A stretch of DNA of 64,000 nt from Candidatus Eiseniibacteriota bacterium. Its GTDB lineage: Bacteria; Eisenbacteria; RBG-16-71-46; CAIMUX01; VGJL01. The notes beneath the pieces were generated by a model. The model was not told where the DNA came from. It saw only the letters and a list, made by a program, of their open reading frames with translations, and made no database searches. The stretch covers positions 192,001 to 256,000 of the forward strand of contig CAWBWI010000001.1 of the NCBI GenBank assembly GCA_963792585.1. The letters run 5' to 3'. Made by a program: the position numbers and the translations under genes. Shown in pieces: positions 1 to 64,000 of the stretch (position 1 is its first letter; each line of letters opens with the position of its first letter).

Positions 1-1323
1 CTCACGACGCATCCATCCAATCTGATCGTGGTCAAGGGCACCGGCCAGATCGTCACGCGGGCGACCCTCGAAACCGGCCTGAGCGGAAACGATGCCATGG
101 CCAATAGCTCCCCTTCGCTCGCCGATGTCGACGCGCTCGGGGACTACGAGATCTTCATTGCCACGCGCAACTACCTTTGGGCCTGGCGATACAACAAGGT
201 GACGCACACCCTGCAGAAGGTCTGGACCGAGAGACAGATCCCGAAGCTTCCGAGCAACTGGACCGAGCCGACGCCCGCGATCGGCGATGTCGACGGCGAC
301 GGGATCCTCGATGTCGTGGTCAGTGCCGGAGGAGGCAAGCTGATCGCGGTCAATGGGCAAACCGGTGAGCCTCTGAACCAGACGTGGCCCTTGTCGTTGG
401 TGCAGTCGGCACGCAAGTTGGGATCTCCGATCCTGATGAACCTCGATGCGAATGAACTCACTGCCGAGATCGTGGTCGGGGACAACGACGGCCAGGTCCA
501 CGCCGTGAACGCCGCGGGGCAGGATCTGCCCGGATTCCCGTACTACGCCGGCGGGAGAATCCAGCACGGACTCGCATGCTGGGACGTGGACCGCGACGGA
601 TTCTCGAACCTCCTGATCCAGTCCGAGCAGCTTCCTCAGGTCTACATCCTGGACATTTCGAACGTGGCCTTCCCGATTGAGCAGGATTTGGCGATGGCGC
701 GGAACCCGTGGACCTCGTTCCGCCACGACGGCCGAAACACCGGGCGCCTGCCGGCCCATGTTCTAACCCCCGTCGCGCAGTTCGACCTTGCGGCGAACCC
801 GGATGCGGGGGCCGCGGTGTTGCGCTGGCAGACGCCGGGACAGCCGGATCTGTTCCAGGTGCTGCGGCGGGAGTCGGACCTTTCCTGGAGCGTTCGCGCC
901 GAGGGACCGCCCTCGGAGTTCGCCGTGGATGGGCAGTACGGCTTCCGTGAGGCCGTCGAGGCGGGGGAGTGGACCTATCGGATCGCCGGCCTGGACAGCC
1001 AGGGACGCGAGCTGATGCGAAGCCTCGAGGCGACCATCTCGATCGCGCCCCTGCGACTTCGGCTGCTCGGGGCGATGCCGAACCCGTTCCGTCCGATGAC
1101 GAGCTTCCGCATCGAGTCTCCCGGCGGGGCGGCGCGGCTGGAGATCCTCGATCTCGGCGGGCGTCGCGTTCGCAGCATCTCGAGCGAAGGGACCGCGGGA
1201 CGGCGCGACATCGTGTGGGATGGACGCGACGACGCGGGGCACTCGGTCGCAGCCGGAGTGTACCTCGCGCGGTTGCGGGGCGCGGCGGAGTCGCGCAGCC
1301 TCAAGGTCGTCCTCTTGAGGTGA
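1..1323 (+). CDS. FG-GAP/VCBS-repeat secreted protein with C-terminal FlgD-Ig/T9SS-like domain (5' partial)
   Basis: Frame is open from base 1. Repeated DVDGDG/DLDxxG motifs, WTSFRHDGRNTG, and C-terminal PNPF...DLGGRRVR...WDGRDDAG...GVYLARL. Confidence 0.8.
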   Translation, partial: LTTHPSNLIVVKGTGQIVTRATLETGLSGNDAMANSSPSLADVDALGDYEIFIATRNYLWAWRYNKVTHTLQKVWTERQIPKLPSNWTEPTPAIGDVDGDGILDVVVSAGGGKLIAVNGQTGEPLNQTWPLSLVQSARKLGSPILMNLDANELTAEIVVGDNDGQVHAVNAAGQDLPGFPYYAGGRIQHGLACWDVDRDGFSNLLIQSEQLPQVYILDISNVAFPIEQDLAMARNPWTSFRHDGRNTGRLPAHVLTPVAQFDLAANPDAGAAVLRWQTPGQPDLFQVLRRESDLSWSVRAEGPPSEFAVDGQYGFREAVEAGEWTYRIAGLDSQGRELMRSLEATISIAPLRLRLLGAMPNPFRPMTSFRIESPGGAARLEILDLGGRRVRSISSEGTAGRRDIVWDGRDDAGHSVAAGVYLARLRGAAESRSLKVVLLR

Positions 1324-1392
1324 TTTGGAATTGGGGTTGCTCTCGAGGCCGGTCGATTTCTAGAATACCGACTCTGGCCCAATGATTCGTGC

Positions 1393-1466
1393 TGGGGAGT
1401 CGTCCAGCGGTAGGACACATGACTCTGGATCATGGAACCGGGGTTCGAGTCCCTGCTCCCCAGCCA
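1393..1466 (+). tRNA. tRNA-Gln(CTG)
   Basis: TGGGGAG/CTCCCCA acceptor stem, anticodon arm CATGA-CTCTGGA-TCATG, GGTTCGAGTCC T-arm, 3' CCA. Confidence 0.95.
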
Positions 1467-1484
1467 CTTTGAAGACAACGAGTT

Positions 1485-1520
1485 AGCCCCGTCGTGTTGA
1501 GCGGCGGGGCTTTCGTTTTT
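1485..1520 (+). terminator. Intrinsic terminator after tRNA-Gln
   Basis: AGCCCCGTCG...CGGCGGGGCT hairpin followed by TTCGTTTTT. Confidence 0.75.
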
Positions 1521-1709
1521 GGCCCGGGCCAGCACCTGGGCTGACAGATCGGGATTAGGAGATATCAGGGTCCGGCCCGTTCCCGTCGGTCGTTGATCCC
1601 CGCTGCGTCAACGCCTGACGTCCCTGCCGGTAGTAGAATCGACGGGCGCTCATTCGCACCGAACCACCGAAGGGGGGACCTACCGTGAAGGCCGCGATCG
1701 TCGTGTCGG

Positions 1710-1997
1710 TCACCCCCAGCCAATTCGGCCACATCCTGCAGTGTCAGATCTGCTTCCAGCGCCTCCATCACCAAGATCTTCACTTCCAGCGGCGCTGGCT
1801 GCGACCTCTTCACCGAACTCTTCGCCGCCTGCACGGCCCCAGCGTCGCCCTGCCGAGGGGCCTTCGGCCGGCTGCTGTGTTTGCTCCAGAACCCCGTTTC
1901 TTGTCCCTCCTTATCCCTGACCTGTCCGGTCTAGGAATGAGGGACGTGTCAACTATTCCAGGACCCAGGAGGGGGACACGAGTAACTGGACGCTACA
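1710..1997 (-). mobile_element. Possible IS481-like left end with truncated transposase N-terminus
   Basis: Minus strand starts TGTAGCGTCCAGTTAC (TGT-type IS end), followed by an HTH-like peptide PLEVKILVMEALEADLTLQDVAELAG that breaks off. Confidence 0.35.
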
Positions 1998-2328
1998 AGG
2001 TCGCCCCAGCCCTCGGGGTGGTGGTTCATCAGCCTCTTGATCAGTCTGCCGGCTTGACGCACACTCTTGACCGTCGCAAACGGCGACATGGGGTAACTCC
2101 TTTCTGTGGTCCCTCTAGACCCACATGGGAGCTACCCCTTCTTTCTGCCTGACACAAGACCTGATACATCACCGGCGCGATGCGGAGGGTCGAATCCGTA
2201 ACCAGAATCACGTACAATGGATGGGCCGTCGTCCGACGGCTCACGATCCATGCGCATCCGGGACCCACACAGCCCGGCTGGTGGGTCCGGGAACGCATCG
2301 GCATTGGTCTCCGCGCGGAGGAGCAAAC

Positions 2329-5300
2329 ATGCGAAGCAGCAGGGTCCTCATGGCCTCGTGCCTGTTCTCCGTCTCGATCGCCGCCCTCGGCCTCGTCGCC
2401 CTCGGTCGTCAGAGCGACAGGATTCAGGTGGGTGGCCGGGAGTTCGAGCGAATCGAGCTCCAACTCAACACCTTCACCCGTAGCACCCAGTCGGAGGTCG
2501 CCCTCGACATGGCCGAGGACGGCGCGGTCGTCGCGGCGTGGGATAGCCGACGGCAGGACTTCGGAACCTACGGTGTGTTCGCGCGCTGGGTGGACTCATC
2601 GGGACGGCCGCGTGGGCCGGAAGAACAAGTCAACATCGAGAGACGTTCGATGCAAATGAGGCCTGCTGTCTCCCTGGACAGCGAGGGGGGCGCGGGGTTT
2701 GCGTGGCAGTCGCTGAACCAGGACGGTGAGGCAGGCGCCATCATGGGTCGCCTGACCGGGGATGAGCGAATCCTTAACGCAAGGACGGCGGGAGACCAGT
2801 CTGAGGTCGCCATCGACCGCCTCGCGGACGGACGATTCGTTGCCGCCTGGAAGACGATTGGACACGACCCAACGCAGACGACGATTGCACTGCGACTCCT
2901 GGCGGCAGACGGAACGCCGTGTACCGACGAGTTCCTCTTCGATCCGCCTAATGGCATGCAGGATCATCTCCCATGCGTCGCTTCCGACAGGCTCGGGGGC
3001 TTCATCGTGGCCTGGGCCCGCATGCGGGCCGAACCCCACTCCAGCCAGATCCGGGCTCAACGGTTCGATCGCGAACTGAGTCCGTCCGGAAGCGAGATCA
3101 TGGTGAGCCAGCCCGGGGTCACTGCGATCGAACCGGCGATCGCCGCGGATGCCAGGGGAAGATTCGCGGTCGCCTGGCTCGAGTACAGCTGCTCGACGGA
3201 GTATGACGTCATGACCCGCACGTATGAGGCCAACGGCTCCGCTCGAACCCTACCCACATCGGTCTGCTCCGATCCGACGGGTTGGCAGAGTGGCGCGGCC
3301 ATCGCGATGGCCGCGGACGGGCGCTGCCTCGTGGCATGGAACAACTCGCTGGACGGCGGTCTCGATTCCGATGTCCATGCGCGTCTCATCGATGCCACGG
3401 GCAAGCCTGAAACGAGCGACTTCCGCGTGAATGCTCACGCGGAGGGTCCGCAATCTCTCTCCGCCGCGACGGGCGTGCGCCGTGTCGCGCTGGGCGAGGA
3501 TGGGCGGATGGCCTTTGCCTGGCACGGCGACTCCGGACACGGCGACGACTCCGCAGCGAATCTCACGGTGTTCGCTCCCCGAGGATCCGGTCTCGGTCAT
3601 GATCTCGCGGGCGGCCTGCGTCTGGGGAGCGCCTACGTGGCTTCCATTCTGCAGAGCCGGACTCCGCACCTCGAGATGACCGCCCTGCCCTACATCCCTC
3701 CGACCTTCGATGCATCCGCCCGAGGACCGCTCCTGGATTCGGAGCCTCTGGTTCTGGGAGATCGCGAGATCGGTTTCACCGCTTTCACGAACACCGGCTG
3801 GACTCCGCCGGATCCCCACATGGCGGCCGGGCTGAACCACGTGATGGGAATCGTCAACGGCGGGATCGTCGTCTACCAGAAGAACGGGACGCTGGTCTGG
3901 CAGGAGGACATATCTGACGCGGGTGGATTCTGGGGCGAGGTCGGAGCCACCAACTTCGTCTTCGATCCGGAGATCATCTTCGACCCCTTCGAGAACCGAT
4001 TCATCGCGATGGCCAATGAGCGAAGCACCGACAACCGTTCGATGTTCCTGCTGGCGATCTCGAACGGCAGCGATCCGAGCAGTCAGACGGCCTGGCACAA
4101 GTACCGGTTCGACGTCACCGCTCTGGGAGGCAGTGACACGGACTCGCCAAACATGGCGGTCGATCGAGACGCGATCTACATCTCGGCGGACTTCTTCACG
4201 CCGGGAGAGAAGTACCTGGTCTACATCATCGACAAGAGCTCTGTGATCGACGGAGGATCCGCGGTCACCCGGAGCGTTCTCCATACCGGCTCCCAGTCCT
4301 TCGGGATTCCGGTGATGTACACGGATGATGCTCCGCGAATGTACATGATCGAACACTTCGAATCGGATCCATCGGCCACCGTCCGGTTGTGGGCGATCAA
4401 CGATCCGCTCGGGGCACCTTCGCTCACGTCCTTCACACTCTCCGTGCCGAGCTACTATCGCCCCGCGAATCTCCGCTCCCTGGGCACCACCGTGCAGCCG
4501 CTGTCATTCGACGCCCGTTTCTGGAGTTGCATGTACAGGGACGGCTCCCTGTGGGCGGCGCACCACGTGTCTCTCTCGAACAGCCCACGGGTCACCGTTT
4601 CCCGCTGGTATGAGATCGAGATGAACGGCTGGCCGCTCTCCGGGGACAACCCGACGCTTCGGCAGTCGGGCACCGTCGCGCCGGCCGACCAGGTGTACTG
4701 CTCCTTCAACTCGATCTCGGCGGACGAGAACGGAAACGCGGTGATGGTATTCGCTCGGTCCTCCACCACTGAGTACTTCTCGATCGCGAGAGCCTACCGG
4801 TTCGCGGGGGATCCACTCGGTTTCATGAACCCGCCGGAGTTCGTCAAGCAAAGCGCCTCCCCTTACGGCGGAGATCGATGGGGAGACTACAGTGCGGTGG
4901 TCGCTGACCCCGTCGAATCGGGCATGTTCTGGATGCATCACGAGTACACCCCGGGATCCAACTCATGGCACACATGGATCTCCGGAGAGCTGATCAATCC
5001 TCCGGGATCGTACCTCTCGCTGGGTGGGGCCCGGATCAGCGACGATTCAGTCGGGCAATCGGACGGAAACAACGACGGGAATCCGAATCCGTCGGAGACG
5101 ATCGAGGTCTGGGTGAACCTCCGCAACATCGGCCAGGTGGCTGCGACCGGCTTGAGCGGCGAGCTGACATTGGTCGGAGGGCAGGCCACGGTCCTGCAGG
5201 GGAATGCGAGCTGGGCCGACATCCCACCGGGCGGAGAGGGGGAGAGCCTCACTCCGTTCGTCTTCAGCATCTCGGAAGCAGTGCCCGATGGTGAGATCCT

Positions 5301-6588
5301 TCCGTTCGTCCTGAACATGACCAACGACCTCGGAGTGCAGGAGATCGACGTGCCTCTGGTCGTCGTCGCACCGAACCTTGCATACCAGTCCCACCAGATC
5401 GACGACGCCAGCCACGGAAACGGGAACGGCATCCCGGAGCCCGGGGAGGTCTTGGTGCTTCCGGTGAGGCTCGTGAATGTCGGCGGTCAGGCTGCCGTGG
5501 ATATCGAGGCGGGTCTCTCGAGCAGTGATCCGGACGTCGTGATCATCGACGGGGCGGGGTTCAGCAGCCGCATCGACCCCGGAACCGAGGGTGCCCTCGC
5601 TCCTCCGTATCGGATTGTCGTCCCCTCCAACGCCGTCAGTGGAGACGTCCTTTCGTTCGACCTCGCGATCACGGCCGCCTCCGGGTATGCATCCGTCGGG
5701 GAGTTCTCGGTGCGGGTCGGCAGCGCGTTCTTCGACGACGTGGAGGCCGATCTCCACTGGACGCTCTCCTCGGTGGGCGACAATGCGGCATCCGGCCAGT
5801 GGGTGCGCGTTGACCCGAACGGGACATACCAGACCGGACAGATTCCGGTGCAGCCGGAGGACGACCACACGCCCGCCCTGGGGACGATTTGCTTCGTGAC
5901 GGGCCAAGGCACACCCGGCGGCGCGGTCGGTGAGGCGGACGTCGACGGAGGCATTACAACCCTGACGACACCGACGCTGGATTTGACCGGGGTCACACAG
6001 CCGTCCGTTTCCTACTGGTGCTGGTACACGAACAACCTCGGCAACAACGGCGGTCAGGACGTCTGGCTCGTGCAGATCTCCAGTGATGGAGGTGGGTCCT
6101 GGGTCGACCTGGAGAGTACGACGGAATCCCACAACGCCTGGGAAGAGAGATCATTCCTGGTGAGCAACTACATCACGCCCACGAATCAGGTCGTCGTGCG
6201 GTTCGTAGCAAGTGATACCGGGAGCGGCTCGCTCGTCGAGGCGGCGGTCGATGACTTCTCGGTCACCGGAGAGGCCGGCGTGGTCGCTGTTGATGATGAG
6301 CATGCAGTGGGGTTTGTCCGACTCAATCCGGCAACGCCGAATCCGATGGGCGATCAGACGACCCTGAGCTTCACGCTTCCGGGACGAAGCCTCGTCCAGA
6401 TCCGGGTCTATCGAGCCGATGGCCGTCTCGTGCGCACCATCGTCGACGGCACTCTGCCATCCGGACTTCACCGGGTGGTGTGGGATGGACGCACCCCAGG
6501 CGGCGAGGACGTTCCCTCGGGGATTTACTTCATCCAACTCACCGCGGGCGATGAGGTGCGAAGGGGGCGGTTGGTGATCCTGCGCTGA
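2329..6588 (+). CDS. Large secreted multidomain protein: N-terminal propeller-like repeats, PPDP...RWGDY domain, two Ig-like repeats, MAM-like jelly roll, FlgD-Ig CTD
   Basis: GGAGGA RBS before ATG 2329 and a signal peptide. Repeats of QxxVAxxxDGxFVxAW, NPSET/EPGE Ig-type repeats, and C-terminal PNPM...DGRLVR...WDG...SGIYF. Confidence 0.8.
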   Translation: MRSSRVLMASCLFSVSIAALGLVALGRQSDRIQVGGREFERIELQLNTFTRSTQSEVALDMAEDGAVVAAWDSRRQDFGTYGVFARWVDSSGRPRGPEEQVNIERRSMQMRPAVSLDSEGGAGFAWQSLNQDGEAGAIMGRLTGDERILNARTAGDQSEVAIDRLADGRFVAAWKTIGHDPTQTTIALRLLAADGTPCTDEFLFDPPNGMQDHLPCVASDRLGGFIVAWARMRAEPHSSQIRAQRFDRELSPSGSEIMVSQPGVTAIEPAIAADARGRFAVAWLEYSCSTEYDVMTRTYEANGSARTLPTSVCSDPTGWQSGAAIAMAADGRCLVAWNNSLDGGLDSDVHARLIDATGKPETSDFRVNAHAEGPQSLSAATGVRRVALGEDGRMAFAWHGDSGHGDDSAANLTVFAPRGSGLGHDLAGGLRLGSAYVASILQSRTPHLEMTALPYIPPTFDASARGPLLDSEPLVLGDREIGFTAFTNTGWTPPDPHMAAGLNHVMGIVNGGIVVYQKNGTLVWQEDISDAGGFWGEVGATNFVFDPEIIFDPFENRFIAMANERSTDNRSMFLLAISNGSDPSSQTAWHKYRFDVTALGGSDTDSPNMAVDRDAIYISADFFTPGEKYLVYIIDKSSVIDGGSAVTRSVLHTGSQSFGIPVMYTDDAPRMYMIEHFESDPSATVRLWAINDPLGAPSLTSFTLSVPSYYRPANLRSLGTTVQPLSFDARFWSCMYRDGSLWAAHHVSLSNSPRVTVSRWYEIEMNGWPLSGDNPTLRQSGTVAPADQVYCSFNSISADENGNAVMVFARSSTTEYFSIARAYRFAGDPLGFMNPPEFVKQSASPYGGDRWGDYSAVVADPVESGMFWMHHEYTPGSNSWHTWISGELINPPGSYLSLGGARISDDSVGQSDGNNDGNPNPSETIEVWVNLRNIGQVAATGLSGELTLVGGQATVLQGNASWADIPPGGEGESLTPFVFSISEAVPDGEILPFVLNMTNDLGVQEIDVPLVVVAPNLAYQSHQIDDASHGNGNGIPEPGEVLVLPVRLVNVGGQAAVDIEAGLSSSDPDVVIIDGAGFSSRIDPGTEGALAPPYRIVVPSNAVSGDVLSFDLAITAASGYASVGEFSVRVGSAFFDDVEADLHWTLSSVGDNAASGQWVRVDPNGTYQTGQIPVQPEDDHTPALGTICFVTGQGTPGGAVGEADVDGGITTLTTPTLDLTGVTQPSVSYWCWYTNNLGNNGGQDVWLVQISSDGGGSWVDLESTTESHNAWEERSFLVSNYITPTNQVVVRFVASDTGSGSLVEAAVDDFSVTGEAGVVAVDDEHAVGFVRLNPATPNPMGDQTTLSFTLPGRSLVQIRVYRADGRLVRTIVDGTLPSGLHRVVWDGRTPGGEDVPSGIYFIQLTAGDEVRRGRLVILR

Positions 6589-6787
6589 TATCGTCATCGC
6601 CTCCAACCCTGCTCGCTTCACGGGCATGGGGGCGTCGACCGGAGTGCCCGTACCGGAGCCGCTTGTTGGCGTGGCCTTCCTGGCGCTCGCACTGGCGGGT
6701 TTCAGGTCATGGCTCTGGATCGTCGTGCAGAGCCGCGTGGCGCCGGTGACCTCGAACGTTGGGCTTCCATGACAAGGGGAACGGGGC

Positions 6788-7345
6788 GTGAGCGTTGATC
6801 ACGAGCGAGTCTGTCCGGTCGAGAGAGCGGGGAGTCTCGACAACATCTGGCGAAAGTGGCTTCAGGATCCCTACAAGATACTGACATCCCATGTCCGCGA
6901 GGGCATGACGGTTCTGGATGTCGGCTGCGGCCCGGGGTTCTTCACGATTCCAATGGCGAGGCTTGTCGGTGAGACCGGTCGCGTCATCGCGGCGGACCTT
7001 CAGGACGGCATGCTGGAGGCGGTGAGGAAGAAGATCTCCGGTACGGAACTCGAGGGGCGACTCACGCTACACCGATGCGGCGTCGACAGGATAGGAGTCC
7101 CCGGGCCAGTGGACTTCGTCCTGCTCTTCTACATGGTCCACGAGGTTCCCGACAAGGCGGGGCTCTTCGGCGAGATCGCGCAGATGCTGCGTCCGGCGGG
7201 ACGGGCGCTCATCGTTGAGCCACCGCTTCATGTGTCGCGCGCGGCGTTCGATCGCACTCTCGTAAGCGCAAGGGCGGCGGGTCTCACGGCGCTTCGCGGA
7301 CCCAAGGTGTTTCTGAGCAAGACGGCGCTGCTCGTGAAGGGATAG
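6788..7345 (+). CDS. Class I SAM-dependent methyltransferase
   Basis: VLDVGCGPG motif I, VHEVPD, LRPAGRALIVE. Confidence 0.9.
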   Translation: MSVDHERVCPVERAGSLDNIWRKWLQDPYKILTSHVREGMTVLDVGCGPGFFTIPMARLVGETGRVIAADLQDGMLEAVRKKISGTELEGRLTLHRCGVDRIGVPGPVDFVLLFYMVHEVPDKAGLFGEIAQMLRPAGRALIVEPPLHVSRAAFDRTLVSARAAGLTALRGPKVFLSKTALLVKG

Positions 7346-7432
7346 CAGAACGCTGCCGCGGGGCGGCGGTTCCTCGGAATCATACCGTTGCGGCGGTGGG
7401 GTTCGCAGGGTATCTTGCGCGCCCCTCACTCC

Positions 7433-8436
7433 TGTCCCTCCTGCAAACCCCGTCCGGCTTGGCCTGCTTGCGGTTAGCCTGATCATCTCGGCAGCGATGC
7501 TTCCATGTTCTTCATCATCTTCCGTACCCCGATTTCAGTTCTTCAGTCTCAGCGCGCGTTGGCTGTCGAGAACCTCACCTTGCGCCATCAACTCATTGTC
7601 CTCCAACGAACAGCAAGGAAGCCACGCCTCCGGCGAGGGGATCGCATCCTCTGGGTGCTCCTGTCCCGGTACTGGGCCACCTGGCGGCAGTCACTAACCA
7701 TTTTGGGAAATCACGCGAAGGAGATCGTCTCGATCGACTTCTTCACGGTCCCGACAGTCACGTTCCGGGTGTTCTTCGTGTTCCTCATCCTGAGCAATCA
7801 CCGGAGACGAATCCTCTACTTCAACGTAACGGCGAACCCGAGTGCAGCCTGGACGGGGCGGCAGTTCGTGGAAGCGTTCCCGTGGGATACGGCACCGAGA
7901 TATCTGATCCGGGATCGGGACGGGGTCTACGGGAACGAATTCATCCATCGCGTTGAGGGCATGGGGATCGAGGAGGTACCGATCTCGGCTCACTCGCCTT
8001 GGCAGAACCCCTACGTGGAGCGGATTGTTGGGTCGATTCGACGCGGGTGCTTGGATCACGTAATCATCTTCAGCGAGAGACATCTGCGGCGCGTGCTCCG
8101 ATGCTATCTCGAGTGCTACCACGGATCGCGCACCCATCTTGGGCTGGAGAAGGATTGCCCAGTGCCGAGACCGGTCGAGCGGCGCGAGCTCGGAACCGTC
8201 TGCGAGGAGCCAATGGCTGGCGGACTCCACCAGAGGTACTTCCGCCGAGCGGCGTGACGGCCACCATCGACCCATCCACCTGGTGTCAACTGTCGCTGAG
8301 TTTCGCTGGCCCACCCCTATCGAAACCGCCCATGGAACTCCGGGCTCCCCTCGACTATCATCAAGCGCGCGAGATCCAGGCAGCCGGTGGGGTCCATCGA
8401 CCGTTCTTCGACCGGCCGGTGTTTGCAGGAAGCACG
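7433..8436 (+). mobile_element. IS-like element (rve integrase-core family) with imperfect terminal inverted repeats
   Basis: 7434-7457 GTCCCTCCTGCAAACCCCGTCCGG matches the reverse complement of 8412-8435 (GTGCTTCCTGCAAACACCGGCCGG) at 20/24, flanking the integrase-core ORF. Confidence 0.7.
7505..8257 (+). pseudogene. Integrase-core (DDE, rve) transposase with in-frame internal deletion
   Basis: SIDFFTVPT, YLIRDRD, SPWQNPYVER, CLDHVI, GGLHQRY motifs. WRQSLTI joins directly to LGNHAKE, so the usual HTH segment is missing. Confidence 0.75.
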
Positions 8437-8607
8437 AGCCGATGCAGCGGCTGGGAATGTGCCACGTGAAGTGGCCGGACTTGACGCACATGTACATGCG
8501 GTGCATGAATGCGGCAGATCCGCCCAGGTGCGGCGTGACTGGATTCTCGCGGAGAACGGGTTGATGGGCATGGGGCCAGCAGTCGCTTCGCCCTTGAAGG
8601 AGACGGC

Positions 8608-11295
8608 ATGCTGAACGCCATCATCGTCGCCATCGTGCGCGCCCTGCTTTCCATGCGTTACCGCATCGAGGTCAGCGGTCTGGAGGCGATCGCCGCTCGA
8701 GGCAGGGAGAAAATCCTCTTTCTGCCGTCCCACCCGTCCCTGCTCGACCCAGTCATGGTGATTGCGGTGCTGAGCGGGGCTTTTGCGCCCCACTCGGTGG
8801 CCGACCAGGATGGCGGAATCAATGACACCGCGCTGTTCCGTTGGCTAGGCCGGCGTTTTCGCGTGCGGACCATGCCCCTGATGTTCAAGCATGGACCGCA
8901 GGCCCGGACGACAATCGAGCGTGTGATGGCCGAAAGCATGGCGGGCATGCGGGCCGGTGAAAACCTGCTGCTCTATCCCGCTGGGCATCTGCTGCGCAGT
9001 AACCGCGAGGAGCTGGCCGGCAACAGCGCCGTGCACTCCATCATGCAGGAGGTTCCCGGGGTTCGCGTCGTGCTCTGCCGCACCCGTGGCATCTGGGGGA
9101 GTTGCTTCAGCGCGGCCGGCGGAGATCAGGATCCCGACCTGGTTCGGGAGATGAAGACGCACCTGCCGTATATCCTGAAGAATCTCATCTTCTTCACCCC
9201 GCGCCGACGCGTCACGATGGAATTCATCGAACCGGCTGACTTGCCGCGCGAAGCTCACCGAGACACGCTGAATCGCTACCTTGAAGCGTTCTACAATCGG
9301 GAGCCGTTGCCGCGCCGTACTTGGGTGCCCTACTCGATGTGGGACAGGGGAGGAGCGCGCGAGCTGCCGGAACCGGCCGTCGGGCAAGCCGAAGTAAGTG
9401 TCTCCAGCGTTCCGGATGGCACTCGCGAAATCGTCACCCGGTACCTGCAGCAGCTCTCCGGCCTGGCCTCCGTCGGCGACGGCGACCGACTGGCGGTGGA
9501 ACTGGGAATGGACAGCCTGCTCATTGTCGAGGTCATGGTGTGGCTGCAGACGGAATTCGGCGCCTCCCCGGCCAACGTGGATTCGTTGCGGACCGTAGCG
9601 GATGTATTGCAGGCCGCGAGTGGCGAGTCCCTGGCTGCCGGCCACATCACCCTACATGCTGTGCCGCCGGCCTGGTTCTCTGTGACGAAAGAGGGCTCGC
9701 GGGTTTCCACACCGGCCGGGGAGACGATTACCGAGGTGTTTCTGCGGCAGGCGGCTCGGCACCCGGACCGCGTGATTATCGCCGATCAAATAGGTGGCGT
9801 GAAGACGTATCGCGATCTGGTGCTCTCCTGCCTGGCGTTGACACCGGAGATTTCCCGCCTTCCGGGAGAACGGGTGGGCATCATGTTGCCCGCCTCCACG
9901 GTCGCAACCGTCGTCTACCTGTCCACGCTCTTCGCCGGGAAAACGTCGGTGATGATCAACTGGACGGTGGGACGACGGAACGTGCTCCACGCCCTTGATC
10001 TAACGCAAGCGCAGGTGGTGCTCACTTCCCAGCGCCTCACCGACCGGCTGCTTTCACAGGGGGTCGATCTGGGGGAGGCGCGAGAGCGCTTTGTCTACCT
10101 GGAACGTCTGGGCGCCGGGATCAACCGGAGAGCGAAGCTGCGTGCCTATGTCCGGTCGAAGCTCTCGTGGGGTGTCTTGCAGAAGGCCACGATTTCGCCC
10201 ACGGCGGCCATCCTCTTCACCAGCGGATCGGAGAGTCTGCCCAAGGCCGTGCCGCTGTCTCACAGCAACCTGCTGAGCAATCTGCGCGACATCCTGCAGA
10301 TGATTTCGCTCACCGAGAACGATCGCCTCCTCGGTATGCTCCCGCCATTCCACTCCTTCGGACTAACGGGGAACCTGCTCCTCTCCGTGTGCGGGGGGCT
10401 GCCCACCGTCTTTCACGCCAACCCCACGGAAGGCGCCATGCTGGCCAAGCTGGTGGAAGCCTATGGGGTCTCGATGATCGTGGGCACGCCGACCTTCCTG
10501 AGCGGTGTGGCACGCGCGGGATCACCGGCACAACTGGCGAGTCTGCGACTGGCCTTCACCGGAGCGGAAGAATGTGCGGCGCGCGTCTGGCGGCTGCTGA
10601 AGGAGCGGTGTACGAATGCCGTCATCGTGGAGGGATACGGCATCACGGAGTGCTCGCCCATCGTGTCGGTCAATGACCCCGACGATCCGCACCCGTTCAC
10701 GATTGGGCGCCTGCTTCCCTCGGTGCAGATGGCTTTGCTGGACGTGGAGACCGGCGGGCCGGTGGCGTTCGGCACCCCCGGGATGCTGCTGGTCCGCGGC
10801 CCGAGTATCTTCTCGGGCTACCTGGGTGACGCCCCGAATCCCTTCGTGAGGCACGATGGACATGACTGGTATCGCACCGGCGACCTGGTGAGTGCCGATG
10901 CCGATGGCCTGCTCACCTTTCGTGGTCGTCTGAAGCGCTTTGTCAAGATCGGTGGGGAAATGATCTCGCTCCCCGCCATCGAGTCGACGCTGCTCGCGGC
11001 CATGAGCGAAGGGGCGGACGACGAATCGATCCTGGCTGTGGTGGCTACCGCCGCTACCGATCGCCCGGAACTCCTGCTCTATACGACCAGGGCAGTCGAG
11101 CGCGAGGAGGTGAACCTCCGTATCGGGGCCGCCGGTCTCTCCCCGCTGCACTACATCCGACGGGTCATCCAAGTGGATAGCATCCCGGTGCTCGGCACCG
11201 GCAAGACGGACTATCGGACGTTGCAGGAAGGGACGCCGGTCGCGGATGGCGGAGCTGCCGCCGCCCCTCGCGGGAGAGGCGACGGCTCCGGTTGA
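8608..11295 (+). CDS. Aas-like fusion: PlsC acyltransferase + acyl-carrier domain + AMP-binding acyl-ACP synthetase
   Basis: HPSLLD and LYPAG (acyltransferase); LGMDSL (phosphopantetheine site); FTSGSESLPK, EGYGITE, YRTGD, KIGGEMISL (ANL ligase). Confidence 0.85.
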   Translation: MLNAIIVAIVRALLSMRYRIEVSGLEAIAARGREKILFLPSHPSLLDPVMVIAVLSGAFAPHSVADQDGGINDTALFRWLGRRFRVRTMPLMFKHGPQARTTIERVMAESMAGMRAGENLLLYPAGHLLRSNREELAGNSAVHSIMQEVPGVRVVLCRTRGIWGSCFSAAGGDQDPDLVREMKTHLPYILKNLIFFTPRRRVTMEFIEPADLPREAHRDTLNRYLEAFYNREPLPRRTWVPYSMWDRGGARELPEPAVGQAEVSVSSVPDGTREIVTRYLQQLSGLASVGDGDRLAVELGMDSLLIVEVMVWLQTEFGASPANVDSLRTVADVLQAASGESLAAGHITLHAVPPAWFSVTKEGSRVSTPAGETITEVFLRQAARHPDRVIIADQIGGVKTYRDLVLSCLALTPEISRLPGERVGIMLPASTVATVVYLSTLFAGKTSVMINWTVGRRNVLHALDLTQAQVVLTSQRLTDRLLSQGVDLGEARERFVYLERLGAGINRRAKLRAYVRSKLSWGVLQKATISPTAAILFTSGSESLPKAVPLSHSNLLSNLRDILQMISLTENDRLLGMLPPFHSFGLTGNLLLSVCGGLPTVFHANPTEGAMLAKLVEAYGVSMIVGTPTFLSGVARAGSPAQLASLRLAFTGAEECAARVWRLLKERCTNAVIVEGYGITECSPIVSVNDPDDPHPFTIGRLLPSVQMALLDVETGGPVAFGTPGMLLVRGPSIFSGYLGDAPNPFVRHDGHDWYRTGDLVSADADGLLTFRGRLKRFVKIGGEMISLPAIESTLLAAMSEGADDESILAVVATAATDRPELLLYTTRAVEREEVNLRIGAAGLSPLHYIRRVIQVDSIPVLGTGKTDYRTLQEGTPVADGGAAAAPRGRGDGSG

Positions 11296-11408
11296 TCCGC
11301 TCGGCCCCGACCCAGAAGAGCCCGCGCTCGACATTCCCCCGTTGTCGTGCCCGCGGTTCCCATACTTCTCCATCAGCCAGAGCTCGTTCGCGTCCAAATG
11401 GACCGACG

Positions 11409-12086
11409 CTACGTGTGGATCCGTCCGGCCAGGATCGATGCCGCAGCGATCGTTCCCAAGCCCGCACAGGCATGCGAGACAATGGGGACGGCCGGACCAC
11501 CCAGGCGCCTCACTAGTGCCCGCCACGCGCACCCCATGCCGGCCAGGAGCAGGACCACGGGAAGGACCCAGAACCAAGGCATGAAGGCGATCAGCACGAT
11601 ACTGTGGTATCCGGCGAATGCCAGATCGGAGAAAGCTGGACCGGATCGTCCGGATGTCAGGGTACATCTCCAAAACAGCTCCTCTAGGATCGGATGCACG
11701 AGGACATACCAGAGGCCGAAGAGCCACCAGGACCCCTGCGTGAACCCCAGGCGAGCGAGCTGTCCCGACAGGTCGCCCGGATTGCGCGCCACGAATCGCC
11801 AGAGCAGCAACAGGGCACCTCCGTTGAAAAAACAGACCAGCGCTAGCCCGAGCCCCCAGCATGTCGACCAACCCCGGCATGCCTCAATGCGGGCCGACTT
11901 GAGGCCTCGTCGAAACACCACCGCAGCGATGGCGGCGTGGTAGAGCAGCAGCGCGGCCCAGGCCGAATGGATCAGATGGATGCCGAGCGCGCAGGATAGG
12001 TAGGGAGCGAGAGCCGCGAGCAGTGCCGCCGGATAGAATTCGCCTTTGTCACTCGTGGGCACGCCGGTGTTGCCGATGGGACGCAA
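11409..12086 (-). CDS. CPBP (CAAX/Abi) family intramembrane glutamic protease
   Basis: Multi-TM protein with EELFWR, AGYH and SH motifs; start uncertain. Confidence 0.75.
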   Translation of the reverse strand: MRPIGNTGVPTSDKGEFYPAALLAALAPYLSCALGIHLIHSAWAALLLYHAAIAAVVFRRGLKSARIEACRGWSTCWGLGLALVCFFNGGALLLLWRFVARNPGDLSGQLARLGFTQGSWWLFGLWYVLVHPILEELFWRCTLTSGRSGPAFSDLAFAGYHSIVLIAFMPWFWVLPVVLLLAGMGCAWRALVRRLGGPAVPIVSHACAGLGTIAAASILAGRIHT

Positions 12087-13072
12087 CCGAGATCTTCCTC
12101 CGGGCTGGGGCCATGGTGAGAGGGTCTGGATCCATATCCTTCGCCCACAATGCTACCGCCAACCGCTACGGCTGTCAGCCGTCCCTGCCCGTCCCGAAGT
12201 CTCAAGTAGTCGAGGTGAAACGCATGATGGTCGGGTCCGTGAGCGCGAAGGTGGGACGTCCTTCAGAAAGAATCAAGTCGCCGCAAGGATGGGGTCGGAT
12301 CCAAAAAACAGAGAATTGTCCGAAGACTGTCCTCTCTGGGGAGCCGCTGATCCAAGCCACGAGCTTATCGTGGCGAGAACGGTGAACGGAGCCTCGGTGG
12401 TGCATGCCATCGGGGCTCGTTCTTATCCGCAGAAACGCGTGCGTGTTGCGGTGGTGACGCGGCGATGCGGATTCTCTGTTTCGAAACTATATCGAGCGTA
12501 ACCGGAGAGAACCCTCCGTTTCTGGTGACCAAGAGGTCGAAACTCTCTCCGTCTCCGTTCTCTACCCGCCAATGGTGAACGACCCGGTTCGCTCCGGGGT
12601 ACCAGAGAGGACTCTTTTCGAACTACCACTCGCGAATCGACGTAACCGCAATGGCATCAACGAAGACGACTCCCGACCGGTGAACGCTCCACACCCCTGG
12701 TAGATGGTGCTGGAGTCGCTGCCTCGATCGCGGTATCCTCGTTGCGAATTCTCCAGACGCATTCGCCGCCCGACCGCGACGATGAGCGCCAGTCCGGTGC
12801 ACGCGGGATCGAGGTTCTGGAGTCAAGTATGCAGGTCGCAGTTTTCTATCGTGCCCCAGAGGAGCCTCTTGCCCGAGAGGTCAGAGGGGCTCGTGCATCC
12901 AAGGGCCAAGCTCCGGCCCCGAGCACTCATCTCCGACCACGTCTGGACCACACTTCCTCAGCATCCTTTCCAGCGGGTATTCCGACACCACAGCGAATGC
13001 TCAAGGTGACAGTGATGGTGCGAACCGCTCGCAGTGCTGGCCGCATTGGGAGCATGTAGGAGGTCGCAGGCC

Positions 13073-14752
13073 ATGAGACACACAGGATGGTGCTCATCTG
13101 CGCGAGTCTTACTTCTCCAGGCTCTGATAACGCTCGTCGGGATCGCCCTATCGTCATCGGCCCGGGCAGGCCGCAATGCCAACGGTGCTCTGGTAGTGCA
13201 CGTCCTGGAGCGCATTAACGGATACACAGTCTGTGATCTCGGGCCTTCACAAGTCTGTTCCCGGACGTTGCCTACTGCGTGCGCGGATCTCCTCACGGAG
13301 GTTACAGACGACGTTCCCACTCTCTACATCCTTGCAAGTTTCACGGAGATATCCTCGCCGGGGGTCAGCGCCATCCGGTTCGGGATCACTCACAACCTTC
13401 CCAGCGAGTATTGGATCGTGGCGAGGTGCTCGAACCCCTGCATCGAGGATGCAGTTGAGTATCCGGACCCGGACTGGCCGCTGGGTAGCGGACAGGGCCG
13501 GTCGGGCAACAGCGTCGTGTTCAGCTCGCCAGTCTACGATCGATTTTTCAAGTTCTACTACTTCGGGCTCGAGGGGATCTGGTACGACGGGGGGCCGTAC
13601 TTCTTCGCGACCTCGCCTTACAGCGAGATGGAGCCCGCCCTCTTCTACGATGACGCTACGCCCCCCAACACGGACATCTGCGCTAACTTCGGTATCGTGC
13701 GGTGGCTCCAGATGGGCTACAACCAGTGCCCGCACGACACGTTGGGTGCATGCTGCTTCGAGGATGGGACGTGTGAGGTAATACTCGGTGCGGCATGCAG
13801 TGCCCAACACGGGACCTTCCTGGGGTACTTCACCACCTGTGACTCAGTTTACTGTCCCCAGCCCCAAGCGTGCTGCCTGTGCGATGGGGAGTGTCGGTTT
13901 CTCGTCGCGTCGGCGTGTGAGGGTCTGAGCGGTGAGCCCCAAGGCGGAGGCACCACGTGTGATCCGAGTCCGTGCCAAACGTCCGAAGCCTGCTGTATCG
14001 AGGATGGTACTTGCCTCTTCACCACACCGTGCCTGTGTCGGCAGGCTGGCGGCCTACCGTGGGGTGCAGGGACAGTGTGCGATCCGAATCCGTGCTCGGC
14101 ATTTGAGGCTTGTTGTTTCCCGGACGGCACCTGTCAGTTCACGGCCCCATTGACTTGTCAGCAAATGGGCGGGCTATCTTGGGGCCCGGGGACCTTATGC
14201 GATCCGAATCCCTGCCCGCAGCCTAGAGCGTGCTGCTTCCCCGACGGCCACTGCGACATCATTCTTGCGCCGCAGTGCGTCGCTGACGGTGGTCTGCCGC
14301 AGGGGGAGAGGGAATGCGAGCCAAACCCTTGTCTCGTAGGAGCCTGCTGCATCAACGATGCCTGTGAAATCTACTCGTCTGCGAACTGCGCCTCACATGA
14401 CGGCGTCTACATGGGCGACGGGACGCTGTGCAGCCCGAATCCTTGCGTCTCATCGATCGACGATGCATCAGAGATCCCCTCACTTCATCTCTCGGCGTTG
14501 CCCAATCCCAGCACAGGGCAGGTCGTGATCCGGTACCATCTACCCGAGCCTACGACGGTCACAATCGAAGTGTTCAACGCGGCGGGGGAATTGTTGTGGC
14601 GGGTGTCGGAGGGCGTACAGGCAGCAGGCCAACACTCCATGCGGTGGGATGGCAAGGATGACAACGGGGACGATGTGCCATCGGGGGTGTATGTCGCGAG
14701 GATCGTGACGACAGTGGGAGCCTTGACGGAGCGGCTTGTATTGATGAGATGA
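13073..14752 (+). CDS. Secreted protein: N-terminal GxNAxGxLxVH domain, 6 Cys-rich repeats, FlgD-Ig CTD
   Basis: AGGAGG RBS, signal peptide, six ACCxxDGxC...CxPNPC repeats, C-terminal PNPS...WDGKDDNG...SGVY. Confidence 0.8.
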   Translation: MRHTGWCSSARVLLLQALITLVGIALSSSARAGRNANGALVVHVLERINGYTVCDLGPSQVCSRTLPTACADLLTEVTDDVPTLYILASFTEISSPGVSAIRFGITHNLPSEYWIVARCSNPCIEDAVEYPDPDWPLGSGQGRSGNSVVFSSPVYDRFFKFYYFGLEGIWYDGGPYFFATSPYSEMEPALFYDDATPPNTDICANFGIVRWLQMGYNQCPHDTLGACCFEDGTCEVILGAACSAQHGTFLGYFTTCDSVYCPQPQACCLCDGECRFLVASACEGLSGEPQGGGTTCDPSPCQTSEACCIEDGTCLFTTPCLCRQAGGLPWGAGTVCDPNPCSAFEACCFPDGTCQFTAPLTCQQMGGLSWGPGTLCDPNPCPQPRACCFPDGHCDIILAPQCVADGGLPQGERECEPNPCLVGACCINDACEIYSSANCASHDGVYMGDGTLCSPNPCVSSIDDASEIPSLHLSALPNPSTGQVVIRYHLPEPTTVTIEVFNAAGELLWRVSEGVQAAGQHSMRWDGKDDNGDDVPSGVYVARIVTTVGALTERLVLMR

Positions 14753-14767
14753 GGTGGAGCGACCCTG

Positions 14768-14822
14768 GTCAAGCCTCTGGGTCAGTGGGGCGATCTTCTA
14801 TCTGCCATGAGAGGGGATCGCC
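14768..14822 (+). repeat. Conserved 3' hairpin element, copy 1 (terminator-like)
   Basis: GGGGCGATCTTCTATC-TGCCAT-GAGAGGGGATCGCC; GCGATC core 38 nt after the stop; related copies at 18.6, 27.6 and 34.9 kb. Confidence 0.7.
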
Positions 14823-15408
14823 TGTCCCTTCCAAGTACCTCGTCCACGTTGCCTGATGTGCCGTTAGCGTCGGACCCGCGACAGGCCCATCGCAACGCAC
14901 CTCGAACTCGCGGTCTCGTGGCTGACGCCGATACGACCGGAACATATCGACCGTGGGGGCGCGGAGCGCGGGGATCGCTGGGGGCGGAGCAGCGGCCTAC
15001 ACCAACACGTGCGCGGAGACGGAAGCGCCAAGTGCAGCCAAGGGTCTCGGCCAAAGACGCGCTACCGTCCCCTAGCGGGACCGCACTCGCGCCCCTTGGA
15101 CACCGTGTAACCACAATCACCGTAATCCGGACAGAGATTTCGCGGACTATGGGAGTGCGCTTTCCGGTTTCTCGGATTAAGTCATGCGTAGACCCGATCC
15201 GACACGCACTCGTAAGTTACCGCGTCCGACTTCGACTTAGGTTCCCAAAACCCAGCGCAGTACAATAGACGGCGCAGAATCCAAGTCCTCGCCGACGGAG
15301 ATCGTTGTCGTCCGATCGTGGATCAAGTGAGGGTGATGCCATAGATCCTGTCACAGCAATCGCAATCGCGATCGGCAATGCCGGAACGCGATGGAAGGAT
15401 GTTCAGCC

Positions 15409-16566
15409 ATGTTTCGGATTCGCGAAGCCACATGGTTCTTCGGAACCTGTCTGTGTGCCGTCCTGTCTGCTACCGTCCTCGTCCTTGTCGCCCTGGCCAT
15501 AGTTCCGGGAGATTCCGCAGCGCAGTGCCAGCCCACGTTCCTGCTGAAGTGGGGAACCAACGGTTCCGGCGACGGGCAGTTCAACGAACCCTTTGGGATT
15601 GCAGCGGATGCCGGGGGGAACATCTACGTCTCTGATTACTACAACGACCGCATCCAGAAATTCAGCGACGATGGTACCTACCTGACCCAGTGGGGTTCAG
15701 CCGGCAGTGGCAATGGGCAGTTCAACCATCCACGCCACATCGCCGTCGATGTTTTCGGTGACGTCTACGTTGTCGATACGAACAACAACCGCATCCAGAA
15801 GTTCAGTAGCTTTGGGACCTACTTGACCCAGTGGGGCTCGTCGGGCAGTGGCAATGGACGATTCAATCTCCCGGAAGGAATTGCCACCGACGGTGACGGG
15901 AACGTCTACGTCGCGGATGCGCACAATAATCGGGTCCAGAAGTTTACGAGCACCGGCGCCTACATCGGCCAGTGGGGTTCCTACGGCAGTGGCAATGGTG
16001 AGTTCGACGTTCCCCTAGGAATCACGGTCGACGATGCCAACGATGCCGTCTACGTCACGGAACTGTATAACCCGCGTGTCCAGAAATTCACCATGAACGG
16101 AGCGTACCTTACGCAGTGGGGTTCCTATGGGAGTGGAGATGGGCAGTTCGACAGACCTGAGGACCTTGCTACGGATGCCGCAGGCGATGTCTATGTGACG
16201 GATCTGCGACACCACCGCGTCGAGAAATTCACGGGAATGGGGGACTACCTATGCCAGTGGGGTTCGTTCGGCAGCAGTGACGGACAGTTCTACTACACCA
16301 ACGGAATCGCAATCGATGGTGCTGGGAGCATCTATGTGGTGGACCAGTACAACCACCGGATTCAGAAATTCGGCTACGTTTCCTCCGGTGCTTGCTGCTT
16401 TGCGGATGGGGCGTGCGAAATCCTGCAGCAGCAGCAATGCACGGACCAACACGGAACCTACCAGGGCGAAGGCACGACGTGCGATCCAAATCCGTGTGAG
16501 CCGACGCCGGTTCAGCTGACCACCTGGGGTCGCGTCAAGGCGAACTTCCGGGACCCGACCAGATAA
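15409..16566 (+). CDS. Secreted NHL-repeat 6-bladed beta-propeller + one Cys repeat + TTWG tail
   Basis: Six WGSxGSGxGQFxxPxGIAxD...NxRIQKF repeats, GACCFADG repeat, PTPVQLTTWGRVKANFR; alternative start at 15391. Confidence 0.88.
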   Translation: MFRIREATWFFGTCLCAVLSATVLVLVALAIVPGDSAAQCQPTFLLKWGTNGSGDGQFNEPFGIAADAGGNIYVSDYYNDRIQKFSDDGTYLTQWGSAGSGNGQFNHPRHIAVDVFGDVYVVDTNNNRIQKFSSFGTYLTQWGSSGSGNGRFNLPEGIATDGDGNVYVADAHNNRVQKFTSTGAYIGQWGSYGSGNGEFDVPLGITVDDANDAVYVTELYNPRVQKFTMNGAYLTQWGSYGSGDGQFDRPEDLATDAAGDVYVTDLRHHRVEKFTGMGDYLCQWGSFGSSDGQFYYTNGIAIDGAGSIYVVDQYNHRIQKFGYVSSGACCFADGACEILQQQQCTDQHGTYQGEGTTCDPNPCEPTPVQLTTWGRVKANFRDPTR

Positions 16567-16672
16567 GGCTGGTCAGGAGGGAGGAGGACGGCGAGTCTTC
16601 TGAAACCCTGTTTGTCGTCCAGTGGGTGAAAGTCCCACCCGATCAGAGCTGAGCCTGGCAGATCGAAAGCGA
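16553..16672 (+). mobile_element. Group II intron 5' (domain I)-like fragment
   Basis: CGACCAGATAAGGCTGGTC hairpin, GAAACCCTG, and GTGGGTGAAAGTCCCAC stem-loop typical of group II domain I. The GTGCG start is degenerate; no RT, D5 or D6 seen. Confidence 0.5.
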
Positions 16673-16736
16673 GGAGCCGACCGATCATCCGAGCTTTGCG
16701 GTCGGACCCGCGTGGCCCAACCCCGAGCGCAGTAGA

Positions 16737-16880
16737 ATGGTGAGCATCATGATCCGAATCCTCCGTCCGGGAATGATCGCCGTCTCCGTGCACGATGTTG
16801 CCGGGCGGATCGTGTCACGGAATGCGGGCGAGCCGGTTGGGGCAGGAGATCAGGGGATCGCCTGGGGGGTCGACGGCTTC
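16737..16880 (+). pseudogene. Orphan degenerate FlgD-Ig CTD fragment
   Basis: VSVHDVAGRIV...AGDQGIAWG resembles the IYDVxGRxVR...AGxHxIxWDG core of the other CTDs. Confidence 0.45.
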
Positions 16881-17102
16881 GGGGCCGGGTTGCAGGCCGC
16901 AAGAGCGGGAAATGCGGTCCGGTGGGGGGACCGGCCGAGTGACCGACCCCCCGAAACCGGTTCCGTTCCGAAGCTGGGATTCCTGCGGTCCACGCGCCTC
17001 AGCAAGGCGAGTACGACTCGCGATACCTGTCATATACCTTCCCGCAACAAGCCCGAACCGCGCGTCGGAGGCCGGGTTGCGGCGGGGGAGTACTCCTCGA
17101 GA

Positions 17103-18170
17103 CTACTGGGGATAGTTAGGATCCCCAACGGTCCCAGGGACGTAGTCGCCGTGCGCAAGGTGCGCGGGTAGCGCCTCCATGGCAATGGAGATCATCTTGT
17201 AGTTGCCGTTATTCATAAGGTGCGCCACGGTGACCTTGGTCGGCATGATGTCGCCGCCGTGGTTCTGTACCCCCGTCTCGGCGTAGCCGACGAGTGTTGC
17301 CTGGCCCGTGGTCGTATCGATCCTCATGACTGGAGCATTGATAAAGCCCATGCACCAACTGAATCCCCGAATCGCCGATCCCCAGAGGACGTCGTTCCGG
17401 TCAAAGGCGATGTCCATCACCTCGATGTAGGGCCAATCTTCGGAACACTCATCGCCGGGGATGTTGTCCTGCGGCACCCCGATGATGTCACACACGAAGG
17501 TCGAGTGCCCGTCCGTCGTGTCGAGAAGGAAGAGCTTGTTTTCGCAGGTGGTCCAGCACCGATTCTGTGAGTCGAAGGCGAGATCCATCCAGCGACCTGC
17601 GAATTCGCCACCGGTCCCGTTACGGGTGTCGCCGACCTCTTCCGTTTCACCCGTAGCCTTGTTGACGCGCCAGAGGCTGTAGCCGCCCCACCAGCTTGCA
17701 CTGTCCGGGAACTCGGGCGGACCCACCGTAAAGCCGGTCTCGTACAGGACCCCGTTCCTATCGATGTCGGCCCCTGCGAAGATCAGAGGGTAGACCTGGT
17801 TCAGGTTTACCGGGGTGACCGCACCGGACTCCATGTCGATCCTCGCGAGAATCGAGGCGTTCTGACCCTCGTAGAAGGCCATCATGGCATAACAGGTGCC
17901 ATCCAGATCGAACGTATACCCAAACGTGCCTCCGTATGTCCCATCGATAATGGACAAGAGCGTTCCCCGACCCGTGCGGGTGTCGATCTTCTGAATATGC
18001 GTGCCATCAAGTGCCCAGCCGATAGTCCACAACTGGGGATGTCCGTTACCAACGGCCGGATTCCCCTCGACATCCGGCATCAGCGTATCCGGCGCGGAGG
18101 TCTCCTCAGCGCAGCCGGACACCAAGAGAAGCCCAAAGGACACTGCTACGATCAGCAGTAGAACTTTCAT
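17103..18170 (-). CDS. Lipoprotein, beta-propeller-like, with C-terminal AHLAHGD mini-domain
   Basis: AGGAGGA RBS, lipobox LVSGC, repeats of IDxxTGxxTxV and DxAFDxxxxL. Confidence 0.75.
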   Translation of the reverse strand: MKVLLLIVAVSFGLLLVSGCAEETSAPDTLMPDVEGNPAVGNGHPQLWTIGWALDGTHIQKIDTRTGRGTLLSIIDGTYGGTFGYTFDLDGTCYAMMAFYEGQNASILARIDMESGAVTPVNLNQVYPLIFAGADIDRNGVLYETGFTVGPPEFPDSASWWGGYSLWRVNKATGETEEVGDTRNGTGGEFAGRWMDLAFDSQNRCWTTCENKLFLLDTTDGHSTFVCDIIGVPQDNIPGDECSEDWPYIEVMDIAFDRNDVLWGSAIRGFSWCMGFINAPVMRIDTTTGQATLVGYAETGVQNHGGDIMPTKVTVAHLMNNGNYKMISIAMEALPAHLAHGDYVPGTVGDPNYPQ

Positions 18171-18600
18171 GGGACTGTCCTCCTAGCGACAGAATCTCGG
18201 GTAGAATACAAGCACCCTGCCTCGACGCGCGAGGGGAGCTTAGTGGCTTCTTGATTGCCAGTCAAGCCCAGCCTTCACGCACAGCATGATGCGGCTTGCT
18301 GCGGATGGCACCACTCTCGAAACCAGGCCCTACGATCCGTCGTTGTATCCGCAGAAACGCATCCGTTTTGCGAGAGTGTGTGCGCGCGGCGAACTCCCTA
18401 TTCGTGAAGTGCATCGAGCGCACTTTTCTGACATGGGAGAGGGTCACTCGTTCGTCATGTGCCGAGCCGCATCACTCTGGTCCGCTGGACTTGGCTGCTG
18501 GGCGCGGGGTGCAGGGTAAGCGATCAACCGACGGAGTCCGCTGAATTGGGATGACCGGAGCCACGCCCGGTCTTCCCGGCAACCCTCGGCCGACATGAAG

Positions 18601-18655
18601 GGAGGCGATCCTCCACATTCGGGAGAGGATCGCCTCCACAACCCTTTACTCGATT
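18601..18655 (-). repeat. Conserved 3' hairpin element, divergent copy 2
   Basis: On the minus strand GGAGGCGATCCTCTCC...GGAGGATCGCCTCC, with the GCGATC core 39 nt after the stop at 18672. Confidence 0.6.
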
Positions 18656-18671
18656 CAGGGTGATCGCGTGA

Positions 18672-20870
18672 TCAACGCAGCAGGACAAGGGAGCGCGAGA
18701 GGCTCACGCCCGCGCCGAGGACGCGGGCCCGATAGATGCCGGCGCTGACGCGATTGCTGCCGTCATCGAGGCCGTCCCAGGCGATGACCTGCTCCCCGGC
18801 GTTGAAACCGCCGTCGCGCAGCGTCCGAATCAGACGTCCGGAAACGTCGTAGATGCCGATCCTGAGGTATGTGGCGCGCTCGAGATCGAAGCGTAATGTT
18901 GTCGTTCCCCGATGCGGATTGGGGGACGCGGAGAGGAGACGGACCCCGGCCGACGAAGTCGCGAGGACCTCTTCGCTCTGCCCGGTGGGCGAAGTTCCGA
19001 GGGCGGTGGGGAGTTGGCCGCGGAGCGAGCTACCAAGCGCGAAGTACTCGTATGCGCCCATGTCCACGATCTCGTTCACATTGCGCGCATACCCGTCGAG
19101 GTCCGTCTCACCCTGATCCGGATCGAACAACGGGTCGACCGCATCCACACACGGCGATCCACCGGTGAGGTGGTACGGGTAGATCGGATCGTTCAGGAAT
19201 GCGGGGGACTGAGGCACGATGTTGTTCGTCCAGGTGAGTGTGCCGTTTCCCCCTTGCCCGCTCACGCCACCCATTCCGCCTTCCACGTCGCACCAGTCGA
19301 CGAGGAGGCTGTATGCTTGGGCCGCCTTGCGATTGAGAGCCATCTCCGCCCCGGCGGGAGCACTGTCATCCCAGAAGATGCTGTTCCGTACGACCGTGCC
19401 GATGCCGGAATCGTATAGCCCCCCGCCTTCGACGGAGGCGGTGTTTCCGACGCTCGTGCAGTTTCGGAACAGCACTTCGCGAGTGGCCGACCCAGTCGCG
19501 GCCAGCACGGCCGCACCGCCGCCGAACCCCTGACCCCCGCCGATCCCGCTCGCCGAGTTACCGTTGAAAAGGCAGTCCAGAACCTGAAGCGGCGGCCCCG
19601 AGGAGCTGTTGTCCCCCAGATAGAAGAGACCGCCCCCCTTGCCGGAGGCGGAGTTCCCCAGGAACTTGCACCGCGTGATCAGCGCGCCTGAGTTCCACGC
19701 GAAGATCCCCCCGCCCCGCTGCCCGGCGTTTCCGATGAGGATGCAATCGCGAACAATCCCCGAAGTCTGCGGCCCCAGGTAGATCGCCCCACCATCGCCC
19801 CCCGGCGCCGAGCCGGCCAGGATCGTGAACCCCGCGAGGATTGACTCGGAGGTCTGCTGCTGGTTCATGCGGAATCCACGGCCCGCCAACGCGCAGTTGA
19901 TGAAGCACGTATCCGGCCCATTCGCGCTCCGAATCGTCAGGGGGAAGTTGGGGAAGTCGATGTCGACGTTCCCCACCCCCGTGTAGGTTCCATCACGGAT
20001 GACGATCTGCCAATACGGCGAAGAGTGATCCACCGCGTCCTGGATCCGGTGGTACGGGCGTTCGTAGGTGCCGTCCTCGGTTTCGTCGATGAAGTCATCT
20101 ACATACAGGACCGGTGGTGGGACGAACGTATAAATGATGTAGGTGGTTGTGTCGTGGTAGTCGTTGGGATCGCTCGTCTCATAGGGAGGTGGAGCGGTTA
20201 CTTCCTCGAGGTCGGTCCGACCGTCGTCGTCCGTGTCCATGTCGTACGGATTCGTGCAATGCACGAACATCTCCTGATAGTCGTTCAGGCCGTCCCCGTC
20301 ATGGTCGAGCGTCTGCAGAACCGAGTCGCTCGGGCGGTTGAGGATCACGAACGAGTGGAGATGCTCGGGCGCGATCGGGACCTCGGGGTGTTCACCGTGG
20401 AAGGACACCAGCAGCCGTCGCATGTCCTCCCCGACGAATGCCTCTTCCGCCGGCAGCTCGACCTGGATCAAGTAGTAGGAGTCGACCTTGGTGATTGCGT
20501 CGGTCTTGAGCCTCACGTGCGCGTTGCCGTTTCCGCCTCCTGGATTCGCCCAGGAGAACTGGAAATCCTGGAGGGGGGGATCCTGGATCGTGGAGCGGAC
20601 CCAGACATGGTAGAAGACGCTCGAGAGGTTGTGGTTTCCGAAGTAGTTCGCACCTTGGTCCATATAGAAGTTGACGAAGTCGGAGCAGGAAACTGTAGAG
20701 GCCGTTCGAGAAGGATCGCGGAAGAGAGACCCCGCGTCCTGACGGGGTCGGTTCGCCTCGTTGCGCAGGTAATAGAGCCCACCTACGTCGGTGGCGAGCG
20801 CTGCGGTTGCGAAGATCTCACCTGCTAGGGTGAGGGAAAATGCTACAAGGATGGGATGAAGTCCTTTCAC
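18672..20870 (-). CDS. Secreted protein: DxDGDGL Ca-binding repeats, right-handed beta-helix, FlgD-Ig CTD
   Basis: AGGAGG RBS + GTG at 20870 and signal peptide. DHDGDGLNDYQE/DTDDDG, IQDAVD...GTYTGxGN, GNxAxxGGG repeats, SPCVDA...DMGAYE, CTD. Confidence 0.8.
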   Translation of the reverse strand: MKGLHPILVAFSLTLAGEIFATAALATDVGGLYYLRNEANRPRQDAGSLFRDPSRTASTVSCSDFVNFYMDQGANYFGNHNLSSVFYHVWVRSTIQDPPLQDFQFSWANPGGGNGNAHVRLKTDAITKVDSYYLIQVELPAEEAFVGEDMRRLLVSFHGEHPEVPIAPEHLHSFVILNRPSDSVLQTLDHDGDGLNDYQEMFVHCTNPYDMDTDDDGRTDLEEVTAPPPYETSDPNDYHDTTTYIIYTFVPPPVLYVDDFIDETEDGTYERPYHRIQDAVDHSSPYWQIVIRDGTYTGVGNVDIDFPNFPLTIRSANGPDTCFINCALAGRGFRMNQQQTSESILAGFTILAGSAPGGDGGAIYLGPQTSGIVRDCILIGNAGQRGGGIFAWNSGALITRCKFLGNSASGKGGGLFYLGDNSSSGPPLQVLDCLFNGNSASGIGGGQGFGGGAAVLAATGSATREVLFRNCTSVGNTASVEGGGLYDSGIGTVVRNSIFWDDSAPAGAEMALNRKAAQAYSLLVDWCDVEGGMGGVSGQGGNGTLTWTNNIVPQSPAFLNDPIYPYHLTGGSPCVDAVDPLFDPDQGETDLDGYARNVNEIVDMGAYEYFALGSSLRGQLPTALGTSPTGQSEEVLATSSAGVRLLSASPNPHRGTTTLRFDLERATYLRIGIYDVSGRLIRTLRDGGFNAGEQVIAWDGLDDGSNRVSAGIYRARVLGAGVSLSRSLVLLR

Positions 20871-21447
20871 CGTGACACCTCCTGTGATGGGACGGGGGGT
20901 CAGTTCAACCAAGCTCCAGAGGATCACGCGGGCCGGAGAGGGGCTGGGTACAGGGACCGCACCCACCGCGGGGTTTCCCAGCCGGCGTCCCTCGGCCGGC
21001 CGCGCCGCATCCTAAGGCTCGGCGCGGAACAGACAGAATGTGATCTAGCTCGCGAGCGCAGATCCGAAGCGCGCTCGACTGCTTCCGAGAGCAATCACCA
21101 TGCCACGCACGCTGAACCGGGAGTCCGCTTTGGACGCGGGATTCCGCGCTGATCGCGGATCGGATCGCACGGAATTGTGCGATTTCGCACATGGGGTGTT
21201 CGCGATCGCACGCGGCTCCGTCCAATGGCCGGACGCTCTTGGTCGTCTGCTCGGGTGGAGGTCTGGGACGCGTTCAACGATTCGTGATGGCACGGGTCCT
21301 ACGCCCGCTCACCCCGCTCACCCAAGCCCTACACGCCCGGCCCGCGCTCGTGGTACAATCCATGCGCCTTCGATCACGCGGATTCGATGGAGAGGAGTCT
21401 TCCTGTGAGAACCGCGATGGGCGGGACGGTGATTGCGAGGTGGTGAC

Positions 21448-24049
21448 ATGAGCCGACGCAGATCCGAACCGCGAGTGATGATTACTGAGCGGCTCGGTTC
21501 ATATCTCATTCTGTCTGTCCTATGCCTCTCGCTCCTTTGTCTCCACATCCATCACGCCCATGCAGGGGCTCTCCCGTTTCAGAACCTCGAGTGCCCGCTT
21601 CTTGTCGGAAGCACGGATGTCGAGTCCATTGACATCGGAGGAGATGGGATTACCGACTTCGTGTGCGTGGGTAGGTTCGTCTTTGCGGGAGCGACACGAC
21701 TCGACAGCCCCATACCGCCGATCACCGAGATGGTCCACGTCATCATCCGCAACCGCGGGGGGGAGTGGCGGTCCGCGCAGTCATTTTCCGCCAACGGGAA
21801 CGTGGAGAGCCTCTGCGTGTCCGATATGAACGACGACGGACTCGACGACCTGCTCCTGGTAACGCGGGTCTACCCGATCCTCACGCTTGCCTGCTACCTG
21901 CAGGCGCCCGACGGCACGCTCGTACCGGGTGCAGACATGATCCTCTCAGGAGAGGATCGGACCCGCTACCCTTTGCCGATCGGAGACCACTCCGGCAGGG
22001 TTCTCGTTCTCAACACGGGGTTCTCTGCCCAGGAACCGGCGCTCGTCGGGGAGCTCCTCCAGTTCGAGCCGGCAAACGGCTTCCGGAGTCTGTGGACGGA
22101 TTCCCTTCGGGCGAGCTTCGGGTGGCTGCGCGCGGACACCGCCGACATCCTTCCCACGCAATCGGGTGGGATCGTGATCACGACGGGGAGCATGCCATTA
22201 GGAATCTGCGTCGGCATCCCGATGGGGTCCGATGGATGGGGCGAGCCGTTTCAGCTTCCCTTGCAGTATCGTGACGCGGACGAGCTCCTGATCCTGGAAC
22301 GCAACGGCCGAAGCGAGGCATGGTGCTGGCTCGCCTCCTCCATCGACACCCTGCGGATGATGTCTCTCGTAGGGGACGGCGAAGGGCTCGAGGTGACGGC
22401 GATGCCGATCGCCGGCATGAGCCCGGATTCGCTGACCAACACGTTCAACGGGGCATGCGCGCGGGACTCGTCTGCCTACTTCTGGTACACGTGGAATGAC
22501 ATCGCTGAGCAGTCCTTCGTGAGCGTGATCGAAGTGTCGCCGACGAACGACGTGTCGGTGGTGTCCCGCTGGCCGAAACCGCCTGGGAGTGCGCTCCGCA
22601 TGGCACTTCGCGCCGACGCTGAACCCGAACTGGTGTGGGCAGGGCAGGGAGGCAATCTCACGGTGCCGGTCCTGACCGGACCGCCCGGCCGGGCGCCGGA
22701 TCGCGCGATCCCCATACAGGGATCGCTAGCCTGCGCCGACTTCAATGGCGACGGATTCCCCGATGTCGTGACGGAGGCCAATTCGGCGGGCATTCCCGAC
22801 ACGATCCAGCTGCTCATGGGGCTGGGTCGATCTCCATGGTTCGGGGATGCGGCCGCGATCGGCGCCTTCGATTACGTCGGGGGTGGTTGCGCCGCCGATC
22901 TGGACGGCGACGGCGACACGGATGTGGTGCTGGCGGCCCTGGACTACACGGATTCGTCCACGTCGTTCGTCCCGGCATTCTGGGACGGCGCGTCGCTGCG
23001 ATGCCGGGAGGATCGCAAAGTCGCCGCTTGGAGCCGGGTCGAAAAGTTCTACATCGGGGACTTTGACCGGGATTCCCGCCCCGAGGTCCTCGGGGTGTGG
23101 ACGAACCTGGCGGCGTTGTTCGAGTGGACCCCGGACCAGCAGCCGCTCCCGCGTGTCAACATCCGGATGCCCGACCACACCAAGGTGGTTGGCGTCGGCG
23201 ATCTGGACGGCGAGCAGGGTGAGGAGATCGTCACGACCAGCCGGATCTCCTCTTCGAAGGTCAGCCTCGAGGTGAGGAAGTTCGATCCCGCCGCGGGCGC
23301 GCTCTCCGAGCCCCTGGCGAGCTGGGAAGCTGCCGATGGTTTCGGATTGGTGGCAGACCTCGACGGCAGGGGCGAACCGGGCGTTTGCTGGTTCGGCCGG
23401 GAGAGCGTGGAGTACGTGAGACTCGAGCGCCCGAGCGCGCGGCCCGTGGGCCGTATCTCTCTACCGCTCCCCTTGCTCTGGGGTTACGCGGAGGCTTCCG
23501 CGCGGGACATCGACGCCGATGGTCGGACGGATATCGTCATTCAGGGAGTCGGGGCACAGGGACGCTTCGAGGTGATTCTGGATCCGCTGGGAGAGCCCCT
23601 GGACCGGGTTCTCACGTTCGATGATGAGCCGGCGCTCCATCGCGCTGTTTCCATCCAGGTCCCTGGTTGGGTGGATCTGGATCGGGATGGCGATCTGGAC
23701 CTGGTGGCTGCCCGCGAAGATGGTTTCTACGTCATGCCCAACGAGGCTTTGAAATTCTGGAGACGAAGCGCCACGCCTGCTGTGGGTGCGCCCGACGTCG
23801 TCGAACCCATGTCGAGACGCGGTGCGCTTCGCAGTACGGCTCGATGCGGGAGGCGCTCTCTCCGTCGAGATGTTCGACGCGGTGGGTCGGAGGGTTTGGC
23901 AGGAGAGCCGTGGGGCTCCGGCGGACCATTGGCTAGAGATCCGGGCCGATCGGCGAGCAGGGCGGAGGCCCCTTCCCTCGGGGGTTTACTTGCTTCGCTT
24001 CGGGGTGAACGGCAAATCCGACGTGCGCCGTGTTGTCTTCGTGGACTAG
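21448..24049 (+). CDS. Secreted FG-GAP/VCBS repeat protein with CTD; +1 frameshift near 23752
   Basis: Many DxxGDG motifs. The CTD (NPCR...FDAVGRRV...LPSGVYLLR) lies in the +1 frame and ends at 24049. Confidence 0.72.
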
Positions 24050-24295
24050 GGAACCTCCTCACCGAGATTGCGAGTCGGCGCCGCGATGACCGATCCACGG
24101 ATGCGTGAAGAAAGGGTGTTGGATCGGGCATGGCCACGATCTGAAGAATTTCTCCGTGGATGCGCGGCGCTGCCAGCCCGGGACCCTGCAATCATCTGCT
24201 GAGGCGGCAGATCCCTGGGTCAGCCTTCTTGTGCGGCGACCAGGAAGAGAGCGAGCTTCCTCCACTACATATGCGCCTACCGCCCCTCGCGGGAG

Positions 24296-24499
24296 TATAC
24301 TCATTCCGCCTTCAACTACGCGGACGCGACCGGAACGGCATTCACCGTGAGAGCCGCGAGCTTGATCCCGCTGATTTCCGATGAGTCCGAGCAGCGGAAC
24401 GGGTGATCGTCCGTTCACCCGAGATCACCAATCCGCTTGAACGCTTGGCGTCCTGCTGCTGCTAGGAGGCGACTGGGACAAAGGGAAAGGGGCCGCCCG
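24296..24499 (+). promoter_or_regulatory. -10 box (TATACT) plus conserved ~196-nt 5' leader, copy 1
   Basis: Near-identical to 27962-28165; conservation starts just after the -10-like hexamer. Confidence 0.6.
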
Positions 24500-27400
24500 A
24501 TGAAGAATCAAGGGTCGTTGCGGATCGGATGCCTCTGTTTGGGTCTCTGCTTGATCTTCGTGATGCTCTGCCCGGCAGTTGGAATTGCCGGCTCGCCGAC
24601 GCTTGCGACCACTCATCGCGGAAGCGGGCCGCCGGCGGTGTTGCTCGGGGATAGGGATGGATGGTGGGACGAGCCTCCGGACCTCAACGGAGTGGCGCTG
24701 AGCTCGGAGATCGTCTCCATGTTTGGGTTCGAGACCGAAGTCGCAAACGACTTCCATTCTTCAGCGCAAACAACCATCTTTGAGGCCGTGTGGTGGGGAG
24801 CATACTACAACGACGATGGAACCGGTCCAAACGTCACTGCATTCAACTTACGATTCTACGATGACGCGGGTGGCGTTCCGGGCTCCATCGTAGCCGAGTA
24901 TCTCGAGTCTGTCCCGACGGACACGTTCACCGTAGGTCAGGGCATCGAGGGACCCGTCTACGAGTACCATGCTGCCGTGTCGGCCAATATCGGAGAGGGA
25001 ACATACTGGTTCTCGGTCCAAGCATGCGACCACGTGTTCCCGCAATGGGGTCGCCTTTCAGCGGGCCATGTGACCGGCTACGAGTCTACGTTCCGTTCGG
25101 AGTACTTCGGGTACCCAAACTGGACTCGTAGTGTGGATGTTTTTGGAGTCGCCATGGACGCGAGTCAGCGGTTCTATACAGATCCACCGATTCCCGGAGC
25201 GTGTTGCTTCGTCGATCTGCATTGCGCGTCACTCGTGTCGCAGAATTGCATGCAGCTCGGGGGTGTATTCCAGGGACCCGGGATCCCCTGTGACCCGAAT
25301 CCTTGCCCGTCCATTCCGATGGCATGCTGTTTCCCCGAAGGGCATTGCGAGCTATTGCCTCAGGCTGCCTGCGATGAAGTCGGGGGGTCATCGGGTATCG
25401 GATTGAGCTGTGACCCAAACCCCTGTCCCCCCCCATCGATGGCATGCTGCTTGCCGGATGGGACCTGTGATTTCATCAGCGAGAGCCGTTGCCGATCGCG
25501 GGGTGGAACGCCCCTCGGATACCCGAGCACCTGTGATCAAGCTTCCTGTCCGCAAGGCGGCGCATGCTGCAATCCAGCAACAGGACACTGCATGGTGGTA
25601 ACCGAAGACCTGTGCACGTCTCCGAGTGTCTGGATGGGTGTGGAAACGACCTGCGATCCGAATCCGTGCCCTCAGCCAACCGGTGCATGCTGCAATCCGA
25701 CCACGGGCGAGTGCATCGTGACCATGCAAGCGGACTGCAGCCACGACTGGCAAGGCGCGTGGACGACCTGTGCGCCGAATCCTTGTCCGCCGCCGACCGG
25801 CGCGTGCTGCAATCCGACCACGGGCGACTGCGCTGTGACAGCGCAGTCGAGTTGTGGCTACAACTGGCACGGGGTGGGGACGACGTGCACGCCGAATCCC
25901 TGTCCACAGCCAGGCGGCACAACCTACTACGTGCGCACCGACGGAGGCGGACCCTCGCCACCCTATTTCCCGACGATCCAGGCGGCGATCGACTACGTCA
26001 ACCTTGAGACCGGAGACGTGATCGAGCTGATCGGCACACCCTTCACCGGCGTGGGGAACTGCAACGTGAACTTCAACGGAAAGTTGGTCACGGTCCGATC
26101 CCAGGGGGGCGACCCCGATCAGTGCGTCATCGACTGCGGGGGAACCCACGGATTCGTCTTCCAGTCCGGGGAAGACAACCGAGCCGTGCTCGAAGCAATC
26201 ACGATATCCGGCGGATATATGGAGTCCGGGCACGGCGGCGGAATCAACATCTCCTCCTCCTCACCGTGGATCAAGGCCTGCAAGATCATCCACTTCACGA
26301 TCGACCATCAAAGCCGGGGTGGAGGCGTCTACTGCGGTGCCTCGGCCTCTCCCCTATTGACCGACTGCACGATCTCGGACTGCACCTTGGGAAGTAGTCG
26401 GTATCCGGTAGGACTCGGTGGGGCGGGGATCTATAGCGACGAATCGTCGATCCTGACGATGCGGAACTGCGTTGTCACCGGCAACTACGTGTACTCAAAT
26501 GCAAACGCAATCGGGGGTGGCATCGCCTGCTATGACGGAGATATCTCCGGATGCACCATCGACTCCAACCATGCGCTTTACGGTGGTGGGATCTACTGTG
26601 CGGCGGGAGTCATCGCGGGTTGCGACATTCGAGGCAACAGAGGGGGTATGGGTGCGGGAGGAGTGCAGGCCGGCTTCAATACGACGATTCAGGACTGCGT
26701 GATCGCCGACAATCACGGTGACGTCGGTGGAGTCGTGGGGGACAGCCTGACGATCGCAGGTTGCACGATCAGCGGTAACCGCGGCAGCCCGGGTGGGATC
26801 CGGGGAAGCAATCTCCAAGTCAACGACTGTGTCATCACGGGCAATATGGGCTACTCTGCCGCCGGGGGGATTGAGGTCGCGAGTTCGAGCATCATCAGCT
26901 GCACCATCAGCAGCAACTGCTCGGACAACGAGAATGGGACGGGGGGGCTGTCCGGAACCGATACGCAGGTGAGCCAGACCGTCCTTTGGGGGAACACGAA
27001 CCCAAGCAACCCGCTGGGCCACGAGTCGGTCGGCGAGAACCTGACCCTCAGCTGCTGCGATTTCGATCCATTAGGCATGAGCGGCAGCATCACCTATCTC
27101 GGTCCGCAGATGTACGCGGACCCCTTGTTTTGTGCTCCTGAATCATGCGAACCCCCACCCGAGGGAGGGGACTACACCGTCCGATCCGACTCCCCCTGCC
27201 TGCCCCAAGGCAACTACTGCGATCTCTTGATCGGAGCGCTCGGCCAGGGGTGTCTTGCCCCCGCAGGCATCGAGGATCACGTGGTTGAGGCGACGCTCGG
27301 TCTGATGCCGGGGAGGCCCAATCCGTTCGCCGATCAGACGATGATCGTGTTTGGTCTCGCGAAGGAAGCAGTGATCGATCTCGCAATCTACGATGTGAGC

Positions 27401-27571
27401 GGCCGGTGCGTGCGACGGCTCACTTCGAGAACGCAGTATGCGGCCGGAGTTCATCAGATGATCTGGAAGCGCAACGACGACGCAGGACGAATCCTCCCCT
27501 CAGGCGTTTATGTCTGTCGGCTTCGTATGGGGGGAGAGGTGCAATCGAGCCGTCTGATCGTGCTGCACTGA
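24500..27571 (+). CDS. Modular secreted protein A: WWDEPPDLNG domain, 6 Cys repeats, beta-helix, FlgD-Ig CTD
   Basis: Signal peptide, ANDF...WWG...YWFSVQA domain, ACC...PNPC repeats, TIQAAID plus GGGI repeats, SPCLP...IGA, CTD. Confidence 0.85.
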   Translation: MKNQGSLRIGCLCLGLCLIFVMLCPAVGIAGSPTLATTHRGSGPPAVLLGDRDGWWDEPPDLNGVALSSEIVSMFGFETEVANDFHSSAQTTIFEAVWWGAYYNDDGTGPNVTAFNLRFYDDAGGVPGSIVAEYLESVPTDTFTVGQGIEGPVYEYHAAVSANIGEGTYWFSVQACDHVFPQWGRLSAGHVTGYESTFRSEYFGYPNWTRSVDVFGVAMDASQRFYTDPPIPGACCFVDLHCASLVSQNCMQLGGVFQGPGIPCDPNPCPSIPMACCFPEGHCELLPQAACDEVGGSSGIGLSCDPNPCPPPSMACCLPDGTCDFISESRCRSRGGTPLGYPSTCDQASCPQGGACCNPATGHCMVVTEDLCTSPSVWMGVETTCDPNPCPQPTGACCNPTTGECIVTMQADCSHDWQGAWTTCAPNPCPPPTGACCNPTTGDCAVTAQSSCGYNWHGVGTTCTPNPCPQPGGTTYYVRTDGGGPSPPYFPTIQAAIDYVNLETGDVIELIGTPFTGVGNCNVNFNGKLVTVRSQGGDPDQCVIDCGGTHGFVFQSGEDNRAVLEAITISGGYMESGHGGGINISSSSPWIKACKIIHFTIDHQSRGGGVYCGASASPLLTDCTISDCTLGSSRYPVGLGGAGIYSDESSILTMRNCVVTGNYVYSNANAIGGGIACYDGDISGCTIDSNHALYGGGIYCAAGVIAGCDIRGNRGGMGAGGVQAGFNTTIQDCVIADNHGDVGGVVGDSLTIAGCTISGNRGSPGGIRGSNLQVNDCVITGNMGYSAAGGIEVASSSIISCTISSNCSDNENGTGGLSGTDTQVSQTVLWGNTNPSNPLGHESVGENLTLSCCDFDPLGMSGSITYLGPQMYADPLFCAPESCEPPPEGGDYTVRSDSPCLPQGNYCDLLIGALGQGCLAPAGIEDHVVEATLGLMPGRPNPFADQTMIVFGLAKEAVIDLAIYDVSGRCVRRLTSRTQYAAGVHQMIWKRNDDAGRILPSGVYVCRLRMGGEVQSSRLIVLH

Positions 27572-27587
27572 TACGGGACGACTCTGA

Positions 27588-27641
27588 GTCGAACCTCAGC
27601 GTCACGGGGGCGATCTTCTCTCTGCCACGAGAGGGGATCGC
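27588..27641 (+). repeat. Conserved 3' hairpin element, copy 3
   Basis: GGGGCGATCTTCTCTC-TGCCAC-GAGAGGGGATCGC, core 39 nt after the stop. Confidence 0.7.
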
Positions 27642-27958
27642 TCCTTTGCTTCATGCCAAGCCGCATGATCGTGATCCATCAGGGTTGGCACCTGAGTGCG
27701 GGGTGTCGAACCTGGAGAGTTGTTAGTAGACTGTCCTCTCCAGGGAGCCGAGATCGAATCGATCCACGGCTTCGCGAGTCGGGCTTGTTGGAGCGGTGAG
27801 GTCACAGTCGGAAGTCTTTCACCATAGTGTGCCGGCCGCAAGTTCAGGCCCCAGCAATCATCGAGTGCGACGGCAGATCCGGGACTACGCCTCCTCTGGT
27901 GGCGCCCAGGAAGAGAACAGGCTTCCATCACTTCGTTGGCGCCCGTCACCACCGGCAG

Positions 27959-28165
27959 TGATATAATCTTTCCGCCTTCAACTACGCGGATGCGACCGGA
28001 ACGGCACTTACCGTGAGAGCCGCGAGCTTGATCCCGTTGATTTCCGATGAGTCCGAGCAGCGGAACGGGTGATCGTCCGTTCACCCGAGATCACCAATCC
28101 GCTTGAACGCTTGGCGTCATGCTGCTGCTCGGAGGCGACTGGGACAAACGGAAAGGGGCCGCCCG
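27959..28165 (+). promoter_or_regulatory. Extended -10 promoter (TGaTATAAT) plus conserved 5' leader, copy 2
   Basis: TG-A-TATAAT at 27959-27967; the leader matches 24304-24499 with 7 substitutions by my count. Confidence 0.65.
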
Positions 28166-31100
28166 ATGATGAATCAAGAGTCGTTGCGGACCGGATGCCT
28201 CTGTTTGGGTCTCTACTTGATGATCGTGGTGCTCTGTCCGGCAATCGGAATTGCTGGCTCGCCGACGCTTGGGACCACTCATCGCGGAAGCGGGCCGCCG
28301 GCGGTGTTGCTCGGGGATAGGGACGGCTGGTGGGACGAGCCTCCGGATCTCAATGGAGAGCCGATGAGTTCGGAGATCATCTCCTCATATGGCTTCGAGA
28401 CCGAAGTCGCCAACGACTGCTATTCTGCGGCGCAGACGACCGTCTATGAAGTCGTGTGGTGGGGAGAATACTTCAGCGGAGATGCCGAACCGAATGTCAG
28501 CGCGTTTAACTTACGGTTCTATGCGGATGCTGGCGGTGTTCCGGGTTCGATCGCGGCCGAGCATCTCGAAGCCGCCCCGACTGAGACAATCGCTCTTGGT
28601 CAGGGCATCGACGGACCGGTCTACGAGTACCATGCAGCCGTGTCGGTCAATATTGGAGTGGGAACCTACTGGTTCTCGGTGCAAGCGTGCGACCACGAAT
28701 TCCCGCCGCAATGGGGTCGCCTCGCAGCAGCGCAGGTGACGGGCAATCAAGCGGCAATTCGCTCCGTCGCATACGGGTTTCCGGACTGGGTTCCTTGCGA
28801 GGAATTCTGGGGATTCCCCCTGGACGCGAGTCAGAGGTTCTATGCAAGCTCGGATCCCGGAGCCTGTTGCTTTGCCGATCTGCTTTGCGAGTTCCTCTTG
28901 CAGGGGGAGTGCGCTCAACTCGGGGGAGCATGGCAGGGACCCGGGAGCGCCTGTGACCCGAATCCCTGCCCATCCAGTCCGCTGGCATGCTGTTTTCCCG
29001 ATGGACACTGTGAGCAGTTGTCTCAGTCTGTCTGCGATGAAGAAGGGGGAATATCGGGTGTAGCGACGGGCTGCGTCCCAAACCCTTGCCCGCCCCCCTC
29101 GAAGGCATGCTGCTTCCTGGACGGGCACTGTGAGTTCACAACGGAAAGCGCTTGCCGCTCCGAAGGCGGAAGGCCCCTAGGTTACCCCAGCACTTGCGAG
29201 CAGGACACCTGTACACCCGGCGCATGCTGCAGTCCGGCAACGGGAAGCTGTCTGCTGGTGACCGAGGACCTTTGCGCGTCCCCCGGCGTGTGGATGGGGC
29301 CCGGTACGGCCTGCCTTCCGAATCCATGCCCTCGACCACCCGGCAGCACGATCGTAGGGTGGGGAGCATCGGTTCTTGTGGAGCCTGACGCGCTCGAGAA
29401 CCTCGTTGCGGTCTCAGCCGGGTTCGGCCACAGCCTGGGTCTGAAGGCGGACAGCTCGATCGTGGCATGGGGAGCCAACTACTCCGGCGAGTGCTATGTC
29501 CCCGATTGGAACGAGGACTTCGTCGCAGCCGCGGCAGGCGGTCAGCACAGCCTGGGCCTGAAGGTCGATGGCTCAATTGTGGCATGGGGTTGGAACAACG
29601 ACGGCCAATGCACTGTGCCCTCACCCAACACCGGGTTCGTCGGCATCGCGGCTGGAGCGGACCATAGCCTGGGTCTCAAGACTGACGGCACCATCGTTGC
29701 TTGGGGGAGCAACAGCTGGGGAAAATGCGATGTTCCCGAACCCAACACCGGCTTCGTCGCAGTCGCTGCAGGGTTCGGACAAAGTCTGGGCCTGAGGGCC
29801 GACGGCTCTATCGCGGCGTGGGGGCGCAACATCGAGGGCGAATGCAACGTGCCGGCGCCGAACACCGAGTTCGTCGCTGTCTCGGCAGGCTATTCCCACA
29901 GCCTTGGTCTCAAGGCCGACGGCACCATCGTTGCTTGGGGGGATAACACCTCCGAGCAGTGCAACGTCCCCGAACCCAATACCGGCTTCGTGGCCGTCGC
30001 AGCAGGGCTACACCACAGCCTGGGCCTGAAGACTGGCGGTACCGTCGTTGCCTGGGGGGACAATTCCTCCGGACTGGGCATCATACCTGCACCCAACACG
30101 AGCTTCACCGCCATCGCGGCAGGGATCGACTACAGCCTGGGTCTGAAGGACTACGGCTCCGTCATGGCATGGGGCGAGGACGGTTCCGGCCAGTGCAACA
30201 TCCCTCCACCCAACGCGGAGTTCATTGCCGCCGCGGTTGGAGACGGACATGTTCTGGCACTCAAGAACGATAGCTCCATCGTCACATGGCCCGACCAGAG
30301 CAGCGTTCCTGAACCCAACACCGGCTTTGTCGCCGTCGCAGGAGGCGGGTGCAGCCTGGGTCTGAAAGCCGATGGATCCATCGTGGCATGGGGGCTCAAC
30401 GACTACGGCCAGTGCAATGTTCCTGCGCCAAACGCCGGCTTCGTCGCCGTCGCGGGGGGCAGGAACCACAGCCTGGGGCTGAAGGCAGATGGCGCCATCG
30501 TGGCATGGGGGGACAACGCCAGCGGCCAATGCACTGTTCCCGCACCCAACACCGGCTTCATCGCCATCGAGGCGGGGGAGAACCACAGCTTGGGGCTCAA
30601 GGCAGACGGCTCCATCCGAGCATGGGGGAGGAACACCAACGGGCAGTGCAATGTTCCTGCACCCAACAACTGCTTCATTGCTGTCGCGGCAGGTGCAAAG
30701 CACAGCCTGGGGCTCACAGTTGACGGCACCATCGTGGCATGGGGTAACAACAACCATGGCCAGTGCTGGGTTCCGGAAGACGGTCCCTTCGTCGCCGTCG
30801 CGGGAGGAAATGAGCACAGCCTGGGTCTCAAGTTCAACGGGACAGTCGTGGCATGGGGATACAACTTCTACGGTCAGTGCAATCAACCAAGAATCAACAC
30901 AGGCATCAGCGGCATCGCGGCAGGCTTTCACAGCAACCTCGTCCTGACTCGTTTGTCGCTTGGTGCTTGCTGCCACGCCGACGGCACATGCACCTTCACA
31001 ACCCAGGAAGGGTGCCAACCTCCAAACATCTACCTGGGAGAGGGAACAAACTGCCGATCCAGCCTGTGTCCGAATTCCACTGTTGACGGAGCTTCTCAGA

Positions 31101-31381
31101 TCGTGGAGTCGCTGGCTCTCACTGTCGCTCCGAGTCCGAGCTCGCAAGACGTCTCGATCCTGTACCGCTCGCCTGTGGCGACGGCTATCTCCTTAGAGGT
31201 GTTCAACGCGGCCGGAGGACTCGTGCGGCGACTGGTGGAGGGTCAGCGGCCGGCTGGGTCCTTCTCGACGCGCTGGGACGGACGGGACGACCGCGGGCGT
31301 GAGGTGCCGACGGGTGTGTACTTCGCGCGCATCGTGACGGCGCGGGGAATGGGGACAGGAAGAGCTGTGATTGCGAGGTGA
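28166..31381 (+). CDS. Modular secreted protein B: WWDEPPDLNG domain, 4 Cys repeats, ~14 RCC1/BLIP-II-like repeats, 1 Cys repeat, FlgD-Ig CTD
   Basis: N-terminus homologous to A and C; ~39-aa VAAGxxHSLGLKxDGxIVAWGxNxxGQCxVP repeats; CTD. Confidence 0.88.
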   Translation: MMNQESLRTGCLCLGLYLMIVVLCPAIGIAGSPTLGTTHRGSGPPAVLLGDRDGWWDEPPDLNGEPMSSEIISSYGFETEVANDCYSAAQTTVYEVVWWGEYFSGDAEPNVSAFNLRFYADAGGVPGSIAAEHLEAAPTETIALGQGIDGPVYEYHAAVSVNIGVGTYWFSVQACDHEFPPQWGRLAAAQVTGNQAAIRSVAYGFPDWVPCEEFWGFPLDASQRFYASSDPGACCFADLLCEFLLQGECAQLGGAWQGPGSACDPNPCPSSPLACCFPDGHCEQLSQSVCDEEGGISGVATGCVPNPCPPPSKACCFLDGHCEFTTESACRSEGGRPLGYPSTCEQDTCTPGACCSPATGSCLLVTEDLCASPGVWMGPGTACLPNPCPRPPGSTIVGWGASVLVEPDALENLVAVSAGFGHSLGLKADSSIVAWGANYSGECYVPDWNEDFVAAAAGGQHSLGLKVDGSIVAWGWNNDGQCTVPSPNTGFVGIAAGADHSLGLKTDGTIVAWGSNSWGKCDVPEPNTGFVAVAAGFGQSLGLRADGSIAAWGRNIEGECNVPAPNTEFVAVSAGYSHSLGLKADGTIVAWGDNTSEQCNVPEPNTGFVAVAAGLHHSLGLKTGGTVVAWGDNSSGLGIIPAPNTSFTAIAAGIDYSLGLKDYGSVMAWGEDGSGQCNIPPPNAEFIAAAVGDGHVLALKNDSSIVTWPDQSSVPEPNTGFVAVAGGGCSLGLKADGSIVAWGLNDYGQCNVPAPNAGFVAVAGGRNHSLGLKADGAIVAWGDNASGQCTVPAPNTGFIAIEAGENHSLGLKADGSIRAWGRNTNGQCNVPAPNNCFIAVAAGAKHSLGLTVDGTIVAWGNNNHGQCWVPEDGPFVAVAGGNEHSLGLKFNGTVVAWGYNFYGQCNQPRINTGISGIAAGFHSNLVLTRLSLGACCHADGTCTFTTQEGCQPPNIYLGEGTNCRSSLCPNSTVDGASQIVESLALTVAPSPSSQDVSILYRSPVATAISLEVFNAAGGLVRRLVEGQRPAGSFSTRWDGRDDRGREVPTGVYFARIVTARGMGTGRAVIAR

Positions 31382-31537
31382 CAAGGCAAACTGGAGACGG
31401 CACTTTGGCTCGGGGTCACATTGAGTTCCCAGGCAGTTGCAGCGCGATCGATGGTCGGCTCTGAGGTGAATGCGCTCCCGCTCGGTGTTCAACTGCTGAT
31501 CGAGGTCCAACTGGTACAAGATGAAGGAGGCCGTACG

Positions 31538-34500
31538 ATGCAGAGTCAAGGGTCTTTGCGGATCGGACGCCTGTGCTGGGGTATCTGCTTGAGCTTCATC
31601 ATGCTCTGTCCGGCAGTTGGAATTGCTGGCTTGCCGACGCTTGGGCCCACTCATCGAGCAAGCGGGCCGCCGGCGGTGTTGCCCGGGGATAGGGACGGAT
31701 GGTGGGACGAACCTCCGGATCTCAACGGATGGGCGCTGACGTCAGAGATCATTTCTGCTCTTGGGGTAGTGACCGAGACCGCAAACGACTTCTACTCCTC
31801 ATCGTCGACGCTCATTTATGAAACCGTCTGGTGGGGAGAATACATGGGAGGAGGCGAACCAAACGTCACAGCATTCAACTTGCGATTCTACCATGACGCC
31901 GGTGGCGTCCCGGGTTCCATCGTTGCCGAGTATCTCTCATCCACCCCGACGGAGACGATCGCACTGGGACAGGGCCCCGAGGGACCGATCTACGAGTACC
32001 ATGCATCCGTAATGGTCGACGTCGGAGACGGATCATACTGGTTCTCGGTCCAGGCGTGTGACCATGAGTTCCCGCCGCAATGGGGTCGCCTTGCGGCGGG
32101 GCAGGTAACAGGCCACCAATCTACGTTCCGTTCAGAGTACTTCGCCTACCCGGACTGGACTCAGATTGAGCAAGTCTTGGGTATCCCTCTGGACGTGAGT
32201 CAGCGGTTCTATGCAGTTCCTTCGGTCCTCGGCGCGTGCTGCTTCGCAGATCGGCATTGCGAGTCCCTCTTGCCAGGGGACTGCGTTCAACTCGGGGGGG
32301 CATGGCAGGGGTCCGAGAGCACCTGTGACCCGAATCCTTGCCCGTCCGTTCCGATGGCATGCTGTTTCCCCGATGGGCACTGCGAACCATTGTCTCAGGC
32401 TGCCTGTGATCAAGGAGGGGGATCATCGGGCATCGGTGTGAGTTGTGAGCCGAACCCCTGTCCGCAACCCTCGATGGCATGCTGCCTCCCGGACTGGCAC
32501 TGTGAGTTCGTCACCGAGAGCGCTTGCCGCTCCGAAGGTGGAAATCCACTCGGGTACCCGAGCACGTGTGACCCGAATCCATGCCCGTCGATTCCAATGG
32601 CCTGCTGTTTCCCCGATGGGCACTGCGAGCAGTTGCCTCAGGCAGGTTGCGATGAGGGAGGGGGATCATCGGGCATCGTAATAAGCTGCGACCCAAACCC
32701 CTGTCCCCCGCCGTCGATGGCGTGCTGCTTCCCGGACGGGCACTGTGAGTTCACCACGGAAAGCGTTTGCCGTTCCGAAGGTGGGAATCCACAGGGGTAC
32801 CCGAGCACCTGCGATCAGGCATCCTGCCCACAGGCCGGCGCGTGCTGCAATCCAGCGACGGGGCATTGCATGGTGGTAACCGAAGATCTGTGCACGCCCC
32901 CCAGCGTCTGGATGGGCGTGGAAGCTGCCTGCGATCCAAATCCCTGCCCTCAGCCGTCCGGCGCGTGCTGCAATCCGACCACGGGCGACTGCACGCTGAC
33001 GACGCAGGCGAGCTGCAGCGACAACTGGCACGGGGAGTGGACAAACTGCGATCCGAATCCTTGTCCGCAGCCGATCGGCGCGTGCTGCAATCCGACCACG
33101 GGCGGCTGTACGGTGACGATGCAGGCGAACTGCAGCTACAACTGGCATGGGGTGGGGACGACCTGCACCCCGAATCCGTGTCCGCAGCCCGGTGGCGCAA
33201 TCTATTATGTCCGTTCCGACGGGGGCGTACCCTCCTCGCCCCCCTATTTCCCGACGATCCAGGCGGCAATCAACTACGTGAACCTCGTGACAGGAGACGT
33301 GATCGAGCTGATCGGAACGCCCTTCACCGGCGTGGGGAACCGCGACGTGGACTTCAACGGAAAGCTGGTCACGGTTCGGTCCCAGGGTGGTGACCCCGAC
33401 CAGTGCGTCATCGATTGCCAGGGGGCCGGCCGGGGATTCGTGTTCCAGTCCGGAGAAGACAACCGGGCAGTGCTCGAGGCGATCACGATTTCCGGCGGGT
33501 ATATGGAGTTCGGGGGCGGTGGTGGAATCGCTATCTTCTCCTCCTCCTCGCCTTGGATCAAGGGCTGCAAGGTCGTCAACTGCATTATCGATCATGGCGG
33601 CGGGGGCGGCGTTGTTTGCGGCAACTCCGTTTCTCCTCTCTTGACCGACTGCGCGATCGTCGGCTGCAGTGCGGGGAGTCCTCGATATCCAGCGGCTGGA
33701 GGTAGTGGGATTTTCAGCGGTACATCGTCGCTCCTGACGATGCGGAACTGCGTTGTCGCCGACAACTACCTATATGGAGGAAACGGAGCTGGCATTGCCT
33801 GCGGCAACGGGGAGATATCCGGATGCACCATCAACTCCAACGATCAGCATGGCGGGGGGCGAGGGGGTGGGATCTACTGCGAGACGGGAGTCATCGCGAA
33901 CTGCAACATCCAAGGGAACTCTGGCGTGGAAGGGGCGGGTTGCGCGGCCGGGGCCAATACAACAATTCAGGACTGCGCGATCGCCAGTAACGTCAGTGAA
34001 GGTGGTGGTGGTGGTGTCATGGGTGACAGCCTGACGATCACAGGGTGCACGATCAGCGACAACAGTGGCGAAGCGGGCGGTATCTGGGGGAACGTCCTCC
34101 ATGTCAACGACTGTGTCATCACGGATAACGGCGGTTATTACGGCGCGATTCGAACTGCGAGTTCGAGCATCATCAGTTGCACCATCAGCGGCAACCGAGC
34201 ATATAGCCAGGTCGGTGCAGGCGGGCTGCTTGGAACTGACACGCAGGTGATCCAGACCATCCTGTGGGGAAACACGAACACGAACAACCCGCAGAACAAC
34301 GAATTGAACGGCTCGAACGTGACGCTCATCTGCTGCGATATCGACCCATCAGGCGCGACCGGCAGCATCACCTATCTTGGCCCGCAGGTGTTCTCGGATC
34401 CCCTCTTCTGTTGTCCGGTACCGTGTGAGGCCCCCCCCGAGGGGGACTACACTCTCCGGTCCGACTCCCCCTGCCTGCCCCAAGGCAACTACTGCGATCT

Positions 34501-34846
34501 CTTGATCGGAGCGCTCGGCCAGGGGTGTCTTGCCCCCGCAGGCATCGAGGATCACGTGGTTGAGGCGACGCTCGGTCTGATGCCGGGGAGGCCCAATCCG
34601 TTCGCCGATCAGACGGCAATCGTCTTTGGCCTCGCGAAGGAAGCAGTGATCGATCTCGCAATCTACGATGTGAGCGGTCGCTGCGTGCGGCGGCTCGCTT
34701 CGCGAACAGCTTACCCGGCCGGAGTTCATCAGATGATCTGGAAGCGCAACGACGACGCAGGACGAATCCTCCCCTCAGGCGTCTATGTCTGTCGGCTTCG
34801 TATGGGGGGAGAGGTGCAATCGAGCCGTCTGATCGTCCTGCGCTGA
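31538..34846 (+). CDS. Modular secreted protein C: paralogue of A with 8 Cys repeats, beta-helix, FlgD-Ig CTD
   Basis: AAGGAGG RBS; colinear with A apart from an extra pair of Cys repeats. Confidence 0.85.
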   Translation: MQSQGSLRIGRLCWGICLSFIMLCPAVGIAGLPTLGPTHRASGPPAVLPGDRDGWWDEPPDLNGWALTSEIISALGVVTETANDFYSSSSTLIYETVWWGEYMGGGEPNVTAFNLRFYHDAGGVPGSIVAEYLSSTPTETIALGQGPEGPIYEYHASVMVDVGDGSYWFSVQACDHEFPPQWGRLAAGQVTGHQSTFRSEYFAYPDWTQIEQVLGIPLDVSQRFYAVPSVLGACCFADRHCESLLPGDCVQLGGAWQGSESTCDPNPCPSVPMACCFPDGHCEPLSQAACDQGGGSSGIGVSCEPNPCPQPSMACCLPDWHCEFVTESACRSEGGNPLGYPSTCDPNPCPSIPMACCFPDGHCEQLPQAGCDEGGGSSGIVISCDPNPCPPPSMACCFPDGHCEFTTESVCRSEGGNPQGYPSTCDQASCPQAGACCNPATGHCMVVTEDLCTPPSVWMGVEAACDPNPCPQPSGACCNPTTGDCTLTTQASCSDNWHGEWTNCDPNPCPQPIGACCNPTTGGCTVTMQANCSYNWHGVGTTCTPNPCPQPGGAIYYVRSDGGVPSSPPYFPTIQAAINYVNLVTGDVIELIGTPFTGVGNRDVDFNGKLVTVRSQGGDPDQCVIDCQGAGRGFVFQSGEDNRAVLEAITISGGYMEFGGGGGIAIFSSSSPWIKGCKVVNCIIDHGGGGGVVCGNSVSPLLTDCAIVGCSAGSPRYPAAGGSGIFSGTSSLLTMRNCVVADNYLYGGNGAGIACGNGEISGCTINSNDQHGGGRGGGIYCETGVIANCNIQGNSGVEGAGCAAGANTTIQDCAIASNVSEGGGGGVMGDSLTITGCTISDNSGEAGGIWGNVLHVNDCVITDNGGYYGAIRTASSSIISCTISGNRAYSQVGAGGLLGTDTQVIQTILWGNTNTNNPQNNELNGSNVTLICCDIDPSGATGSITYLGPQVFSDPLFCCPVPCEAPPEGDYTLRSDSPCLPQGNYCDLLIGALGQGCLAPAGIEDHVVEATLGLMPGRPNPFADQTAIVFGLAKEAVIDLAIYDVSGRCVRRLASRTAYPAGVHQMIWKRNDDAGRILPSGVYVCRLRMGGEVQSSRLIVLR

Positions 34847-34862
34847 TCGGGAGCTGCCGAAG

Positions 34863-34919
34863 GTCAATCATCTGAGGTGGTGGGGCGATCTTCTCTCTGC
34901 CATGAGAGAGGGTCGCCCC
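34863..34919 (+). repeat. Conserved 3' hairpin element, copy 4
   Basis: GGGGCGATCTTCTCTC-TGCCAT-GAGAGAGGGTCGCCCC, core 39 nt after the stop. Confidence 0.7.
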
Positions 34920-35286
34920 TTCCTCTCATGCGGGGTCGCATCGCTGGGGTCGGTCGGGAGTGTCACGGTGGCGTGCGGAGTTGGAATCGGAGATCTGTCA
35001 GTAAACTGCCCCAAGCGGGGATCTGGACATGCGGGTTTTCGGTCTTGCCCGCCGTCCTCTTCGTTCCCAACTGCCGCGCAGTGGCACCCACCGACATCGG
35101 AAACGGTGCCGGGTCACGGAGGGAGCCGTGGACTTCTCGGCCGGGCTTCGCCATTGGCCGGCGAAGGCAGCCCTGTCGAAGCCCCACCCCGCTCCTTGCG
35201 CGGCGAATCGCGCGTCTGTTAGCGTCTCGCTCTGTCGCTCCCCCGGGCCGAGCGGCCCGCATGGGCATGTGACAAGCGGGAGGCAG

Positions 35287-36741
35287 ATGAAGACGCATCC
35301 GTGGCACCAACCCCTCGAGTTCGGCGACGCCGAAGCCCTGGTCCGCATCCTGGAGGACGCAAGTCCTGAGGAACTGGCCTCCGAGATCACGCGCCGTCTT
35401 GCGCGCAAGACGACGGAGGACGAGTTCTACCTGGCAGCGGGAAGGGCCGCTGTCCGCTCAACGCGAACCGAGGGATTGGGTTCGGGTCGGGTCCCCCACG
35501 GGCTCTACGTCCTGCGGTCCCATCGCGAACTCGGTGGCCGGCTTCCGCCCGATCTGCGGCCCTATCCACTCGTGGCCGCCTCGCGGCGCGTGCATGCCGA
35601 CATCCGGGATCCCCACTTTGGACCCGCGAGGCTCTTCGAGTTCGCGCCCCACGCCGAGGGAAACCGGGAGGAGATCCTGTTCTCGTACCTCGATGCGGTG
35701 CGCTCGGGCGACACCGATGTCGCCGACCACATCTTCGCCTGGCTCTTCAAGAACCTCCCTCCCGAGGAAGTTGCGGATCTGCTCTGGACCGGGGGACTCG
35801 AAGGGGTCTGCCTCGGCAGCTTCAAGCTCGCCGGAGCCATGGAGGTCTTCAATCTGCTCCAGGCCCTCGGCTGGCAGCATGGCGACGTGCTGCTGCGCGG
35901 CGTTGTCCGCCATCAGGCGCACCGCTTGGCCGGACCGAATCCGTTCGAAGCCTGCCGTGATCGGATCGCCGCGGAGGGATTGCTCGGCAAGGCGCGTCGA
36001 CGGTTACCGGGCGAGCGCGGCCGAGGCGAAGACGATCCCGCGGGAATCTGGCGCGTTGCGATCCAGTGGGCGGGTCTCGCGCCCCAAGCGCGAACCGATC
36101 TCGCCGTCAGGATGCTCGCGACCGACTGGACCCTTGAGGACTACTGGGAAGCGGTGGCCCTCGGTGCAGCGATCCTCTTCCTCGGGGCGAGCGTCTCGGG
36201 GTTGCCCGCGGCGCGGGCGGCGCAGCTCTATGTCTCGTTCCACGGCCTGCGGGGTCTGGTCCGTCACGGGAGCCTCGCCCAAAAGGTGATGGCGAGCCTT
36301 CTCGTCGGACGCACGCCCGAGTTCGCGCCGGTGGGGCCGGGGTGGGGAGATGCGGGCGTCAAGTTGCTGGAGGCGGGGTTGCGGGCGCAGCGGGTCTCGG
36401 TCGATCAGATCGGCCTGGCCTTCGAGGGATGGCAGGCGGAAGCGGCCCTGGGGTGCATCGCAGCTTCTTCGGTGGATCCGAACGGTCTGGCGAACATGAT
36501 TCCATTGATCGACAACCGGCTCGCTTTCCTGCACGGGCTGGAGGGAATGGGACCGGCGTTTCACCTCGCCCAGTGCGAGGCCTATCAGGCGGGCCGCTCG
36601 CCGCACCGGTGGGTGCATCTCGCGTGCAGCGCCTGGCTGTGCGCGATCTGGCCGGATCGGGGGCTCCTGGATGAGCCTGGTCTTGCCGAGCTAGCCGAGC
36701 GTCGCCGCAAGAGCCTCGCCCGCGATCGGAGGGGGCGTTAG
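35287..36741 (+). CDS. Hypothetical alpha-helical protein
   Basis: Long ORF with GGGAGG RBS before ATG 35287 and host-like codon usage; no family recognised. Confidence 0.7.
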   Translation: MKTHPWHQPLEFGDAEALVRILEDASPEELASEITRRLARKTTEDEFYLAAGRAAVRSTRTEGLGSGRVPHGLYVLRSHRELGGRLPPDLRPYPLVAASRRVHADIRDPHFGPARLFEFAPHAEGNREEILFSYLDAVRSGDTDVADHIFAWLFKNLPPEEVADLLWTGGLEGVCLGSFKLAGAMEVFNLLQALGWQHGDVLLRGVVRHQAHRLAGPNPFEACRDRIAAEGLLGKARRRLPGERGRGEDDPAGIWRVAIQWAGLAPQARTDLAVRMLATDWTLEDYWEAVALGAAILFLGASVSGLPAARAAQLYVSFHGLRGLVRHGSLAQKVMASLLVGRTPEFAPVGPGWGDAGVKLLEAGLRAQRVSVDQIGLAFEGWQAEAALGCIAASSVDPNGLANMIPLIDNRLAFLHGLEGMGPAFHLAQCEAYQAGRSPHRWVHLACSAWLCAIWPDRGLLDEPGLAELAERRRKSLARDRRGR

Positions 36742-36862
36742 AGTCCCACTTCACGCGGATCCGGCGGGGCCGGCGGGGTCCTGATACTCGGGCCGAAACG
36801 GATGGAATCGGGACTTGCGGGTTCCCCGACGGGTTTCCTAGAATCGAGACCAGATTGCCCGT

Positions 36863-36937
36863 GGCGCTATCGTCTAGGGGTCAGGACGGATGGTTCTCAG
36901 CCATCAAACCGGGGTTCGAATCCCCGTAGCGCTACCA
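36863..36937 (+). tRNA. tRNA-Glu(CTC)
   Basis: GGCGCTA/TAGCGCT acceptor stem, anticodon arm GATGG-TTCTCAG-CCATC, GGTTCGAATCC T-arm, 3' CCA. Confidence 0.95.
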
Positions 36938-36977
36938 AACTCGAGGGGAGAGGGACTTCCGGAGTCCGTCTCCTTTT

Positions 36978-38303
36978 TCATCCCTGAAGCTCTCGCTCGC
37001 CCTTGCGCTCATCCACCGTCCAGAGGATCAGCCCCCCCACGAGGAAGAAGAGGCTGACCGATAGGATCGCGGGGCGCAGGCCGCCGGCGATCCAGGCGAT
37101 CGCCCCGAAGACCGCGGGGCCCAGGACCGACGCGAATCGCCCCGCGACGGAGAAGAATCCAAAGATCTCCGCCGAGCGTTGGGGGGGAATCCAGCGGGCG
37201 AGCAGCGAGCGTGAGACCGTCTGGATGCCGCCCAGGAACAGCCCGGCGGTCGCGCCGATCCACCAGAACTCCCGGCGGGGGGCGCCGAAGATCCCCGTCC
37301 AGCGCGCCCAGAGGGTGAGCAGGAAGAAGGCTGCGATCTGGACGAGGATCGTCTGCTTGTGCCCGACCCGGTCGGCGATCCCGCCGGCGAGGAGCGAGCC
37401 GATGAATCCGGTCGCCTGGATCAGGAGGAAGAGGAGGACCAGCTCCGCGTCGGCAAAGCCCAGCTCCGCTCCCGCGAAGATCGACGCGACCGCGACGATC
37501 GTCTGAATCGAATCGTTGTAGAGCAGGAAAGCGATCAAGTAACGGAGGAAGTGGGGAGACGCCTTCAAGCCCCGCAGGGTCGCAACCGCGCGATGGAGCG
37601 CCGCACCGACGCTCGCGCGCCCATGGGAGCTGGGCGGCAGCGGCTCCGGCCGTGTGAGCAGTGGAAGGGCGATCAGGATCCACCAGATTCCGGCGAGCGC
37701 GAAGGATGCGCGCAGAGCCGCCCCGGCATCGGCAAGACCGAAGATCGCCGGTTTCTGCAGCATGAGCAGGTTGATGCCGAGGACGATGCCGCCTCCCAGG
37801 TACCCGAGTCCCCATGCGAGACCGGAGATCCTGCCGAGTCGATTCTGCTCGACGAGACCCGGGAGCAGCGCGTTGTAGATGACCGACGCAAGCGCAAAGG
37901 CCGCGTAGGCGATCCCGAAGAGAATCGAGCCGCGCAGCCACGCGCCCGGACCGACGGTCGCGAGCAGAACGGTCGAGGATGCGCCGATGATCGTGAGGAC
38001 GCGCAGCATCGCCATCCTTCGTCCCGCCGCGTCGGCGAGGGCTCCAAGGGGTGGAGCGGCAATCGCGACGAAGAGCATTGTGACCGAGACGAGCCAGCTG
38101 TAGAGCGTCGCGCCGGGGACTGTCGCGCCGAGCAGACGAACGCCCGTCGGTCCCCCCGCGACCTGCTGGGCGAAGTACTTGTTGAAGAGGACGGCGAGGA
38201 TCGTCGTCGCAAATGCCGAGTCCGCAACATCGTAGAGGCAGAATGCCGCGATGGCGCCGCGATCCGATCCTCTAGGGCCGCTTTGGAACAGCCTTTTGCT
38301 CAC
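36978..38303 (-). CDS. MFS transporter, UMF1/ATG22-like family
   Basis: LYDVADSAF, LGALAD, YNALLP, GYLGG, SRSLLAR...EIFGFF; about 12 TM segments. Confidence 0.88.
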   Translation of the reverse strand: MSKRLFQSGPRGSDRGAIAAFCLYDVADSAFATTILAVLFNKYFAQQVAGGPTGVRLLGATVPGATLYSWLVSVTMLFVAIAAPPLGALADAAGRRMAMLRVLTIIGASSTVLLATVGPGAWLRGSILFGIAYAAFALASVIYNALLPGLVEQNRLGRISGLAWGLGYLGGGIVLGINLLMLQKPAIFGLADAGAALRASFALAGIWWILIALPLLTRPEPLPPSSHGRASVGAALHRAVATLRGLKASPHFLRYLIAFLLYNDSIQTIVAVASIFAGAELGFADAELVLLFLLIQATGFIGSLLAGGIADRVGHKQTILVQIAAFFLLTLWARWTGIFGAPRREFWWIGATAGLFLGGIQTVSRSLLARWIPPQRSAEIFGFFSVAGRFASVLGPAVFGAIAWIAGGLRPAILSVSLFFLVGGLILWTVDERKGERELQG

Positions 38304-38481
38304 GGATCCCTCCGCCGAGAACGCGAGTCGATTAACTTCACAAGCTCTTCACCGATCCTCGATTGCCCGTGATGCCTCGAACAGCTATACTACCAAACGG
38401 TTTGGCCGGAGGATCGCCATGCTCGGAGCGCCTGCCGGCGACATGCACCATGCTCCAGATCATCCGCAAGGAGGGCCCCTC

Positions 38482-40612
38482 ATGAGTCGACTGTTATTGC
38501 TCGCATTCTGCCTTTGTTGTATCGCGACCGCCGCCTTTGCGCAGGACGTGATCGTGATCAACGAAGCGATTTACGACAACACCGGGTCAGATGTTAACTG
38601 CTGGACCGAGCTGAAGGGAACGCCGGGCATGTCGCTCGACGGCTACAAGCTCCTAGGACATAACGGCAACGGCGGTCTCATCTATCGGACCATCGCCCTC
38701 GATGGCTTCGCGATCCCCGCTGACGGCTACTTCCTGGTCACACAGAACGGCACGACCCCGCCGGGCTCCGACATGGTTGCCAACGTTGACTGGCAGAACG
38801 GCCCGGACAGCATCCAGCTCACGAAGAATGTCGGTGGCGTGGACGTCATCGTCGACGCCGTGGGCTACGGCACCTTCACCAGCGAGATCTTCGGTGGCGA
38901 GGGAAGCCCATGCATCGGCCAGGGCACACCCCTGACCAACTCGATGGCCCGCTGCCCCGACGGCGCGGACTCGCAGAACAACTCGGTGGATTTCATCGCC
39001 GATCCGAATCCGACGCCGGGCGCGGCGAATGCAGGCTCCTGCGCGGCGGTCACGGGCGCTTGCTGCTTCGTCGACGGCACATGCCAGGTTCTGACGGAGC
39101 CCAACTGCACGGCCCTGACGGGCGTCTACCAGGGCGACGACACCGTATGTGACCCGAACCCTTGCCCGATCCCGCAGCCGACGGATCGCACTCTGTGCGA
39201 AATCGCGCAGGATACGTCCAACGGTCGTCCGTTCTACGAGGGTGAGTGGGTACGCATCCATGGAATATGCACCCTCGAGAGCAACACCTGGGCGGGGAGC
39301 CGGATCGAGTTCACGATCACCGACGGTGAATGCTGCACGAACGTCTTCAACGGCGGCGCGGCGACTCCGGTCATCCACGTCGGAGACGAGGTCGAGGTCG
39401 TGGGGACCGTGGGCTTCTTCAACGGCAAGACCCAGGTCACGACCCCGAACCTGACGATCAACGTCTTGAGCACGGGCAACCCGATCCCGGCCCCGGGTCT
39501 CGTCACGACCGGAGACTTTGCGGTCAACGGCGAGAACTACGAGAGCTGCCTGATCACGATGCACTGCGTCAGCATCATCAGCGGCACGTGGCCGGCGGTG
39601 AATACCGATGCGACGATCGTCGTCGACGACGGCACCGGGCCGTGCGATCTGCGGATCGACAGGGACACGAACATCGACGGCAGCGCCGGCGCCGACGGGT
39701 CCCTTCACGATCGTCGGGATCGCGTCTCAGTTCGACCAGGACGACCCGTGGACGAGCGGTTTCCAGATCATGCCGCGCTCGGTCGATGACCTGTACTTCA
39801 ACGACTGCGCGGCGGCGACGGGCGCCTGCTGCTTCACGGACGGACAATGCATCGTCGCCACGCAGGACGAGTGCGCGACGCAGGGAGGCAACTACGTCGG
39901 CGACGGCACGACCTGCCAGCCGAATCCGTGCGCGCAGCCCGAGGCCTGCTGCTTCCCCGACGGAAGCTGCCAGGTTCTGCTCCCCGACCTCTGCACCACC
40001 CAAGGTGGCACTCCCATGGGCCCGGGCACCTCGTGCGGCGAGCGGATCGACTGCCCGCAGCCTCCGCAGGCCTGCTGCTTCCCCGATGGAAGCTGCCTGG
40101 TCCTGACCCCGGAGGAGTGCGCGGTCCAGGGTGGCCAGGCGATGGGGAATGACACCGTGTGCGATCCGAATCCCTGCGAGCAGCCTCCTCAGGCTTGCTG
40201 CTTCCCCGACGGTCACTGCGAGTTCGTGAACGCCGACGTGTGCGGTCAGCTCGGTGGCGCGCCCCAGGGCTTCGGCACCGTCTGCGATCCGAATCCATGT
40301 CCCCAGCCCGCGATGGCGTGCTGCTTCACGGACGGTCACTGCGAGGTTCTGACCTCGGCGCGGTGCTTGGAGCTTGGTGGCGAGCCGCAGGGCTTTGGCA
40401 CCGACTGCGAGCCGAACGACTGTCCCCAGCCGCCGCCCACCGGCGCCTGCTGCCTCGACGATCAGGGCCGCTGCGAGGTCCTGTCGGAGGCCGGGTGTGC
40501 CGAGGCGAACGGCCAGTACCAGGGAGACGGCACGACGTGTGAGCCCAATCCCTGCCCGATCGTGCCGACACAGGGCACGACTTGGGGTCAGATCAAGGCG
40601 AACTACCGCTAG
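38482..40612 (+). CDS. Secreted protein: lamin-tail domain, OB-fold-like domains, 7 Cys repeats, TTWG tail; +1 frameshift near 39685
   Basis: VINEAIYD...WTELK...PTPGAAN (LTD); GDEVEVVGTV...FNGKTQ (OB). Removing one base gives DTNIDGSPAPTGPFTIVG; ends TTWGQIKANYR. Confidence 0.8.
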
Positions 40613-40642
40613 TTCGATCGGGCCTAAGGCCCGTCTATCCAG

Positions 40643-40674
40643 GAGAGCCCGCCCCCATGAGGGGGCGGGCTCTC
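40643..40674. terminator. Perfect hairpin between convergent genes (bidirectional terminator)
   Basis: GAGAGCCCGCCCCC-ATGA-GGGGGCGGGCTCTC. Confidence 0.75.
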
Positions 40675-40706
40675 GTCGTAGGAGGATCGAGCTCGGGGGC
40701 CCGGAT

Positions 40707-41540
40707 CTAGCGGGAGTCGAGGAGGCCGGAGAGCGCGTAGAAGACGATCGCGCCGGCGGCGGCGACACCGAGCGATTCGACCCCCTTCGCCATCGGAATC
40801 CGGACGGACCCGTCGCATGCGGCGCGAGCGTTCGCGTCGAGGCCCGAGCCCTCGCTGCCGAATACGACGGCCGTGGGGCGGTCGAGCTTGATCGCGTTCA
40901 AGGGAACGTCCCCGCGAGCATCGAGTGCGACGAGCCGATAGCCGCCCCGACGGAGCGTCTCCCATACGGTCTCCGGGGCGAGGTCGACGGCGATCGGCAG
41001 CCGGAACGAGGCGCCCATCGACCCACGGACGGCCCGCGGGTGGAATGGATCGACCGTGCCCGACGTCGTGATGATCCCCGACAGGCCCGCGGCAAGGGCC
41101 GTTCGCACGAGCGCCCCCGCGTTCGTCGGATCCTGGAGCCCATGGAGCACCGCAACGAGCGGATGGCGCGCGGCATCCGGCGCGGCGAGCAGCAAGGCGG
41201 CATCCGTGTGCGGGCGCGCGAAGATCCCGATGGCCCCCTGGGGGGTGGCGAGGGTGGAAACCGCTTCCAGGACCGGGGCACTCGCGAGCGTGATCCGCGC
41301 GTGGCGTCGGCCGGCCGCCGTGCGGATCGAAGGAGCGTCCGGGTCCTCGGGATCGAGCAGGATCAAACGGGGCTCGAGTCCCGCTTCGATCGCATCGCGA
41401 ACGATGGTGACGCCGTCGGCGAGCAGGACCCCCTGACGGCGGGCCAGGCGCGGATCACGCGCGATGCGCCGGGCCTCCTGCACCTTCGCATTCTGACGCG
41501 AACGCAGGATCTCTTCCGTATGGCGGGTCGGGTCAGGCAC
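40707..41540 (-). CDS. TrmH/SpoU family RNA methyltransferase
   Basis: LQDPTNAGALVRTA, VRGSMG, FGSEGSGL, IPM...ESLGVA. Confidence 0.92.
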   Translation of the reverse strand: MPDPTRHTEEILRSRQNAKVQEARRIARDPRLARRQGVLLADGVTIVRDAIEAGLEPRLILLDPEDPDAPSIRTAAGRRHARITLASAPVLEAVSTLATPQGAIGIFARPHTDAALLLAAPDAARHPLVAVLHGLQDPTNAGALVRTALAAGLSGIITTSGTVDPFHPRAVRGSMGASFRLPIAVDLAPETVWETLRRGGYRLVALDARGDVPLNAIKLDRPTAVVFGSEGSGLDANARAACDGSVRIPMAKGVESLGVAAAGAIVFYALSGLLDSR

Positions 41541-41997
41541 CCTTGGAGAGGATCTCTTCGACGAGCCGACGGACGAGCGCCGCGTCGACCTCGTCCTTGC
41601 GGCCCTTCATCACGAATCCGATCGCGCGGCCCGATTGGGCGGGGTCCGTGATCCCGCTCTCCTTGATCGCAGCCTCGACCATCGCGCGCGTCGCCGCTTC
41701 GTCGAGATACCTCGGCTGGTAGTCCGCGAGATATTGGATTTCCCAGGTGAGCTTTTCGATATGCGCCGCCCCCGCTTCGCCGCCCTTCTCGAACTCCGCG
41801 ATCGCCCGGGTCAACTGCTTCACGTAGGCCGCGGCCACCTCGCGAACGACCGCGTCCGTTACCTCGCCCTTGAAGCCGGCGGAAGTCCGCTTTTCGATCA
41901 CCTTCGACTTCAGCATCCTGAGACACTCCGCCGCGCGCTGGTCGTGCGACTTCATGGCTGTGTGGAGCTTCTGATCGATCTCTTCCAACAGACTCAT
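41533..41997 (-). CDS. GatB/YqeY domain protein
   Basis: AMKSHD...LRMLKS, YQPRYL, GRAIGFVMK. Confidence 0.88.
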   Translation of the reverse strand: MSLLEEIDQKLHTAMKSHDQRAAECLRMLKSKVIEKRTSAGFKGEVTDAVVREVAAAYVKQLTRAIAEFEKGGEAGAAHIEKLTWEIQYLADYQPRYLDEAATRAMVEAAIKESGITDPAQSGRAIGFVMKGRKDEVDAALVRRLVEEILSKGA

Positions 41998-44048
41998 CGG
42001 TCCCTCCGCGTTCTCCATGCCGGCTCGTCGCTCGGCGTCCACGTCGTGTCGATCCCTGCGCCCCGCTCGGTGTCGAGCGGGTGGGCTTCATCGGTTCCCG
42101 TCTGGGTCCAGGATCGGCCGTTGCCGGCGAAACCTTTTGCTGTAGGGTAGGCGTCCCGGCCCCCCGTGTCGACGAAGAGCCCGAGGCTTTCCATCCGGTC
42201 GCGCAGCCCACCGCGAGTTCCGATGTTGGCGCGCCCGAGGGTCGTCGGCGCCTCGACCCTGTATGCATCATCGCCCGCCGCGTCCCAGAAGATCCCGATT
42301 CCATTGGCATTTCCGCCGCCCAGCGAGAGATTCGGGGCGTCGTACTGATCGTCTCCCGACGCTTCGTGTAGCAATCCGAGCGAGAAATCGTGTCCCGCCC
42401 CCTGCGCCATATTCATCGTCGCCCGGTATCGGTCGTCGCCCGCTCCTTCCCAGAGGATCCCGACGGCGAAGTGCGCGGCCGCGCCCTGGACGTACCAGAT
42501 CCCGTCGTACCGGTCACGGCCTCCACCGTCCGCGAGGATCCCGACGCCGTACCAGTATCCGCCCCCTTGCCCGAAGACGCCGCAGCGATACTCATCGTCG
42601 CCTCCGCCGTCCGCAAGCATCCCGAACCCGCCGGCCAGGGAGTGGCCGTCGAGGTAGTCCGATCGCTTGCCGAAACCGAATCCCTGCGCGAGGGAGGAGT
42701 TGTGCTCCTTGGACTGGGCGGAAGGGAAGCGGATCTTCGTGTCATCTGCGATGTAGACGTCGTCGCCGTCGCGATCGACCAGGAGGCCGGATCCCTTGAC
42801 GTAGCCGAATCCCTGCGCCTGCTGGAACGCGTGGTAGCGATCGTTGCCTGCCGCATCGGCGAGAATTCCGGCGCCGAAGATGCCGGCGCCCTGGGTCCCG
42901 GTGATGCCGTCGTAGGCATCGTCCCCCGCGAGATCGAGGAGGACACCCGTGCCGTAGAGGCCCGCGCCGAGGCCGATGTGCCCGCAGCGGTACGTGTCGT
43001 TGCCCGCTGCATCGATCAGGATGCCGGTCCCCAGAAGGCCGGCCCCGAAGGAGGGCCGCAGGGTGTCCGCTGCCGCGTAGATGTCGTTGCCGGCCAGATC
43101 GATCAGGACGGAGACCGGGTGATCGAAACTCGCCGATCCGCCGGTCGCGTAGACGTCGTCGCCCCCCGCGTCGATCAGGAGCAAGGGCGAGGCGCCCTCG
43201 TGGCGATCCGATCGCGTGGTGGAGAGAACAATCGGTCCCGCGGGGGTCTCGATCCGCCAGTTCCGTTGGAGCTGAGCGGCGTTGCGGCGGATCGCGGGGA
43301 GGGTCCCTTCGAGCACGAGGAGGAGATCGGCGATGCCGGCATTCCAAAGCGGCGCATCGATCATGCCCGCGGGCTCCTCGACTCGACGGTTGAATGCGGG
43401 ATCGAGATTGCCAGCGTCCGACCCGACCACGTAGGTCACGGCATCGCTTCCGAGCCGTGGGAGGTCGACCGGGGGATTCGCGAGGCGCAGGGGCTCGAAC
43501 GCGGCATCGCGCGCCGCGATGGCTCGGGCGGCGGCCTCGACGATCACCGCAACGGCGCCGGCGAGGGAATCGGGCAACCCCCGCGTCGATTCCCGCAATG
43601 CCCCGTCCTCCTCCGCCGGATAGGGACGTCCCATCTGCGTCCAGAGTCCGCGGATCGCGGCGGGGAGGGGATCGTGCTCGGGGAGCTTCGAACGGATCTC
43701 GACGACCGGGCTCGTGATCAGTCCCCGCCGGACCGACGCGTCCAACCGCGCCGTCGCGAAGCCGAAGAGATCCGACGGCCGATCGGCGCTCGCGTTCACG
43801 GCGCGCTGCCAGACCTCGACATCGCCCGGAATTCGAAGAGGCCGATCGATCAACGCGTCGAACGTGTGAAGACGCCAGCGATCACCGCCATAGAAGCCCA
43901 TGTCGGATCTGTCGATCGCGAGCGCCTCCGGCGTGCGGTCGATCGCGGCAAGCGCGTTGCGAATCGGCCAGGGAGTTCGCTGCGCGCGCGCGCCGGTGGA
44001 CGCGATCAGGCACAGAATACCGACGACCGCCCATCGTCCAAACATCAT
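41994..44048 (-). CDS. Exported protein with tandem GxGxLxDxxGxDxY repeats
   Basis: GGAGG RBS, signal peptide, more than 10 Gly/Asp-rich repeats. Confidence 0.75.
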   Translation of the reverse strand: MMFGRWAVVGILCLIASTGARAQRTPWPIRNALAAIDRTPEALAIDRSDMGFYGGDRWRLHTFDALIDRPLRIPGDVEVWQRAVNASADRPSDLFGFATARLDASVRRGLITSPVVEIRSKLPEHDPLPAAIRGLWTQMGRPYPAEEDGALRESTRGLPDSLAGAVAVIVEAAARAIAARDAAFEPLRLANPPVDLPRLGSDAVTYVVGSDAGNLDPAFNRRVEEPAGMIDAPLWNAGIADLLLVLEGTLPAIRRNAAQLQRNWRIETPAGPIVLSTTRSDRHEGASPLLLIDAGGDDVYATGGSASFDHPVSVLIDLAGNDIYAAADTLRPSFGAGLLGTGILIDAAGNDTYRCGHIGLGAGLYGTGVLLDLAGDDAYDGITGTQGAGIFGAGILADAAGNDRYHAFQQAQGFGYVKGSGLLVDRDGDDVYIADDTKIRFPSAQSKEHNSSLAQGFGFGKRSDYLDGHSLAGGFGMLADGGGDDEYRCGVFGQGGGYWYGVGILADGGGRDRYDGIWYVQGAAAHFAVGILWEGAGDDRYRATMNMAQGAGHDFSLGLLHEASGDDQYDAPNLSLGGGNANGIGIFWDAAGDDAYRVEAPTTLGRANIGTRGGLRDRMESLGLFVDTGGRDAYPTAKGFAGNGRSWTQTGTDEAHPLDTERGAGIDTTWTPSDEPAWRTRRDR

Positions 44049-44109
44049 CCCCCCTCCTTCTGTCATGGAAGAATGAGGCGTAGTATACGACGAAATTCCA
44101 CCGGAGGTG

Positions 44110-44724
44110 ATGATGACCCTCTCGAAACTCGGTATCGCGGTGGCCTTGATCCTGTCGCTCGCGGGCTGTGGACGGGAGCGGACCGCGGACCGCGCCGGGG
44201 GCCTGCCCGTCGGCGGGGTGGCCATGCTGGAGACCGCCGTGCGGCGCGCGCTCCACGGGGCGGAACCGGGTGGTGTGGTCCTGGTCGTCCTCTGGACCGC
44301 GGCGGCCCCTCCCACCTCCGAGGTGAAAGAGTTGGCGAAGCGCTGGGCTCCGTACGGACTCGTCGCCCTCGGAGTCTGCGTGGAGACTCTCGCGGGCGAC
44401 GCCCGGGATGCTTCGCTCGCTCGCGTGCACGCTTGGGAACGGAGCCACAGCCCCGGAATCCCGAGCCTGATCTACGACGGAGACGCGGCGGCCCTGGCTG
44501 CGGCCGTCGAGGGCGCCGGTCCCGGCCCGGGGCTCGTCCTGCTCGAAGCGCAGGGGGGCCGCCTCTGGTCCGGCGAGGGATTTGGAGACCTCGACGCCCT
44601 CGAGGCGGTTCTGCAGGCGCACCTCGGCGAGCCGAATGTCGCCGACGGCTGCACCTGCGCGCGGATCGTCAGCGGAGAAGCGCGAGCAGAACGGGCAGGA
44701 GAACCACCCCCACGAGAGTCGTGA
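44110..44724 (+). CDS. Lipoprotein with TlpA-like thioredoxin fold lacking CxxC
   Basis: Lipobox LAGC; VVLVVLWTAAAPP...GLVALGVCVE aligns with the TlpA pattern. Confidence 0.55.
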   Translation: MMTLSKLGIAVALILSLAGCGRERTADRAGGLPVGGVAMLETAVRRALHGAEPGGVVLVVLWTAAAPPTSEVKELAKRWAPYGLVALGVCVETLAGDARDASLARVHAWERSHSPGIPSLIYDGDAAALAAAVEGAGPGPGLVLLEAQGGRLWSGEGFGDLDALEAVLQAHLGEPNVADGCTCARIVSGEARAERAGEPPPRES

Positions 44725-45553
44725 GCAGCACGGAGGAGGCGACGGCTGCGGCGTCGCGGCCCGCGCGCTGGGCCAGGACGACGTTGATCATCGCCGCCGG
44801 CAACAGCGCATAGAGGATCATCACCTTGCGCACCAACCCCTCGGGGCGCAGCAGCGGGAGGGTGATCGCGAGCGCGGCGGCACCGCTGGCATAGCGAAGC
44901 AGGGTCGCCACCGCCGCCACGCGCGTCGAGGTCATGCGGGTGGACGCCAGGGATTCCCCGAAGAGGACGAGCATGAGCGGCACCGCGGCAAGGCCGGCAA
45001 GTCGGGGAACCCGCATGAGCATCTCGGGCGGCTGCACATGGCCGAGCCGGAGGAGGCCCGCAAGCAGCGTGGCCCACAGCGCGGGCTCGCGGAGCGCCTG
45101 GCGCATCCTGCCACCGCCGTGGAGGATCATGATCCCGACCGTGAAGATCGCGATGTTCGTGACCGTGTAGCTCAACACTCCGAGCGATAGCCCCTCCGTC
45201 CCGAAGTTGGCGAGCAGCAGCGGAAAGGGGAGGTTCGCGGAGTTGACGAATGCGATCGGAAGCAGCAACTCCCGCCGATGCCGCCATCCGACGAGCCGCA
45301 GCCCGATCCAGCCGATCAGGAGGGCCACACCGATCTGGATCAACGTTGCCGCGGTGACGAGGCCCATGTCCCGCGCCCGGATCGTCGAGTCCATGATCGC
45401 GGTGAAGCTCAGGCAGGGGATGAAGATGTCCATCCCGATCCGCATGGTCGATGCGAGTTCAACCCGGGTCCGTCGCACGTATACCCAGGCGATCGCGATC
45501 AAGCCAAAGACCTCGACGACGGAGCCGAGGACGGTGCGCAGGTTGTCGTTCAC
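44669..45553 (-). CDS. AEC (auxin efflux carrier) family transporter
   Basis: FIPCLSF, NSANLPFP, AVPLMLVLFG, LPAA motifs; about 10 TM. Confidence 0.88.
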   Translation of the reverse strand: MNDNLRTVLGSVVEVFGLIAIAWVYVRRTRVELASTMRIGMDIFIPCLSFTAIMDSTIRARDMGLVTAATLIQIGVALLIGWIGLRLVGWRHRRELLLPIAFVNSANLPFPLLLANFGTEGLSLGVLSYTVTNIAIFTVGIMILHGGGRMRQALREPALWATLLAGLLRLGHVQPPEMLMRVPRLAGLAAVPLMLVLFGESLASTRMTSTRVAAVATLLRYASGAAALAITLPLLRPEGLVRKVMILYALLPAAMINVVLAQRAGRDAAAVASSVLLTTLVGVVLLPVLLALLR

Positions 45554-45608
45554 CCTGCTAGACTAGCGGGCGGCCGTTGCCGCGCAACCCCCAAGGAAAG
45601 GAGCGGGC

Positions 45609-46781
45609 ATGCCCACGCGAAGGCTCTTCGACGAGGATTCCCACCTTTGCGACTTCGAGGCGAAGCTCGTCGCCCTCCGTCCGGACGGCGCCTGGATCGC
45701 CCTCGATGCGACCGCCTTCTTCCCGGAGGACGGGGGGCAGCGGGCGGATCGCGGCATCCTGGGCGGGATCGAGGTTCTGGCGCTCGAATCCGACGATGAC
45801 GGGACGATCTGGCACCGTCTCGCGCATCCCATCGACGCTGCGGTTGGAGCGACCCTGGACGGGCGCGTGGATGCAGGCGTGCGGCGCGACCACCGGCAGC
45901 AGCACTCGGGGCAGCACGTCCTCTCTCGCGCCTTCGTGGTGATCCACGGCGCGGAGACGAAGGGTTTTCACATGGGGGAGGATCTCTCGACGATCGATGT
46001 CGAAATCGCCGATCTCGATCACGATCGCGTGCGCGCGATCGAGGCCTTCGCGAACGCAGTGGTTTTCGAGGATCGCGCCGTCTCCGTCACCCTGGAGGAG
46101 CGATCCGGAAGCATGCCGCTGCGAACCGTCGCCATCGAGGCTCTCGAGGCGCAGCACTGCTGCGGGACCCACGTGAAACGGACCGGGGAGATCGGGATCA
46201 TCAAGGTTCTGCGCTGGGAGAAGGTGAGGGACCTCACCCGGGTCAGCTTCGTGTGCGGGGAGCGCGCCCTGCGCGCCTTCGGGTCGCTCGTCGAAACCGT
46301 GGACGCGGCTGCCCGCCCGTTCAGCGCAGGTTGGCACGATCTTCCCCGAGCGGTCGAGGGTGCCCTGGAGCAGGCAAGAGTGCAGGAACGGCGCGCGGGC
46401 GAGTGGCAGAAGCGGTGGGCCGCCCTGGAGGCGGATCGACTCGTGCGGGAAACGCCCCGCCACCCTGATGGGACCCTCGTCGTGCGGGCGTTCGTTGACG
46501 GCGCCGAGGCGGAAGCGTTGCGTGCCCTCGCCCGATGCCTGACCGATCGGGGAGACGCGATCGTCCTTCTGGCCGGCTCCGGAGAACCGGAACGCCGTCT
46601 GTGGCTGGCTGCGCGCAGCAAAGATCTTCCCGCCGGCCGAGGCTTCGATGCGAAGGCGAGCCTCGCCGGCATCCTCGAGTCGCTCGACGGGCGTGGAGGC
46701 GGCAACGCTCTCTTCGCGCAGGGGTCGTGCTCGGCGGACGAGGCGGCTTGCCGCGCGCGAATGGCTAGTACGGAACCGTGA
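45609..46781 (+). CDS. Alanyl-tRNA editing protein (AlaX-like) with DHHA1 domain
   Basis: TAFFPEDGGQ, QQHSGQH (HxxxH), CCGTH (CxxxH), GRGGG...AQG. Confidence 0.88.
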   Translation: MPTRRLFDEDSHLCDFEAKLVALRPDGAWIALDATAFFPEDGGQRADRGILGGIEVLALESDDDGTIWHRLAHPIDAAVGATLDGRVDAGVRRDHRQQHSGQHVLSRAFVVIHGAETKGFHMGEDLSTIDVEIADLDHDRVRAIEAFANAVVFEDRAVSVTLEERSGSMPLRTVAIEALEAQHCCGTHVKRTGEIGIIKVLRWEKVRDLTRVSFVCGERALRAFGSLVETVDAAARPFSAGWHDLPRAVEGALEQARVQERRAGEWQKRWAALEADRLVRETPRHPDGTLVVRAFVDGAEAEALRALARCLTDRGDAIVLLAGSGEPERRLWLAARSKDLPAGRGFDAKASLAGILESLDGRGGGNALFAQGSCSADEAACRARMASTEP

Positions 46782-47046
46782 AGGGATCCGGCGCAGGGGT
46801 CGTGTCGGTCCAGTCCAATTCGACGCCGGAGACGCGAGCAATCGTCGGGCCGACGTGGAGGTACTGGATCAGCCTGCGCAGCGCCCTCTCCTCGCCGCGC
46901 GCGACGACCTCGACCGAGCCATCGGCGAGATTCTTCGCATAGCCGGCAAGTCCGAGCGCTCGCGCCTCATCCGCGGTGTGTGCCCGGAAGTAGACGCCCT
47001 GCACCTTTCCCCTCACGATCGCCTTGAACTGCTTGATTTCGTTCAT
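46765..47046 (-). CDS. acyP: Acylphosphatase
   Basis: VRGKVQGVYFR and GYAKNLADGSVEV signatures. Confidence 0.92.
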   Translation of the reverse strand: MNEIKQFKAIVRGKVQGVYFRAHTADEARALGLAGYAKNLADGSVEVVARGEERALRRLIQYLHVGPTIARVSGVELDWTDTTPAPDPFTVPY

Positions 47047-47258
47047 GACACCAGCTTCGTCCCCGTCTGCGCGAACGTCAAGGCCGTCTCCGGCTATCCG
47101 ACGCGGGAAGCCTTCCCGACCGGGCAGCGCCATCCGCACTGCGGGAGACGTCGGATGAAATCCGCTTCACCTTGCGATAGGATCCTTGGTCCACACTGCC
47201 GCCGCCCGCGGGAACGACCGGTCCTCTCCGGGCGGCAGCGACCTGGACGGAGGGCTCC

Positions 47259-48452
47259 ATGGCGCACTTCAAGTACCTGATTATCGGTGCGGGCATGACG
47301 GCCGACGCAGCCGCGCACGGCATTCGAGAAGTGGACCCCGAAGGTTCGATCGGCATGATCGGGGCGGAGCCGGATCCGCCGTACAACCGCCCGCCACTGT
47401 CGAAGGGTCTCTGGAAAGGGGACCCCATCGACGGAATCTGGCGCGATCCCAGGGAACTCGGGGTCGAGCTCTCCCTCGGTGTCGAAGCGCGCGCACTCGA
47501 TCCCGTATCCAAGCAGGTCACGGATGATCGGGGATCGCACTACTCCTACGACCGACTGCTCATCGCGACGGGCGGGACCCCTCGGCGGCTCTCCTTCGGC
47601 GGGGATCGGATCATCTACTTCCGGACGATCGAGGATTACCGACGCCTACGCCTTCTGGTGGACGGGGGGCGAAAGATCGCGGTTCTGGGCGGCGGCTTCA
47701 TCGGCTCCGAGATCGCCGCCGGTCTGGCGATGAGCGGCGCGCGGGTCGTGATGATCTTCCCCGACCCGACCGTTTGTTCCCGCGTATTCCCGGGCGACCT
47801 CGGTGAGTTCATGAACGACGTCTACCGGGAGAAGGGGGTCGAGCTTCTCTCGGAGGAGTCGGTTCAAGGAGTTGAAGAAGCGGGGCCGGAGCTCTCGATC
47901 GAGCTCCAGGGCCGACGGACCTCGACGACGAGAAGACTCGCCGTCGATGAGATGGTGGCGGGCATCGGGATCCGGCCGAACGCGGGCCTCGCCGAGGCGG
48001 CGGGGCTGAAGGTCGGCGACGGGATCGAGGTGGACGAGCAGCTCCGAACCAGCGCGCCCGAGATCTACGCAGCCGGGGACGTGGCCCTCTTCTGGAGTCC
48101 TGAGCTTGGTAAGTGGATGCGCGCCGAACACGAGGACAACGCGAATACGATGGGCCGCACCGCCGGACGAAACATGGCCGGCGAGGCGGAGCCGTATCGG
48201 CACCTTCCGTCCTTCTACTCCGACCTCTTCGAGTTCGGCTACGAGGCGGTGGGGGAGCTGGATGCCCGGATGCGGGTGGTCTCCGATTGGAAGGAGCCGC
48301 ATCGCGAAGGCGTTCTCTACTACCTTCGAGATGAGCGCGTGCGCGGCGTCCTGCTCTGGAACGTCTGGGGGCAGATCGATGCCGCGCGGCGGCTGATCGC
48401 GAGCCCGGGTCCGATCCGGGCCGAGGATCTCAAGGGGCGGCTGCCCGCCTAG
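47259..48452 (+). CDS. FAD-dependent pyridine nucleotide oxidoreductase (ferredoxin reductase/AIF-like)
   Basis: IIGAG, PYNRPPLSK, IATG, GGGFIGSE, YAAGD, FYSD. Confidence 0.9.
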   Translation: MAHFKYLIIGAGMTADAAAHGIREVDPEGSIGMIGAEPDPPYNRPPLSKGLWKGDPIDGIWRDPRELGVELSLGVEARALDPVSKQVTDDRGSHYSYDRLLIATGGTPRRLSFGGDRIIYFRTIEDYRRLRLLVDGGRKIAVLGGGFIGSEIAAGLAMSGARVVMIFPDPTVCSRVFPGDLGEFMNDVYREKGVELLSEESVQGVEEAGPELSIELQGRRTSTTRRLAVDEMVAGIGIRPNAGLAEAAGLKVGDGIEVDEQLRTSAPEIYAAGDVALFWSPELGKWMRAEHEDNANTMGRTAGRNMAGEAEPYRHLPSFYSDLFEFGYEAVGELDARMRVVSDWKEPHREGVLYYLRDERVRGVLLWNVWGQIDAARRLIASPGPIRAEDLKGRLPA

Positions 48453-48492
48453 ACGGAATTCGGGAACCCGATGAAGGGTCGACGACGCCCCG

Positions 48493-48930
48493 CTATCGGT
48501 AAAGGCTGCGGACGCGACCCCAGGTCGTCGGAAGCGTCGGGGTGAGGACCTCGATCCGGGCGACTCCAAGTGCCGCCCCTAGGATTCCGCCGATTCCCCC
48601 CCGAACCATGAAGGCGGTTCCTTCAAGGTGGACGCGCTTGCCCAGGAGAGACTCCCAGTCCGTTTCGATGGAGCAGTCACGCGTGATGTCCCAAGCGCGA
48701 ATGCCGGGGTCGGGAGAGATCCGATACTCCCCCCAACAATCGGCGCATCCTCGGCCGAGAACGCCCGTGACGGCGATGGGTCCATTGTCGGGAGAGACGA
48801 TGCAGGGCTCCTCCCATCCTCCGGGAGGATTGTCGGCGCGTGCGGGACCGCCGGCTCCGGCGGGTACGACCGCAATCCACACGACCACGAGAGCGGCGGA
48901 GGACCGGATCGGCAGAGACCGGATTCTCAC
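48493..48930 (-). CDS. Small secreted protein with TTWG tail
   Basis: GGAGG RBS + GTG at 48930, signal peptide, ends TPTLPTTWGRVRSLYR. Confidence 0.7.
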   Translation of the reverse strand: MRIRSLPIRSSAALVVVWIAVVPAGAGGPARADNPPGGWEEPCIVSPDNGPIAVTGVLGRGCADCWGEYRISPDPGIRAWDITRDCSIETDWESLLGKRVHLEGTAFMVRGGIGGILGAALGVARIEVLTPTLPTTWGRVRSLYR

Positions 48931-49126
48931 GACAGCACCTCCGAGTGAGCGCCGTCTCCGAACCCCGTGCGGAGGCTGCTGAGTCACCACTGAGGAGACA
49001 CCCGAGGCGATGCGAGGTCAACGGGAAGCTTCGACGATGAACCCTCCGGCGGATCCCGGACGACCTTCCACCGTGGAATGATCGATCGGGTCTGCTATCA
49101 TGGATGCAGCCGAACTGGGGGGTTCC

Positions 49127-50302
49127 ATGACCAACGCGCTTCGCTCCGGGCTCTTCCTCCTTCTCATCTGCTTCGCGGTCGCCCCGCAATCCCGGGCCTG
49201 TCGCTTCTGGGGCCTCGTCGGCACCGAATATCCGGAGGCCATGGTCTCCGACCAACTCCGGGACGGCACGATGATGACTCTCCGCGAACTCGGCGGGATC
49301 AACCGCGACGGCTGGGGGTTCGGTTTCTTCCTCCCCTCGGGGAGCGCGGTCCCGCTGAGCGGGCCGATCATCCGCCGCGGCGGGCCGCCGGCGAACCACG
49401 CGAACGATCCGGACTTCGGACTCGCGGTCGACGAAATGACCGCGGTTCGGCCCCGCGCCGCAATCGGGCACGTCCGGGCGGGAACTTCCGGTCACTGGGG
49501 GATCCCCAATCCCCATCCGTTCTTCCAGGAAGGGCTCCTCTTCGCCCACAACGGCGCGGTTTCGGAGGAACGGATGGCGGAGTTGCTCACCTCGGGCGAT
49601 CCGAACTACCTCGAGGACCACCCGCCGGACTATGTGAGCGGGAACATCGACTCCGAGCTCTACTTCCTCTATCTCCTCCAGTATCACCACGCGCATCCCA
49701 AGCTCTCTCTCGCGGAGGCCATCCGGCGGGCGATCACGCAGATCGAGGAAGTCGCGGGGTTCAATCGCCTGAACTTCGTGATGACCGCAGGCGACACCCT
49801 CTACGCGGTGCGCTGCGCCCCCTACGATGCGGGAGACGCGGTCCGATTCTATCCTGCGGTGGCCGCCACCTCTCCATACTGGGTCGCGGCATCCCAAGTC
49901 ATTGGCTCCGACGACGCGGGCTGGGGGACGATTCCGGCGCGCACGCTCGCTCTCTTCGTTCCCGGGCACGCCCCGCGCTTCATCGCGGTCGACGGCGATA
50001 CGACGCCGATCCCCGATCCCGAGATCGCGAGCGCGCCACCGGCGCATCCGAATCCGATGAAGCTGCGCCTCGCCGTTCCAATCTCCGTCCCCGCGAGCGG
50101 CGCGAGCGTGACCGTCGAGATCTGGGATGCGCAGGGCCGCGAGGTCTTCCGGGCCGGCCCCACATGGACCGAGGCGGGGCCGGCCGAGGTCGTCTGGGAC
50201 GGCCGCGATCGACGGGGAATCGACGTCGCGAGCGGCTCCTATTTCTGTCGCATCTGGGTTGCCGGGGAGGCCCGCGAGCAGCGAATCACGGTCATTCGGT
50301 AG
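49127..50302 (+). CDS. Secreted class II glutamine amidotransferase-like (EgtC/YafJ-type Ntn hydrolase) with FlgD-Ig CTD
   Basis: Signal peptide ending SRA then CRFWG; NRDGWG, HVRAGT, NPHPF, FAHNG, DSE; C-terminal WDGRD...SGSYF. Confidence 0.85.
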   Translation: MTNALRSGLFLLLICFAVAPQSRACRFWGLVGTEYPEAMVSDQLRDGTMMTLRELGGINRDGWGFGFFLPSGSAVPLSGPIIRRGGPPANHANDPDFGLAVDEMTAVRPRAAIGHVRAGTSGHWGIPNPHPFFQEGLLFAHNGAVSEERMAELLTSGDPNYLEDHPPDYVSGNIDSELYFLYLLQYHHAHPKLSLAEAIRRAITQIEEVAGFNRLNFVMTAGDTLYAVRCAPYDAGDAVRFYPAVAATSPYWVAASQVIGSDDAGWGTIPARTLALFVPGHAPRFIAVDGDTTPIPDPEIASAPPAHPNPMKLRLAVPISVPASGASVTVEIWDAQGREVFRAGPTWTEAGPAEVVWDGRDRRGIDVASGSYFCRIWVAGEAREQRITVIR

Positions 50303-50308
50303 GCATCC

Positions 50309-50875
50309 TCAGCGATTCGCTTCCTCGAGGATCATGGCCTTCAACGAGTCGTAGTTCGCGGACGTCTGGAGATTGTGCTGGGTCAGATTGTAGACGCCCA
50401 CACGCCGATTCTGCGCGTCGAGGATCACGACGTCACGCCATGTCACATCCCAGGTCGTCCAGCATGGCTGGCTCTCGGTCTCCTGCAGCCAGGGGATCGT
50501 CCGGCTCTGCGTCACCCCGCCGTTGCCCGATTCCTGTCCAATCTGGTTGACCCCGAATATCCGGACCTGCATATGCGGATTGGCGGCGTCGATCTCCGCC
50601 TGCATCTGGTTCAAGTAGCCGAACTGGCTACTGCAGTAGCCTCAGGTGGAGTGGCCGAAGTACCAGCAAGAGACCCGGCCGACGAATTGACGGGGGGATA
50701 CGATCTCCCCATGCGTGGCCGAGTTTGGATTCACGTCCTCGAGGGCGAAGTCGGGCATCAGGGGGCCAAGGCCCGGATCCTCCGGCTTCGTGCTCTTCTT
50801 GTCGCCACAGCCGGCAAGCAAGAAGATGCCCAGGGCCAGGACGGCAAGGGAACGGGGACGTCGTATGGTCGCCAC
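50309..50875 (-). CDS. Thioredoxin-fold (redoxin) lipoprotein, probable selenoprotein with UxxC
   Basis: AAGGAGG RBS + GTG, lipobox LAGC, PDFALED. The in-frame TGA at 50644-50642 gives WYFGHST-U-GYC, and the frame continues to 50309. Confidence 0.82.
50613..50641 (-). promoter_or_regulatory. Candidate bacterial SECIS stem-loop
   Basis: AGTAGCC-AGTTC-GGCTACT hairpin starting about 10 nt after the UGA, with G in the apical loop. Confidence 0.55.
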
Positions 50876-51112
50876 GTGCGATCCTCCTTTCCAAACAAAC
50901 TCGGGAGGATACCGCGCGGGACCCTTGGTTGGGTAGGGGGTCGTGGAGCCGGCCCCTTCCCCCCTGCGATCGCGCCCGTGGGGCGTGCCGGCAGGGGGCG
51001 AAGCCGCAGGACGTTGCGCCGCCCCCAGCCCCTCCCGTAGGATCCTGCCAGCCCTTCCGGGCTGGGGGACATCTGTGGGCCGGCGCGGGAACGACAAGGG
51101 AGCGAGGCTTTC

Positions 51113-51757
51113 TTGGAGCGCTGGCTGCGTGTGAGCTTTCCGAAGGCGCGGTGGGAGACGCCGGGGGATGCCCTCGGCGTATTGACCCACCGCGTTCGCC
51201 TTCCCGGCCACGGGGTCGGCTTGCCGGAAGACGCGCTCTTTCTCGATCTCGAGACGCTCGGATTCGTGGGGCGGCCTCTCTTCCTGATCGGATTGCTCGT
51301 GCCGGCCGGGGGGCGGGATGCGGACCTCGTGCAACTTCTCGCCCGCGACTACGCCGAGGAGGAGGAGACGATCCGCTACTTCGCCGGCCAGTATGCCTCT
51401 CGCCCCACCTGGGTCACGTACAACGGCAAGAGCTTCGACGTGCCGTGCCTGCACTTGCGATGCGCCCACCACCGAGTGCGCAAGCCGGCGCCGGAGACCC
51501 ACGTCGACCTGCTCCACGTCGCACGCCGCCACTTCCGCGGCGTCTTCCCCGACTGCCGGTTGAAGACACTCGAAGACCGCGTATGCGGCCGACGGCGGAT
51601 CGACGATCTGGAGGGTTCCCAGGTGCCCAACGCCTATCATCGGTTCGTGCGCGAGGGCGATCCGAGCTGGCTCGAGCCGATCCTGCGTCACAACAGGGAT
51701 GATCTGGTGACGCTTGCGCAACTCTTCGTGACATTCGCGGAAATGGAGGAATCTTGA
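51113..51757 (+). CDS. YprB/MrfB-like RNase H-fold exonuclease
   Basis: FLDLETLG, TYNGKSFD, HVDLL, HNRDD; start uncertain. Confidence 0.85.
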   Translation: MERWLRVSFPKARWETPGDALGVLTHRVRLPGHGVGLPEDALFLDLETLGFVGRPLFLIGLLVPAGGRDADLVQLLARDYAEEEETIRYFAGQYASRPTWVTYNGKSFDVPCLHLRCAHHRVRKPAPETHVDLLHVARRHFRGVFPDCRLKTLEDRVCGRRRIDDLEGSQVPNAYHRFVREGDPSWLEPILRHNRDDLVTLAQLFVTFAEMEES

Positions 51758-54313
51758 AGCGCCGCAGGAAGCCCGAAGTGACCGATCTGCTGGGCCGCGT
51801 CCTCGCACTCGCCTCCGATGAGGGACAGGCGGTCCACGTTCACGAGATCCCGCCGCGGGAGCCGCGGACGACGGCGCCGAGGCAGCCTCTCTCTCCCTCG
51901 ATGCTCGCGGCGCTCGAGACGATGGGGATCGGCGAGCTCTACACCCATCAGGCGCGTGCGATCGATCTGATCCGCGACGGAAAGGACGTCGTCATCGTCA
52001 CCGGGACGGCGAGCGGCAAGACCCTTTGCTACAACATCCCGGTCCTCGAGACGATCGCGACCCATCCCGACGCTCGGGCCCTCTATCTATTTCCCACGAA
52101 AGCGCTCGCGCAGGACCAGCTCCGGACCCTGCGGCGCTTCCAGCGCCCGGATGACGGACGCGGAAGCGGTCGACGAAGATCTCGGGGCGCCGGGTCCCTT
52201 CGATTTCCATGCGGGGACCTACGATGGCGACACGCCGCAGGCCCTTCGGACACAGCTGCGCGAGCGGGCGCGCATCCTGCTCACGAATCCCGACATGCTC
52301 CACAGCGGGATCCTGCCGAACCACGCCCGATGGGCGGAGTTCTTCGGCCGGCTGTCCTACATCGTGGCCGATGAGATCCACGTCTACCGCGGGATCTTCG
52401 GCTCCCATACCGCGAATGTCCTTCGGCGCTGCCTGCGGATCGCGGAGCACTACGGTGCGCGCCCCCAGGTGATTCTCGCCTCGGCGACCATCGCCAATCC
52501 GGGCGAGCTCGCCCAGCGGCTGACCGGCCGCGAGGTCGTGACGATCGACGAGGATGGCTCGCCGCGCGGCCGTAAGCACTTCCTCTTCTGGAATCCGCCG
52601 CGCATCGACGCGGCGGGGCTCGAACGGCGCTCGTCGAATCTCGAGGCGCGGAACCTGTTCGTCTCCCTCCTGCGCGGCGGTTACCAGGTCATCGCCTTCG
52701 TCCGAGCCCGGCTGCTGACCGAAGTCCTCTTGCGCTACTGCCAGGAAGAGCTGCGGCGCGACGGCGGCGGGCTCGCGAAGAAGGTCCGCGCCTACCGGGG
52801 CGGCTATTTGCCCGAGGAGCGGCGGGCGATCGAACATGCGCTCTTCGAGGGAGAGCTGCGCGGGGTGATCTCGACGAATGCCCTGGAACTCGGCATCGAC
52901 GTCGGCGGACTCGACGCGGCGGTCCTCGTCGGCTTCCCGGGCACGATCGCCTCGACCTGGCAGCAGGCGGGTCGCGCCGGACGTCGGGAGGACGAGTCGG
53001 TCGCGATTCTGGTCGGCCACAATCTGCCGATCGACCAGTACCTGATGCGGCATCCGCAGTACTTCTTCGAGAGGACGCCGGAGCACGCGGTCGTCGATCC
53101 GCAGAATCCTCACATCCTCCTCTCGCACCTGCGGTGCGCGATCTTCGAGCTGCCCTTGCGCCGACAGGAGGAGCGGGAGTGGGGGGAGTACGCGCCGGCC
53201 ATCCTCGACCTCCTGTCGGAACACGGTGAGGCGAAGGAGGTCAAGGGGCGCTGGTACTACACGAAGGAAGGGTATCCGGCCGCGGGGGTTTCCCTGCGTA
53301 ACACGGCGGAGAACGTCTACACCATCATCGAGACCAACCGCCCCGACGGGAACCGGGTGATCGGCACGATCGACGAGCCGTCGGCGTTTCCTCAAGTCCA
53401 CCCCCAGGCGATCTACATGCACGATGCCGAGACCTATCTGGTCGACATCCTGAACGTCGATGAGAAGGTCGCTTACGTCCACCGGGCCGACGTCGACTAC
53501 TACACGCAGGCAATGTCGGACAGCCACATCCAGGTCGTGCGCACCGACCTCGAGCGCCGCCTGTTCGACAACGAGCTCGGCTTCGGAGACGTGAACGTCC
53601 ACTCGAAGGTCTGCATGTTCAAGAAGATCAAGTTCGGCAGCCGCGACTCGATCGGCTACGGGAATCTCGAGCTCCCCAGCCAGACCCTCGAGACCAGCGG
53701 CTCCTGGATCGCCCCATCACTCGAGGTGCTGACGAAGGTGACGCGCTACGGCCGGGTGCCCGCCGAAGGGCTCTGGGGGATTGCGAACGTCTTGCCCGAT
53801 GTCGTCTCGCTATTCGCGATGTGCGATCCGGCCGACATCGGGACCGTGGTCGACTCCAAGAACGTCGGGGTCCCCGCGATCTTTCTCTACGACAAGTACC
53901 CGGGCGGGCTCGGTTTCGCGCAGAAGGCATACCACATGATGGAGGATGTCCTCGAGGCGGCGTGCGACCTGATCCATGATTGCAGTTGCGAGGACGGTTG
54001 TCCCTCCTGCGTGGGGGCGCCGCTGCCCCCGCAGATGCAGCAGGATCCCGATTTGATGGGAAAGGGGAGAATCCCCGACCGGGAGGCCGCGCTCGTCATG
54101 CTCCACGCGCTGCTGGGCAAGCCGGACTATGTGCCCAAGGCGCCCGCCGATGCGGCGCGGATGGCGCGCGTGGCTGCGGAACAGGCGAAGGTTTCGAAGC
54201 AGCACGCGGCCCACGCGGAGGAGGATCTCCCTCTGCCCCCCCGCGTGGTGACCCCGCTGCCCGAGGACCTCGCGGCGCGGCTGCGGCGGAGGTTGGGGGC
54301 CAAGACAGCCTGA
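51754..54313 (+). CDS. MrfA-like DEAD/DEAH helicase with DUF1998 Zn domain; +1 frameshift near 52141
   Basis: TASGKT and PTKALAQDQ in the first frame; TNPDML, DEIH, SAT, LELGIDVG, QQAGRAGR, CSCEDGCPSC in the second. Confidence 0.88.
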
Positions 54314-54406
54314 GCAGGACGGGTTAGAATCATCCGTTCGGCCGTGCGACCGGAGACTGCGCCGACCGGGGACCGCGCCGACTGGCGCATGACCCGAGAG
54401 GGGAAC

Positions 54407-54868
54407 ATGAACGCAAGCGTGCATTCGATCCACATCGCGCCCAAAGGGGAAGCGAAGCTCGACACGGTGCCGGAGGCGCGGGCCGTCGCGGGCCGGGGGC
54501 TGGAAGGGGACCGCTATTTCAACGTGAGCGGAACCTACTCGAAACACGACGGCCCGGACCGTGAGGTGACGTTGATCGAGATCGAGGCGCTCGAAGGACT
54601 GCGCAACGAGTACGGAATCGACCTCGCTCCGGAGGAGACCCGCAGGAACATCGTCACCCGCGGCGTGGCGCTGAATCACCTCGTCGGCCGCGAGTTCCAG
54701 GTGGGGGATGCGGTGTTCCGGGGAATCCGGCTCTGCGAGCCATGCGGTCATCTCGAGAAGATGAGCGGCAAGCCGGCGCGTGCGGGTCTCGTGCACCGTG
54801 GGGGCCTACGGGCCCAGATCGTGCGGGACGGGATGGTCCGATCGGGCGATCCGATCACGGCCGCGTAG
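54407..54868 (+). CDS. MOSC domain protein
   Basis: GLEGDRY, RRNIVT, CEPC, GGLRA...GD. Confidence 0.9.
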   Translation: MNASVHSIHIAPKGEAKLDTVPEARAVAGRGLEGDRYFNVSGTYSKHDGPDREVTLIEIEALEGLRNEYGIDLAPEETRRNIVTRGVALNHLVGREFQVGDAVFRGIRLCEPCGHLEKMSGKPARAGLVHRGGLRAQIVRDGMVRSGDPITAA

Positions 54869-54877
54869 CGGAAGAGC

Positions 54878-55924
54878 CTATCGCTGCTTTCTTGCCGCAG
54901 GCTCGATCTCGACGAGCCCATCGCCCATCCCCTCCATCCAATAGCCGCGCGCCATGCGTGGCGTATTGAAGGCGAAGCCGGGGCTGCCGTCGGGGCCGAG
55001 CAGGATCACGCCGCCCGCGCCCGCGACGCGCCGTCCATAGGCTTCGACCGCGGCCCGCGCGGCCCGCGCCGCGGGTGTGCCCGCCACGCCGCGGGGGACC
55101 GGCCCCCAGGTGATCCGCTCCAGCGCGATCGGCGGTTGGGCCGTGGAACGAGGCGCCCGGGTGCGCCATTCGATCGTGACGGTGTCGATCTCGTGCACGG
55201 CGCGGAACGCGAGCAGCTCGCGCAGGATCGACTCGCCCCATCCCGTGGCGCTCGCCGCTCCCAGGCCGGCCTCGGCCCAGGTCCCAGCTCCCAGCACCGG
55301 GCTGTCGCCGACGCGTCCCGCAAGGGTATAGGGTGCGCCCCCCGTGGACGTGGCGGCCGCGAGGCGGCCGCGAGCATCGCAGCAGACCGCGCCCACCGTG
55401 TCGCTGGGCTGGTCCAGAATATCCGGCGGGAGCGTCCCGTCGAACGGCTGCCGGGTCTTGTACTCCTCGAGGCGCCGGAGATGCTCGAAGCGTCGGCGCT
55501 CCCGATCGAGGATCAAGTCTTCCTGCGGGCATGCGGGAATCCCGATCTCGCGGGCGAAGCGTGACGCTCCCTCGCCGGCGAGCATCACCGCCCGCCCGTC
55601 GTCGAGAATTGCGCGGGCGAGGCGGATCGGGTTCGCGACATCGGTCACGCAAAGACAGGCTCCGGCGCGCATCGTATCGCCGTCCATCACGGACGCGTCC
55701 ATCTCGATCCGTCCTTCCCGGTTCAGCACGGAGCCCTTGCCGGCATCGAAGGTCGGATCGTCCTCCAGAACGACGATCGTCTCGACCACGACGTCGAGCG
55801 CCGGCGCGCCGGAACGAAGCAACTCCGCCCCCCGCGCGAGCGCGCGCCCGATCCCGGCGAGATGGGCGTCGACCTCATCGTTCGGGATCTGCCAGGCTCC
55901 GCCGTGCACGATCAGACTCTGCAT
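54878..55924 (-). CDS. iaaA: Isoaspartyl peptidase/L-asparaginase (Ntn)
   Basis: IVHGGA, LEDDPTFDAG, EMDASVMDG, DTVGAV, TSTGG, GRVGDSP. Confidence 0.9.
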   Translation of the reverse strand: MQSLIVHGGAWQIPNDEVDAHLAGIGRALARGAELLRSGAPALDVVVETIVVLEDDPTFDAGKGSVLNREGRIEMDASVMDGDTMRAGACLCVTDVANPIRLARAILDDGRAVMLAGEGASRFAREIGIPACPQEDLILDRERRRFEHLRRLEEYKTRQPFDGTLPPDILDQPSDTVGAVCCDARGRLAAATSTGGAPYTLAGRVGDSPVLGAGTWAEAGLGAASATGWGESILRELLAFRAVHEIDTVTIEWRTRAPRSTAQPPIALERITWGPVPRGVAGTPAARAARAAVEAYGRRVAGAGGVILLGPDGSPGFAFNTPRMARGYWMEGMGDGLVEIEPAARKQR

Positions 55925-56004
55925 CGATCCTCCACGCATCCCGCAGCCGATGTTATACTGCCGTCGTTCCGATGGCCCTGCAACCCCGAGCGGAGGGTAC
56001 GACG

Positions 56005-56721
56005 ATGACCACAGGCATTCACCAGATCATCGACCGGCAGATCCGACGCTGGGAAGTGGAGGCGCGCGCCCGAAGGGAACTCGTCGCGGAGAGACCGGGC
56101 CAGCCGGCGCCGCTCCTGCCGTGGGTCGCCATCTCGCGGGCCTTCGGTTCCGGCGGCGGGGAGATCGCCCAGCGGCTCGCGGCGAGGCTCAATTACCCGA
56201 TCGTCGACAAGGAAATCCTCGAGGTGCTCGTGCAGGAGGGACACCTTCGCGAGGCTGTCGTCGAGGCGCTCGACGAGCGCGACCGCTCCTCCCTCGACGT
56301 CTGGGTCGATGGGATTCTGCGTGGCAAGTTGCAGGACAAGGACGATTACCTCCGCACCCTGGTCCGCGTGATCGGGGGGATCGCGATACACGGCCACTCG
56401 ATCATCATCGGCCGAGGAGCGAACTTCATTCTCGATCCGACGCGCGGGCTGAATGCGCGTATCGTCGCCCCGCTCCCGCAGCGGATCGAGACGATCACCC
56501 GCATCCGCGGCCTCGAAGAGGCGGAGGCGGCGAAGCTCGTCGAGAAGATCGACGGGGATCGCGGCGCCTTCATCCGGCGCCACTTCCACCGGGACATCGA
56601 GGACCCGCTCGCCTATGACCTGATCATCAACACCGCGGGGCTCGGCATGGATCTCGCGGTGGACCTGATCGAGCGATCCTTCCGGCAGAAGCTCTCCGCG
56701 CTTCCGAACGTTCGCTTCTAG
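56005..56721 (+). CDS. Cytidylate kinase-like family protein
   Basis: ISRAFGSGG, IIGRGANFIL, YDLIINT. Confidence 0.88.
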   Translation: MTTGIHQIIDRQIRRWEVEARARRELVAERPGQPAPLLPWVAISRAFGSGGGEIAQRLAARLNYPIVDKEILEVLVQEGHLREAVVEALDERDRSSLDVWVDGILRGKLQDKDDYLRTLVRVIGGIAIHGHSIIIGRGANFILDPTRGLNARIVAPLPQRIETITRIRGLEEAEAAKLVEKIDGDRGAFIRRHFHRDIEDPLAYDLIINTAGLGMDLAVDLIERSFRQKLSALPNVRF

Positions 56722-56724
56722 CCC

Positions 56725-59700
56725 TCACCTGAGCGTCAACATCTTGCGGTTCGAGACGAACCCGCCCGTGCGCATCTGCATCCAGTAGATGCCGGAGCCG
56801 ACCCTGCGCCCCTCGTCGTTGGCGCCGTCCCAGACGACCGAGTGGATTCCCGCGTCGCTCAGGCCGTCCACGAGACGGCGGACCTCCCGGCCGGTCACGT
56901 CGTAGACCGAAATGCGCACGGCGCCGCGCCGCGCCAGGCTGAAGCGAATCTGTGCCCGCTCCGCGAAGGGATTCGGTTCGGCGGGGAGGAGCCGGTTTAC
57001 CGCCGACGACCCTTCCGATTCCACCCCGCTCGGGAGCGTCCATGTTCCCTGGCAGGATGCCAGGGTCTCGGCCAGCGTGAGCTTCGGGATCGATCCGTTG
57101 TCCGGCGCTTCGAATCCCCAACGCAGCGCGGCGCCGATCTCGCCCATCGCGGCGCCCGCGACCGACGGCAAGTCCCGAGGACAGAGGTCGAAACCGGAGC
57201 CTTGGGCGTCGCGCAAGGTCATGTGATCCCAACTGACGCCGTCGATGATCGCGCGGAAGTTGCCCGCCGCGCTCTCGTTCACCACCTGAGCGGCCGAAGC
57301 CTCTTTCAAGCCATCCTCGGCCAGGTAGCGCCGGTTCGCGGCACCGGTCCCCTGGGCCTCGAATACATTGAAGCCATACTGGTTAGGGCAGGCATTCCCG
57401 AATGCGTCGATGTCCACGTCGACCCCGAAGATCGGGGCGATGGCGGGAAGGTATCGCACGCAGTAGGAGTCGTTCTCAGGCGGGCAGGGGTTGTCTCCGA
57501 AGTAGCCGTTGAACGCATCGCAGGACAGTTCGGCGCCGAATACCTCGTGCATGAAGGGCAGCCCATAGGTGGGCCTTCCCCTCAGGATCTGGCCCGCCTT
57601 GTCCCCGTTGAGAACGAAGACCTGCCGATTCGTGTTGCCCTGGCATTCCGTGGAGTTCAGCCACTCGCCGAAGAGCCGCCAGTCCTCCTCTTCGGTCGCG
57701 CCGTCGGCCAGGCTGCCGGCGTTGCAGAGGATTGCCCGATACCCGAGAAGTTGCTTCAAGGTCATTCCGTAATTGCATGTGGGCCATGGACCTCGGGCGA
57801 ACGGAACATTGAAACAGCCGGAAGAGGCCTCATAGTCGTAGCGGTCCCAGTTCCGGTCGACCGGAATCGGGCAGCCGAGGGGATGGTCGCACGCCGGTAG
57901 GTCGTTCAACACGGTCCGGAGGGCGTTCTCGATGAAGATCTGCTGCCCGGCGTTTGTCATGTCCACGTATAGAACGGCGGGCTGATAGACACAGTAGTTG
58001 AAGCCGGACTGACCGTTCGGCTGGCCCCCGCACGCGGTCACGTTGGCAACCCGCACGCCGGGGAGCACTTCGAACTCCAGGAACCCGCCGCCGGTGGTGT
58101 CGGGGAGGTAGTAAAGCTCGGTGGGGCTGCCGACGTAGTTGGACGTGATGAAGTATTCGATCCGGGTCCCCGGATAGAGGACGTCGTCCCAGATCATCTC
58201 ATTCTCGGGGCTCCCTTCGGCGACGAAGTCATCGTCGTTCTCGCGGAAGCTCGAGATGAACTTGTTCCTGGAAACGGCAGTGCCGACCTGGGCGGAGTCC
58301 ATCCAGCCGGAGGTGAACTCCGGCCGGTAGGCTCGATCGATGGCGCGACCGTCCGCGACCCGGTCCCTCCAGGTCTTGTACCGGCTCGTCACGCCGTTTT
58401 CCTTGTCCGCGTTGAACGGTGAGCGCCTGGCCACCCGCCACCAGAGGCGGGATTCCCAGCGCGTGTTCGGATCGGTGCCCGACGGCATGGGCCCGATGAT
58501 CATTAGCGAGTCTCCCGCGACGTAAGGATGAGCGACATCGATGGCCCGGCGCGTATTGGCCGGTCCCGGCGCACGAACGTCGAAGAGATTGGATGGGTAG
58601 CTGCCGGTATCCTGGAAGGAGGCGCCGACATCGAGATTGACCGTCGGTGCATGGGCGGCGGGGAGCATGCCGACGGCGATGTTGTCCAGCAGCGGTGTGA
58701 AATTGCTGATCCCGCTGCACGGATCGATCGAGAAGGCGGCGCAGTCCGCCTGGAACTCGAAGATCGCCTTCACCATGCGCGCCGTCGCGGGGACCGGGGT
58801 GCCGGCGATTCCAAGGCTCGTCCCACCGAAGCGATAACGACCGCAGATCGGGTCGCTGCCCGTATACATGAAGCCGCTGACGCCGATGCGCGGGGACCAG
58901 CCGGTCGTCCCGGTGAGATCACAGGTCCAGGGGGAGTACCGCCATCCGGGCCTGAAGAGGGCGCCGTTCTCCTGCGGCATCTCGGAGTAGATATCGATCT
59001 CCATGAAGATCGTCTTCGTGTCGCCGTTGCCCGAGTCGCATATCGGGCTCTCGATCCAGACGTGCTGACCTTCGGGGTGACCCTGGTACGGCTCATCGGA
59101 ATGAAACGCCAGGACATTGCCGCTGAGGGTGCAGGCACAGGGATCGAGAATCAGATAGCCGCCGACGTCTACGGCCGAAACGAACGATCCGACGGCCTCG
59201 CCGACCGAAGAGGTCCAGTGCTCGAGACCCGTCTCGAAGGAGTAGGAACGGTCGCAGCCTCCGCCGGCGATAACGATGTCGTCGACCGCGAACGGCCCCT
59301 TCGGGGTCGTGAAGAGCCCGTCCTCGTCGGAGTATCCGCCATCGGAACGAACCTCGAACTCGAAGCGGATCGCCTGCGCGGCGCCGATCTCTTCCTGCGT
59401 CAGTACGCGGGAGTAGAGGGTGGGCGTGATGTTCCCGTTGCCGTCGATGCCGATGCGTCCGGTGAATCCCCCGTCGAAGAACTCATTCTCGCCACATGCG
59501 CCCGGGTACCCATTGAGGAGTAGGCGCGAACCATCGGCCCGGACGAGATAGACCTGCGTCCCGTCGAAGCACTCCTCGGTATCGTTGAAGTAGAGGTAGC
59601 TCAGGGAGATACTCTCCGAGCCGTCATAGGGCAGCGGCTCCGAGAGTGCGGTCTGCCTCCACTCGTTGCCGTAGCCCGCCTCACCGGGCCAGCAGAGCGC

Positions 59701-60198
59701 CCGCGCTTGTGGGCGATCCAGGCCGACCCAGAGGCTCCTCGAACCGGAGAGAATCGGCGCGGCGACGCCCCCTCCGAGGTCGAGCGTTGCGTCGACCACG
59801 CGGAAGTACGTGGCTTGGTTTTCGGTCCGGTCGACGGCCGCCCATCCTTCGCCGTTTTCGACCCGATCCGGATCCCCGTGCGGGCCGTCGCCGCGGTCGA
59901 ACGTCCATGCGATCGAGGGCTTGAACCCGCCCGAGCGGGCGTAGTACTCGCCGCCGATCAGCTGGTACCCGCCGAACCATGTGGTGTCCGCTCTTGCTGG
60001 GGGGATCTGCCTGTGCGGGAGATCGGAGCCTTGCTCCCCCCGGATCGGGATGGCAAGACTGCGCATGCAGGGCAGAACCTGTCGCGCGCTCGACACTCCG
60101 GGCAACAGGAGGAGAAGCAGGATGGGCAGTAACCGTCTCACGGCGGGCCTCCTTGGAGGAACGGTCCTTGCTATCGGGGGGACCCTATGAAAGCGCAT
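56725..60198 (-). CDS. Large secreted Cys-containing protein with FlgD-Ig CTD
   Basis: Signal peptide, ADTTW...GYGNEWRQ...SDGGYSDEDG jelly-roll-like region, C-terminal PNPF...YDVTGR...WDG...SGIY; alternative start at 60231. Confidence 0.8.
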   Translation of the reverse strand: MRFHRVPPIARTVPPRRPAVRRLLPILLLLLLPGVSSARQVLPCMRSLAIPIRGEQGSDLPHRQIPPARADTTWFGGYQLIGGEYYARSGGFKPSIAWTFDRGDGPHGDPDRVENGEGWAAVDRTENQATYFRVVDATLDLGGGVAAPILSGSRSLWVGLDRPQARALCWPGEAGYGNEWRQTALSEPLPYDGSESISLSYLYFNDTEECFDGTQVYLVRADGSRLLLNGYPGACGENEFFDGGFTGRIGIDGNGNITPTLYSRVLTQEEIGAAQAIRFEFEVRSDGGYSDEDGLFTTPKGPFAVDDIVIAGGGCDRSYSFETGLEHWTSSVGEAVGSFVSAVDVGGYLILDPCACTLSGNVLAFHSDEPYQGHPEGQHVWIESPICDSGNGDTKTIFMEIDIYSEMPQENGALFRPGWRYSPWTCDLTGTTGWSPRIGVSGFMYTGSDPICGRYRFGGTSLGIAGTPVPATARMVKAIFEFQADCAAFSIDPCSGISNFTPLLDNIAVGMLPAAHAPTVNLDVGASFQDTGSYPSNLFDVRAPGPANTRRAIDVAHPYVAGDSLMIIGPMPSGTDPNTRWESRLWWRVARRSPFNADKENGVTSRYKTWRDRVADGRAIDRAYRPEFTSGWMDSAQVGTAVSRNKFISSFRENDDDFVAEGSPENEMIWDDVLYPGTRIEYFITSNYVGSPTELYYLPDTTGGGFLEFEVLPGVRVANVTACGGQPNGQSGFNYCVYQPAVLYVDMTNAGQQIFIENALRTVLNDLPACDHPLGCPIPVDRNWDRYDYEASSGCFNVPFARGPWPTCNYGMTLKQLLGYRAILCNAGSLADGATEEEDWRLFGEWLNSTECQGNTNRQVFVLNGDKAGQILRGRPTYGLPFMHEVFGAELSCDAFNGYFGDNPCPPENDSYCVRYLPAIAPIFGVDVDIDAFGNACPNQYGFNVFEAQGTGAANRRYLAEDGLKEASAAQVVNESAAGNFRAIIDGVSWDHMTLRDAQGSGFDLCPRDLPSVAGAAMGEIGAALRWGFEAPDNGSIPKLTLAETLASCQGTWTLPSGVESEGSSAVNRLLPAEPNPFAERAQIRFSLARRGAVRISVYDVTGREVRRLVDGLSDAGIHSVVWDGANDEGRRVGSGIYWMQMRTGGFVSNRKMLTLR

Positions 60199-60401
60199 AT
60201 CAATTATAGCTTCGTGATGGCGCTCGGTCAACGGATCGGAGGGCGATCACCGGGCGACGAGGGGCGATTGGGGGGTGACCTGAATGCGGGCGGGGGCGAT
60301 GGTCCGGGAAGCTATCTGGAGGCAATGCTGTATCATGGCCGAGTTGCGTTGGATGAACAGCCGCACCCCGAGTGAGTGCAATCCAGTGGAGGATCTATCA
60401 G

Positions 60402-62186
60402 ATGCGAACCGGGACCGTCCTCGGTCTCCTGTTGGCGATCGGAGTTCTTGCGGGCGCGGCGGGGGCGGAACGGCTTCCGATCCAGCTCGACGGAGTCTTC
60501 GACGATTGGACTTCAGGCCCCATCTACGAAGACCCCCTGGGCGACGGTGGGGCGACCTTGATCGACCTGGGGCGGCTCTGGGCTGCGGACGACGCCGGAT
60601 CGCTCTACCTTCGCATGGAGATCGGGACGGAGAAGCTCCTGAATGCGGACAATGACATCGTCCTCTATCTCGACACCGACCTGAACAGCCAAACGGGGCT
60701 GGCGATCGGCGGGATCGGCGCCGAACTCGAATGGCACTTCGGGACGAAATCGGGGACCTACCGATACGGCGGAGGCGCCACCGGGATCCAGCACGTGCAG
60801 ATCCGGTTCATCGGGCTTCCGAGTGTGACCTCTTCCGTCTTCGAGATGAGTCTGAGCCGCAACGCGCGTCCTGACGGGTCGCACCTGCTCTTCGCCGGCT
60901 CTCAGATCCGGATTCTGCTGTGGGACCAAACGGGCGGCGACCGGCTTCCCGACGACGGGGAGAGCGTGACCTACACCTTCGATCAAGGAGCGCTGCCACC
61001 CGAGAATCTGATCCCTCTACGCAAGGCCCGGGCCGATGATCTGCGGATCACGACGAACAACACCCTGAGCGACGGGCCGTGGAACGGAACGCGGGGCCCG
61101 AGGTTCCGCCGCGAGTACGTCGCCCTCGCCCCCGAGATTCTGAACTTTCAGGAGATCTACAATCACACTGCGCAGGAGACGGCGGCCCTCGTCGAGAGTT
61201 GGCTGCCCTCGGGGCCCGGAGAAACTTGGTACGCGGCGGACAATGCGGACTGCCAGACGATCAGCCGCTATCCGATCGAGGACTCGTGGGGACTGGACGG
61301 GAACCTCGTGACGTTGATCGATACGACCCCCGCGATCGGGGTCAAGCTCCTCATGGTCAGCGCCCACCTGCCATGCTGTGAGAACGATGCGACCCGCCAG
61401 GTGGAAGTCGATCGGATCGCGGCCTTCATACGAGACGCGAAGGATCCCGGCGGCACGGTCAGCATCCCGGAGAACACGGCGATTCTCATCTCGGGGGACA
61501 TGAACTTCGTCGGCGACGCGCAACAGATCCGGACCTTCGTGACCGGGGACATCTCCGACAACGGGACCTTCGGCCCCGATTACGAACCGGACTGGGACGG
61601 AAGCGGCCTGCTCGACGTGATCTCGCGGCACAATGCGAAACGCCTCTCGTGGACGTGGTCGAGCGACTCGAGTCCCTTCTGGCCCGGGAGGCTCGATTTC
61701 ATGATCCTGAGCGATTCGGTCGTCGAGATCGGAAACCGCTTCATCCTGAACACGGGGACCACGCCGCCGGATACCCTTGCCGCCTACGGTCTCCAGAGCG
61801 GAGACAGTGGCGCGTCCGACCACCTCCCGATCTGCGTCGACCTCCGCACGCCAAGCCCATCCGAGTCGACCGACACCGAGCCCAACTCGGGCGCGCCGCG
61901 TCTGCTCGTCGCGCCGAACCCCGCCGTCTCGGGCGTGAGCCTGAGTGCGAACCTTCCGGCGCCGGCGGAGATTCTAGTCGAGGTCTGCGACGCGGCCGGC
62001 CGCAGGGTCGCCTTCCCGCTCGGAACGGACTGGGTGCGTCGTGGGGCGGGTCCATGGTCGCGCGTCTGGAGCGGCCTGGGCGACGACGGACGTCGCCTGG
62101 CGCCGGGAATCTACTTCGTACGGCTTCGCGTGCGCGACGCGCGGGGCGAATCGGTGGACACTCGGAAGTGGTCGATCCTGCGATAG
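60402..62186 (+). CDS. Secreted endonuclease/exonuclease/phosphatase (EEP) protein with FlgD-Ig CTD
   Basis: Signal peptide, LDGVFDDW domain, FQE, SRYP, HL, GDMN, RLDF, SDHLP, CTD. Confidence 0.88.
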   Translation: MRTGTVLGLLLAIGVLAGAAGAERLPIQLDGVFDDWTSGPIYEDPLGDGGATLIDLGRLWAADDAGSLYLRMEIGTEKLLNADNDIVLYLDTDLNSQTGLAIGGIGAELEWHFGTKSGTYRYGGGATGIQHVQIRFIGLPSVTSSVFEMSLSRNARPDGSHLLFAGSQIRILLWDQTGGDRLPDDGESVTYTFDQGALPPENLIPLRKARADDLRITTNNTLSDGPWNGTRGPRFRREYVALAPEILNFQEIYNHTAQETAALVESWLPSGPGETWYAADNADCQTISRYPIEDSWGLDGNLVTLIDTTPAIGVKLLMVSAHLPCCENDATRQVEVDRIAAFIRDAKDPGGTVSIPENTAILISGDMNFVGDAQQIRTFVTGDISDNGTFGPDYEPDWDGSGLLDVISRHNAKRLSWTWSSDSSPFWPGRLDFMILSDSVVEIGNRFILNTGTTPPDTLAAYGLQSGDSGASDHLPICVDLRTPSPSESTDTEPNSGAPRLLVAPNPAVSGVSLSANLPAPAEILVEVCDAAGRRVAFPLGTDWVRRGAGPWSRVWSGLGDDGRRLAPGIYFVRLRVRDARGESVDTRKWSILR

Positions 62187-62206
62187 CGGCGGGGGAGGAA
62201 CCGAAG

Positions 62207-62920
62207 ATGGTCGAGAACGCGCTCTACGATGTGGTGGTCTTCAGCCCGCACCCGGATGACGCCGAGATGACGATCGCCGGGACGATGATCCGGCTCGTTC
62301 GATCGGGGCGCCGCGTCCTGAGCGTCGCGCTCACGCGGGGAGAGAAGGGGACCTTCGGGACGGAGGAGACCCGGCGGCAGGAGTTCGCGGCGGCGAACGA
62401 GGCGATGGGCACGGACGGCCGCATGCTCGACTTTCCCGACACGGAGGTGGTGAACGATCCGCCGGGGCGGCTGAAGATCGCCCGCGTGATCCGCGAGCAC
62501 CGACCCCGGATCGTCTTCGCCCCGTATCACACCAATCGCTTCGGCCACCACGACGGCTCGGCGAATTCAGACCACTGGGCGGCAGGTCAGCTCGTCCGTG
62601 ACGGAATGAAGCTCGCCCGCTTCCGCAACGTGATGCCCGAGATCCCATCCCACGACGTGGACCGACTCTTCTACTACATGGTGCCGAAGGACACGCTTCC
62701 GACCATAGTCGTCGACGTGAGCTCGGTGATGGACGACGTGCACCGGGCAATCCGCTCCTACGAGACCCAGATGAAGATCTGGAAGCAGGAGAACTCGATC
62801 ATCCACCTTCTCGACACGATGCGGGCCTGGCATGGCGTGCGGATCGGCTGCAAGTACGGCGAGGCGCTCCTGAGCGATGAGGCGCTCGCCTTCGGGCCGG
62901 ACGAGTTCTTTCGGGTCTGA
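62207..62920 (+). CDS. PIG-L/LmbE family deacetylase (BshB1-like)
   Basis: PHPDDAE, TRGEKG, RRQE, SDH, YETQ. Confidence 0.88.
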   Translation: MVENALYDVVVFSPHPDDAEMTIAGTMIRLVRSGRRVLSVALTRGEKGTFGTEETRRQEFAAANEAMGTDGRMLDFPDTEVVNDPPGRLKIARVIREHRPRIVFAPYHTNRFGHHDGSANSDHWAAGQLVRDGMKLARFRNVMPEIPSHDVDRLFYYMVPKDTLPTIVVDVSSVMDDVHRAIRSYETQMKIWKQENSIIHLLDTMRAWHGVRIGCKYGEALLSDEALAFGPDEFFRV

Positions 62921-62969
62921 CCTGGGCGGGCGCCGCGCCTGACGCCGCGAGGCCCCGAGGCGGGCGTCG

Positions 62970-63269
62970 CTAGTCCGGCTTGCGGAAGAGATCGTCGAGT
63001 TTCCTGCGCGCCTCCGCCGAGCGATCCGGTCCTCCCGCTCCCCGAGGGGTGTCTGCTAGCTGGTGGAAATCGCAGAAGTTGGCCCGCTCGCGATCGGTGA
63101 CCCATTCGGCGTTCGGCTCGCGGCACTTGTTGTTGACCCCCGGATCGTAATGCCGGCAATTCCGGCAGGAGTGCAGGTCCCGCGTGCAGTTGGGGCACTC
63201 CGACTCCCGCGGCACCGTAGCGAAGTCCGGGTAGGGCAGGCGTGTGGCGCACGACCAGCAGGACGGCAT
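62970..63269 (-). CDS. Small Cys-rich (probable Zn-binding) conserved hypothetical protein
   Basis: CWSC, CPNC, HSCRNC, C...NFCDF; the start overlaps the upstream stop (TGATG). Confidence 0.75.
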   Translation of the reverse strand: MPSCWSCATRLPYPDFATVPRESECPNCTRDLHSCRNCRHYDPGVNNKCREPNAEWVTDRERANFCDFHQLADTPRGAGGPDRSAEARRKLDDLFRKPD

Positions 63270-64000
63270 CAGCTCTCTCTCCTCTTGCGCCTCGGCGGCA
63301 GGCTCGCTTCGATCTCCGGGAGGATCTCGCCCGCGCGCGCGAGCAGGCGGCTCCGCTCGTTGCGCGCGGGATCTTCGAGAACCTCTTCGAGCAGGGCATC
63401 GAGAATCCGGCCGATGGCCGGACCTTCCGCGATGCCGAGCGTCTGCTTCAGGGATTCGCCGTCGACATCGAGGTCGCGGACCGAGAAGGCGGTGTCCTTC
63501 TCGCTCGGATCCCAACGATGCGCCTGCGCAGTTCGGTCAGCTCGGCGCTTACCGCGGAACGGCGCAGGCCGTTGCCCAATGTGTCGGCCCGACGCGCCGC
63601 GAACAGATCGTCCAGGTTCTCGGTACCGACGGTGCGGACGAAACGGCGGACGGCGCTGTCGGTCCACTCGGTGTTGTAGTGGAACATGTGCTGCTGGACC
63701 AGGTGGACGACCCTCTTGCGCTCCTCGTTTGGATACCGAAGCCGTCGCAGGATCGACTCGGCCTTGCGCGCGCTCCACGCCTGATGGTTGTAGAAGGTCA
63801 CGTGTCCGCCAGGCTCCTCCCGCCGCGCGTCGACCTTTCCCAGGTCGTGCAGCAGGGCCGAGAGGCGGACGACCCGGTTCTCCGCCGGGGCCTGGTCGAC
63901 GGCGAGGAGCGAGTGGTAGAAGACGTCGAATGCGTGGAAGCGATTCTGGCTCACCCCGTAGCAGGCCGAGAGTTCGGGTAGGAATCGGTCGAGAAGCCCC
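63269..64000 (-). CDS. CCA tRNA nucleotidyltransferase/HD-domain protein, C-terminal part; frameshift near 63503
   Basis: QNRFH..DVFYH, ALLHDLGK, FYNH, HM, AVRR, then LDVDG...GPAIGRIL...LEDP in the shifted frame. Confidence 0.85.
   Translation of the reverse strand, partial: GASRPIPTRTLGLLRGEPESLPRIRRLLPLAPRRRPGPGGEPGRPPLGPAARPGKGRRAAGGAWRTRDLLQPSGVERAQGRVDPATASVSKRGAQEGRPPGPAAHVPLQHRVDRQRRPPFRPHRRYREPGRSVRGASGRHIGQRPAPFRGKRRADRTAQAHRWDPSEKDTAFSVRDLDVDGESLKQTLGIAEGPAIGRILDALLEEVLEDPARNERSRLLARAGEILPEIEASLPPRRKRRES

Follow-up and report, generated by a model that had tools for sequence, protein, structure and literature searches.

A tandem array of three mosaic paralogs encoding predicted exported proteins with a common head and six-cysteine repeats in a Candidatus Eiseniibacteriota genome

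Introduction

Three genes, here named A, B, and C, lie on one strand of the window, the whole stretch of 64,000 nucleotides analysed, and each is open for more than 1000 codons. Their products begin alike and end in different modules. The question raised by this locus is whether the genes form an active combinatorial system, in which cysteine (Cys) repeats serve, as in surface or antigenic variation, as dedicated junctions for homologous recombination, or whether they are ordinary paralogs with a mosaic past. The original prediction had favored the former.

Gene organization

Positions of genes and domains are listed in Table 1. The ORFs start upstream of the ATG codons (at 24437, 28103, and 31421 for A, B, and C), as seen from the ORFs and their translations. 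Each product opens with a hydrophobic segment resembling a signal peptide, after which comes GDRDGWWDEPPDLNG; a basic n-region, the hydrophobic stretch, and an AG|S-type site can be recognized by eye in the translations. A common signal peptide, N-terminal head, and Cys repeats had been predicted for A, B, and C; the signal peptide stays putative in all three, and the head and repeats were confirmed by the ORFs, domain searches, and a repeat HMM, which counted six repeats in A, eight in C, and four plus one in B. The order of modules was also read correctly in all three genes: A has R1-R6 and then a beta-helix (repeat HMM, repeat tree, and homology to the C module), C has an enlarged repeat series before its beta-helix (repeat HMM and repeat tree), and B resembles A through R4 and then turns to RCC1 propellers, one Cys repeat, and a differing C-terminal domain (CTD).

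At the nucleotide level, A and B are 79.8% identical over 1518 nt (24181-25683 versus 27847-29343), and this homology ends a few codons past the PNPC of R4. A and C are about 80% identical along their full length, with an additional R2-R3 copy in C. Gene C is without a leader of its own and starts 157 nt downstream of B.

Table 1. Positions of genes, leaders, and domains in the window.
Feature	Positions	Strand	Remarks
Gene A	24500..27571	+	Putative signal peptide, head, repeats R1-R6, beta-helix, CTD type alpha
Gene B	28166..31381	+	Putative signal peptide, head, repeats R1-R4, RCC1 propellers, repeat Rz, CTD type beta
Gene C	31538..34846	+	Putative signal peptide, head, R1,R2,R3*,R2',R3',R4,R5,R6, beta-helix, CTD type alpha
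Gene D	13034..14752	+	Other N-terminal domain, six Cys repeats, beta-like CTD
5' leader of A	24170..24499	+	Family-specific, conserved
5' leader of B	27847..28165	+	Conserved; nucleotide homology, blastn, alignment
Head of A	24614..25198	+	Beta jelly roll, lectin-/CBM-like fold, weakly DUF7901-like
Cys-repeat stalk of A	25199..25918	+	R1-R6, about 40 aa and six Cys each
Cys repeats R1-R4 of B	28862..29344	+	Repeat HMM, repeat tree
Terminal Cys repeat Rz of B	30965..31084	+	Repeat HMM
Cys-repeat stalk of C	32234..33199	+	Contains chimeric repeat C3, 32477-32599
Right-handed beta-helix module of A	25919..27286	+	Homology to C and H modules
RCC1-type beta-propeller region of B	29345..30961	+	PF13540, PF25390
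CTD type alpha of A	27287..27568	+	T9SS type A sorting domain, TIGR04183 (predicted)
CTD type beta of B	31100..31378	+	FlgD_ig-like; D-gene subtype

Head, cargo, and Cys repeats

The head is a beta-sandwich of about 190 residues (AF2 model of the A head, pLDDT 89.7). In a VIA-wide structure search, the lectin-like domain of Cwp84 (4ci7_A) was closest to it, with Z 12.4 and an rmsd of 3.0 over 147 residues, and the best matches (Z 10-12) were jelly rolls of lectin-like or receptor-binding type. The head has this fold in common with the lectin-like domain of Cwp84 from Clostridioides difficile, receptor-binding domains of phage baseplates, and CBM35/36/6 modules (Z 12.4, 11.3, 10.4, and about 6-7), but sequence identity of the head to them is 4-12%, and no ligand site is assignable in it. 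DUF7901 (PF25470) matches three heads weakly (26.4, 19.6, and 17.8 bits in A, C, and B against a cut-off of 24), the match in A spanning just profile positions 3-72 of 205; the scores of four more distant paralogs of the head are 16-21 bits. Among sequence relatives of the head, no solved structure was found. If the protein is anchored by its CTD end, the lectin-like head would form the distal tip and would likely bind a polymer or another surface.

As for cargo, the beta-helix module of A shows amino acid identity of 70% to that of C (455 residues) and 80% to that of paralog H. Beta_helix (PF13229) was found in C with 55.4 bits (cut-off 25.9), and no Pfam match was obtained in the A region at E <= 0.01. 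The RCC1 region of B contains 12 stretches of RCC1_2 (PF13540; E 4.4e-94, 306.7 bits) and scores 263 bits for PF25390 (cut-off 150).

The stalk consists of 4-8 Cys repeats (up to 20 in paralogs) with Pro-rich PNPCPxP linkers between them; a structure model of R1-R3 has a pLDDT of 80. No Pfam or NCBIfam model matched the repeat. The only solved look-alike is one module of 43 residues in the iRhom homology domain (IRHD) of animal iRhom1/2. The profile match between them has E 0.018 and keeps the six Cys aligned, the top Foldseek matches of the repeat are IRHD (rmsd 1.5-2.2 over 39-43 columns), and in a VIA-wide search of 48,161 chains IRHD had Z 5.1 and 4.5, all other chains reaching 2.1 at most. 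Within its membrane pseudoprotease, the IRHD forms one globular domain, whereas the repeats here form a tandem stalk, and the scores are marginal; the resemblance may not reflect common descent. The authors of the IRHD structure stated that they found no structure resembling it (PMC11248996).

The eight-gene family

The three genes belong to a set of eight close paralogs (A, B, C, E, F, G, H, and I), which are distributed over three loci and have heads at least 69% identical. Genome-wide, there are 38 head copies, 254 Cys repeats across 63 ORFs, and 205 sites similar to the CTD of type IX secretion (T9SS) cargo. Repeat number (2 to 20) and cargo vary within this set of eight and in three external relatives, and paralog H possesses both cargo types. 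Both architectures recur in these external proteins, which come from other assemblies and are 56-67% identical: P0005 has head, five repeats, beta-helix, and CTD alpha, and P0008 and P0009 have head, repeats (two and four, respectively), and RCC1.

By blastn, the leader is found in front of six genes only (A, B, E, F, G, and H), at 83-86% identity. Mean column identity of the leader alignment is 86%, A and B reach 96-98% in 90-nt windows, and no covariation was seen in this alignment.

Indel errors are frequent in the assembly (84% completeness, 7 contigs): rpoB is broken up into some ten pieces that hop between frames, and sprA is fragmented too. Because of these errors, the single-base frameshifts present in four of the eight paralogs are not readable as genuine, and the sequence may be wrong in some details.

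C-terminal domains and predicted secretion

The CTDs of A, D, and C pass the TIGR04183 cut-off of 23 bits (31.5, 31.1, and 28.8), and that of B remains below it with 16; FlgD_ig passes in the CTD of B (37.8 bits versus 27). The assignment of the B CTD to the subtype of gene D held, with amino acid identity of 51% to D versus about 29-32% to A. CTD nucleotide identity is 93% between A and C and 76-77% between B and E, F, and I. Wherever CTD-like places were examined, they were C-terminal.

The same genome contains a full-length PorU sortase (569 bits versus a cut-off of 420), SprA-like fragments (best 156 bits), and PorV-like matches below the cut-off (118 bits), with a weak one (E 3.5e-4) about 3 kb from PorU. 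The GldL and GldM models had no match in the genome, and their controls matched nowhere either. The products share with T9SS type A cargo (TIGR04183 / PF18962) a putative N-terminal signal peptide, variable modules, and a C-terminal Ig-like sorting domain, together with a PorU homolog in the genome. They differ in that the host is likely outside Bacteroidota, with matches named Candidatus Eisenbacteria, in that the B CTD is under the TIGR04183 cut-off, and in that the GldL/GldM models, whose controls were silent too, found no match. The proteins would be exported by Sec, form their disulfides in the periplasm, and then be recognized at the CTD by SprA/PorV/PorU-like machinery, becoming secreted or surface-displayed.

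Separately, 108 ORFs end in a TWGxIKxxYR-like tail unrelated to the CTD. It matched no Pfam or NCBIfam model and is a candidate second C-terminal sorting tail.

Mosaic history

In a tree of 73 repeats, clustering was by position rather than by gene (SH-aLRT of the R1, R2, R3, and R4 clades: 87, 97, 94, and 87), and Rz of B fell in a clade with I5, E21, and F18. An R4-type repeat stands ahead of the RCC1 block in all 10 cases within the family, and non-Cys modules nearly always have Cys repeats on their flanks. The head tree joins A and E (support 96/97), and the AU test on this tree rejects the CTD/cargo groupings of A, C, and H (p 0.0066), of B, E, F, and I (p 0.0081), and of E and F (p 0.0007). 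The head history is therefore incongruent with the CTD/cargo history, in agreement with the domain-tree incongruence that had been expected. There are three CTD subtypes in the family, whose distribution departs from head similarity, and CTD dS is 0.17 for A-C and 0.088 for E-F versus head dS of 0.58 and 0.54.

Exact tracts of 81-254 nt occur within backgrounds of about 77-80% identity: 156 nt between A and C (27185-27340 = 34460-34615), 81 nt between A and B (24372-24452 = 28038-28118), and 254 and 251 nt between E and F. The first RCC1 block of E is 89.5% identical to the second of F over 1016 nt, the module order being different. Repeat C3 is an in-register chimera of an R3 body and an R1 tail, matching C5 (R3 type) to about codon 31 and then C1, with the crossover zone GAGCACnTGTGA; G4 is a second in-register chimeric repeat. 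The genes are thus mosaics, and gene-conversion tracts exist; the mosaicism probably came about by homologous recombination between paralogs. That switch points fall at Cys-repeat boundaries was borne out for A and B, whose homology ends just after R4, but not for the duplication in C, whose junction lies about ten codons within a repeat, at the fifth Cys codon. Viable products probably break near or inside the repeats because of the short, in-frame, self-folding nature of these units.

Head dS among the paralogs is 0.41-1.0 with omega of 0.22-0.45, which indicates that they are old and under purifying selection. The dS of R1 plus R4 averages 0.72 versus 0.64 for heads and is lower in 10 of 28 pairs, and ends of high-identity tracts lie mostly in the leader, head, beta-helix, or CTD; the supposition that the repeats are preferred recombination sites is therefore not supported. 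The duplicated repeats in C have diverged: C2 and C4 are 80% identical, and C3 and C5 about 90% where C3 is of R3 type. No recombinase, transposase, or reverse transcriptase appeared when 26 ORFs of the window and nine ORFs of the other two loci were scanned with Pfam. No promoterless silent copies were found among the eight paralogs: each of them retains a start codon and a putative signal peptide, the complete conserved leader precedes six, and the other two are closely behind a sister gene. There are, accordingly, no silent cassettes in this family.

Discussion

We assign a probability of about 0.7 to the reading that the tandem genes A, B, and C are paralogs within a lineage-specific family of eight with predicted type IX-like export, whose architectures arose by old duplication, unequal crossing-over, and gene conversion. 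An active combinatorial system working through dedicated repeat junctions is improbable. Incongruent trees, the chimeric repeats C3 and G4, the E/F difference in module order, the two cargos of H, the range of repeat number, and the mostly repeat-flanked non-Cys modules speak for it, but selection for foldable products alone would put junctions at small autonomous repeats, and the age and constraint of the paralogs, the divergence of the duplicate repeats in C, the repeat dS not under that of heads, the tract ends mostly outside repeats, and the absence of silent cassettes among the eight copies and of a recombinase or reverse transcriptase in the scanned ORFs all oppose it. The claim of an active system is thus not upheld. 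We also consider it very improbable that errors of the metagenome assembly, through chimeric joins or mis-polishing of one paralog against another, produced the mosaic and the identical tracts. The indel errors, fragmented rpoB and sprA, incomplete genome, and four frameshifted paralogs would fit such artefacts; against this, paralogs about 20% apart in nucleotides are unlikely to collapse, A, B, and C stay open throughout, independent assemblies contain both architectures (P0005, P0008, and P0009), and the incongruence comes from whole domains rather than short tracts.

The predicted export route has its own alternative, that the C-terminal Ig-like domain has no T9SS role, the FlgD_ig-like domain being structural or for binding and anchoring or release taking another route. 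We regard this as unlikely. Experimental proof of T9SS function is known only from Bacteroidota, which counts for this alternative, as do the silent GldL/GldM models (with equally silent controls), the low TIGR04183 score of the B CTD, and the second, unrelated tail in the same genome; it is countered by PorU over its cut-off, the weak PorV-like match nearby, the SprA-like fragments, the TIGR04183 passes in A, C, and D, and the number and C-terminal position of the CTD-like places. On the main reading, the reshuffling took place long ago and likely reflects ordinary surface-protein evolution rather than a dedicated shuffling system.

Animal mosaic extracellular proteins contain EGF-like and similar disulfide modules and were built by exon shuffling. 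The present proteins are similar in having small autonomous disulfide-rich repeats as spacers between swapped modules; there are, however, no introns here, and shuffling would have to proceed within coding sequence, by recombination that is either homologous and in register or illegitimate.

Programmed variation systems (silent cassettes, shufflons/invertases, and diversity-generating retroelements) differ in their silent copies, not found here among the eight paralogs, and in their linked recombinase or reverse transcriptase, not found here in the scanned ORFs. Closer is kgp/rgpA/hagA of Porphyromonas gingivalis, for which PMC5266723 describes "combinatorial modularity" with identical repeats within and between genes, and attributes gingipain/HagA variation to gene conversion and domain rearrangement. 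These too are paralogous T9SS cargo genes with common repeated adhesin modules and a conserved CTD, but the phylum differs, and variation there is between strains, whereas here it is among diverged paralogs of one genome (dS 0.4-1.0). Their modules (CAD/DUF2436) are unrelated to the 40-aa six-Cys repeat, jelly-roll head, beta-helix, and RCC1 of the present family. The statement that no such system had been described was therefore overstated, and since the principle is known from Porphyromonas gingipains, the array itself is no new kind of system.

The new knowledge is rather in the parts: an abundant six-Cys repeat outside Pfam and NCBIfam with a look-alike only in the IRHD module, a 38-copy head domain, and a second candidate C-terminal sorting tail. 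A wider reading, to which we give a low probability, is that the Cys repeat acts throughout the lineage as an in-frame "shuffling adaptor", a bacterial counterpart of EGF-type exon-shuffling modules and possibly kin of the two Cys modules in the animal IRHD, around which heads, cargo, and two alternative sorting signals would be freely recombined in genomes of Eisenbacteria-like bacteria and Phycisphaerae; the array in the window would then be one snapshot of recombining heads, cargo, and T9SS CTD or TWGxIKxxYR tail. On the main reading of old tandem paralogs, an uncultured secretome-rich bacterium has diversified its surface or secreted proteins by combining the same lectin-like head and disulfide stalk with varying end modules.

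Three-gene array

The original prediction of three tandem genes, A, B and C, each with a head, a stalk of about 40-residue six-Cys repeats and an end module, has been confirmed by ORFs, family searches and a repeat tree; coordinates are compiled in the table. The N-termini of all three carry the motif GDRDGWWDEPPDLNG besides a signal-peptide-like segment, and their heads weakly match DUF7901 (profile positions 3-72 of 205), above the cut-off in A only. A beta-helix (PF13229) was matched in C, to whose module that of A is 70% identical, and B contains twelve RCC1_2 stretches. The family search found a C-terminal Ig-like sorting domain (CTD, T9SS-like) in A, B and C alike; the TIGR04183 cut-off is reached by A, C and D (the gene at 13034-14752), while B is below this cut-off, yet above that of FlgD_ig. 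The Cys repeat has no match in Pfam or NCBIfam.

Using an HMM seeded with 25 repeats and run on the stop-to-stop ORFs of the genome, we found 254 Cys repeats in 63 ORFs, including 6 in A, 4+1 in B, 8 in C and 6 in D. When 73 repeats of the paralog family were placed in a tree, they clustered by position (types R1-R6 and the terminal type Rz) rather than by gene. The repeat orthology and the orders predicted earlier thus hold: A is R1-R6, B is R1-R4, propellers and Rz, and C is R1,R2,R3*,R2',R3',R4,R5,R6. Nucleotide homology between A and B (79.8% over 1518 nt) extends from about 320 nt before the ATG to a few codons past the PNPC of R4.

CTD-bearing genes are abundant in the window: FlgD_ig matches lie, besides A-D, on the ORFs 28-1323, 2125-6588, 18672-20966 and 56725-60231. 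The same Cys repeat is found in the genes 15391-16566, 38251-39789 and 39608-40612, where it is joined to an NHL propeller, to a weak lamin-tail-domain match below the Pfam cut-off, or stands as repeats alone. An Rfam search of 12000-37000 gave only a tRNA at 36863-36934, a promoter scan gave 0 sites, and 6 terminator-like sites were observed vs 6.2 expected.

Coordinates of genes, paralogs, leaders and arrays (window positions unless a contig, C1-C6, of the same genome or an excerpt, L011 or L012, is named)
Feature	Position	Strand	Remark
Gene A	ATG 24500 to 27571	same as B, C	
Gene B	ATG 28166 to 31381	same as A, C	
Gene C	ATG 31538 to 34846	same as A, B	
Paralogs A, B, C	window		
Paralogs E, F	C3:822601-834764		
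Paralogs G, H, I	C4:267120-284278		
Insert of paralog G	L012 about 16090-16500	(-)	between R2 and chimeric R3/R1 repeat; paralog G = C4:280918-284278
Leader copies	24170-24499, 27847-28165		
Leader copies	L011:322-665, 6821-7149		
Leader copies	L012:7415-7740, 17421-17755	(-)	
Short head + TWG-tail array	C3:409000-416500		7 copies
Short head + TWG-tail array	C1:1056000-1060500		4 copies
Short head + TWG-tail array	C6:728800-733600		4 copies

Paralog family in the genome

The genome comprises 5.4 Mb in 7 contigs, with the window at C1:192001-256000, and its completeness is 84%. Eight paralogs whose heads share at least 69% identity were found in it, a family larger than was first noticed; in total, the head occurs in 38 copies, and CTD-like places number 205. 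Paralog H has the order head, R1-R4, one RCC1 block, an R4-type repeat, beta-helix and the CTD type called alpha, and both cargos are therefore present in one protein. Paralog I has a B-like architecture, and E and F have three RCC1 blocks each with repeat groups between them (20 and 18 repeats, respectively). In paralog G, an additional non-Cys insert of about 125 residues, without Pfam match at E <= 0.001, is accompanied by a third CTD type. All ten RCC1 blocks within the eight-paralog family are preceded by an R4-type repeat.

Since rpoB (C3:1191877-1195722) is broken into about ten frame-hopping pieces and sprA (C4:17198-21309) likewise into many, indel errors are frequent in the assembly, and E, F, G and H therefore probably owe their single-base frameshifts to assembly artefacts.

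Six of the eight paralogs are preceded by a leader of about 320 nt (83-86% identity), which is absent elsewhere in the genome; its conservation exceeds that of the heads. In the pairs B-C and H-I, the second gene (C or I) retains just the last 29 nt or so of it. For the six leaders, RNAalifold predicted 51 pairs with a compensatory change in 0 of them, i.e., no covariation.

Predicted folds of head and repeat

The model of the head (pLDDT 89.7) is all-beta, and this predicted fold resembles several jelly rolls: the lectin-like domain of Cwp84 (Z 12.4, rmsd 3.0 over 147 residues), a capsid protein of PBCV-1 (Z 12.0), baseplate and tail-tip proteins of phages (Z 10.4-11.3) and CBM35/36/6 modules (Z about 6-7). 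A Foldseek search with the head gave a TM of about 0.46. Sequence searches of PDB gave no relative of the head and, for the beta-helix, only one chance-level match (E 0.8). Selenocysteine in three distant head paralogs was ruled out, all reported stops being upstream of the start codon.

The model of R1-R3 (pLDDT 80) shows a short hairpin, a six-residue helix and a strand per repeat. The sole solved look-alikes are the animal proteins iRhom1 and iRhom2, in which a 43-residue module of the iRhom homology domain resembles the Cys repeat (e.g., window 25199-25561) with marginal scores: a profile match of E 0.018 that places six Cys in register, Foldseek alignments of 39-43 columns at rmsd 1.5-2.2 (E 0.13-0.24), and, in the VIA-wide comparison, Z 5.1 and 4.5 against 2.1 for the next chain (Z >= 2 in 3 of 48,161 chains). 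The authors of the iRhom2 structure report having found no similar structure in PDB or the human AlphaFold set (PMC11248996).

Mosaic history of the family

Three CTD types, 42-51% identical to one another, are distributed as alpha in A, C and H (87-93% nucleotide identity), beta in B, E, F and I (76-96%) and gamma in G only. The heads of the eight paralogs are 73-86% identical in nucleotide comparison, with A nearest to E, and their DNA tree has a clade A+E (support 96/97). This tree conflicts with the CTD-type groupings: the AU test on head DNA rejected {A,C,H} (p 0.0066), {B,E,F,I} (p 0.0081), {E,F} (p 0.0007) and {A,C} (p 0.013), but did not reject {B,I} (p 0.48). An exact-word scan found identical tracts of 156 nt between A and C (27185-27340 = 34460-34615), of 81 nt between A and B (24372-24452 = 28038-28118) and of 254+251 nt between E and F, in backgrounds roughly 77-80% identical overall; identity-filtered blastn missed these tracts because its HSPs extended into diverged flanks. 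The dS is 0.17 in the CTD vs 0.58 in the head for A-C, and 0.088 vs 0.54 for E-F. The third repeat of gene C is R3-type to about codon 31 with an R1 tail thereafter, the crossover lying at the fifth Cys codon within the shared GAGCACnTGTGA, and the fourth repeat of G has the same chimeric form. The head/CTD incongruence, exact tracts, dS contrasts and this chimeric repeat of C support the recombination history that had been proposed for the array.

The further proposal, that the Cys repeats serve as recombination junctions of a dedicated combinatorial system, finds no support, and several results speak against a fast or dedicated one. The heads have dS of 0.41-1.0 and omega of 0.22-0.45, and mean dS of orthologous R1+R4 is 0.72 vs 0.64 in heads, the stalk being lower in just 10 of 28 pairs. 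Among the duplicated repeats of C, the second and fourth share 99 of 123 nt and the third and fifth 91 of 123. Cys-repeat DNA makes up 15-42% of each gene with its flanks, and most ends of longer high-identity tracts fall outside it, within leader, head, beta-helix or CTD (100% rows for B-C and H-I, being overlaps of extended regions, were disregarded). Neither 26 window ORFs nor 9 from the other two loci yielded a recombinase, transposase or reverse transcriptase, and there are no silent copies, start codon and signal peptide being retained in all eight paralogs.

Secretion and C-terminal tails

A PorU sortase was found above the cut-off (569 bits), with a weak PorV-like match (E 3.5e-4) about 3 kb away; stronger PorV-like matches elsewhere are all below the cut-off. 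SprA-like matches are scattered over several frames, and GldM/GldL gave no match in searches whose controls also matched nowhere.

Genome-wide, 108 ORFs with a length of at least 80 aa have a C-terminal tail resembling P-T-x-x-x-T-T-W-G-x-I-K-x-x-Y-R (TWG tail; 0 of 35,976 in the reversed-ORF control), for which NCBIfam and Pfam have no matching model. Examples are the window ORFs ending at 16566 and 40612 and the arrays on contigs C3 and C6 in the table. Cys repeats occur in 36 of the 108, the last repeat in every case ending within 15 residues of the tail, and among the 63 Cys-repeat ORFs the TWG tail is terminal in 38 and a CTD-like domain in 14. In tandem arrays, short proteins consist of a signal peptide, a head sharing 36-47% identity with that of A, 0-1 Cys repeat and this tail, and thus one head type is paired with two different C-terminal endings. 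The tail, present in relatives too, is a candidate for a second signal of sorting or anchoring.

Relatives and known parallels

Genomes of the same family and order gave matches just 35-53% identical, and nine loci inspected there have 4-12 Cys repeats each, six of them ending in a TWG-type tail. Three database proteins are closer (56-67% identity), with the orders head, 5 repeats, beta-helix and CTD alpha (P0005), head, R1, R4 and RCC1 (P0008), and head, R1-R4 and RCC1 (P0009); therefore, the two main architectures are kept across assemblies, with variable repeat number. Matches to head plus stalk are named Candidatus Eisenbacteria and Planctomycetota/Phycisphaerae. A search of genome contigs with the head gave no relative, metagenomes gave only three distant loci (31-33% identity), and a protein atlas gave unnamed clusters alone (scores up to 0.83). 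Our literature search found nothing on type IX secretion in Eisenbacteria, nor on DUF7901.

In P. gingivalis, the T9SS cargo paralogs kgp, rgpA and hagA are described as combining their adhesin domains in a modular way (combinatorial modularity), with repeats identical within and between genes and a part proposed for gene conversion (PMC5266723). The likeness is one of evolutionary-level modularity, but the eight-paralog family has unrelated modules and belongs to another phylum. The array is of moderate interest, chiefly for the undescribed Cys repeat, for the family of heads and for the second type of C-terminal tail.
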